In this document: positions 1 to 36,407 of the stretch, in pieces
Numbering within the stretch: position 1 is the stretch's first letter
Layout: each line of letters begins with the position of its first letter
From: a virus
Lineage: Duplodnaviria; Heunggongvirae; Uroviricota; Caudoviricetes
IMG/VR virus record: IMGVR_UViG_3300032007_000003
Span: 376,029 to 412,435 of that record
DNA length: 36,407 nucleotides
Reading direction: 5' to 3' (one strand)
Notes under the pieces: generated by a model
Databases searched by the model: none
What the model was told of the DNA's origin: nothing
Seen by the model: the letters and a program-made list of their open reading frames with translations, nothing else
Program-made: the position numbers and the translations under genes

Positions 1-921
1 TATAAATACGTTTTTATTGACGAATGCCAAGACCTTAATAGAGCGCAAAGGGAATTGATGTTATGCGCTGCAAAGAATGGTAGATTTATCGCAGTTGGTG
101 ACAGAAACCAAGCCATCAATGGCTTCGCTGGTGCTGATTGCAATTCTTTTGACAAAATAGCCATGCAAGATGATACAATTGAATTACCATTATCAGTCAA
201 TTATAGATGTGGCACAAATATGGTAGCAATGGCACAAGAGATTGTACCTCAAATAAAGGCTCATGATGGAGCAATTAAGGGTGAGATATATCATACCAAG
301 GAACTATCAAAATCTCTGTTCAGAGAGAACGATATGGTGCTTTGTAGAACATCTGCACCATTGGTAGGACTCTGCATGAAGTTGATTGAAAGTGGAGTTA
401 CGGCTGTTGTCAAGGGAAAAGACATCGCACAAGACCTTAAGAACCTCATTGAGAACGCTAATACAAAGAACATTCAAGAGGTATTGAAATATCTTGACGA
501 TGAGAAGAAGAAAATGATTAACGTTATCAGAGAGGAAAGAAAGTGTGATGAAACTGCTGCAAAGAATGCAATGAAATATCTTAACCTTGAAGATAGATGC
601 AAGTGCATTGAAAACATCTGTATGTATTCAATTAAAGATACAACGCAGTTGAAGTCTTATATCAATAAGATGTTCACAGATGATAAGATTGAAAATGCTG
701 TTATGTTATCAACTGCTCATAAAAGCAAGGGATTAGAAGCAAATAGGGTGATTATATTATTGCCAAATAAATTGCCTCTTAAATATCCCCATCAAAAGGA
801 ATGGCAAGAGAAACAAGAAATGAACTTGAAATATGTTGCCATTACTAGGGCGAGAAAAGAGTTAATCTTTGTGGATTTGACAGAACAAGAACTCTTAAAG
901 AAGAAAATTACTACAGATTAA
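1..921 (+). CDS. UvrD/Rep-family SF1 helicase, C-terminal part (5'-truncated by window edge)
   Basis: Frame 1 is open from base 1. SF1 motifs: VFIDECQD (Walker B), VGDRNQAINGF, LSVNYRC, VLCRT, STAHKSKGLE, YVAITRAR. Confidence 0.92.
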   Translation, partial: YKYVFIDECQDLNRAQRELMLCAAKNGRFIAVGDRNQAINGFAGADCNSFDKIAMQDDTIELPLSVNYRCGTNMVAMAQEIVPQIKAHDGAIKGEIYHTKELSKSLFRENDMVLCRTSAPLVGLCMKLIESGVTAVVKGKDIAQDLKNLIENANTKNIQEVLKYLDDEKKKMINVIREERKCDETAAKNAMKYLNLEDRCKCIENICMYSIKDTTQLKSYINKMFTDDKIENAVMLSTAHKSKGLEANRVIILLPNKLPLKYPHQKEWQEKQEMNLKYVAITRARKELIFVDLTEQELLKKKITTD

Positions 922-941
922 TAAAAAAAGTTGGGATAACA

Positions 942-975
942 TTTGGTTATCTCAATTTTTTTTCGTATATTTGCA
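942..975 (+). promoter_or_regulatory. Bacteroidota-type sigma-70 promoter (-33 TTTG / -7 TAnnTTTG)
   Basis: TTTG-20nt-TATATTTGCA just upstream of the ATG at 997. Confidence 0.8.
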
Positions 976-996
976 CATATAAAATAATAATATATT

Positions 997-1320
997 ATGA
1001 TTACAAAAGCAGAAACATTAAAACTCATAAAAGAAAAAGTTGATTCACGTGCCAATGGTAAAGTGAAGTTAAAGAAGCATGTTGAGACCAAGCTTGAAGT
1101 GGGTATTTTTAAGCACACAGAGAAGCGTGTATTTAAAGAACTCTTTAAGAAGGGTAACTCAGTCTTCTGTGTTGATGAAAACTATGAGGTTCACAACATT
1201 AATGAACTCGATTCTACGGCTCTCCGTACTATGTTGTGGCAGTTGATTACAGACAAGGAGAAGAAAGAAATTGCTTTGGAACATTTATACACAACAATGG
1301 ATTATCTAAAAGACTTATAA
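997..1320 (+). CDS. hypothetical protein
   Basis: 107-aa ATG ORF directly behind a promoter, with an AT-rich leader. Confidence 0.75.
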   Translation: MITKAETLKLIKEKVDSRANGKVKLKKHVETKLEVGIFKHTEKRVFKELFKKGNSVFCVDENYEVHNINELDSTALRTMLWQLITDKEKKEIALEHLYTTMDYLKDL

Positions 1321-1324
1321 GATT

Positions 1325-2011
1325 ATGGCAAAGGTAAGTGAAAACGAGTACATCATTGTAAATGGTGAGAAAAAAACCATTAAGCAATGGAAAGCAGAAG
1401 TAGCTGCAAAGCAGAAAGACCGCAGAGGTAAGAAGCGTTTTCTTGACCTCTCCAAACCCAAGAAGGAAAAGAAAGAGGAAAAGGAAATCAGCATTGTGGC
1501 AGAGGAGATTAATAAACTCTTGAAACCCATTACAATTCTGAAATCCATGTCATCATATTATGACCATGCGTATAGAATGTGGGGCACAATCGCAAATGAG
1601 ATTCTCCAGCACAGAAAGATTCGCCCACATTTCGTTTTCTGCCGTGTGAAAATAAGCGAACTCGAAAGATTGGTCGATGATATTCAGAACATGGCAAAGG
1701 GCAATGAAAAGGCAGCATACCAGTATGTGGAAAAGGTGGCTTGGAAAATCGAAGACATTAAGACCCATATCACAGACATCATGAAGGGTGCTGCTGAAAG
1801 CGGATTGCTCGAAGCATATAAGAAACATGAGTGCATCAACGGCAAAGGACGTAGATTGGGATTGCAAACACTTGCAAATAAATCATTCAAAGCTATTAGC
1901 CAATTGGAAGACGTGATTGGAACATTGCAGAAAGTGGCTGATGAAGGCACTGACCCATTCAAGTATGGCGACCACATGTCAGCAAAAGCAAGAGCAAGAT
2001 GTTGGGCATAA
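1325..2011 (+). CDS. hypothetical protein, Lys-rich N-terminus
   Basis: 228-aa ORF, 4 nt after the previous stop. Confidence 0.8.
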   Translation: MAKVSENEYIIVNGEKKTIKQWKAEVAAKQKDRRGKKRFLDLSKPKKEKKEEKEISIVAEEINKLLKPITILKSMSSYYDHAYRMWGTIANEILQHRKIRPHFVFCRVKISELERLVDDIQNMAKGNEKAAYQYVEKVAWKIEDIKTHITDIMKGAAESGLLEAYKKHECINGKGRRLGLQTLANKSFKAISQLEDVIGTLQKVADEGTDPFKYGDHMSAKARARCWA

Positions 2012-2122
2012 TCTGATTCTCTTTAAAATAATTGTTAAAACTGGGGTAATCTTTTGGTTATCTCAGTTTTTTTTTTGTATCATGGTTTATGTGCTTCGTA
2101 CACTTGGAATCAGAAATGGGCG

Positions 2123-2137
2123 GACTTAAATAAGTAC
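2123..2137. repeat. 15-bp intergenic motif GACTTAAWWAAGTAC, copy 1
   Basis: GACTTAAATAAGTAC. Confidence 0.75.
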
Positions 2138-2203
2138 AACAGCAACGTTGTTGCCATTGAAGCCCATCTTCAATGGTCTACAAAAAGGGGATAGGCTAAT
2201 AAC

Positions 2204-2494
2204 CTATCCCTTTCTTGTTTTATTCACCATTCTTTCAATCCTAAGAGCATCGTTGAATTGTTCTTCTAATGTGTTTCCTCTTCCAATTGGTAATACAAAC
2301 CTCTTATACTTCTTGCTAAGTTCAATGGCTTGCTCCAATGTTACCATGACTTCAACATAACCATCATAATCATCATTAAAAGCGGTGCGAGTCACTTCAA
2401 TATCCATAGATGCAATCTCATTACGAAGATTATCAAGACGATATTGCCTACCCTTGCAGTCATAATAATGGACTTCACCAAATACCTTTTCCAT
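2204..2494 (-). CDS. hypothetical protein
   Basis: 96-aa ORF, last of a three-gene minus-strand run. Confidence 0.7.
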   Translation of the reverse strand: MEKVFGEVHYYDCKGRQYRLDNLRNEIASMDIEVTRTAFNDDYDGYVEVMVTLEQAIELSKKYKRFVLPIGRGNTLEEQFNDALRIERMVNKTRKG

Positions 2495-2503
2495 ATTATA
2501 TAA

Positions 2504-2518
2504 GACTTAATTAAGTAC
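2504..2518. repeat. 15-bp intergenic motif, copy 2
   Basis: GACTTAATTAAGTAC; the core ACTTAATTAAGT is a perfect palindrome. Confidence 0.75.
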
Positions 2519-2523
2519 AAGTA

Positions 2524-2808
2524 TCATTGATTTAAATGCGTATTATATACCCACATACCATCTACCTTGGTATAACGCTTATCACGTTTCTCAATCCATT
2601 TGTATGCTGAACGCAGACATATATCAAATGGTACTGCCTTACTATCCCAATTGCCATCAAAGCCAACCATATATGATTTTCTTACAGATTTATCATAGAT
2701 AAAGATGCAGAAATCTCCCATATTGGTTTTATGGTCATGAAACCTCACTTCCAAACCATTCTCCTTTGCAACAGCCTTTAACTTATTAATTTCTATTGTA
2801 ATATCCAT
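2524..2808 (-). CDS. hypothetical protein
   Basis: 94-aa ORF in operon. Confidence 0.7.
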   Translation of the reverse strand: MDITIEINKLKAVAKENGLEVRFHDHKTNMGDFCIFIYDKSVRKSYMVGFDGNWDSKAVPFDICLRSAYKWIEKRDKRYTKVDGMWVYNTHLNQ

Positions 2809-2823
2809 AACTTTATTTTCAAT

Positions 2824-3036
2824 TTAAATAAATCTCCATCTAACTTGCTTGTTTGGATTTGCACCCAAGTCACAAGCCTTCGAGAAAGCATCATCAAGAT
2901 TCTCTCTGTCACTCTTATTGGGGTCACAAACGTGAATAAGTTCTTTCACCTCATAACGCTCAATGGTGCTCATGGAGAACATTCCCTTGACTTGCTTCAC
3001 TTGATATTGAAACTTTATTCTCTTTTCCATATACAC
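2824..3036 (-). CDS. hypothetical protein
   Basis: 70-aa ORF directly downstream of the promoter at 3056-3089. Confidence 0.65.
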   Translation of the reverse strand: MYMEKRIKFQYQVKQVKGMFSMSTIERYEVKELIHVCDPNKSDRENLDDAFSKACDLGANPNKQVRWRFI

Positions 3037-3055
3037 TATATCTTATTAATTACGA

Positions 3056-3089
3056 TGCAAAGATACGAAATTCCAGTGAGATAACCAAG
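3056..3089 (-). promoter_or_regulatory. Bacteroidota-type promoter
   Basis: Minus strand CTTGGTTATCTCA...CGTATCTTTGCA. Confidence 0.8.
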
Positions 3090-3153
3090 AAAATAAACAC
3101 TTTTTAAGAAATTAATTATTTGTGTTAATAAAATGTTAAAATCTGGTTTTCTC

Positions 3154-3186
3154 TTTGCCAATTCAAAATTATTTCGTATATTTGCA
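3154..3186 (+). promoter_or_regulatory. Bacteroidota-type promoter (divergent from 3056-3089)
   Basis: TTTG-19nt-TATATTTGCA. Confidence 0.8.
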
Positions 3187-3220
3187 CCATCAAAACAACA
3201 ATTAATAACAGATTTAGATT

Positions 3221-3475
3221 ATGGCAAAGACAACAACAAAGACAGCAACACGTCCTCTCTATGAGATTGCACGTGAGATTAAGAACGATTGGAAAAACGT
3301 ATATTTCGGTGCAAAGCCATACCTCGATGCAATGGCTACACTTAATTCCATTGACGATATGTATATGTTCGATTCAGCAAAGACCATCGTGCTCTACTTC
3401 CTTGGCAACGCTTCAACATGGCGAGGTGAGACAGCAAAGCGCATCAAGGCTGAACTCAAAGCAATGGCAAAGTAA
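3221..3475 (+). CDS. small phage hypothetical protein
   Basis: 84-aa ORF with its own promoter; RPLYEIA...AKPYLDAM...YFLGNASTWRG resembles a widespread phage family (from recall). Confidence 0.8.
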   Translation: MAKTTTKTATRPLYEIAREIKNDWKNVYFGAKPYLDAMATLNSIDDMYMFDSAKTIVLYFLGNASTWRGETAKRIKAELKAMAK

Positions 3476-3549
3476 ACAACGTTATATTCATTGAAATAGA
3501 TTGAGTGCTGATTGTCCGTGAGGATAGTAAGCATATTCTGTATATATAA

Positions 3550-3564
3550 GACTTAAAAAAGTAC
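3550..3564. repeat. 15-bp intergenic motif, copy 3
   Basis: GACTTAAAAAAGTAC. Confidence 0.75.
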
Positions 3565-3578
3565 AACTTTATATAAAC

Positions 3579-3611
3579 AAAAAATGGGTCATGTCTCACG
3601 ACACAACCCAT
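3579..3611 (-). terminator. putative intrinsic terminator of the minus-strand ncRNA unit
   Basis: ATGGGT...ACCCAT stem with an inner GTC/GAC stem, followed by T6 on the minus strand. Confidence 0.45.
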
Positions 3612-3824
3612 CAAAAACATCACCCATAAAAACCCATCAGTAGAAGAAAAATAGGTAGGTTTCCCCAATCTTGGTGTTCGCACATCGGAAGAACTTAATC
3701 CCCAATAAGCATTACATACCATTCGCTATGGTTTGTTTTATCCTACCTAAAGGTGTTTTGGGACTTGCCACCGACACTACGCTAAACGCTACGTTAAATG
3801 TGCCCTAACACCTATTTCTCTTTG

Positions 3825-3916
3825 ACAAGATAGTGGGACTCGAACCCACGTTATACAATCCATGAAATTGTAGTCACATCTTATGATGCCGCATGAACCA
3901 ACTCTGCTATATCTTG
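3825..3916 (-). tRNA. atypical tRNA / tRNA-like element (anticodon ambiguous: CAT with an extra arm, or a degenerate class II tRNA)
   Basis: Acceptor CAAGATA/TATCTTG (7 bp), T8A9, D arm GCA-GAGTTGGTTCA-TGC, T arm GTGGG-TTCGAGT-CCCAC. Two hairpins lie between the D and T arms; no encoded CCA. Confidence 0.7.
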
Positions 3917-4161
3917 AAAATCGTGGAATAGTATCATCACCACTGAATAGGTTACTTCCAAACCCTTTGTAGGCATTATTCTCTGTGCTGCCATTCTGCT
4001 ATTAACATACTCTTCTTGCACTTTAGAGAGAGGTAGGATTATAGGGTGTGCTTACTTACCATTTCAATTTCAGCAGTCCTATTACTTTTATTGCACCTAC
4101 ATTGCTATAAAATTCTTTTTTACATCTTCATGCGAAATAATCTTCTTTAATTGTTTTACAA

Positions 4162-4195
4162 TGTAAATATACGGAATAAATCTGAATTAACCAAA
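4162..4195 (-). promoter_or_regulatory. Bacteroidota-type promoter variant driving an ORF-less region
   Basis: Minus strand TTTGGTTAATTCA...CGTATATTTACA (one mismatch in the -7 element). Confidence 0.6.
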
Positions 4196-4230
4196 TAAAT
4201 AGCCAACTTTTTTTGTAAATCTTTTTTCAA

Positions 4231-4245
4231 GACTTAAAAAAGTAC
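4231..4245. repeat. 15-bp intergenic motif, copy 4
   Basis: GACTTAAAAAAGTAC. Confidence 0.75.
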
Positions 4246-4250
4246 GCATT

Positions 4251-4283
4251 AAAAAGGGGTGCATCTCTGCACCCCTCTTTTTT
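4251..4283 (-). terminator. intrinsic terminator (likely bidirectional)
   Basis: AGGGGTGCA-TCTC-TGCACCCCT flanked by A and T tracts, immediately after the stop at 4285. Confidence 0.8.
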
Positions 4284-4284
4284 C

Positions 4285-4896
4285 TTAGTATGCCATCGCC
4301 ATAGCCATTTCCTCATGGAAGAGGCGCATCGGCTCTATCAGTCTTTCGCCTTGTTCAATGGAAACGATGGTTTCCAACTGCGGAAGAATGAAATACTGCT
4401 CATGCTCCTTGTCAATGCCCATCTCGATTTGGGTGGAAGACTGCGTGTGGCTGTCTTTCTTCATCCACTTCTCGATTTCAGCGACCTCTGCTGCTGTGGC
4501 AAGATGACCATCAAGATAATACTCTGTGGTCGTGCTGAAGCCCAACTGCTTGTTGTTGCGCTGCAACTTCAAGTAAACCTTGGATTCAGTCTTCTTGTCG
4601 GTGCTGAACCACTCGCCATACTGCTCACATGGCTTGTGCCACACCTTTTTCAGATTCGCCTCTGCATCGTCATTTCCCATGCGGCTTGCAGTGTTTTCAA
4701 GACTATTGGAATAGTCCGTACCCATCACGAAGCCAGTGTAGGTTTTGGCGATAATCACACGACCAAGAAACGGATTTCGGTTTGCACCTCGGCCCTTATT
4801 CATGGCGGTGTCGGCTGACTTGTTTACAACTATGGTGCTTGCAGCACCCTTAACGAACTCATTGGCGATAATAGCCATAATTTCATTTCTCTCCAT
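4285..4896 (-). CDS. hypothetical protein
   Basis: Long ORF with promoter and terminator; ATG at 4896 preferred over the TTG at 4959. Confidence 0.8.
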   Translation of the reverse strand: MERNEIMAIIANEFVKGAASTIVVNKSADTAMNKGRGANRNPFLGRVIIAKTYTGFVMGTDYSNSLENTASRMGNDDAEANLKKVWHKPCEQYGEWFSTDKKTESKVYLKLQRNNKQLGFSTTTEYYLDGHLATAAEVAEIEKWMKKDSHTQSSTQIEMGIDKEHEQYFILPQLETIVSIEQGERLIEPMRLFHEEMAMAMAY

Positions 4897-4982
4897 ATCT
4901 TTTTGGATTAAAATAGTTAATAAACAATGATGTATCAATCTCAAAAGAACGCTTGTCAAATGTCATTGTTTTCGTTTGACGA

Positions 4983-5016
4983 TGCAAAGGTACGAAAAAA
5001 AATCCATTCCACCAAA
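4983..5016 (-). promoter_or_regulatory. Bacteroidota-type promoter
   Basis: Minus strand TTTG-20nt-TACCTTTGCA. Confidence 0.8.
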
Positions 5017-5387
5017 CATTTACCCCATTTTTAAACACTTTTTAAGGAAAAAGACCTTGTTTTAACATCAGTTTACAAAAAAACCACTATTTTTACTGGT
5101 TTTCATGTACTTCACACCATGAACATAAAACATGATAGGAAAACGCACATACATACGCACATATATAGCCATAGAAATACGGATAATGCGTTTTAAAGCT
5201 ATTTTTAAACCCTCTGACAGCCTTTTGCACCCTTCTCCGATAACTTTTACATCTGACTACATAAAAACGGCTTAAAACAAGGATTTCACATTTGTTTATA
5301 TATTCTGTTAACGAATCTTTAACAAAATGTAGTTTTTGTAAGAAAACAAGAAAAAAACAATGATTTTAGTTAAAAATTGTATAAAAA

Positions 5388-5421
5388 CTTGCGTATCTCA
5401 AAAAAAATGCCTACCTTTGCA
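5388..5421 (+). promoter_or_regulatory. Bacteroidota-type promoter of the sigma factor gene
   Basis: CTTG-20nt-TACCTTTGCA. Confidence 0.75.
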
Positions 5422-5468
5422 CTCGCAAACAAGAAATTTAGTATTCACCCACAAAAAAAGAATAGGTT

Positions 5469-6182
5469 ATGAAGAAAATGATTAATTTTAAGGAGAATGG
5501 TTTTGTAGTTCGTAACGAGATTATCGAAAAGCTCCGTGTTGAAGTAAATCGTTTTAAGGTACTCGCACATGACGAAGTAATTAATCTTATCATGGATGCC
5601 CAAAATGGCAATGAGAGAGCACGTACAAAGGTCATTAACGCCAATTTGCGCCTTGTATGGTCTGTGGCTGCATCCTATGGTACAATGATGGATTTTTCCG
5701 ATATGTTCCAAAATGGTTCTATCGGTTTGTGCATGGCTATTGACACTTATGATGTTTCACGTGAAACAAAGTTCAGCACATGGGCAACCGAGTACATCAG
5801 AAAGCAGATTAATATCGGTTTGAATAATGATAGCCGAGTGGTGCGCATGGGTGAGCATGAGATTCGTGCGAAAAAAGCGTACAATGCTAAGAGCATGGAT
5901 GCGCCCATCTGCAATGAGGATGGTGAAGAAAAAACTTTCCTCGATTTCTTTCCAAGCAGTATGTCGGCTGATAACTTCTCAAAGGTCGAGGATATGCGTG
6001 TCAAGATTAATTACCTCATGTCAGCCTTGAAACCTATCGAGAGAGAGGTAGTGTGTGGGCTATTTGGGCTGTCCGATACCTTAGAAACGGAGAATAGTTT
6101 GTCAGAAAAATTCAACCTCACTACCGAGCGTATCAGACAAATCAAGTGGGAAGCACTCACAAAGATGAAAGAAATTGCGTGA
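5469..6182 (+). CDS. phage-encoded sigma-70 family RNA polymerase sigma factor
   Basis: Region 2 NLRLVWSVA, QNGSIGLCMAIDTYD, FSTWATEYIRKQI; region 3 SMDAPI; region 4 HTH LTTERIRQIKWEALTKMK. Confidence 0.92.
   Translation: MKKMINFKENGFVVRNEIIEKLRVEVNRFKVLAHDEVINLIMDAQNGNERARTKVINANLRLVWSVAASYGTMMDFSDMFQNGSIGLCMAIDTYDVSRETKFSTWATEYIRKQINIGLNNDSRVVRMGEHEIRAKKAYNAKSMDAPICNEDGEEKTFLDFFPSSMSADNFSKVEDMRVKINYLMSALKPIEREVVCGLFGLSDTLETENSLSEKFNLTTERIRQIKWEALTKMKEIA
5753..5768. promoter_or_regulatory. parS consensus palindrome (inside the sigma gene)
   Basis: TGTTTCACGTGAAACA, a 16/16 match to the bacterial parS consensus. Confidence 0.7.
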
Positions 6183-6198
6183 AAAAATCTTGACAGAC

Positions 6199-6225
6199 AA
6201 GCGGAGAGAAATCTCCGCTTTCTTT
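6199..6225 (+). terminator. intrinsic terminator
   Basis: AAGCGGAGA-GAAA-TCTCCGCTT then TCTTT, after the sigma stop. Confidence 0.8.
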
Positions 6226-6256
6226 ACATTTTATGAGGTAAAAAAATATTTACACA

Positions 6257-6272
6257 CGTTTCACGTGAAACA
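6257..6272. promoter_or_regulatory. parS-like palindrome, second copy
   Basis: CGTTTCACGTGAAACA, 15/16 match; intergenic. Confidence 0.7.
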
Positions 6273-6535
6273 TTATGGGCGAGTAGTGCCCCCACCATAG
6301 GTGGCCCCTACGTCTCCCGTGGTGGGGTGGGGGATTTTAACACTCTTTAACACGCCAACAGTTCTGTAAATAAATTCCAGGAAAAAAAAATTGTCTTCTG
6401 AGAAGGGGGTGGTCCAAATTTATTCATGGGCATGTTCAAAAAAATTCTGGAAAAATTTTTTTAAAAAAAATGCATATTACTATTGAAATTTATGTCCCCT
6501 CCCATTATATTTTATAATAAGAAGTGTTTATAAAT

Positions 6536-7648
6536 ATGAAAGGAATTATTTACAAATGGACTTGTAATGTAAGTGGAAAGAGTTACATTGGTCAAACTGT
6601 TAATGAAAAAAGAAGAGAAAAAGATTTTTTAACTGAGGGTTCATATGCTGGTGAAAAGATAGACAATGCTCGAAAGAAGTATGGACTATCTAAAGATGTA
6701 TGGACTAAGGAAGTACTTAAACGTTTATGGTGTAAAGATGGCAAGGAGAATGAACTAAGAGAGCGTTTAAACTTCTGGGAACGTTACTATGTTGAACTAT
6801 TTGATACATTTAAAAATGGTTATAACTCAACAAATGGCGGTGATTGCGATTTTTCTGAAGAAGTTGTTGCTGAAATGAGAAAGAGGGGTAAAGAACGATG
6901 GGGTAGTCTATCTGAGGAAGAAAAAAACAAGCACAAAGAACGTTCATTAGAGTATTGGAATAATCTATCTGAGGAAGAAAGATTTGAATTTGGTAATTTT
7001 GGTAATTTGTATTGGAAAAGTTTAAGTACGAAAGAAAGAAAAGTTCTAATAGAAAAATCCAAAGAAGAATATGATAAATGGCGTTCTTCTGTATCTGACG
7101 AAGAGTTTTATAGAAAAGTAGTAGACTGTCATCGAGGACATTCAATTGGTAGAGCCATACACAGTTCTAAATTGAATAGGGGTAGAAAACGTTCTGAAGA
7201 AATTAAGAAGTATCTTTCTGAAATTAATAAAGGTAAAAAACAAATTGGTTATAAAGTTTTTAAATATTCAGAAAATAAGTGTGAATTAATTAAAGAATAT
7301 GATAGTATATTAGAAGCGGCAAAATCTATTGGTGTTAAGACTGAAACTTTATCTAAACATAATAATTGTAATTACAAGAATTTTTATTGGGAGATAAAAA
7401 AACCTCAAGGGGTAAAGGGTTATAGTTGGAATAAAAGATTGGGTAGGTGGAATGCAGGAATAAAATATAATGGAAAGAGTTATGACTTAGGGTGTTTCAA
7501 ACATGAAGAGGCTGCTCACGAAATCTATCTAATTGCCAAGAAAAAAATAGAAGAAGGTAGTTTCGAGGATTGGGAGTTAAATCATAAATTTGATGATAAA
7601 ATAAGATTATACGAAAAATACGGTGAGAAAATGCGTAACTTAATATAG
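6536..7648 (+). CDS. GIY-YIG homing endonuclease with NUMOD-like repeats and a C-terminal AP2-like DNA-binding domain
   Basis: GIIYKWTC...SYIGQT...E...NGYN; GRKRSEEIKKYLS (NUMOD3-like); YDSILEAAK (NUMOD1-like); KGYSWNKRLGRWNAGIKYNGKSYDLGCF..EEAA (AP2-like). Confidence 0.88.
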   Translation: MKGIIYKWTCNVSGKSYIGQTVNEKRREKDFLTEGSYAGEKIDNARKKYGLSKDVWTKEVLKRLWCKDGKENELRERLNFWERYYVELFDTFKNGYNSTNGGDCDFSEEVVAEMRKRGKERWGSLSEEEKNKHKERSLEYWNNLSEEERFEFGNFGNLYWKSLSTKERKVLIEKSKEEYDKWRSSVSDEEFYRKVVDCHRGHSIGRAIHSSKLNRGRKRSEEIKKYLSEINKGKKQIGYKVFKYSENKCELIKEYDSILEAAKSIGVKTETLSKHNNCNYKNFYWEIKKPQGVKGYSWNKRLGRWNAGIKYNGKSYDLGCFKHEEAAHEIYLIAKKKIEEGSFEDWELNHKFDDKIRLYEKYGEKMRNLI

Positions 7649-7660
7649 TTGCGCATTTTC
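7627..7660. terminator. hairpin between convergent genes
   Basis: GAAAATGCGTAACT-TAATAT-AGTTGCGCATTTTC. Confidence 0.6.
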
Positions 7661-7667
7661 GTTTCTA

Positions 7668-7931
7668 TCATTTTAATTTTTCCACTTTGACAATGATTGT
7701 ATCTCCGATATTATATTTTTCTTTTGATTTATAGATATAGTCATCGAAGATAATATGCATTTCACCTATTTTATTTAAATTATAGTAATATTGTCCATTT
7801 CTGTATACAATTGCTGAAATTACGTATTTGTCATTGTTTTTAACTTTTAGTTCATCCCAAGCTTTTTCGCATCCTATTGTAAGTAATGGTACGAGTATTA
7901 TTAGTATTATTTTACTTAGATTTTTAATCAT
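7668..7931 (-). CDS. putative lipoprotein
   Basis: Basic N-terminus, hydrophobic stretch, LTIGC lipobox-like motif. Confidence 0.6.
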   Translation of the reverse strand: MIKNLSKIILIILVPLLTIGCEKAWDELKVKNNDKYVISAIVYRNGQYYYNLNKIGEMHIIFDDYIYKSKEKYNIGDTIIVKVEKLK

Positions 7932-8280
7932 GTCCTAATATTTTAATTTTTCTCCACATCATTCTATACTTATTCATTTCGTCTCTTGTAGGAGTTCTGA
8001 TTACGTCTTGTGCATTTGTGCGGTATGGTTCATATATGTTTTTATGTCCATATGTTCCGCTATATGGTTTTGGATATGGGTAGACTTGTCCAGAGAATAG
8101 GCTATAGCATGGTAAGTGATATATTTCGCTTTCTCCCATTGGAATATTATCTATTTTATTTCCCACTTTCTGTAGCTTTTGAATCCACACATATGTACTA
8201 TGTCTACTTCCGCTATGTGATTCGAATGCTAGGTATTCTCCTATATGTTTTTTCAGCTCTTTAATGGTTATGATATTCAT
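7924..8280 (-). CDS. hypothetical protein, paralog of 8277-8663
   Basis: Shared TIKxLKxHIG N-terminus and VIRxPTxxEMNxYR C-terminus. Confidence 0.75.
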   Translation of the reverse strand: MNIITIKELKKHIGEYLAFESHSGSRHSTYVWIQKLQKVGNKIDNIPMGESEIYHLPCYSLFSGQVYPYPKPYSGTYGHKNIYEPYRTNAQDVIRTPTRDEMNKYRMMWRKIKILGHD

Positions 8281-8663
8281 AATGAATTAGATTTATTACC
8301 GAATATTCTATAATGTCTTAACATATTTCTATATATATTCATTTCTTCTTTAGTTGGTATTCTGATTACCTCAAAGCGATTTGACATTTCTTCTTTATCG
8401 AGATAAAGAATACGTGGTGTTTTCATGTTTGGGTATGGTGCTTTAAGCACGACCATATGAGTACCATATGTCATAAGACCTTGTGGTATAGCATCGTCAT
8501 CATTGAGTTTCTTTCCACTATAATATTCCTTAGAGATATCGGTTAGTTTTTTCATATATGTTACTTCTTCATCTTTGTCCATATATGAATAGAGAATGAC
8601 ATCCCCTATATGTTCTTTAAGGTCTTTTATTGTTTTGATATATGTGTATTCATTAGATTCCAT
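8277..8663 (-). CDS. hypothetical protein, paralog of 7924-8280
   Basis: Same shared motifs; ATGA overlap with the next gene. Confidence 0.75.
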   Translation of the reverse strand: MESNEYTYIKTIKDLKEHIGDVILYSYMDKDEEVTYMKKLTDISKEYYSGKKLNDDDAIPQGLMTYGTHMVVLKAPYPNMKTPRILYLDKEEMSNRFEVIRIPTKEEMNIYRNMLRHYRIFGNKSNSL

Positions 8664-8887
8664 CTTTTATCGTTTTTAAATTTCTTCCTTTTACGTGTAT
8701 CAATGATATCTTTTGGTATGAGATAGAAGAATCCTATACAGATAACTATTGTATTAAGTAATGGTGTGAATGTTATCATAGCGGCTATTTTTCTATCACA
8801 GTCATTTTCCCAAGCTCCAGCCATTTTAGTGAATATGAACATGGTGGCTAATGATGAGAGGTATATTGTCAGCAATATTGTTATCAT
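8627..8887 (-). CDS. small two-TM membrane protein
   Basis: Two hydrophobic segments followed by a basic tail. Confidence 0.6.
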   Translation of the reverse strand: MITILLTIYLSSLATMFIFTKMAGAWENDCDRKIAAMITFTPLLNTIVICIGFFYLIPKDIIDTRKRKKFKNDKRWNLMNTHISKQ

Positions 8888-8890
8888 ATA

Positions 8891-8932
8891 TTATCCAAAT
8901 ATTCTTTTATGTCTATAGAAGTTCATATATGC
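8891..8932 (-). pseudogene. remnant C-terminus of a third paralog
   Basis: AYMNFYRHKRIFG* resembles YRNMLRHYRIFG of 8277-8663; preceded by an in-frame TGA. Confidence 0.4.
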
Positions 8933-8948
8933 TCAACATGATTTTGTT

Positions 8949-9299
8949 TCATTGGTATTGATTTATTATTTTTTTATATTGTGTATATTTTTCGAAGAAC
9001 ATATTTCTCCATATGGTGCAGTATTTGCTCCAGAACTTGTGTCCTTGTGGTGTAGTTCTCCATTCGAAAGCGTAGTTAATTAGTTCAGAGTAACTTTCGA
9101 AGTCTAGTCTTTTATTTTTCATTTGTATTCCGTATAGGAAACCTATTTTCCAATTATTTGGTTTTAGAGTTTCTTGTATAAGGCTTTGTACTAAGTTTGT
9201 TCTATATTGTTGATAGATATTGTTTTCTTTTAGGAACTTTGTAAAGTCTCTAAGTATTTCTTTTTTCAGTTTTTTATATGTTTTTATATCATTTGTCAT
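8949..9299 (-). CDS. hypothetical protein
   Basis: 116-aa ORF with an AFEWRTTPQGHKFW motif. Confidence 0.7.
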   Translation of the reverse strand: MTNDIKTYKKLKKEILRDFTKFLKENNIYQQYRTNLVQSLIQETLKPNNWKIGFLYGIQMKNKRLDFESYSELINYAFEWRTTPQGHKFWSKYCTIWRNMFFEKYTQYKKIINQYQ

Positions 9300-9669
9300 A
9301 TTTAATTACTCTTACGTCTAGTCCTTTGTTTTTACAATACTCTATCATGTGTTTTGTGCCATGAGACTCGCCATCCCAAAATGCGATAAGAGCATCGGCT
9401 ACTTCTCCCATTTGGCAATTACGAATGAATCCAGCCTTCTTACCATATTTATCCCAATCCGCTAGATATACCTCTACTAAAAAGCCTTCATTTTTTGCAT
9501 ACTCTTCTCCAGTTTTATCTGCTCCACGTGCTCCACCACTAACTACAATCACGTCATAGTTTTTTCTTTTTTCAATTAGAAGTTCATTACATTTTTTGGA
9601 TAAAAGGTCATAGTCATTGAAACCTCTTGAACCAGCAATTACTACTCTAAATTTTTTTTTGTTAGCCAT
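9289..9669 (-). CDS. SLOG superfamily (YspA/DUF2493-like) protein
   Basis: VVIAGSR, VVSGGARGAD, IRNxxM, ALIAFWDGESHGT. Confidence 0.85.
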   Translation of the reverse strand: MANKKKFRVVIAGSRGFNDYDLLSKKCNELLIEKRKNYDVIVVSGGARGADKTGEEYAKNEGFLVEVYLADWDKYGKKAGFIRNCQMGEVADALIAFWDGESHGTKHMIEYCKNKGLDVRVIKYDK

Positions 9670-9764
9670 ATCATTTCCCTTAGTAAATTGTGTTTTATAG
9701 CGTAATTGTATGCTCCTCTACTATTCTTTTTGAACATACATTTATGATATATTTTTATGTGTGT

Positions 9765-9798
9765 TGCAAAGATACTAAAAATATGTGAAATATCCAAG
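9765..9798 (-). promoter_or_regulatory. Bacteroidota-type promoter
   Basis: Minus strand CTTG-20nt-TATCTTTGCA, heading the 9669-7668 operon. Confidence 0.78.
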
Positions 9799-9854
9799 AA
9801 AATGGGGAGGTTTTTAAGTATAATTAACTATTTATAGGTTGAAATATTATTTTG

Positions 9855-11111
9855 ATGGATAAAAAGATATACATAACTCCGAAGCAATATGGAGTGCTGA
9901 AGGAATCTGAATGGAACTTTCATTTTGGAAAGGAACATGATGGTAAGCCCTACAAGAGTGACAACAAGTATCAGATGGCTGGTCGTGAGACTGGTCATTT
10001 TGGCAGTGGCACTTATTTCTCCACTTACAAGGGTGAGTTTGACAATCGCTCATCCGTTGTGGATAAATATAGTGATGGATATGGTATATCTAATCCTAAT
10101 TTCATTGAGGTTGCTGACCACATATATCGTGTTGATTTTGACTTATATAAGAACTTATATAGGGTTAGGAGCAAGAGGCAAGGTGATGTATTATATACGA
10201 TGTTGGCTGATTTGAATCACATGTTCAATAGGATTACTGTGAATGGTAATTTTTATCCGAATAGGGCTAGATATGACAATAGTGATTTATATCAGAGGAT
10301 TAAGGCGAATGCTGATGGATTGGGTTTGAGGTGTCCTAGTTATTATGAGTTGACAAGGATGGCTCAGAGGCATGAAGGTGTTCAGAGTTTTTCCACTTTA
10401 TTCATGGAATACAATGGTTACAATGGTGTAAACGTGAGTGGTGTTGATTATTATGACAATACAAAGCATGGCAGTGTAATATATGATTTATCAAAGGTGA
10501 ATGATGACATGGAGGAGGTTACTCCAAAAGAGTTATACAGTGGCTATAAGGATTCCTCGTATGATAATACTGTTGTACAAGGTTATGGTGGAAACCCTAG
10601 GATTGAGGCATTAAAAGGTGAATATATTGATTGGTATAACAAGTTAAACGACATGTCTTTATCGTCAGCATTAAGGCTTTTAAAAAATTATACGAGTAGT
10701 GGTGAGATATTGGGTTATTTCATTGTTAGTAAACTTAATGAAGAATTAATAAAGAGGTATCTTAGGATATTATTTGTGAAGAAGCCAAGAGGAAGATGGT
10801 CGAATCCAATTGATGATGAGATAGTTAACGGAAAGTATGATAAATACTGGGCTGAGTTAATTGACAAGTGTGGTGCATATTATTGGGTCAACTATGTGTC
10901 TGATAACAAGTATCACAGTATGCTTATAAACTTACTCAGTGCATTCAGTTGGAACATTCCTTGGGGTGTTAATGCTGATGAGGAAAGAAGAATGAAAGAA
11001 GATTACTATAATAAGTTAATGTCTTATATGCAAAGGGACTTGACTGATTATGAGAAGCAATACATAAGAGAAGATTATTTTGAAGAGAATGATGAACAAG
11101 GAGAGAATTAG
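9855..11111 (+). CDS. putative virion protein with an ADP-ribosyltransferase-like N-terminal domain
   Basis: FHFG...GHFGSGTYFST and GYNGVNV...SVIYD resemble ART/PARP-fold motifs. The CDS is secure; the function is tentative. Confidence 0.5.
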   Translation: MDKKIYITPKQYGVLKESEWNFHFGKEHDGKPYKSDNKYQMAGRETGHFGSGTYFSTYKGEFDNRSSVVDKYSDGYGISNPNFIEVADHIYRVDFDLYKNLYRVRSKRQGDVLYTMLADLNHMFNRITVNGNFYPNRARYDNSDLYQRIKANADGLGLRCPSYYELTRMAQRHEGVQSFSTLFMEYNGYNGVNVSGVDYYDNTKHGSVIYDLSKVNDDMEEVTPKELYSGYKDSSYDNTVVQGYGGNPRIEALKGEYIDWYNKLNDMSLSSALRLLKNYTSSGEILGYFIVSKLNEELIKRYLRILFVKKPRGRWSNPIDDEIVNGKYDKYWAELIDKCGAYYWVNYVSDNKYHSMLINLLSAFSWNIPWGVNADEERRMKEDYYNKLMSYMQRDLTDYEKQYIREDYFEENDEQGEN

Positions 11112-11352
11112 AGAGATTATTAGGGAAGAGGTTGATGCATTGGAGTTTTTTGATGGAATTAACCAGAGCAATGGTGGTTTGACACCTTGGAATCCTAGTA
11201 CAAAGATGGAGAGGATGCAGCCAAGCAATGCTTCACGTGCGAATTATATACCGCCAAAGGATGATTTCAAGTTGCATACATATGCTGATTGGGTTAAGAA
11301 TTACAAGCCTCAAGGTATTTCATATCAAGAGTACAGAAACATGGAATTATAA
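11089..11352 (+). CDS. hypothetical protein
   Basis: Overlaps the previous stop; IREIIREEV motif. Confidence 0.7.
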   Translation: MMNKERIREIIREEVDALEFFDGINQSNGGLTPWNPSTKMERMQPSNASRANYIPPKDDFKLHTYADWVKNYKPQGISYQEYRNMEL

Positions 11353-11387
11353 GGTAATTTTGTATCTTTCAAAACTATTTATATCAT

Positions 11388-11771
11388 ATGGGATTTATTA
11401 GAAACATAAAAGAATCTATAGATGACAAATCATCAATGAGTAGTGGTAGTATAACTTTATTACTATCAGCTATTATTGGTGCTATTATTGGATTATGTGT
11501 ATGTTTTGTCTTAATATATGATGTAACATACGATGGTAAGGTAGATACAGACCTATTGGACTTAGGTATATTCCTAATGTCTAGTGGTGGTTACATCTTG
11601 GGTAGTGGTATGCCTAAGACTATTGTTGATGCTCGCATGAAGAAACGTTCTTGGGTTGAAAATGAGAAGATGCAAGCTGAGACTGAAGAAGATATTGAGG
11701 ACATGAGAGCAGAAAGAAGAAGAAAGAGAGAGCAGAATGTTAGCGAAAATAACGAAAATGAAGATATATAA
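11388..11771 (+). CDS. two-TM membrane protein (holin-like candidate)
   Basis: Two hydrophobic helices and a highly charged C-terminus. Confidence 0.55.
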   Translation: MGFIRNIKESIDDKSSMSSGSITLLLSAIIGAIIGLCVCFVLIYDVTYDGKVDTDLLDLGIFLMSSGGYILGSGMPKTIVDARMKKRSWVENEKMQAETEEDIEDMRAERRRKREQNVSENNENEDI

Positions 11772-11774
11772 GAT

Positions 11775-13760
11775 ATGAACAAGAAAGTATTGGATTTTGT
11801 AAATAAGCTAGAGGGTTATAAGACAGCGATTAAACAATTGCATTGGGATGCGAAGAATATGTCCCAGCACGAGTTATGTGATGACATTGCAGATAGCATT
11901 GCTGAATTTCAAGACACTGTATCTGAGGTTGAGCAGTCCATAACTGGCAAGTTAAAGGTTAACTCTCTTAAGCCTACTGAATATAAGATTAAGGATTTGA
12001 AGTCATTTGTTGAGGATGTATTGGATGCCACCAATAGTTTTTACAAGGAAGTAAAGGATATGGGTGACACATATGTTGGTATGGCAAGTGATTGTGAGAG
12101 TTTCTTATCTGATATGCAGAGGAAGTTATACTTGGTTAACTTTACGCTTAAGGAAGAACTCAAGGAGAGACTTAAGGCAAAAATTAATGAATCAATGCCA
12201 AAGAATTTAGCAAATCATGATGAGGTTGACAAGTTCATGGGAAGAAAGCCAAAGTCAATTAAAGCTAGGATAAATCAAGTATATAGGATTGTAAAGAAAT
12301 ATGGAATTGATTCCAAGGTATATCATGATGAGAATTGGCAAGCAATTTCAGATTATTACAGAGCAATCACCTCACTAGGGTGCGAGGTTGAGATGAAGCC
12401 TTGTGGTCATTTGGAGAATGCTGATAGTATTGAGTCTGATGGTGGCTATTGTGATTATGACCCATACGACCACATGCCACGTTCAAAGCAATATGCCATT
12501 AAAATAATGTTCGAGGATGGTATGAATATTGATGGATATATTAAATGTATGGCAGCTGGAACTGTTGAAGACCCATTCAGTGGATATGACACTTGTATCG
12601 TTCTCTGGCCAAAGTCTAATCGTGTATTAGAGAACAGAGAAATGAGAAACGAATCAATTAATGAATATGGTGACAAACCAGAGACTAGAGAAAAAATGGG
12701 TGCAGTTGCAAAGCGTGGAATAATGAAGGGTGATGTTAAGCCTTATCAGAGAGCCATGAGTAGCTTAGGAAAGAGAGGAAGTTCTAAAGATGATTATGTA
12801 GATTTTCAGAAGGGGTTTGAAAATGAAAATAGACAGATAAAGTTATCTGAAGCAGAGCTTAAACAAGTTGTTAAGGAAGCTGCAATGAAGATATTAAGCG
12901 AAACTCCATTAAACTATGATGTTGACAATTTCAGTGGTAGATGGAATAAGACAGAGCCTAGTGATGAAGAATTGGCATTAGCTGACTCAAGGGCAAATGG
13001 TGATTATTTGGATGACCCATTCCATGCGCCTAACAATTGGGATGATGATGATTGGGTAGATGGTGATAAAGATATGGAGAATGATTATTCATGGAGTTTA
13101 TACCATAGAATGAATAATGTTGGCAAATCTCCGATTGACAGACAGCATGACATAATGGATGCTGCCCAGAATAGAAGAGACCATGCAGCTTATTGGACTG
13201 ATAAGGATAATGAACGTGGTAGAAAATTGATGGATAAATGGATTAATGGTAAGAGAGATACGGATGAATTGGGTGATGTAGATTTCTCTTACGACCCATA
13301 TAAGTACAATGAGTCAAAAAGACCAATGAAGGTTACTGAGAACGAGTTAAAAACTATCGTTAAGGAAGCCGCAGTTAAACTTATCAAGGAATATGGTGAT
13401 TCTCCAAAGGGACAGTATATGCTTGGCAAGTTGGCAGCAAGACAGAGATTTAGAGACAATGACCCACATAAGGGAGCTAGAACACATTACTATGCTGGTT
13501 TCCATGCTCCAGAGGATGATAGAAAGTACAAGCAGTGGGCTAGAGCTGGAGAAGTTGGTTATCATGATGGTAAGAAAGAATTTTCCAAGGAAACTGATGA
13601 ATCAAGTAATATTGAGATAAAGCCAGAGAATAAGGGAAAGTTCACAGCAACCAAGAAAGCTACTGGTAAGTCAACCGAAGAACTTACACATTCAAAGAAT
13701 CCTTTGACAAGGAAAAGAGCTATTTTCGCTCAAAATGCTAAGAAGTGGGCAAAAAAATAA
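11775..13760 (+). CDS. multidomain putative virion protein with an N-terminal ferritin/Dps-like domain
   Basis: KQLHW...QHELCDD...FQDTVSE ferritin-like pattern; repeated ELKxxVKEAA linkers; basic C-terminal module. Confidence 0.65.
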   Translation: MNKKVLDFVNKLEGYKTAIKQLHWDAKNMSQHELCDDIADSIAEFQDTVSEVEQSITGKLKVNSLKPTEYKIKDLKSFVEDVLDATNSFYKEVKDMGDTYVGMASDCESFLSDMQRKLYLVNFTLKEELKERLKAKINESMPKNLANHDEVDKFMGRKPKSIKARINQVYRIVKKYGIDSKVYHDENWQAISDYYRAITSLGCEVEMKPCGHLENADSIESDGGYCDYDPYDHMPRSKQYAIKIMFEDGMNIDGYIKCMAAGTVEDPFSGYDTCIVLWPKSNRVLENREMRNESINEYGDKPETREKMGAVAKRGIMKGDVKPYQRAMSSLGKRGSSKDDYVDFQKGFENENRQIKLSEAELKQVVKEAAMKILSETPLNYDVDNFSGRWNKTEPSDEELALADSRANGDYLDDPFHAPNNWDDDDWVDGDKDMENDYSWSLYHRMNNVGKSPIDRQHDIMDAAQNRRDHAAYWTDKDNERGRKLMDKWINGKRDTDELGDVDFSYDPYKYNESKRPMKVTENELKTIVKEAAVKLIKEYGDSPKGQYMLGKLAARQRFRDNDPHKGARTHYYAGFHAPEDDRKYKQWARAGEVGYHDGKKEFSKETDESSNIEIKPENKGKFTATKKATGKSTEELTHSKNPLTRKRAIFAQNAKKWAKK

Positions 13761-13765
13761 AAAAT

Positions 13766-13801
13766 AAAAAGAGGTAGGAAATTAATCTTACCTCTTTTTT
13801 T
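13766..13801. terminator. bidirectional intrinsic terminator
   Basis: AAAAAGAGGTAGG-loop-CTTACCTCTTTTT between convergent genes. Confidence 0.85.
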
Positions 13802-13805
13802 ATGT

Positions 13806-16800
13806 TTAGAAATCTGCGAGTGCATCGACAGTTTCAGCGTAGTTATACTGTATATCATCGAAGACGTATCCACCAGTTGAAGGTGTACGATTTGGTATCT
13901 TCTTGAAATACAATCTCATATCTGATGAATTGAGTGTCATTAGATTTTCTATTGATTTTGGCAGAACTCCATCTTCCTCAAATTCATCCACCTCATCGTT
14001 TGTAATTTCCTCAAGAGCATCGAGATACTTCTGATTTTCCTCTTGGAACATAGCGTTGTTCTCTTCTTCCTTTTCTTTTTTATAGTTTTCAACAAGGGCA
14101 TCCCAATCAATTCCACATTCCTTAACGAATGGTGGAACTTCGTTAATCTTGAGCCAATATTCGATTTCCTTTTTCTCTGGAGTCATCAATGCCTCATATG
14201 TATCTTGGTCTCCCTCTTTATTTGGATAACCACTTACAAGCTTTGATTCCTCTTCAGTAAAGTACTTCTTATCTTTTGGATTGGTTACAAGTATTTTATC
14301 TCTAATATCTGGGTGGAAACATACCAATAGAGGTCTGATTCTATTATTGAATTGGTCAATGTATTTCTCAACATTGTACTCAAGACCCTCATAATCGCTG
14401 CAAAGCACGTCATCCTCAGTATCAAGAATTTCTTTTGGTACTAGTTTACAATTAAGTATGATTTCATCCTCATCGAATACCTTTGCTCCGAATTTCTCTC
14501 TACCTAATTCAAGTCTGTTTTTCTTATCTTTCCAACCATTCGCCTTGAACTCCTTGGTATATTCCTTATATGCCTTTTCCAATTCCTTTGTTATCTCAAC
14601 CTTTTCACCATCAACGTAGTTATAGTAGTGTGTAACACGTTTAACGTCTGAGTGCCCTTTCTTCTGACCAGTGTTGATGTAATATACTGTATCACCTACA
14701 TTTGGTGTTAGACCTTCCTTGAGTGCGAGTTCATACCAAGCTTGGCGTGATTTCTTTGAACCAGCCTTGGTGAGTGTTTTAGTATCAGCTTCATAGTCAG
14801 CTAACGTTTTCTTGATATTCCCTTTTGATGCTATATCTCTGATAGGAATTTGGTAGTTATATATTTTACCGATATAGTCATAATAATTTGACAAGAACTT
14901 ATATCCATTATTTCTAAGTAGAAGGTCAACACCTTCATCGATGAATTTCTCAAGGTATCCACTCATCTTTCTAGACTTAATGGTATTACCCACTTTCTTT
15001 GTTTTACCATCTGGCATCAAGTCAGCGTAGTTCTTTCTTGCGAACTGGATACAAGCATCACAATACTCGTCTATACCCAAACCCATCTTATTGATGCCAC
15101 CATTATATGCTTGTGATAGATATATATCCTCGAATTCTGCTACGTCAGCATCAACACGTGTATATTCCTTACCCTTGATGGAATTACGACCAGCTCCATT
15201 TGAAATGTATGGATGTTCCTTTGTATATCTAAAGTCCTCTTCTCTTGGCATTTGGAAGTTGAAACCATCGGTGTTGTGGCATACTATCATACCGAGTGCG
15301 TTAACAAATGTTCCATCAGCAGAAATATCATATACATATTCTGATTTACTTGTAATGTTAGAACAACTCCACACTTCGTCTTCTTTTCTCTTTGAATAGT
15401 TTTCGTTCAATAGACTTCCACGATGATTTCTAAGTCTGAAACTAATGAATTCTTGTTTATCATTTCTATTATGACAACGGAAATTATAATCAAGTTCTTT
15501 CATCAAGAAATAAAGTCCAGCCATTGCAACCTTTGATTTCTGCCCAAACTCTATACATTCATCAATTGTATCGTTTTGTCCATCACCACAACAGAATCCA
15601 TCTAAGAATGCTTTCTTCACTTCTTTCTTGGCATTTAATATGAACTCTGGAACTTTCTTATATCTATATGATGTATAGAAGTTATTGGAGAAGAATTTAG
15701 CATTTTCAGCATTCTCAACGACAAGATTATAAACATTGGATGATGTTCTATGGTCTTTTATTGATGCCTTTAACAAGAAACTGTTCTCCATAATCTCCTT
15801 TGCCTTATTAAGTCTATTAAGGGATTTGTTAGAAATTTTCCAACTTGCTCTCTTCCCTTTGTGCGTTACCCATTCACCTTTTCGCTTAGAATAGTACTTT
15901 TGAGTTCTATCACAATATACAGAACTACCATCTGCCATAAAGAATCCAAATAACCAAGCCTCCCTATCAGTTACGGTTGAACTTGCAAAATAGTTAATAT
16001 CTTTTGTGTATATTTCTATTTTGTCACCACGAGCAAGCGTAGAAGGTTTCACCTCATTACCATTATTGTCAAACAATGAATGGTCTTCAGTACAATCAAT
16101 GACACCATTTTTGGTTTCAACTCTCTTGAGTTGTTTATTTGTTTTATGCTTATAGACATATTCAATTGGTTTCCAACCGTTCCTTGTAAGGACTTCATAA
16201 TCTTTCTTAGAGAAATCTCTGTATTGTCCTTGTTCAAATTCTACAGCTTCATTAGCATTGAATATGTCGCATATTGGTATAATATCAATTCTATTATCTT
16301 TACCCTTAATAAGTATAGGTGTATCATATGTAACGCTATCTCCAACGATTGGTTCGTAACCTATTGACCTAAAGTGACTTATCATCAATCTCAATGCCAT
16401 TCTACTGATACAAGTTGTCTTTTCTGCTGCAAGAATATCTCCGAATGGGAATACATTTGGTGAACCATAACCACCGAAGAATGAGTTTGCAAGAATCTTA
16501 AGAGGCAACTGTTTCTTATCGTTACCGCTTTTTTCAGCTTTCCAGAATGTGATTTGTTCCTCGATTTCAGTCTTCTCACTACCTTCAGCAGTCTTAAGCT
16601 TATCCTTAAGTGAATCAACCTTATCTCCTGCATCTGCTTTAAGTCCCTTATATTTTTCACGTTGTGTTAAGATATATTCAAGGAATGAAAGCATGACATT
16701 CATCACATCGATTGGTGTTGATACGTGCCATGTAAGGATTACAGATGGGTAAAGTGAGTTATAGTCAAGCTTCACGATACGGTCAACGTATCCTGTCTTA

Positions 16801-18206
16801 AGAAGTCGTGAAAGACCACCTGTGAATCGTTTATTAGGTGCTGCTGCTGGAATTGCTAGGTTGTTTTCATAACACCATGCAAGCATGATAAGTTTCCAAA
16901 TACCAGCTGTACCCATTGTACATGCTCTTGAGAAGTTTGTAGGCAACATCTTACCAACAAGGAAGTTAGACTCATTTAGTTTGTCTTCAACCTTATCGGT
17001 TTCCCAAATATCATCTAGAAGGTATCGTTCAACGATATATCTACCACTTACTAGATTATATCCTTTTAATAATGGTTTTTTATCTGTTACTCTATACCAA
17101 TCACCATCTTCCTCACAAAGCCCATATACTTTTTCTTTTACGTTCCATGTATCAGTAATCTTATCACCTGGAACGTATACTCTGTTTGGTTTCTTAAGGT
17201 TAAGATATTTTGTGACATATTTCAAGTTTGATTTCTTCATGTTTGAGTCGATTGCTTGTGCTCTACGAGCTGCATGAAGTGAATCAAGCACGTTATGTCC
17301 CCACATGATTGTTGGGTAGTAGTATTCTACCTCTCCACCAAGTTTAAGGACTGATGCCTTTTTCTTCTTATATATTGCGTGTTTGAAATATTGTAGTGAT
17401 AGTTCTGAGAAGTCTATACCATAGTGTTCACAGCGAACAATGAAGAAGTTCCAGTCGAAGTTTTCTGAGTTATGACCAACCACCGTATCTGGTTTCAATT
17501 CAGCCAATATTTGAAGGAATTCCTTGATTGCAGCGATTTCGCTTGCATCTAGTTCTTCCTTTGTGCTACCTTCCACTTCGATTATCTTCTCATATCCTTT
17601 ATTGGTGCGTATACCAATCTGTTCAATTCTGTGTCTCTTTGGGTCAAGACCTTGTGTTTCCAAGTCAAAGATGAAACGATTGAGTTGGTTATAGGACTCA
17701 TAGCCCTTAAAGAGTCTACGTCCAGTTGCAATCATGTATTGCTCGATTGGAGTAATACCCATAAACTCTCTGTTTCCACTTGTATTTACCTCGTCTTTCT
17801 TTTGTCTTGGGTGAATTGGGGTTCCAGCTTTAGAGAAGAAGCCTTGGAATACTTGGTTACTCATTTTTCTAGTGGTGTAGAAAAGGTATTTATAACCGCT
17901 TTCCAATCGTTCATGTTCCTCTCCGCTATCGTTTGAGGTGATTAGTTTTTTTACTTTGATGCCGTACATGTTCAGATACTTTCTGAGTTCAGACCTATTG
18001 CCTCCGAACATTCTTATTGCGGCACTGTGTTTTACCCAAATAAATGGTTTAAAGGCATCTTTTCTGACTCTTTTAATTCCATTTTGGTCAACGTAGATAA
18101 TGCTAACTTCATCTTCGTCCCAAGCGCACTCAATGGATATTATTCGTTCCATTGGGTCGTGTCCGTTAAGAAAGGTGTTAACAACCTCAGTTGTAATCTC
18201 TTTCAT
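13806..18206 (-). CDS. family B DNA polymerase with 3'-5' exonuclease, intein-containing
   Basis: ExoI FDLETQG, ExoII HNSENFDW, ExoIII YLLDD, DYNSLYPS, KILANSFFGGYG, and VGD|TDG split by an intein. ATG at 18206 preferred. Confidence 0.95.
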   Translation of the reverse strand: MKEITTEVVNTFLNGHDPMERIISIECAWDEDEVSIIYVDQNGIKRVRKDAFKPFIWVKHSAAIRMFGGNRSELRKYLNMYGIKVKKLITSNDSGEEHERLESGYKYLFYTTRKMSNQVFQGFFSKAGTPIHPRQKKDEVNTSGNREFMGITPIEQYMIATGRRLFKGYESYNQLNRFIFDLETQGLDPKRHRIEQIGIRTNKGYEKIIEVEGSTKEELDASEIAAIKEFLQILAELKPDTVVGHNSENFDWNFFIVRCEHYGIDFSELSLQYFKHAIYKKKKASVLKLGGEVEYYYPTIMWGHNVLDSLHAARRAQAIDSNMKKSNLKYVTKYLNLKKPNRVYVPGDKITDTWNVKEKVYGLCEEDGDWYRVTDKKPLLKGYNLVSGRYIVERYLLDDIWETDKVEDKLNESNFLVGKMLPTNFSRACTMGTAGIWKLIMLAWCYENNLAIPAAAPNKRFTGGLSRLLKTGYVDRIVKLDYNSLYPSVILTWHVSTPIDVMNVMLSFLEYILTQREKYKGLKADAGDKVDSLKDKLKTAEGSEKTEIEEQITFWKAEKSGNDKKQLPLKILANSFFGGYGSPNVFPFGDILAAEKTTCISRMALRLMISHFRSIGYEPIVGDSVTYDTPILIKGKDNRIDIIPICDIFNANEAVEFEQGQYRDFSKKDYEVLTRNGWKPIEYVYKHKTNKQLKRVETKNGVIDCTEDHSLFDNNGNEVKPSTLARGDKIEIYTKDINYFASSTVTDREAWLFGFFMADGSSVYCDRTQKYYSKRKGEWVTHKGKRASWKISNKSLNRLNKAKEIMENSFLLKASIKDHRTSSNVYNLVVENAENAKFFSNNFYTSYRYKKVPEFILNAKKEVKKAFLDGFCCGDGQNDTIDECIEFGQKSKVAMAGLYFLMKELDYNFRCHNRNDKQEFISFRLRNHRGSLLNENYSKRKEDEVWSCSNITSKSEYVYDISADGTFVNALGMIVCHNTDGFNFQMPREEDFRYTKEHPYISNGAGRNSIKGKEYTRVDADVAEFEDIYLSQAYNGGINKMGLGIDEYCDACIQFARKNYADLMPDGKTKKVGNTIKSRKMSGYLEKFIDEGVDLLLRNNGYKFLSNYYDYIGKIYNYQIPIRDIASKGNIKKTLADYEADTKTLTKAGSKKSRQAWYELALKEGLTPNVGDTVYYINTGQKKGHSDVKRVTHYYNYVDGEKVEITKELEKAYKEYTKEFKANGWKDKKNRLELGREKFGAKVFDEDEIILNCKLVPKEILDTEDDVLCSDYEGLEYNVEKYIDQFNNRIRPLLVCFHPDIRDKILVTNPKDKKYFTEEESKLVSGYPNKEGDQDTYEALMTPEKKEIEYWLKINEVPPFVKECGIDWDALVENYKKEKEEENNAMFQEENQKYLDALEEITNDEVDEFEEDGVLPKSIENLMTLNSSDMRLYFKKIPNRTPSTGGYVFDDIQYNYAETVDALADF
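15273..16337 (-). mobile_element. intein (355 aa) with LAGLIDADG homing endonuclease
   Basis: Starts SVTYDTPILI; block B CTEDHSL; LFGFFMADGS and FLDGFCCGDG; block F VYDIS; ends CHN before a +1 Thr. Confidence 0.93.
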
Positions 18207-18281
18207 GATTTGAATTGTTTTGCTTTTGTTATTTTCGTTGAACCTTAAGACATACCAAGATGTCATCAGTTCTTAGGTTTT

Positions 18282-18315
18282 TGCAAAGATATGTTAAAAA
18301 TATTAAAAAAACAAG
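18282..18315 (-). promoter_or_regulatory. Bacteroidota-type promoter of the polymerase
   Basis: Minus strand CTTG-20nt-TATCTTTGCA. Confidence 0.72.
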
Positions 18316-18391
18316 TAAATTCTTAAAAAAGTTTTTAAAAATGATTTGATATTTATGAGTATAAATTATATAATAAATAGTATTAGAATAT

Positions 18392-18763
18392 ATGATTTTA
18401 ACTATAAATCAGATAATAAAGAGATTCAGAACCGAAGGGCAGTGTTATGGATTCAAACCCCAGACAATTATGTATATGGCAAGCAAGCTTGGCTATACAA
18501 AGAAGCAGTTTGGAGGTAAGATAGGTTATGACCAAAGTCTGATTACAGCCATTACAAGGCACTTTAATGAGGCAGTGAAGTACGATGAAGGTTTGGGTAT
18601 GAAAGTGCCTCAGAAGCCTAAGAAACAGCCTATTATGGGTGATTACTATACCTATAATGGCGAGAGGGACAATGTAGATTATGGTTGGGAGAAAAATGAA
18701 TCTATTATTAGACGTGCAATTATTGAATCGATAAATAAAGTATTAGGGGAGAAGGTTATATGA
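18392..18763 (+). CDS. hypothetical protein
   Basis: 123-aa ORF; C-terminal ESIIRRAIIESINKVL motif. Confidence 0.75.
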   Translation: MILTINQIIKRFRTEGQCYGFKPQTIMYMASKLGYTKKQFGGKIGYDQSLITAITRHFNEAVKYDEGLGMKVPQKPKKQPIMGDYYTYNGERDNVDYGWEKNESIIRRAIIESINKVLGEKVI

Positions 18764-20148
18764 TACTATATGCAAATGAGAATAATGGTAAGAAAGTTTA
18801 CATAAGTGAAAATAAGGTGTCATTACTAAGTGAAGATGTTTTTGCAAGCAAGCGAAAAGGTAAGAACAAGATTCAGTTATCATATAATAAAAGAGCATCT
18901 GATTCCATTACGAAAAATAGGGGTAATTTAACACCAGCTGAACTGCTTAATACTGGTAAGATGGACCAGAACAATTCAGACACTTACGAAGTTCCTTTAA
19001 AGGGTGGTATTATGTCTTATAACATAACTTCAATAAAAGGAACTGAGATTATGCATTATTTCAAGAACAAATATGCAAAGATGGAGGTTGATTTGAATGG
19101 TGATGGACAGAAAGAGGAATATGAGTTGTTTATGGAAGACCCAGAGTATAGGGAATTTTTCAATCAGTTCTACAATAAAATCAACACGGTTGTATCGCAT
19201 GTAACAAATGACTTATATCAAAAATCAAACGGTAAGGTGAAATTTAGTGGTGTGTCGATATATCCAGTTCCGAGTAGCAGTAATTTTAATGAAATGGTTT
19301 CTAAGCAGCTATCACAATATGTTAAGTTGGATGGGTTAAGTGTTGTTTCAATTAACCAAGGATTGTTTAGGAAAGACTTATCAAACTTGCAGAAGGATAC
19401 AGATTTTATTAAGAAGAACAAAGATTACTATTCTAGTAATATGTTCAAATACGGCAATGACCAAACAACCCACGAGCAATACTTGGATAAAACGCTTAAA
19501 GATTATTCTAGCAAAGAGGAAATAAGAAATAGGATAAGGGTGTTAGTTGATGAATACAACGCAACTTACAATAAGTTGGACATGTATTACTTGCAGAATA
19601 GGAACAAGAATAGAAAAAATTTTGTTCAAACATTGGCAGCTCATTATATGAATTTGGTTAGTAAATATAATGAATTATTTGAGGCGTTAAAACAAGGTAG
19701 GAAAAGGGCGGTTAGTTCAGATGAAATGTTCGAAACATTGAAGGGTACTAAATCACAAGTTGAAGAGAGAAAAACTGAAGATATATGGAGGATATTGAAA
19801 CCGTTCTTTAGGGGTAATGGTGTACCTAAGTTAACAATGCATAGGCTACAAGCAAAGGACTTCCAGATTAAAACACTTCCAAATGATGTTAGGATGGGAA
19901 TGAAGAACTATTTCGCTAGTAATCTTGATATTGTTCAGCAAGAAATGGAGAAGATAAAGGGCACTATATTCGTTATATTCGATGATAACATCAGTGGTGG
20001 AGCAACATTATCTGATATATGCATGCAAGCAAAACAATTGGGTATAGAATATATAATACCAATTACGTTTGGAGAAATGCAGAAGAAATACAGTTTAGGA
20101 ATGGGAATGCAGATAAACAAACCCACCAATGGTTGGAAATTTGAATAA
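18760..20148 (+). CDS. phosphoribosyltransferase-fold protein
   Basis: FVIFDDNISGGATL (PRPP-binding loop) and IYPVPSSS. Confidence 0.7.
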   Translation: MILYANENNGKKVYISENKVSLLSEDVFASKRKGKNKIQLSYNKRASDSITKNRGNLTPAELLNTGKMDQNNSDTYEVPLKGGIMSYNITSIKGTEIMHYFKNKYAKMEVDLNGDGQKEEYELFMEDPEYREFFNQFYNKINTVVSHVTNDLYQKSNGKVKFSGVSIYPVPSSSNFNEMVSKQLSQYVKLDGLSVVSINQGLFRKDLSNLQKDTDFIKKNKDYYSSNMFKYGNDQTTHEQYLDKTLKDYSSKEEIRNRIRVLVDEYNATYNKLDMYYLQNRNKNRKNFVQTLAAHYMNLVSKYNELFEALKQGRKRAVSSDEMFETLKGTKSQVEERKTEDIWRILKPFFRGNGVPKLTMHRLQAKDFQIKTLPNDVRMGMKNYFASNLDIVQQEMEKIKGTIFVIFDDNISGGATLSDICMQAKQLGIEYIIPITFGEMQKKYSLGMGMQINKPTNGWKFE

Positions 20149-20154
20149 AAAAAT

Positions 20155-20188
20155 AAAAGGTTAGGATTTCAGGTAATCCTAACCTTTT
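20155..20188. terminator. bidirectional intrinsic terminator
   Basis: AAAAGGTTAGGATT-TCAGGT-AATCCTAACCTTTT. Confidence 0.85.
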
Positions 20189-20197
20189 CTAATAACA

Positions 20198-20491
20198 TCA
20201 CCAATCTTCAGTTTCAGCATCTACTTCATCATATTCGATATTAAATGTTAGATACCATCCATTATAGGAATAGTTGCTTCTTCCTTTTAAAATCTTTCCA
20301 CCTTTTTTCTCAAGGTACTTGTTGATTTCGTTTTCGTATCCATTCTTGTTGGATTCGAAATCATCGACAAGAGATTTAGATGCATCGATATTAATGACCC
20401 CACTTGTTACAACCTCAACATCGATGCTATGCTTCACAATGTACTTTGCAAGTCTCTTGCAGTTGCTTTCAAATTTTTTATGTGTAATCAT
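20198..20491 (-). CDS. hypothetical protein
   Basis: 97-aa ORF between a promoter and a terminator. Confidence 0.75.
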   Translation of the reverse strand: MITHKKFESNCKRLAKYIVKHSIDVEVVTSGVINIDASKSLVDDFESNKNGYENEINKYLEKKGGKILKGRSNYSYNGWYLTFNIEYDEVDAETEDW

Positions 20492-20508
20492 GTTTATAAC
20501 GTATTTTT

Positions 20509-20542
20509 TGCAAAGATACGAAATATATTTGATATGACCAAA
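20509..20542 (-). promoter_or_regulatory. Bacteroidota-type promoter
   Basis: Minus strand TTTG-20nt-TATCTTTGCA. Confidence 0.8.
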
Positions 20543-20578
20543 ATTTTTATGTTAAAAAAAATAAAAATATTCGATAGC

Positions 20579-21724
20579 CTATTCCGCAGAAGCTATCGCA
20601 TATTCTAATTCAGCATTTTCTTCTTTTTTTCGTTGAGAGTTTATGTAATTTAATATTTTACTAGAATCTTTATATCTTAGCTTTATTAACTCTTCTATAG
20701 AAGTTTTTTTAAAGAAATCAATTATTTCATTTTTTATGTCTTCTTTACATCTGTCAAGATACCCAAGAGTTTTAATCCTAATCTTTTCTTCTACATGATA
20801 TTCTAATGCAGATAGGGGATTTTCAAATGTTCTGCTATCGTTACCAATTGCTAAATATTTTTTATCAGCTTGTCTAAACCTAATCATGGTCGTTGGGAAA
20901 GCATCTGTTTCAGTTCTATAGCCGTAATGTGGTTTGTCAACTAACATTTTAATAACATCCCCCAAGCGCACTAAATCATCAAATTCAACAACATCTTTAT
21001 TTTTCATGAAACATGGTATTCTGAATGAAAATGAATCTTTTTTAACGTCATAATTTACTATCCATTTTTGAATAGTAAATGTTTCACCAATTTTCATGCC
21101 CCATTCTTTAATGTATCCACTCAATGTGTTAAATGTTTGTTCAGCACTTTTTATTCTTGCTTTTTCTAATTTCTCTTCTTCTGTATAAGTTTTTCTATTT
21201 CTAAATGGGTTAGCAATTGCTAACCTAGTATTGTATCCATTTTTTATCGTATCATATTTTTCTATGTAATAGTTTTCAGAATCTATTAATTTTTCCGCAA
21301 GGGTGTTTTCTTCTAATATTAAATAAACAAAATCATTTATATTGTTTTTTCTGAGTTTGTCTATGGTTTCATTTGCGTATTTTGTTTCGACCCTCAAGAA
21401 ATCACTGCATCTTCTGAATAAATCTTCTGCACTACCAACATAACCTTTTTTCTCCTTGGTATTAAACCACATATATATACCAGAAATATGAGGAGGATGA
21501 TACATATGTGTTTTTAGCAAGTGTATATCATATTCTTTGATATATTCAATTGTTATACCATTAGAGGTTACATACTCTTCTCTATTTTTTAATGAATTAT
21601 TTGATGTAACTTTGTTACTATCGGCAATGTTTTGTAGATATTTGCATTCATGCTTATATGCTTCTAATTCATTTACAAATATACTCCCATCACTTGTTAA
21701 AAATGCCATTATTTCTTTTACCAT
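20579..21724 (-). CDS. GIY-YIG endonuclease-domain protein
   Basis: SGIYMWFN...GYVGSAEDLFRR...ENYYIEKYDTIKNGYN. Confidence 0.82.
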   Translation of the reverse strand: MVKEIMAFLTSDGSIFVNELEAYKHECKYLQNIADSNKVTSNNSLKNREEYVTSNGITIEYIKEYDIHLLKTHMYHPPHISGIYMWFNTKEKKGYVGSAEDLFRRCSDFLRVETKYANETIDKLRKNNINDFVYLILEENTLAEKLIDSENYYIEKYDTIKNGYNTRLAIANPFRNRKTYTEEEKLEKARIKSAEQTFNTLSGYIKEWGMKIGETFTIQKWIVNYDVKKDSFSFRIPCFMKNKDVVEFDDLVRLGDVIKMLVDKPHYGYRTETDAFPTTMIRFRQADKKYLAIGNDSRTFENPLSALEYHVEEKIRIKTLGYLDRCKEDIKNEIIDFFKKTSIEELIKLRYKDSSKILNYINSQRKKEENAELEYAIASAE

Positions 21725-21726
21725 AT

Positions 21727-21760
21727 TGCAAAAATACAGAAAATTTTTAATTAAACCAAA
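21727..21760 (-). promoter_or_regulatory. Bacteroidota-type promoter
   Basis: Minus strand TTTG-20nt-TATTTTTGCA. Confidence 0.7.
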
Positions 21761-21840
21761 TTAATTAAAGTATTAAATATTCTTTTAACTCAAATTAACT
21801 ATTTATAGTAAATTAAGTACTTAAAAATATTTTAAAAATT

Positions 21841-23985
21841 ATGGCAAAAAAACAATTTATAAGACATTTGGAATTCTATGGTTTCCCAGACCAAAATGGA
21901 TATGCAAGCGAATTCAATAATGTTGACTTGTCAGATATTCGTGAGAAGAATAAAGAACAAGATAAGGAAATCCAAGACCTTGAAGGCGAGAAAGCCGATA
22001 AGAAAGACCTTATTAAATTATCTGGAGAGGTTGGTACATTCATTAGTGAACAAGGACGTATCAACCAAGAATTCGCCAACTGTATCGGTGGGATGTCCAA
22101 CGATATTGATGAATTAAAAACAATCGATAGAGAATTCGCAGAGCAATTAAGCGCAGTTACAGATGGTTTGAACGATGCAATATGTAGCATCCAAAACCTT
22201 GGAGAAAGAGTAGATGACGTACAAGAAGATGTTGATGAACTTTCTGGTAAAGTTACAACCCTAGAAACTACTGTTGAAGGTATTCAGACAGAACTTGATA
22301 ACAAACTTAGTAAGGATGAGGCTGAGGAAATATATGCTAAAAAAGCCGATGTATACACCAAGGAAGAAGTGGACGCACTTATAGATGGTGAACTTACTGA
22401 ATACGCTACTAAAGAATGGGTTGAAGAACAAGGCTACCTAGATGTTAATGAGGGCGATGAAAGATACGCCAAGAAAGAAACAGTAGATGCTATTTCAGAC
22501 CGCTTAAATGATAGTGTGACTGACCTTAATACCAAGATATATTCAGTAAGTGGTGATTTAGGCACATATAAGACCATCACAGATGCAAAGATTGGTTCTC
22601 TTGAGACTAATTTCGAAGTTTTAAGTGGTGAAGTTAACAGAAAAGTTAATGCTATCAGTGCAACTGTTGAATCTTGTAACAGTAGGGTTACTCAGAACGA
22701 GCATGATATTAACAGCCTACAGGATGATATGGCTAGAAAGGCAAACCAGGCTGACTTGGAGACCTTACAGAACACCGTATCAAACCTTTCAGACAGAGTT
22801 GATACAAAGGTATCAAAGGAAGAGTTCAACACCTATAAGGCCATTGTATCAAATGAGTTTAATAACTTCGATGATAAGAAAGCAGATAGAAGAGAGCTTA
22901 CCCCAATCATCAATTCAGTTACAGATGTAAACAATAGACTTGATGAAGAGATTGCAGCTAGAATCGCTGGTGATAATCAGTTACAGTCTGAAATTGACGC
23001 AATGGATGATGATATTGACGCACTCAAGGAAAAGGATGTATTCTATGGTGAGAGATTAGACGCACTTGAGAGTGGTCTCACCCAAGAAATCGCTGACCGT
23101 GAGCAGCAGAAGGTTGATTTGATTGGAGAGGATTCAGACCCAATTACTGCCGATACTATATGGGCTGCTAAGAAGTATGCAGAAAACCAGAGGAGAATGG
23201 CTGTTGATGAGGCTAATACATACACCGATAATTCAGTTTCTGACCTTGGTAATGACATCAACCATAAATTAGGAGTTCTTGACGGAAAACTTACTGGTAA
23301 AGCAGACATTACCTATGTGGATAACACTAAGAACGAATTAAAGGCAGAACTTGAGGTTGAAATCGCAGATGCCATAACTGATGAGGAAGATAGAGCTGAA
23401 TTAGCCGAAAGTAATTTATGGATTGCCGTAAGAAATAATACACGAGCTATTAGTAGTAATACATATCACATTGATGATAATGCCAACAGGCTTAACGCAA
23501 TAACATCTTGGGACGGTTACGACCCAGAAGAATATGACGATAGTGGTAATGGAGTACTTGATGTTCTCCACAGAGAATTCCATGAATATGTAGAAAGGGA
23601 CGGTATAATAGAAACAATTGAATATGACGAAGAAAGTGGGGACCTTATAATCATATACAAGACAACAGAAGGAAGAAAAGAAACTAGAATTCACGTAGGT
23701 GATATTGTAGACCTTACAAATTATTATACAAAAGATGAGACTGACGCTAAACTCAACAAAAAGGCTGACATATCAGCACTTACAGAGGTTATAGAAAGTC
23801 TTGACGATAATACAGAAGCAATTGAAGAACTCAGTGGTAAGGTTGAAACAGTTGAAGAAAAAATTGACCAAGAAATTCAGAACCGTATTGATGATGTTGA
23901 TGCTGAAGAAACAAGGGCAAAGGCTGCTGAAGATGCCATAAATTCTAGAATTGATAATTTAATACTTGATTGTGGTATTTATTAA
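21841..23985 (+). CDS. coiled-coil tail fibre / structural protein
   Basis: Acidic heptad-rich sequence, YTKxEVD repeats, C-terminal LDCGIY. Confidence 0.7.
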   Translation: MAKKQFIRHLEFYGFPDQNGYASEFNNVDLSDIREKNKEQDKEIQDLEGEKADKKDLIKLSGEVGTFISEQGRINQEFANCIGGMSNDIDELKTIDREFAEQLSAVTDGLNDAICSIQNLGERVDDVQEDVDELSGKVTTLETTVEGIQTELDNKLSKDEAEEIYAKKADVYTKEEVDALIDGELTEYATKEWVEEQGYLDVNEGDERYAKKETVDAISDRLNDSVTDLNTKIYSVSGDLGTYKTITDAKIGSLETNFEVLSGEVNRKVNAISATVESCNSRVTQNEHDINSLQDDMARKANQADLETLQNTVSNLSDRVDTKVSKEEFNTYKAIVSNEFNNFDDKKADRRELTPIINSVTDVNNRLDEEIAARIAGDNQLQSEIDAMDDDIDALKEKDVFYGERLDALESGLTQEIADREQQKVDLIGEDSDPITADTIWAAKKYAENQRRMAVDEANTYTDNSVSDLGNDINHKLGVLDGKLTGKADITYVDNTKNELKAELEVEIADAITDEEDRAELAESNLWIAVRNNTRAISSNTYHIDDNANRLNAITSWDGYDPEEYDDSGNGVLDVLHREFHEYVERDGIIETIEYDEESGDLIIIYKTTEGRKETRIHVGDIVDLTNYYTKDETDAKLNKKADISALTEVIESLDDNTEAIEELSGKVETVEEKIDQEIQNRIDDVDAEETRAKAAEDAINSRIDNLILDCGIY

Positions 23986-24019
23986 TAAAGAAAATAATTT
24001 ACGTAAATTACAATATACA

Positions 24020-25903
24020 ATGGCAGAAATAAAAAAGAGAAAAACCAGAATGTATGAACCTTGGGGTTATCAAGAGGAAAACAACTATCAGAGTTCAGAA
24101 ACGCAATTTGAAATAGACCTCAATGAATTGTTTGCAAGTGCTGCATATAATAGTAATGATAAACAAATACACTTCTTTAATAATGATGGAAAAGAACTAA
24201 GTGGTAGTTCAATAGATACAACACAATTTTCTGCTAGTGTTGTTGAAGAAGCATATTATGATATAGACACAAAAGAATTGGTTATAAAATTTGCAAACGG
24301 AGACGAAGTAAGAATCAACATGGCAGAAATTGTTGATGAAAATGAATTCGCTGATGGACTACAAGTTGATAGTGGTGGCGTTGTTTCTGTGTTAATTGAC
24401 TCAGAAGGCGAAAATTATTTATCAGTAAGTGATAGCGGTATAAAAATTTCTGGTATTGATGCTGCTATTGATAATGAAAAAACACGTGCCGAAACCGCTG
24501 AGGAAACACTTAATGCTAAAATTAACGATGAAATTACAAGGGCAAATGATGCAGAAAACATTTTGCGTGATAATATTAATAGTGAGATAATAAGAGCCAC
24601 TAGTAAGGAAGACGAGCTTGATAGTAAAATTGTCAGTGAAATACATAATAGAATTGTTGATGTTGATGCCGAGGAAACAAGAGCAATGGGAGTTGAGAAA
24701 ACAATTAATGATACAATTGGAGATGGCTTTTCTACAATTGCTACTGAAACTGTAACGGCAAAGTTCAATAAGTTATCTTCTGATGTAACTAACGAAATCG
24801 CAGCAAGGACAACACAGGATAACCAACTTCAAAATGAAATTAATAATGAAGTAGTTACTAGACAGCAAGCTGATTTGAGACTTGAAAATCTTTTAACAGA
24901 TGAAAGAAATCGTGCAACTGCTACTGAAAGCCAACTTAATAGCAAAATTAGTACTGAGGAAATAAGAGCGAAGGAAGCCGAAGCTAACTTGAAAGTATTA
25001 ATTGATAATGAAGTTGAAAGAGCAACTAGCGTTGAGAATGGAATAAAAGAAACAGCGATATTTAGTGTCGAATATAATTCTGATGGAAAAACAATAATTT
25101 TCTTTAACGAAAATGGCGTTTTAATTGATACAATTGATGCAACTGACTTCATTAAGGATGGTATGGTTGATAATGTTAAAATTGAGAATGGATATCTTGT
25201 TATAACTTTTAATACCGATGCAGGAAAAGAGGAAATAAAAATATCTTTAAGCGATATATTTAATCCAGATAATTATTACACAAAAACTGAAGTTGATAGT
25301 TTCCTTAACAATAAGGTTGATAGAGTAATAAGTGGTGCAAACGGAAAGGCACTTGTATTCAATGAGTCAGATGGTGGTGGAGCAAAGTTCGAACATAATG
25401 ACGGAACGTATTCATTTGTTGGCGTTAACGATGCTGGTAATGGAGGAATTGATGCTCAGATTTACGCTATTGACAAAGATACGAAAAGTGGTTCAAGGAT
25501 TGACATTTCAAATGGCGGCATTTATTATACAGTAGGAAATAAGCTAGCATCTGAGAGGATGGTTGAATCCAATGAGATTGCTGTTAAGGGTGATGTTGTT
25601 GGTATTGTTGATAAGTTATATGATAAGCTTGGCTATAAGGACAATGATACACTTCAAACAACAAATGAGCACGAAGTTGCATTTGGCGAATGGAATGTAA
25701 GTAGCACTAGTGCTGATGCTTCTGGACAAACAGTTTTCTCCGTCGGTATTGGCACAAGTGCCGATGATAGAAAAAATGCTTTTGAAGTGAGAAAGGATGG
25801 TTCTATATGGGCTACTGTAGAAGGGGAATATCTTGACATTACAAAAATACTTGGTCAATTGACACACGAGGTCTACGATGCTGATACAAATGGAAATCAT
25901 TAA
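24020..25903 (+). CDS. tail fibre-like structural protein
   Basis: ExxRAxxxE coiled-coil repeats; VFSVGIGTSADDRKNAFEV adhesin-like motif. ATG at 24020 preferred. Confidence 0.7.
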   Translation: MAEIKKRKTRMYEPWGYQEENNYQSSETQFEIDLNELFASAAYNSNDKQIHFFNNDGKELSGSSIDTTQFSASVVEEAYYDIDTKELVIKFANGDEVRINMAEIVDENEFADGLQVDSGGVVSVLIDSEGENYLSVSDSGIKISGIDAAIDNEKTRAETAEETLNAKINDEITRANDAENILRDNINSEIIRATSKEDELDSKIVSEIHNRIVDVDAEETRAMGVEKTINDTIGDGFSTIATETVTAKFNKLSSDVTNEIAARTTQDNQLQNEINNEVVTRQQADLRLENLLTDERNRATATESQLNSKISTEEIRAKEAEANLKVLIDNEVERATSVENGIKETAIFSVEYNSDGKTIIFFNENGVLIDTIDATDFIKDGMVDNVKIENGYLVITFNTDAGKEEIKISLSDIFNPDNYYTKTEVDSFLNNKVDRVISGANGKALVFNESDGGGAKFEHNDGTYSFVGVNDAGNGGIDAQIYAIDKDTKSGSRIDISNGGIYYTVGNKLASERMVESNEIAVKGDVVGIVDKLYDKLGYKDNDTLQTTNEHEVAFGEWNVSSTSADASGQTVFSVGIGTSADDRKNAFEVRKDGSIWATVEGEYLDITKILGQLTHEVYDADTNGNH

Positions 25904-26017
25904 TATTAAGAATATTTTTTATGTTTGAACATATAAATTAGAAATAGAAAATATTTATTATTAACGATTTGATTAAGAAAAAATAAATTAAATAATTAAA
26001 CAAATAAATTAAAAATT

Positions 26018-28156
26018 ATGGCAAATAATAATGTACAGAACGTTAAGTTCTTGCGTAATGGTAGCGTTTTTACACCTAGTCTTAACCCTGTAAAAACAGC
26101 TCGTGAAGTTGCATTAGATGCAATGAACGGACAATTGGATAATCTTGTTGATGGTACTGCGATACTTGGTCGTTACCAAGAAACTAATGGTATTGTAAAG
26201 ACACTTGTTGGTTTTGCTTATATCAGTGATAATGCTAAGACTCTTACAGTGTTTGATGTCGATGGCGCAGGTGCTGACGTTGATGCAAAAATAAAGGCTG
26301 CAATTGATGCACTTGATTCTGATGCAACTAGTGTAGATGGTAAGAATGTCCAAGTTAAGGTAACTGAGACTGACGGTAAGATTACAGCAGTTAATATTAC
26401 TACCGATAATACTGTTAATAGTGGCGATGTTGCAAATGCAATAGAAGATGCAATCAGTGAGTTGGATGGCTCAGTAGTTGCTGAAACTGGTTTTTATGTT
26501 AAATCAGTAACAGAAGCTGACGGTAAAATTAGTGGTACAACAGAAGTCCTTCCAAGTTTGGCAGAAGTAAAGGAAACTGGTAAGCCAATTGTAGCAGTAA
26601 GCGAAGACAAAGGACAAGTTGCAGCAAGTGTTGGTACAATCAACGCTGGGTTTGTTAATATCGCAGATAGTGGTTCTCTTATTTCAGCAACAACCGTAGA
26701 AGGTGCTCTTGCTGAGATTGCTGCTGAAATTAATGCAATGGATAAGAGTGCATCTGCTGAGGATGGTAAAGTTGTAACAACTGTATCTGAGGCTGATGGC
26801 GTTGTATCTGAGACTAAGGCTAATGTTAAGGACTTACAGCTTGGTGGATATGTAAAAGATACCACAGCTACTGGTAACATTGCTTCTAGCGATACTATTA
26901 ATGCTGCATTGAGCAAGTTGGAGAACAAGGCTGCTGCTATTACAATTGCAAATGCAGATGGCTCTATCAATGTAACAACTGTGGCAAGTGGAACTGACAT
27001 CAACGTTAATATCAAGAGTGGTGAGCACATTCTTGCAAAGGATGGTAATGCAGGTATTTATACTAATATTTCTTTGAGTAGTATTACTCCTTCTTCTACT
27101 ACAGTTAAGGAGGAATATCAACTTACTGCAACAGATGGAACTAAGCTTGGTGATACCATCAAGATTTATAAAGATAGTTCTATTGTAGAAATTTATCTTG
27201 GTACAAGTGGTGACTCTGTTGATGCAACTACTGGCGTTATAACAAAACTTGACGGTGATAAGCAATACTTGAACTATGTGTATTTGGATGCAAATGGTAA
27301 TTACCAAATCACAAAGGTTAATATTTCTGTTTTCATTACCGAGCAAGAATTTGCAAGCGGTGTTACATTTGATTCAACTGAGAATAAAGTAAAGGGTGTT
27401 GTTGACCCAACTTCTGAGTCATTCTTGACTGTAGGAACTGATGGATTTAAGCTCTCTGGCGTACAAGATGCAATTGGTACTGCTATTAGTGGACTTGATG
27501 TAAGCGACAGTGCTGTTGCTGGACAGTATGTTTCACAAGTTTCAGAAACTGATGGTAAGATTGCAGTTGTTCGTGCTAACGTATCTGAAGCTGTATTGAA
27601 TAACTATTCTAAGGGTAGTGATAGTGGTTCTGTTGCTTCAACTGATACCATTAATCAAGCAATTAGCAAGTTAGAGAACCAGATTGATAGCAAGGTAGAT
27701 GCTCTTGATGCAACTGTAAGTGGCGAAACTGCTGATGGCAAGGTTAATGTTAAGGTAACTGAGACCAATGGTGTTATTACTGCTGTTGATGTTGTTGGTA
27801 CTGACATTGCTTCAGCTAGCGCATTGACTGCTGAAATTGCAGCTCGTAAGGCTGTTGATGGACAGAATGGTGACACATATGCTGCTAATACATCTTCTCC
27901 ATACATTAGTGGTGCAACAAGTTTGAATGATGCTGATGTTAAGTTGGCTAGCGCATTGAAGTCATTGAGTGATGCTACTGTTAATGAGGTTCAAGTTAAT
28001 GGACATGCTCTTGCTGAAACAGGCAACGCAGTAAACATACAGATTAGTGCTGCTGCTGGAACTGGAGCTGCTTCAACTCCAATTACGGTATATACTGACA
28101 ACTCAACTGGTGCTATTACACTTAAACTTGAAGGACTCGATTGTGGCACTTACTAA
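26018..28156 (+). CDS. tail fibre-like structural protein
   Basis: Repeated VxExDGKI and DTINxAxSKLEN units; C-terminal LDCGTY. Confidence 0.7.
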   Translation: MANNNVQNVKFLRNGSVFTPSLNPVKTAREVALDAMNGQLDNLVDGTAILGRYQETNGIVKTLVGFAYISDNAKTLTVFDVDGAGADVDAKIKAAIDALDSDATSVDGKNVQVKVTETDGKITAVNITTDNTVNSGDVANAIEDAISELDGSVVAETGFYVKSVTEADGKISGTTEVLPSLAEVKETGKPIVAVSEDKGQVAASVGTINAGFVNIADSGSLISATTVEGALAEIAAEINAMDKSASAEDGKVVTTVSEADGVVSETKANVKDLQLGGYVKDTTATGNIASSDTINAALSKLENKAAAITIANADGSINVTTVASGTDINVNIKSGEHILAKDGNAGIYTNISLSSITPSSTTVKEEYQLTATDGTKLGDTIKIYKDSSIVEIYLGTSGDSVDATTGVITKLDGDKQYLNYVYLDANGNYQITKVNISVFITEQEFASGVTFDSTENKVKGVVDPTSESFLTVGTDGFKLSGVQDAIGTAISGLDVSDSAVAGQYVSQVSETDGKIAVVRANVSEAVLNNYSKGSDSGSVASTDTINQAISKLENQIDSKVDALDATVSGETADGKVNVKVTETNGVITAVDVVGTDIASASALTAEIAARKAVDGQNGDTYAANTSSPYISGATSLNDADVKLASALKSLSDATVNEVQVNGHALAETGNAVNIQISAAAGTGAASTPITVYTDNSTGAITLKLEGLDCGTY

Positions 28157-28190
28157 ACAGTAGTGAATAAACTTTAACAATTCATATAAT

Positions 28191-28229
28191 AAAAATGCAA
28201 GGTAGTTATCGGAAGCTACCTTGCATTTT
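28191..28229. terminator. intrinsic terminator
   Basis: AAAATGCAAGGTAG-loop-CTACCTTGCATTTT. Confidence 0.82.
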
Positions 28230-28738
28230 AAATAGAAATTGTACTAGTGGTACAAGTAGAACAAAACAATAAACAACGGATACTATTATTCACCGTGTTT
28301 ATTCTGTGGCTTTAAATTTCAAACAACACCCAAAGTAGTATTTGATATAGTGTGTTTGAAATGAACCAACGAATTACTACACAAATTCTTTTATCCATTT
28401 GACATATATTTAAATGAGATGCTAATCTCTTATTTTATATAAACACGAAATAGTTTTAGTAAACATACTTCATTTTTCAATTAAGAAATATTATAAAAGA
28501 AATTTCATAGTATTTTATGAATATTTTGAGAAAAATATTTAACTAAATAAAAAATTTGCTTGGAATTTAAACGTATTCCAAGCCTTTTTATTATTAAACG
28601 TATATTTATCTATAACAATTATCTTGTAATGAGATATTGTATAATATAATGCTGGTATACTTACCATTTATTGAACTCCATAGTTCTGAAAGACAATATG
28701 ATAATAATAAGATAAATAAAATAATTTTTTATAACATT

Positions 28739-31700
28739 ATGACGAAAAATATTAACTATGTTTCTCATAAAAAGAGCAAAGTTAAAAGTAATGGTAAACC
28801 ACAATTACCATCAGCTAATTCATTGGTTGAAGGTGAAATAGCCATTAACTATGCTGAAGACGTGGAAACATTATCAATCAAGAATGAGAGTGGAACTGTG
28901 GTTACATTCTCATCAGACAACTATTACACCGAACAGAAATTGGGTAGCGGATTCACTGGTAGTAATAGTGCAAAGACAGTTACTGACGTAATTGAGGAAA
29001 ACGAAGAAACCGTTTCTGCTGCACTTAATGATTTGGAAGACACCAAAGTAGATAAAGATATAGAAATGGGTCACTATAACACATTAAATAGTGGACTCAC
29101 AATACTTGCTGGTGTTGTTGCAGTTATAAAGGATGAGGTTAGTGGAAAGACAGATACAAGTGCCTTTACAGAACATACTAGTAATTCCAACTTACACTTC
29201 AGTGGTAATGAGAAGGAGAACTTGGATGCATTGACAACCAACATTGCAGCAATCAGTGGTATAACTGCTGATAATATAGATAGCTGGAATGCTGCTGCTG
29301 GTCAAGACCTAACTCAGTATTATAAGAAGACTGAAACAAGTGGCGCAACTGAATTATCAACCGCATTTGGTAATAAGGCTGACAGTAGTGATTTGGTATC
29401 ACTTAGTGGTACTGTTACTGCTCATACAGCAGATACAACCATACACGTAACAACAGATGATAAGAGCAAGTGGAATAACGTAGATAACAAGCTTAATACC
29501 TCTGATTTCAATACTTACAGTGGCGCTGTAGATACAGCTATCGGTAATAAGGTTGATAAAGTAAGTGGTAAAGACTTGTCATCAAATGACTTTACAGACG
29601 CATTAAAGACAAAGCTTGATAATATCGCTAGTGGCGCTGAGGTAAACGTACAAGCTGACTGGACAGAAACAGCTACAACTGCTGATTCATACATTCAGAA
29701 TAAGCCTACACTTGGTACTGCTGCTGCAAAGGGTGTATCTACTGGTATAACTAATAGTGATAACCTTATAGAAGCAAAACATATCTATAGTGGCGTTGGT
29801 GTTACTGTAGCTTATGATAGTGAGAGTCATTATATTCAGCTTAAGAATACTGCTGGTAGCGTATTGTCATCATTTGATGCATCTACATTCTTGGTAGATG
29901 GTATGGTTGATAGTGTAACCCTTGAAACAAAGAGTGGTTCTACATACCTTGTAATTACTTGGAATACAGCAGCTGGCAAAACGAAGACTGAACTCAACAT
30001 TGGTGACATCTTTGAAGCTGATAATTACTATACTACAGCACAAACAGACACTGCTATTGAGGCTGCTACAAGTGGTAAGGTTGATACAACTACATTTACT
30101 GCGCATACAGCAAGCACAGTACATATGACAACTACTGAGAAGACTAACCTTGATTCTCTTGAAACCAATATTGCTGCTATAAGTGGTATCACATCTACAA
30201 AGGTAAGTAACTGGGATGGAGCTGCTACTGATAGTCATACACATAGTAATAAGACTGTATTGGATGGTATATCATCAGATGATATTATCAATTGGAATAG
30301 TAAGACAAGTAATGTGGGTACTGTGACTAGTGTACAGATTGGTCTTCCAACAGGTCTTTCTGCTGCAACCACAGCAATTACAGAGAGTGGTAAATTCGAT
30401 GTTAAATTCAGTGACGGATACTCTATTCCAACAACATTAAAGCAAGGACAATGGGATGAAGCATATACTGCTAAACATAGTCATGATAATAAGACAGTAT
30501 TAGATGGTATTACAACAGCTAAGACATCTTCTTGGGATACTGCTGCAACTAGTGCTCACAATCATAGTAACAAGTCTACTCTTGATGCAATCACAGCTTC
30601 AAGTGCGGCTATTAATAGTTTGACTGGTGCTGTTGGTACGATGGCATTCCAAAATACAAGTAGTTATTCAAGTGCAACACAAGTACAAACAGCACTTGGA
30701 AAGAAGAGTGATACTGGACACACACATGTAAAGGCTGATATTACTGATTTCCCAACAATTAATAATGGCACATTCACTATAAGTGGAAATGGTGCATCAG
30801 TGGTATCCACCTCAGCAAATGCTAGCGCTAATAAGGGTCTTAATATCAAATCAAGTACTAATGTAACAATTACTACTGGAGCAAGTGAGATTACCATTGC
30901 TGCAACAGATACAACATATACTGCTGGTAGCTTTGTAACCATTACGGGTTCTAATAACAGTATCAATGTAACTACTGGTACAACTAGTTCTTCTGTTTCT
31001 CGTGGAGACCATAACCATGATGCTGTATATACCAAGATTACAGACTCTGAGGCAATGGAACAGACACTTGCTGCTGCAATAACTGATATTGATAGCAGAG
31101 CTGCTGATAAGGAAGAACTTAAGGCTCTTGTCAACGATTACCAGGACTTCAAACTGATGTATGAGAATCGTAGGGAGAGAAAGAGATTCACCAATAGAGA
31201 TGACTTCGTTGCAAGATTAAAGATGGCTGCTGCTGACCAAAACCTTGAAAGATATGGTTTGAAGGTCGGTGACTACTATACTACTACTAATGGTGGTAAA
31301 ACATACAACTATGTAATCGCAGGGCTTAACACAATGAAGGGTACACATAGTTACAGATTAACAACAGACCACGTTGGTATTATAGTTGATACAAATGATA
31401 CTCACGCTTGGAATGTAAGTGGTAATACATATCAGAGCACAAACACATATTCAACTGGAGGAACTTGGAAAACTGGTGCTTCTGCTGCTGGTTATGCTAA
31501 CTGTGACCTTCATTATTACTTAACTACTACAGTTCTCCCTTATGTTGAAGCAGACCTTGGCAGTGCAAATATAAAGAGTCATTATAAGTTATACTCAACA
31601 GCAGTCAATACAAGTGGTTATAACCGCTTTGGTTCAGCTGGAGGTTGTTCTTCTTCTTGGGCTTGGTATGCTGGGCAAAAGATATGTGCTCTCTCCGAGA

Positions 31701-31936
31701 TTCAAGTATATGGTTCAATAGTATGGAGTTCAAGTGGATATGACACTGGTGAGGCTTGCCGTCAGCTTGACGTATTCAGAGTGTACAATATGAACGAGAT
31801 ATTCGAGGGTCGCTATCCTTGGTTGAGAGACGTTGCTTCGGCTTCTAATGCCTGCCATGTGGGCTACCATGGCTATGCGGACACTACCGCTGCTTCTTAT
31901 GCTCATTACGTTGCTGCGCTTATCCTTTTTGCATAA
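28739..31936 (+). CDS. tail fibre / receptor-binding protein, DGR target with a C-terminal C-type-lectin-like domain
   Basis: N-terminal LVEGEIAINY fibre motif, HxH repeats, C-terminal LSEIQVYG...YPWLRDVAS domain carrying the VR. ATG at 28739 preferred. Confidence 0.88.
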   Translation: MTKNINYVSHKKSKVKSNGKPQLPSANSLVEGEIAINYAEDVETLSIKNESGTVVTFSSDNYYTEQKLGSGFTGSNSAKTVTDVIEENEETVSAALNDLEDTKVDKDIEMGHYNTLNSGLTILAGVVAVIKDEVSGKTDTSAFTEHTSNSNLHFSGNEKENLDALTTNIAAISGITADNIDSWNAAAGQDLTQYYKKTETSGATELSTAFGNKADSSDLVSLSGTVTAHTADTTIHVTTDDKSKWNNVDNKLNTSDFNTYSGAVDTAIGNKVDKVSGKDLSSNDFTDALKTKLDNIASGAEVNVQADWTETATTADSYIQNKPTLGTAAAKGVSTGITNSDNLIEAKHIYSGVGVTVAYDSESHYIQLKNTAGSVLSSFDASTFLVDGMVDSVTLETKSGSTYLVITWNTAAGKTKTELNIGDIFEADNYYTTAQTDTAIEAATSGKVDTTTFTAHTASTVHMTTTEKTNLDSLETNIAAISGITSTKVSNWDGAATDSHTHSNKTVLDGISSDDIINWNSKTSNVGTVTSVQIGLPTGLSAATTAITESGKFDVKFSDGYSIPTTLKQGQWDEAYTAKHSHDNKTVLDGITTAKTSSWDTAATSAHNHSNKSTLDAITASSAAINSLTGAVGTMAFQNTSSYSSATQVQTALGKKSDTGHTHVKADITDFPTINNGTFTISGNGASVVSTSANASANKGLNIKSSTNVTITTGASEITIAATDTTYTAGSFVTITGSNNSINVTTGTTSSSVSRGDHNHDAVYTKITDSEAMEQTLAAAITDIDSRAADKEELKALVNDYQDFKLMYENRRERKRFTNRDDFVARLKMAAADQNLERYGLKVGDYYTTTNGGKTYNYVIAGLNTMKGTHSYRLTTDHVGIIVDTNDTHAWNVSGNTYQSTNTYSTGGTWKTGASAAGYANCDLHYYLTTTVLPYVEADLGSANIKSHYKLYSTAVNTSGYNRFGSAGGCSSSWAWYAGQKICALSEIQVYGSIVWSSSGYDTGEACRQLDVFRVYNMNEIFEGRYPWLRDVASASNACHVGYHGYADTTAASYAHYVAALILFA
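31832..31924 (+). repeat. DGR variable repeat (VR)
   Basis: 93-bp ungapped match to 32502-32594 with 15 mismatches, each opposite an A in the TR. Confidence 0.96.
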
Positions 31937-31981
31937 AAAGGATTTAACTAAACATTGCTACCCTCGTGTGGGGTAGCAATG
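31922..31981 (+). promoter_or_regulatory. two hairpins 3' of the VR (candidate DGR target-recognition elements)
   Basis: ATCCTTTTT-GCAT-AAAAAGGAT (31922-31943) and CATTGCTACCC-TCGTGTG-GGGTAGCAATG (31953-31981). Confidence 0.7.
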
Positions 31982-32022
31982 ATAATTGTGAAATAATTTA
32001 AGAATAAAAAATACTTATTGTT

Positions 32023-32469
32023 GTGAGTGTTGTAAAATCAAAACGAAATAAGAGTAAAATAGAATTTGAAATGATATATTTTAAAGTTGCTGATGGGGTT
32101 GACAACTTGATAGAACATAATTTCTATGCAAAAGGTGATTTATTAGAGAAAAATCGTGTATTCCTTGAAATAAGGTACAAATCACTTGAAGAACTTACCG
32201 ATACTCTGTTATATCACATAAAGATAGCAAACTCCATATATCCAACTTGTATGACTGAATGGGAAGAAAGAAGAACAACCATTGGAAAGGCTATTGGAAC
32301 GTGTTATGCAATTCTCACACATTATCAGCGGATAATGATGAGACTGAGAATACCCGACAACAAATATGTCGATAACATTGCTGATGTTGTTAGGATGATA
32401 AACAGTCTTAAAGCATGGAGAAAAAGTGATAATAAGTTAAAGATAACACTTGAAAATAAACAACAATAA
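32023..32469 (+). CDS. avd: DGR accessory variability determinant (Avd-like four-helix bundle)
   Basis: 148-aa basic helical protein between VR and TR; MSVVKSKR start, IANSIYP, LKAWRKSD. Confidence 0.85.
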   Translation: MSVVKSKRNKSKIEFEMIYFKVADGVDNLIEHNFYAKGDLLEKNRVFLEIRYKSLEELTDTLLYHIKIANSIYPTCMTEWEERRTTIGKAIGTCYAILTHYQRIMMRLRIPDNKYVDNIADVVRMINSLKAWRKSDNKLKITLENKQQ

Positions 32470-32501
32470 AGTAAAATAATAAATAGGTTTGATTCTGTAA
32501 G

Positions 32502-32594
32502 GTTGCTTCAGCTTCTAATGCCTGCAATGTGAACAACAATGGCAATGCGAACAATAACACTGCTTCTAATGCTAATTACGTTGCTGCGATTAAC
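32502..32594 (+). ncRNA. DGR template repeat (TR)
   Basis: AAY-rich intergenic copy of the VR between avd and RT. Confidence 0.95.
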
Positions 32595-32746
32595 GTCTGA
32601 CTAATTGATACACAAGAATCATGGTTGTTCGGATGATAAGGAGAATTAAACCTTCCGTTTCATAAACGGTAAATATGTAGGGTGACGTTTCTTGATACGT
32701 CAAATGAAACTATAAGCGCCCTGCTTTTTTATGAAATAAAATTGTT

Positions 32747-33886
32747 ATGATTGGTTTGGAAGAACTGTTTGAATTTGATAGACTGAATGATTGTACATAT
32801 GGAAGTACGACACAGAGCAGATGGAAGGAAACAACACAACGCTATCTTACCAACATGCTCATTAATAACTTGGGACTTCAGAAAGAAATACTTGAATATC
32901 AATATTCTGTAAAACCTACTGTAAATTTTGACTTGAATGAACGTGGTCGCATGAGACATATAGAAGCACCTGTTGTGAGGGACAGAATTGTTCAGAAGTC
33001 AATTACAGTTAATGTTCTTACACCTTCTTTAACACCATATGTGATATATGATAATTATGCCTCGTTGAAAAACAGAGGAACATCATTCGCAAGGAAACGA
33101 ATTGAGATAATGCTTAGACGTTATATAAGACAATATGGTATTGATGGATATATAATGCTTATAGATATTAAGAAATATTTCCAAAACATAGACCATGAAG
33201 TTTTAAAGTCCTTGATTAAACCAAAAATAGTTAACGTAAGCGAAGATGTGATGGACTTGATTAACTATATCATAGATACTAGTTCCAAGACTGACAAGGG
33301 TCTTAACCTTGGTAGTGAAGCACCACAAGTATTGGCATTATATTATCTTACGCCAGTAGATATATTTGTCAAAGTAGTTAAAGGAGTCAAGTACTATGGA
33401 AGGTATATGGATGATATTTTCGTAATAGGTAATTCAAAAAGTGAATTGATTTCTCTGCTTACTGAGATAGAAACTGTATTATCAACATTAAAACTTGAAA
33501 TAAACAAAAAGAAGACACAAATCATTAAATTGAGTCGTGGATTTATATTTCTACAGATTAAATATAATATATTGTCTAGTGGGAAGATATTGAAAAGACT
33601 TACTAGGAAGAAAATCGTAAGGGAAAGACGAAGACTTAAGTCATTACGAAGAATATGTGATATGGGTCTAATAAGCGAAAACGATGCGTGGAACTGTTAT
33701 CAATCATGGAGAGGTACTATTGTAAAAGACCATAATGCGTGTCACAAGACAATACTGAATATGGATAGGTTATATAAGGAATTATTTCCAACTCATACAT
33801 CAAGCATTAAGCATGGTAGAAAAGAAACGTGTGAAAGAGCATTTAGTTCTGCAAACGCAAAAGATTTGAATAAATTATTTATTTAA
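32747..33886 (+). CDS. DGR reverse transcriptase
   Basis: RDRIVQ, DIKKYFQNIDH, GLNLGSEAPQ, YGRYMDDIF, GFIFL; 379 aa with no maturase or endonuclease domain. Confidence 0.95.
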   Translation: MIGLEELFEFDRLNDCTYGSTTQSRWKETTQRYLTNMLINNLGLQKEILEYQYSVKPTVNFDLNERGRMRHIEAPVVRDRIVQKSITVNVLTPSLTPYVIYDNYASLKNRGTSFARKRIEIMLRRYIRQYGIDGYIMLIDIKKYFQNIDHEVLKSLIKPKIVNVSEDVMDLINYIIDTSSKTDKGLNLGSEAPQVLALYYLTPVDIFVKVVKGVKYYGRYMDDIFVIGNSKSELISLLTEIETVLSTLKLEINKKKTQIIKLSRGFIFLQIKYNILSSGKILKRLTRKKIVRERRRLKSLRRICDMGLISENDAWNCYQSWRGTIVKDHNACHKTILNMDRLYKELFPTHTSSIKHGRKETCERAFSSANAKDLNKLFI

Positions 33887-33899
33887 AAATATTTTAATT

Positions 33900-34550
33900 A
33901 TGATAAACGAAGATATTAATTTCGATAAGAGAAATGCCCTCAATGCTGAGAAGGCACAGTTAATGAGTAATCTTGCAGAAAACACATCACCAATAGGTGA
34001 CTGGAAGATTATGAAAATCTATGAGGCACGTATGAAGGGTGCTGAAGACCCATATGATTTTGATGAGCTGACTCTCCAGAGACAAGCCGCAAGAGACCGC
34101 ATTCAAGACATAAACATCGAGCTTAATAAACTTGATGGTATAGAGCCTACTGAGGAAGAACTCCTTACTCTTGCAAAGAGTAGAAAACAGAATGACATCA
34201 CTGAATATGATAATTCAGCCAATGTTAATTCATTCATTATCTACGGAGAACCAATGTGGCTTAACTTTGACCAGCGTTCACGTTTGATGGCTTCTCTTGA
34301 GGCTATAGAGGCTGACGGTGGCACTGAAATGACAAAGACTTTCGCTGGTAGGGAGTACACATTTTCAACAGCTCAGTGGAGATTTATGATAAATACTGTT
34401 GAAAACTATGCTAGTGCTTGTAAGAACATAACAGATGAACATAGAGAAAGTGTGTCTGAACTTGATAATATAGAGTCTGTGGAAGTTTATGATTATACAG
34501 TAGGATACCCAGCTAAAATTAATTTTGACGAGGAACTCTCAAATTTCTAA
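33900..34550 (+). CDS. tail fibre assembly-like protein (DUF4376-like C-terminus)
   Basis: GDWKIMKIYEA...PYD...RQAARDRI N-terminal domain; YDNSANVNSF...MWL...YDYTVGYP C-terminal domain. Family call is from recall. Confidence 0.6.
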   Translation: MINEDINFDKRNALNAEKAQLMSNLAENTSPIGDWKIMKIYEARMKGAEDPYDFDELTLQRQAARDRIQDINIELNKLDGIEPTEEELLTLAKSRKQNDITEYDNSANVNSFIIYGEPMWLNFDQRSRLMASLEAIEADGGTEMTKTFAGREYTFSTAQWRFMINTVENYASACKNITDEHRESVSELDNIESVEVYDYTVGYPAKINFDEELSNF

Positions 34551-34553
34551 TAT

Positions 34554-35099
34554 ATGAAAAAGGTATCTGAGATATTGGATATAGAAAAGAATAGAGATAA
34601 TGATTTAAATGTGATACATCTATTCAGATGCGGTATGTTCTACAGAGCATATAATTGGAGTGCTTGGCTGATGAATTCATTCTTATGCGATAAAAACCCA
34701 TTATCTGTGCTATGCAGAAAATATAAAAGTACTGATGAAGAATTTGTATTCATTGGGTTTCCTATAAAATCATTTGATAAATTTATTCCGAATCATGTTG
34801 AAGTAATATACATAGGAGATAATCAGATTGATGTTAAGGTAGAACTTACATTTGAAACGAATGATTCATTACGCCAACAGCATATGTGCGATATGTTCAA
34901 TGATTGGAAAAGTAATTTCAAACTACCAGTAGCAAAACCAAAATGTGATAAACATTTAAATAAGAAGACAAGTGAAGCATCTGTTAACATTTCATCAATT
35001 ATGACTCAGATTCTTTCATATCCATTGGAGGCTAAGACACCAATAGAAAATATAGAGTTCATAAGTAAGTTAAAAACACAACTTACGGCATTAATTTAA
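34554..35099 (+). CDS. MutS domain I-like small protein (MSL-type DGR accessory candidate)
   Basis: IHLFRCGMFYRAYNWSA...IGFP resembles the MutS mismatch-binding domain; LEAKTPIENIEFISKLK resembles the MutS C-terminal helix pair. Confidence 0.7.
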   Translation: MKKVSEILDIEKNRDNDLNVIHLFRCGMFYRAYNWSAWLMNSFLCDKNPLSVLCRKYKSTDEEFVFIGFPIKSFDKFIPNHVEVIYIGDNQIDVKVELTFETNDSLRQQHMCDMFNDWKSNFKLPVAKPKCDKHLNKKTSEASVNISSIMTQILSYPLEAKTPIENIEFISKLKTQLTALI

Positions 35100-35140
35100 C
35101 AAAAATAGATAAATAACTATTATTAAATAATAAATTGAAT

Positions 35141-35353
35141 ATGATTATAGTAAATTCAAAACACATTATTGCTGATGAAGGAAAAGTTCTCATCAGAACA
35201 TGGGATAATATGAACTTCGGATTCGAGGCATTCCTTGGACAAAGCATAAGGGATGGAGTGTTGGTTGATGACAAGCCAGAAGATTTTCATGAGGAAGATT
35301 ATACTCCTGGCGGAGGTGGTGATAACCCAATGAAAAATAATGAAGAGGAATAA
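35141..35353 (+). CDS. small hypothetical tail-associated protein
   Basis: IIADEGKVLIR...DKPEDFHEED; lies in the operon. Confidence 0.7.
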   Translation: MIIVNSKHIIADEGKVLIRTWDNMNFGFEAFLGQSIRDGVLVDDKPEDFHEEDYTPGGGGDNPMKNNEEE

Positions 35354-35377
35354 AATAATTTTAATATAGCATAAATC

Positions 35378-36407
35378 ATGAAGTATACAAAACAATATGA
35401 AACCGAATCAGCATACCTAGCTGACAGTGGAAAGACAAAGCCAAATGTGTCACTAGTCATTGAGGACGGGTCAAGCAAATTCAACCCATTTAGTATCGAT
35501 GGAAGAGTAGCAGAACCAGGAGCAATTGTAATGGTGAAGACAGTAACACCAACTGAGAGAATATTTGTTCCTTACGAATCTTATGATAAGAACACATATT
35601 CAGCATACACAGCAATCGCTGTTGTTGTAATGCCATTCTCTCATACACTAGACAATACAGTGAGAGTTATGTCACTTAAGAATATGGATTTAACATCACC
35701 AGACAGTGGTAGCGTAACAAAGAACGGTAGTTACTCAAGTATCTCATTCTACTGGGGTGGATATGGTACTGATGCAGGACTTCCAAAATTAGACAGAGTA
35801 CCTATAGTTGATATTAATGACCAAGATAGTGGTACTATTGGTTCTACTGATTGGATGAGAATTCCAAGTAATTACGTAAAAGGTAGCACATTTAGCGGTG
35901 GAACAGATTCTGTATTAGACCCTGGTACTAAATATTACAGTAGTATCGAAGCAGGAAGATGTGGAATATCTCCATATGCAATATATGATTGGAAATCAAC
36001 AAAATGCCTTGATGTAATTGATAAATCTCGTAATGCTATGAGAGATTATGACGGAAGTGGTAATACTGCTACAATACTTGCTCTTGATAATGCAGTGAGT
36101 ACTGATTGGCAGACTGCTTCAACTATTACTAATAACAGTGGTGCTACCAATATTCATGCTCCAGCTCAGTGCTGTTGGAGATATAGTACACTTGGTACAA
36201 CTCAAGGTCAATGGTATCTACCAGCTTGTGGCGAATTAGCTTATCTACCAGCAAGATATGCTGACATCAATGAGGCTCTTACAAGACTTATGGTTGCTGA
36301 TTCAACACAAGCTATCAGACTATGGAGAAACGACCCTACAGTACAAGACTCTGCCAGTTCTGTTTATGGCAGTTGGCTTTGGTCTTCGTCTGAGAACAGT
36401 GTTAACA
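35378..36407 (+). CDS. DUF1566/Lcl-like lectin-fold protein, 3'-truncated (missing from the supplied ORF track)
   Basis: Translated by hand: open from ATG 35378 to the window end, with DGSGNTATI, PAQCCWRY, QWYLPACGEL, WLWSSSENS. Confidence 0.8.
   Translation, partial: MKYTKQYETESAYLADSGKTKPNVSLVIEDGSSKFNPFSIDGRVAEPGAIVMVKTVTPTERIFVPYESYDKNTYSAYTAIAVVVMPFSHTLDNTVRVMSLKNMDLTSPDSGSVTKNGSYSSISFYWGGYGTDAGLPKLDRVPIVDINDQDSGTIGSTDWMRIPSNYVKGSTFSGGTDSVLDPGTKYYSSIEAGRCGISPYAIYDWKSTKCLDVIDKSRNAMRDYDGSGNTATILALDNAVSTDWQTASTITNNSGATNIHAPAQCCWRYSTLGTTQGQWYLPACGELAYLPARYADINEALTRLMVADSTQAIRLWRNDPTVQDSASSVYGSWLWSSSENSVN

Follow-up and report, generated by a model that had tools for sequence, protein, structure and literature searches.

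What would a 412-kb phage do with two copies of the sequence at which bacterial chromosomes load ParB, one of them written into the reading frame of a sigma factor gene? The locus lies in the window analysed here, meaning the whole stretch of DNA examined, which is 36.4 kb long and ends a 412,435-bp IMG/VR phage record whose GC content is 34%. ParB loads at parS as a CTP-dependent clamp, spreads along the DNA, stimulates ParA and recruits SMC. The reading we regard as probable, while well short of certain, is that the two sites are copies of the host centromere, that host ParB loads on them and that the most likely use is to have the phage genome positioned or segregated as a host replicon.

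The phage, which is uncultured, encodes a T4-type Gp23 capsid protein, and most of its genes have no known function. Three complete genomes of its clade are available (G000, G001, which is locus L122, and G002, which is L123), at 412.4-412.8 kb, and all of them carry the sigma/parS locus. The locus sits at 381, 241 and 158 kb in the three records, which are therefore circular permutations, in keeping with a single type of genome; its position near the end of a record consequently carries no meaning for an origin of replication. An origin at the locus also found no support of its own, as cumulative GC skew climbs near-monotonically, following gene orientation, without a turn there, and DnaA boxes occur at chance level, with 12 found against 14 expected and none at 4900-6600. 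A blastn search with the locus found nothing similar among cultured phages, a single-protein search against viral contigs was likewise negative and an Rfam search matched only a tRNA. Elsewhere in the window, an intein bearing a LAGLIDADG endonuclease domain splits a family B DNA polymerase, 1486 aa in length (Table 1).

An initial annotation of this DNA had described two chromosomal-type parS 16-mers about 500 bp apart, one of them in frame within the DVSRET peptide of a sigma factor. Both lie where they were placed, at a spacing of 504 bp, and the in-gene site, parS-1, is indeed an exact 16-mer, read as GAT GTT TCA CGT GAA ACA (D-V-S-R-E-T) from 285 nt into the ORF. The second site, parS-2, falls one base short of the 16-bp palindromic consensus tGTTtCACGTGAAACa used for matching, and so the description of two 16-mers is exact for the first and approximate for the second. 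parS-2 is intergenic, 75 bp past the sigma stop codon, directly behind a terminator and between converging genes. No other site with two or fewer mismatches turned up anywhere in the 412,435 bp of the record, and the two other complete genomes likewise have just two sites each, at the sigma locus. From base composition, exact 14-mer parS cores are expected about 0.0014 times per genome, against which two within 504 bp exclude chance. As far as sequence analysis can tell, both 16-mers are functional copies of host-type chromosomal parS. More widely, more than 119 IMG/VR viral contigs contain an exact TGTTTCACGTGAAACA (loci L003-L121 among the matches listed), and several of the contigs listed (L008, L022, L023 and L062) have 3-5 clustered copies.

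Table 1. Coordinates of the sigma/parS locus and of other features discussed in the text (window positions).
Feature	Position	Strand	Details
parS-1	5753-5768	.	16/16 match to TGTTTCACGTGAAACA; codons D95 to T100 of the sigma gene
parS-2	6257-6272	.	CGTTTCACGTGAAACA; 15/16, mismatch at position 1 (C)
Sigma-70-family gene, 237 aa	5469-6182	+	Pfam PF04542, PF04545 (Sigma70_r2, r4); PHROG 351
Intrinsic terminator hairpin of sigma gene	6199-6220	+	Immediately upstream of parS-2
Sigma -7 promoter box TAccTTTG	5412-5419	+	Bacteroidota-type; host-RNA-polymerase early promoter
24-nt promoter block, first copy	4969-4992	-	Begins TACCTTTGCAnCGnCAAAC
24-nt promoter block, second copy	5412-5435	+	Begins TACCTTTGCAnCGnCAAAC
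Divergent ORF, 224 aa	4285-4959		
GC-rich hypervariable module	6275-6340		About 55 nt, with G4-6 and C4-6 runs
Conserved intergenic words	6345-6460		ACAGTTTTGTAAATAAATTCCWGGAAAAAA, then AAAAATTCTGGAAAAAAA about 70 nt on
Free-standing homing endonuclease	6524-7648	+	GIY-YIG-like N-terminus, NUMOD1 and HNH-type C-terminal matches
Family B DNA polymerase	13806-18266	-	

The phage seems to bring no partition proteins to these sites. Six-frame HMM searches of the three complete genomes with ParB models (PF02195 ParB_N, TIGR00180 and PF17762 HTH_ParB) gave nothing credible, and searches of the same genomes found neither a ParA (PF13614, AAA_31) nor a tyrosine integrase. Searches of this type could miss a phage-encoded parS binder of very divergent sequence. 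The earlier remark that the window holds no parA or parB gene is thus correct, and extends to the whole genome and to the two other complete genomes of the clade. The phage carries host-type parS without a detectable ParA or ParB of its own, and so the host's own ParB would be expected to recognise the sites.

The sites are kept in close and distant relatives alike. We collected 266 homologues of the sigma protein at 56-98% identity. All 12 relatives from viral contigs (56-72% amino-acid identity), two of whose loci belong to complete genomes of about 412.5 kb, retain both sites. Across 68 distinct full-length sigma genes from viral-contig and metagenome loci, 50 have both sites and 66 have at least one; the in-gene site stands alone in nine, is present with the downstream sequence missing in four, and is absent in three that have the downstream site only. 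The two genes without either site encode proteins less than 50% identical to the sigma protein of the window. With nine relatives lacking the downstream site and three lacking the in-gene site, neither copy is individually essential. Where enough downstream sequence was available, parS lies 0-94 bp past the stop codon in 53 of 64 relatives. Two more divergent homologues (L333 and L337, 40-42% identity) have parS just behind the sigma gene and none within it, from which the intergenic site looks older than the in-gene one.

Conservation of the in-gene site goes well beyond what the protein requires. Where two main lineages share a residue, they share its codon in only about 45-60% of cases, and the synonymous sites of the sigma gene are thus largely scrambled, yet the codons of the palindrome stand still: S97 (TCA), R98 (CGT) and T100 (ACA) are each kept in 13 of 13 sequences and V96 (GTT) in 12 of 13. 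The string GTT TCA CGT G[A/G]A ACA is essentially invariant, and these codons recur throughout a set of about 70 sequences. A single codon is used in only six of the 46 invariant columns of at least fourfold degeneracy, and three of those six fall in parS. When 27 sigma representatives below 85% identity were ranked window by window, parS-1 emerged as the most conserved 16-nt stretch of the gene, and codons 96-100 as the top-ranked five-codon window, with third-position conservation of 0.96-1.0 against a gene mean of 0.58. That synonymous positions of the palindrome might be conserved among sigma homologues had been raised when the sites were first noticed, and both the codon and the third-position tests bear it out strongly. 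The parS sites are under strong purifying selection at the DNA level, beyond coding constraint, across a deep clade.

This selection reaches into the protein. In distant sigma homologues the equivalent peptide is variable (DATKGV, DSEKGA, DPERGT), which indicates that here VSR[E/G]T is imposed by the DNA site. Residue 99 (5763-5765), normally the conserved glycine of the 'R-G' motif of sigma region 2, has switched between Gly (GGA) and Glu (GAA) at at least eight places on a quick tree of L122-L337, and its two states match the accepted parS variants, Gly giving GGAAC and Glu giving GAAAC. In the ancestor, the R-G-T codons (CGT GGN ACN) presumably amounted to most of a parS half-site from the outset. 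The locus is thus a clean natural example of coding sequence constrained by an overlapping predicted DNA-binding site, which freezes five codons and a sigma peptide and toggles one residue between two accepted centromere variants.

Which ParB might read these sites depends on the host, and the expression signals of the phage point to Bacteroidota. Shine-Dalgarno motifs precede 12% of its start codons, equal to background, and the sequence is A-rich at -15 to -12; TAnnTTTG, which we take to be the -7 box of the Bacteroidota promoter consensus, is about threefold enriched upstream of its genes. From these -7 boxes and the lack of Shine-Dalgarno enrichment we infer a Bacteroidota host. Bacteroidota are not known to sporulate. 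Among Bacteroidales candidate-host genomes, located by a 16S probe scan, Segatella copri, Prevotella sp. and Xylanibacter ruminicola each encode one canonical ParB and carry a pair of parS sites 580-820 bp apart, flanking a small phosphoribosyltransferase gene between gidA/mnmG and uvrC. In the wider sample of the Prevotellaceae family, 81 of 101 genomes have 1-4 parS, the great majority of them GTTTCACGTGAAAC or GTTTCACGTGGAAC, with pairs frequently found at a spacing of about 625-730 bp.

The variation tolerated in the phage sites has the same form. Across 117 parS sites in relatives, changes occur almost exclusively at positions 1 and 12 (A12G), the four central bases are invariant and none carries a compensatory double change; in the alignment, the intergenic site is invariant save for rare single changes, mostly at position 1. 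The A12G change yields GTTTCACGTGGAAC, the commonest natural parS variant in the candidate host family; the parS of B. subtilis is of this GGAAC form too. By sequence, then, the phage appears to copy the parS of its candidate hosts in both variants, together with their two-site layout.

These patterns also bear on whether the resemblance to parS could be coincidental, the palindrome being instead the operator of some other phage DNA-binding protein or an RNA hairpin. Room for an unrecognised binder exists, given that most phage genes are of unknown function and that the conserved divergent neighbour of the sigma gene has no family match; tested as a candidate parS binder, this neighbour gave no Pfam, PHROG or Atlas lead. 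An arbitrary 16-bp palindrome, however, would equal the universal parS only about once in 65,000 (calculated as 4^8), and the variants tolerated here are exactly the host's own. A hairpin is in keeping with A12G, which still permits a U-G pair in the stem, but not with an invariant central tetrad and the lack of any compensatory double change; moreover, parS-2 lies behind a terminator, and the consensus fold offers only a trivial 5-bp stem. We therefore consider a coincidental match very improbable. Binding by host ParB, favoured by the match itself (4^8), by the host's own pattern of variation and by the absence of a phage ParB, seems by comparison of these sequences likely.

What ParB would do once bound is less clear, and the location of the sites invites one answer at once. 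The sigma gene is a lone plus-strand early gene, and in nearly all relatives the two parS bracket its 3' two-thirds, such that host ParB in and behind the gene might silence or block its transcription and delay later expression when ParB is abundant, a link to sigma factor repression that the initial annotation had also entertained. Chromosomal ParB is generally a weak silencer, which counts against it. In Pseudomonas aeruginosa, ParB represses promoters that adjoin parS, as stated in one report (10.1101/151340). Here, however, the conserved promoter box TA[AC]CTTTG, kept 53-58 nt upstream of the sigma start codon in nine of nine relatives checked, lies about 340 bp upstream of parS-1 and is overlapped by neither site. 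When operator placement was tested, neither parS overlapped or adjoined a promoter, which makes an operator role unlikely and repression of the sigma gene less likely. Furthermore, parS-2 stands past the terminator, in a convergent gap, and some relatives have the downstream site only. Regulation of the sigma gene is thus, in our estimation, quite unlikely to be what maintains the sites.

Several other elements surround the gene. A 24-nt promoter block occurs in two copies pointing away from each other, one for the sigma gene and one for the divergent ORF, and the -7 box TA[AC]CTTTG together with CACTCGCAAACAAGAAA is conserved in all relatives checked. Behind the gene, the order is stop codon, terminator, an optional 30-nt block, parS, a GC-rich hypervariable stretch and GGGGGATTTTT, and the genes downstream of parS-2 are on the minus strand, converging on the gap. 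The stem of the terminator shows compensatory changes among relatives in the alignment. The GC-rich module lies between a conserved TTRTGGG and GGGGGATTTTT, and its versions in relatives are mosaic and non-alignable. Single module sequences fold into hairpins (z -1.3 to -5), but a shared structured RNA was rejected, as RNAalifold finds no common structure; the converging genes are probably separated here by a variable set of terminators that act in both directions. Two words that follow it, ACAGTTTTGTAAATAAATTCCWGGAAAAAA and AAAAATTCTGGAAAAAAA, are present in all relatives and are possibly signals for the converging minus-strand block. A free-standing homing endonuclease occupies the convergent gap right behind parS-2; it is found in L124 (88% amino-acid identity) and L132 (47%), is absent from L123, L126, L127 and L133, and is replaced by other ORFs in L122 and L125, so that only some relatives have an insertion here, either the endonuclease or a different plus-strand ORF.

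A further possibility is that the phage sites act as decoys, depriving the host chromosome of ParB and thereby of SMC loading and ParA control, so that segregation or division is disturbed to the benefit of the phage. With only 1-4 parS in most candidate hosts, a few phage copies would outnumber the chromosomal ones, and the phage has neither lysogeny functions, as judged by the search for tyrosine integrases, nor plasmid functions. A decoy would nonetheless be expected in many copies, and in this clade the number is strictly one or two, confined to one locus. We regard titration as unlikely on this ground, while noting that either titration or SMC loading could just as well be the purpose of loading chromosomal ParB onto a virulent phage; an SMC-based organisation of the very large genome is a further possibility.

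We therefore return to use of the host centromere machinery by the phage, the co-option of host ParB suggested by the initial annotation, which is supported as far as sequence can carry it: the sites are host-type parS of functional form, in a phage without ParB. Under this proposal, host ParB would recognise the phage parS and close into CTP-dependent clamps, which would spread over the neighbouring phage DNA and form a partition complex like that at the host's own two-site centromere. The phage genome would then be positioned or segregated as a host replicon by ParA-driven partition, possibly with SMC loading. Such a step would be of use when lytic growth is delayed, as the non-sporulating counterpart of the Spo0J-dependent spore entrapment of phi29. 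That the downstream function is positioning or partition during delayed lytic growth is a possibility to which, from analogy with phi29, we give somewhat less than even weight. We advance more tentatively still, as rather unlikely to hold in every part, the fullest form of the proposal, in which virulent T4-like phages of 412 kb, forming a deep clade on non-sporulating gut Bacteroidota, rely on a two-site centromere mimic for plasmid-like partition by the host ParABS during stalled (carrier-state) infection, and selection on the site dictates a sigma peptide and drives the repeated Gly/Glu flips. A persistent episomal state is conjecture, because the phage has no integrase (tyrosine integrases were searched for) and no plasmid-type replication or partition module.

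If host ParB does load at these sites, centromere hijacking would not be special to phi29 but a recurrent strategy of lytic-looking phages, extending well beyond those that infect spore formers. This would also offer a concrete mechanism by which giant gut and rumen phages persist in dividing hosts without lysogeny.

The principle itself is not new. Host-type parS is already used by two virulent Bacillus phages, phi29 and Nf (Meijer et al. 2005, in the summary given by PMC2731898); phi29 has five such sites, and according to PMC2731898 host Spo0J takes part in moving its genome into the prespore. Within the body of literature searched, no paper described phages using host ParB beyond phi29 and Nf, or carried the phi29 mechanism over to non-sporulating hosts. 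What is new here is the combination of a non-sporulating host, a giant phage, mimicry of the two-site layout of the host and a centromere that fixes a sigma factor peptide. As in phi29 and Nf, a phage without its own ParB bears several copies of the host chromosomal parS; those phages exploit host ParB (Spo0J) so that their genome travels with the host chromosome, and the likeness here is confined to the ParB step. The five sites of phi29 lie in a 19-kb protein-primed podovirus that infects a spore former and benefits from spore entrapment, whereas the phage described here is a 412-kb T4-like virus of an inferred non-sporulating Bacteroidota host, with two sites at one locus, one of them within the sigma coding sequence. 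Given the Bacteroidota-type signals and a host group not known to sporulate, the benefit cannot be spore entrapment of the phi29 kind and must differ.

Plasmid-prophages offer another comparison. Like P1 with parABS and N15 with sopABC, this phage has a genome that bears a centromere, but P1 and N15 bring both ParA and ParB and have centromeres specific to the element, whereas the phage here has neither protein and carries the sequence of its host. A third comparison is with the chromosomal parS of Bacteroidales such as Segatella, Prevotella and Xylanibacter. It is the 16-mer of the phage, in both the GAAAC and the GGAAC form, and its sites typically make up a pair a few hundred base pairs apart, partly within coding sequence, as here. 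The phage pair differs from theirs in its spacing (about 430-505 bp across the phage clade, against 580-820 bp on the chromosome), and in belonging to a viral replicon, not beside gidA near an origin, and with no parAB on the same molecule. Mimicry of the two-site centromere of the host also sets the phage apart from phi29.

Follow-up and report, generated by a model that had tools for sequence, protein, structure and literature searches.

A recently active DGR in a 412-kb T4-like gut phage, with a second DGR directly behind it

We analysed a window of 36,407 nucleotides of viral DNA (positions below refer to this whole stretch unless contig positions are stated). Its segment 28739-33886 is very probably a complete diversity-generating retroelement (DGR) of the BPP-1 type, consisting of a target gene, an Avd-like gene, a template repeat (TR), a spacer, and a reverse transcriptase (RT), and the target is most likely a receptor-binding tail fibre. 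An earlier note on this DNA had proposed a DGR here, and each component that it named was present, namely the target, the gene at the avd position, the TR, and the YMDD RT. The cassette, termed DGR-1, is genuine and recently active, as judged at the level of contigs. No natural system of prokaryotes or their viruses other than DGRs is known to hypermutate proteins in a targeted manner. The mechanism is a known one; what is unusual is that the carrier is a giant phage and that two DGRs stand in tandem.

The variable repeat VR1 (31832-31924) and the template repeat TR1 (32502-32594), both on the plus strand, aligned over 93 bp without gaps, as the earlier note had described, and 15/15 mismatches were located at TR adenines. 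TR1 contains 28 adenines, and the hypergeometric probability of such an adenine-only pattern was 4.8e-10. Re-reading of the two repeats returned the same translations as before. The 11 internal AAY codons previously counted in the TR in the target frame were found again, together with a twelfth that is the last codon, and recalculation of 15^11 gave 8.65e12 for the stated value of about 9e12. TR1 had a single VR partner in the whole 412-kb genome, and the two repeats part ways directly 3' of their common block, GTTGCTGCG. The last two mismatches (31919 and 31923) were in the same state in two strains; therefore, they may be fixed differences between the VR and TR ends and not products of mutagenesis. 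Eleven related IMG/VR loci had an unchanged layout, and 85-100% of their VR/TR mismatches fell at adenines.

As described before, TR1 lies between a small ORF with a GTG start, avd1 (32023-32469, plus strand, 148 aa), and the gene of the YMDD RT, RT1 (32747-33886, plus strand, 379 aa). RT1 matched Pfam RVT_1 (5e-17) and PHROG 1423 (2e-69). Its best PDB match was the BPP-1 bRT 8ub7_A (E 3e-13), followed by a Cas6-RT-Cas1 fusion (1e-7). The earlier note had suggested placing the RT in a tree. In a small tree whose reference set comprised four named DGR RTs and four group II RTs, RT1 nested among the named DGR RTs and apart from the group II intron RTs. It was sister (100/99) to the DGR RT of Roseburia phage Shimadzu, and the group II RTs formed a clade (100/100) on a branch of 1.7. 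All close phage relatives of RT1 in GenBank came from DGR-bearing phages. The hallmark of motif 4 is [LIV]GxxxSQ in DGR RTs and GxxxSP in group II introns. At this site, GSE[AC]PQ is found in RT1 (LGSEAPQ) and in the seven RTs closest to it, with the Gln retained and the Ser replaced by Pro; this departure from the canonical G..TSQ weighs against the DGR assignment. The RT gene is followed by orf216 (33900-34550, plus strand), which stood directly after the RT in every related locus. By tblastn, orf216 was 64-70% identical in close loci, and its N-terminal 70 aa were about 49% identical in distant loci. It had a weak tail-fibre match in PHROG (phrog_17180, 4e-8; phrog_1807, 5e-4).

The 152-nt spacer between TR and RT (32595-32746, plus strand) is the structured part of the DGR RNA, as indicated by Rfam and by covariation. 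Compensatory changes were found in 15 of the 30 predicted pairs of a seven-locus alignment. Spacer positions 32613-32744 matched Rfam RT-2 (RF03077) with 26.3 bits (E 2e-4), and the spacer of a related locus, L004, with 33.1 bits. As neither score reaches the gathering score of 40, the spacer is regarded as a relative of RT-2 rather than a curated member. Both spacers cover the full model end to end, on the strand of the RT and just upstream of its gene. Of this motif series, RT-10 corresponds to the spacer of BPP-1 and is the only motif that was assigned to a DGR (Weinberg et al. 2017, PMC5737381). For relatives of RT-2, an orphan motif, our results suggest a likely function as DGR spacer RNAs. 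With these data, the idea that VR1 and TR1 are a chance or duplication-derived repeat lacking a retroelement function retains practically no probability. Nothing favours it beyond the general fact that AT-rich phage genomes contain short repeats. It is refuted by the adenine-only pattern (P 5e-10), which recurs in the eleven related loci, and by the DGR-clade RT and the conserved spacer RNA that adjoin the pair.

The label "avd" given to the small ORF needs qualification. The start of avd1 agrees with homologues that begin MSVVKSKR. AlphaFold2 modelled the protein as a four-helix bundle (pLDDT 89), whose best structural matches among natural proteins were of the IVS/Avd family. VIA-align paired the model with IVS-family structures (2gsc, Z 13.6; 2rld, Z 13.1) and with Avd (8ub7_B, Z 12.5; 4dwl_A, Z 12.0, rmsd 2.0 over 106 residues), although helical bundles score high unspecifically. 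Predicted fold and position thus point to a divergent Avd-like accessory protein, whereas a link at the sequence level did not appear: Pfam bAvd, NCBIfam, a PDB profile search, and hhalign against canonical Avd gave no signal. None of the 478 homologues of avd1 has a Pfam domain, and avd1 points to an abundant Avd-like family overlooked by current profiles.

A second complete DGR, DGR-2, begins at the window end directly behind DGR-1, beyond the view of the earlier note. Its target gene (35378-36407, plus strand) leaves the window and ends at contig position 242, 104 bases past the window end and across the circular junction; it encodes 378 aa stop-to-stop, with the C-terminus YGSWLWSSS...VRAF. 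The nearest Atlas clusters of target 2 were DUF1566/Lcl_C, with scores of 0.90-0.94 that serve as a lead only. VR2 comprises 155 nt in all (contig 79-233), and its first 60 nt lie at 36348-36407 on the plus strand. The other components are found just past the window: TR2 (contig 606-760), a bAvd gene (contig 863-1222; Pfam bAvd, 1e-16), and RT2 (contig 1242-2474; Pfam RVT_1, 3e-14), which has the canonical IGNLTSQ and YVDD motifs. All 22 VR2 mismatches (22/22) were at TR2 adenines. RT1 and RT2 share 26% identity, and by sequence DGR-2 appears distantly related, or unrelated, to DGR-1. The contig closes on itself through a 138-bp terminal overlap, and the two mismatches within this overlap are VR2 adenine sites. 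Because VR2 is hypervariable, the assembly broke precisely there and the terminal repeat was obscured; therefore, the record was classed as linear.

For the activity of DGR-1, the earlier note had proposed looking for polymorphism at adenine positions of the VR. Such variation was seen between near-identical strains from different studies, in a comparison of consensus assembled contigs, not raw reads. The phage and a strain from sheep metagenomes of another study had 18 differences over 1752 bp, and 15 of the 18 were in the 93-bp VR (Fisher P 2e-17). Fourteen of these 15 VR changes were at TR-adenine sites (P 3e-8), the change at 31879 being the only one off TR adenines. One further variant contig of low depth was also observed. 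We considered whether the cassette was once active and is now a relic, the VR differences being old alleles shuffled by recombination among phage lineages. The restriction to consensus contigs leaves some room for this explanation, as do the five VR/TR mismatches common to both strains and a 12-SNP cluster in the RT gene of the same strain pair (33250-33430), which resembles a recombination patch. However, all ORFs are intact, and avd, TR, and spacer were 100% identical in the two strains while 16% of the VR positions differed, compared with 0.18% in the flanks. Changes at TR adenines in 14/15 cases fit a VR that was rewritten from one and the same TR, and the neighbouring DGR-2 has two VR alleles in one assembly. 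A relic is thus very improbable, and we regard DGR-1 as recently active.

Target gene 1 (28739-31936, plus strand; ATG at 28739, stop at 31936) was taken from the ORF list and the sequence. It encodes a fibre-like protein of 1065 aa with repeated HxH/NK..LD motifs, a fibre shaft, and a variable lectin-fold C-terminus. Pfam gave a sub-threshold PTR match, and a PDB sequence search gave no relatives. The N-terminal 785 residues had no sequence homology to any characterised tail fibre in Pfam, PHROG, and PDB searches. The C-terminal 280-aa domain (31094-31933, plus strand) had no Pfam match, and Foldseek alone gave nothing significant for its model. The structure prediction suggested by the earlier note returned a C-type-lectin fold (AlphaFold2, pLDDT 92.1, pTM 0.88), with the last strands encoded by the VR. 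VIA-align placed 9qa6_A first (Z 11.0) and also returned two relatives of DGR targets, the Lcl C-terminal domain 8q4e (Z 7.6) and TvpA 2y3c (Z 5.2), together with some 40 C-type lectin domains scoring Z 5-6.5; nearly the whole match list consisted of C-type lectin folds. The domain family comprises 680 representative clusters in metagenomes, and in homologues of 225-1776 aa the domain was always C-terminal.

The earlier note had read this product as a tail-fibre tip and the element as one that switches host range, and we infer the same. In the competing explanation, DGR-1 is real and active and its target is a different exposed fibre (for example a whisker or head fibre, or an appendage that binds glycans or mucus), whose diversification would tune environmental adhesion and not host range. 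Target 1 has no homology to any characterised receptor-binding protein, and its language-model (Atlas) leads were phage fibre families only, with scores below 0.9, including head-fibre and fibritin families. A second DGR target 1.5 kb downstream suggests that at least one of the two may differ in role, and in some gut phages the DGR target is encoded outside the structural module (PMC8008677). On the other hand, target 1 lies within a same-strand run of long fibrous-protein genes, and the tail-fibre match of orf216 and the gene order of Shimadzu (annotated tail fibre protein, Avd, RT) speak for a tail fibre. Viral targets of such a type are also mostly tail proteins (PMC8144416). We therefore consider a non-receptor fibre unlikely, and a receptor-binding tail fibre remains our preferred reading.

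Putative elements of target recognition, of the IMH and hairpin/cruciform type, were present at the VR 3' end, where the shared VR/TR end block is followed by two stable hairpins predicted by DNA folding (joint z -7). Hairpin 1 (31922-31943, plus strand) has a 9-bp stem and a GCAT loop and spans the stop codon at the VR end; the related loci L003 and L004 also have a hairpin here, with different stem letters. Hairpin 2 (31953-31981, plus strand) has a 12-bp G+C-rich stem with no T-run after it, and 7/7 related loci have a hairpin at this position with differing stem sequences. It is a candidate for the DGR target-recognition hairpin, or for a terminator. By analogy with priming and retrohoming in BPP-1, TR and the structured spacer would be transcribed as one RNA, which RT1, probably bound to the Avd-like protein, would copy into cDNA while misreading adenines. 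Near the target gene's 3' end, this cDNA would then be exchanged for the VR, guided by the conserved end of the VR and by the hairpins that follow it. Up to 12 AAY codons could thereby be recoded on the surface of the lectin-fold tip, and the phage population would carry many binding variants.

A single contig of 412,435 bp represents the genome, which is that of a T4-like phage of cattle and sheep guts. The earlier description of a large phage encoding PolB and a sigma factor was correct: an intein-containing PolB gene (13806-18266, minus strand) and a sigma-70 factor gene (5469-6182) are present in the window, and the genome has a gp23-like capsid gene. No match to the integrase/recombinase families PF00589 or PF00239 was found in the 412-kb genome, whereas control genomes matched. 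A Bacteroidota host, as assumed in the earlier note, is plausible, as judged from the motifs of the promoters and from missing Shine-Dalgarno sites. DGRs have mostly been described from small temperate phages. They are very common in gut phages (PMC8241571), and the authors of a survey covering 224 jumbo phages reported no target domain of the lectin-fold kinds usual for DGRs (PMC7824862). The present phage provides a well-supported, recently active DGR, within a tandem pair, in a huge T4-like genome without a detected integrase. It is a concrete case for the question of whether huge virulent phages in the rumen use DGRs to maintain a host range that is broad or keeps shifting.

DGR-1 may belong to a large undescribed sub-family of DGRs characterised by its own Avd-like protein outside Pfam, the RT motif GxxxPQ, a spacer RNA resembling RT-2, and the conserved fifth gene orf216. 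With somewhat less than even confidence, we propose that DGRs became a permanent part of the tail-fibre module in a lineage of giant, non-integrating T4-like gut phages, and that in the present phage two adjacent, mechanistically independent cassettes, one of them from this sub-family, diversify two different lectin-fold adhesins at once.

DGR-1 resembles the DGR of the Bordetella phage BPP-1 (mtd-avd-TR-brt; NC_005357) in its layout, in which the VR at the target 3' end is followed by the accessory gene, TR, spacer, and RT. The spacer is close to 150 nt in both, with 144 nt in BPP-1 and 152 nt in DGR-1. The two also agree in that TR/VR mismatches are adenine-specific, AAY codons are present, the target tip has a C-type-lectin fold, and a hairpin follows the VR. 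However, the carrier of the former is a 42-kb temperate podovirus-like phage, in contrast to the T4-like genome here. The TR is 134 bp in BPP-1 and 93 bp in DGR-1, the RT motif is IGSLTSQ instead of LGSEAPQ, and the BPP-1 target has 381 aa compared with 1065 aa and a long fibre shaft. In addition, the accessory protein of DGR-1 escapes the bAvd profile, unlike that of BPP-1.

Shimadzu (LR596903) provides the nearest named RT relative (36% identity) and has the same gene order as DGR-1. The small gut-phage DGRs of IMG/VR loci L009-L014 have the families of the lectin-fold tip and of the Avd-like protein in common with DGR-1, as well as the N-terminus of orf216. Shimadzu and these loci differ from DGR-1 in having genomes or contigs of 17-45 kb, targets of about 340-430 aa, and a canonical G..(T/I)SQ motif in the RT. 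Finally, DGR-2 is like the Lcl/DUF1566-type DGRs with canonical bAvd that occur in many Bacteroidota and in Legionella, as seen in its Lcl/DUF1566-like target, its bAvd, and its RT. It is unlike them in its order of target, TR, avd, and RT, in the 372-nt non-coding gap between VR2 and TR2, and in standing in tandem with an unrelated DGR.

VR1 (31832-31924) and TR1 (32502-32594) of DGR-1, the window cassette of target gene 1, VR1, avd1, TR1, spacer and RT1 (28739-33886, plus strand throughout), lie where the earlier note had placed them. The repeat alignment covers 93 bp with 0 gaps and 15 mismatches. All 15 mismatches fall on the 28 adenines of the TR (hypergeometric P 4.8e-10), which bears out the claim that the differences are confined to TR adenines. 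In the frame of the target gene, the TR translates as VASASNACNVNNNGNANNNTASNANYVAAIN and the VR as VASASNACHVGYHGYADTTAASYAHYVAALI. The TR contains the 11 internal AAY codons counted previously and a twelfth at its end; for the 11 internal codons, 15^11 comes to 8.65e12. The homology between VR and TR ends directly after the common GTTGCTGCG block. The last two mismatches of the VR (31919 and 31923) may reflect a fixed VR/TR end rather than mutagenesis, because a second strain has the same letters there. A search of the whole 412-kb genome showed that neither TR1 nor TR2, its counterpart in the second cassette described below, has additional VR copies, silent ones included; there is exactly one VR per TR.

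Gut metagenomes of cattle and sheep, from 11 studies, contain the phage. We compared assembled contigs with the window, that is, consensus sequences at the strain level. A contig of a near-identical sheep strain, recovered from two sheep runs of a different study, spans 30800-32551 and has 18 differences to the window. Fifteen of the 18 are inside the 93-bp VR1 (Fisher P 2e-17), and 14 of these 15 are at TR-adenine positions (P 3e-8). This is the adenine-position VR polymorphism that the earlier note had associated with current activity, seen here between strains, in contigs. A second sheep contig spans 32522-33900 and has 12 differences. Since all of them are within the RT gene, avd1, TR and spacer are identical in the window phage and the sheep strain. 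The VR1 peptide changed at 11 of 31 residues. VR1 would turn over in this way if it were rewritten from a TR that itself stays the same. A 180-bp stretch of the RT gene (33250-33430) holds 12 SNPs between otherwise near-identical strains, and this cluster may be a recombination patch.

Target gene 1 is an ORF of 1065 aa that runs from an ATG at 28739 to a stop at 31936. Residues 1-785 are rich in repeated HxH/NK..LD motifs; their Pfam match was limited to a sub-threshold 'phage tail repeat', and language-model leads for this region were phage fibre families. A PDB sequence search with the whole protein yielded no relatives, and Tandem Repeats Finder detected no DNA repeats in the gene. The last 280 residues represent a family with 680 representative clusters, in which the domain invariably stands at the C-terminus of proteins of 225-1776 aa. 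This C-terminal domain matched nothing in Pfam, PHROGs or NCBIfam. Its AlphaFold2 model, built from an alignment of 38 family members, had a pLDDT of 92.1. Foldseek against the PDB gave no significant match for this model, and the structural matches reported here for both the tip and the avd1 product come from VIA-align, which is independent of Foldseek. For the tip they were almost all C-type-lectin folds: 9qa6_A (Z 11.0), the Legionella Lcl C-terminal domain (Z 7.6), a Bacteroides fimbrial protein (Z 7.1), about 40 animal C-type lectin domains (Z 5-6.5) and Treponema TvpA (Z 5.2). A scan of a collection of genome contigs with the lectin-fold domain returned no confirmed relative, and its alignment was too diverse for use, so the scan does not bear on the host. 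We infer that target 1 is a tail fibre and that DGR-1 would serve in host-range switching, as had been proposed.

Behind VR1 are two hairpins (31922-31943 and 31953-31981, z -7 for the pair together). A G+C-rich hairpin is kept at the position of the second one in 7 related loci, with differing stem sequences and no T-run. The small ORF avd1 (GTG start, 32023-32469, 148 aa) is the gene beside the TR that had been called avd. The position stands, and AlphaFold2 predicts with confidence a bundle of four helices (pLDDT 89) whose best natural structural matches belong to the 23S-IVS/Avd family. VIA-align gave Z 13.6 to 2gsc, 13.1 to 2rld, 12.5 to 8ub7_B (Avd in the BPP-1 RNP) and 12.0 to Avd 4dwl_A (rmsd 2.0 over 106 residues), scores to be read with the caution that helical bundles score high unspecifically. 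Every sequence-level test failed. The protein matched nothing in Pfam, PHROGs or NCBIfam, none of its 478 homologues has a Pfam domain, and a profile made from the Avd-like alignment found nothing in the PDB; nor did Foldseek find a significant PDB match for the model. An hhalign comparison of the Avd-like alignment with the canonical Avd of the second cassette was not significant and aligned no more than a short W-(K/R) motif close to the C-terminal end. Given these failures and the unspecific scoring of helical bundles, we call the predicted bundle "Avd-like" by fold and position only.

The 152-nt spacer between TR1 and RT1 matched Rfam RT-2 end to end at 26.3 bits, below threshold, and the spacer of one related locus did so at 33.1 bits, also sub-threshold. 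At gathering thresholds, Rfam gave nothing in the related loci. An alignment of the spacers of 7 loci has compensatory changes in 15 of 30 predicted pairs. Weinberg et al. assign RT-10, from the same motif series as RT-2, to the BPP-1 spacer and guess at a DGR role for further RT motifs (PMC5737381). Over TR and spacer (32464-32775), the depth of contigs from rumen metagenomes was hundreds to thousands, compared with 13-30 in the flanks; TR- and spacer-like sequence is therefore common to very abundant other elements.

RT1 (32747-33886) carries YMDD. Its best solved relative was the BPP-1 bRT (E 3e-13); behind it ranked a Cas6-RT-Cas1 fusion (1e-7), a further RT and an RT from a group II intron. 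A small tree included four named DGR RTs and four group II intron RTs. There, RT1 was sister to the DGR RT of Roseburia phage Shimadzu (100/99) and fell with the DGR RTs, apart from the group II intron RTs, which formed a 100/100 clade; the assignment of the RT to the DGR clade is thus supported. The RT1 clade has the motif GSE[AC]PQ, as against G..TSQ in canonical DGR RTs. Among the matches listed, the GenBank phage relatives of RT1 were all in records of at most 62 kb.

Relatives of RT1 (38-64% identity) are encoded in 17 IMG/VR loci. Eleven of them share the layout VR, Avd-like gene, TR, spacer and RT, and 85-100% of their TR/VR mismatches are at adenines. The gene order of DGR-1 is also that of BPP-1 and Roseburia phage Shimadzu. 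A megablast of window 28000-36407 against GenBank phages gave no match. The gene orf216 (33900-34550, plus strand) is directly 3' of the RT in every relative with enough sequence. It may belong to the cassette as its fifth gene, or may simply be the tail gene that comes next. In distant DGR loci it is conserved over the N-terminal 70 aa only, still directly 3' of the RT.

A search of the genome for further RTs located a second one, RT2, at contig 1242-2474 (whole-record numbering). The first 138 bases of the contig repeat the last 138 (window 36270-36407 = contig 1-138); therefore, the genome closes on itself and RT2 is just past the window end. It belongs to a complete second cassette, DGR-2, directly downstream of DGR-1 on the plus strand, in the order target, TR, avd, RT. 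Target gene 2 (378 aa, Lcl/DUF1566-like) starts at window 35378, runs to 36407 and continues across the circular junction. VR2 (contig 79-233) and TR2 (contig 606-760), each 155 bp, differ at 22 positions, all adenines, and a hairpin with an 11-bp stem is found 3' of VR2. TR2 is followed by a canonical bAvd (Pfam 1e-16) and by RT2, which carries IGNLTSQ and YVDD and is 26% identical to RT1. The terminal overlap has only two mismatches, both at VR2 positions opposite TR2 adenines, so two VR2 alleles coexisted in the source sample. An assembly break inside the hypervariable VR2 is probably why a record that closes was classified as linear. None of the relatives with enough flanking sequence has DGR-2 downstream of its DGR.

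The genome is a single contig of 412,435 bp with 34% G+C and a gp23-like capsid gene; a profile search of it found no tyrosine or serine recombinase. The earlier description of a large PolB- and sigma-encoding phage was accurate, both genes being in the window. The family B DNA polymerase (13806-18266, minus strand, 1485 aa) contains an intein that bears a LAGLIDADG endonuclease domain. Also present are two free-standing genes for homing endonucleases of the GIY-YIG type (6524-7648 and 20579-21724), one of which has NUMOD1/HNH-like parts as well, together with a tRNA-Met (ARAGORN, 3824-3916, minus strand), which at 93 nt exceeds the usual length of a Met tRNA, and a gene for a small YspA/SLOG-family (YAcAr) protein (9289-9669, minus strand, Pfam 3.5e-15). 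Shine-Dalgarno motifs preceded starts no more often than they occurred at randomly chosen sites. For the promoter consensus of Bacteroidota, TTTG-N18-21-TAnnTTTG, there were 6 matches compared with 1.4 expected, mostly before early or accessory genes (942-973, 3154-3194, 4985-5016, 20511-20542 and 21729-21760 among them). From such sequence signals, a Bacteroidota host appears plausible.

Gut phages very commonly carry DGRs (PMC8241571, PMC8144416). A comparison of 224 jumbo phages reports no DGR-type lectin domains (PMC7824862), and our literature search turned up no paper on DGRs in jumbo or huge phages, which is no proof of absence; the giant-phage setting is unusual. By the tests run, the window cassette is a BPP-1-type DGR. 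It departs from BPP-1 in its divergent accessory protein, in a Pro in place of Ser in the RT signature, in the long fibre shaft on its target and in its location, next to a second, unrelated DGR in a giant phage in which no integrase was found.
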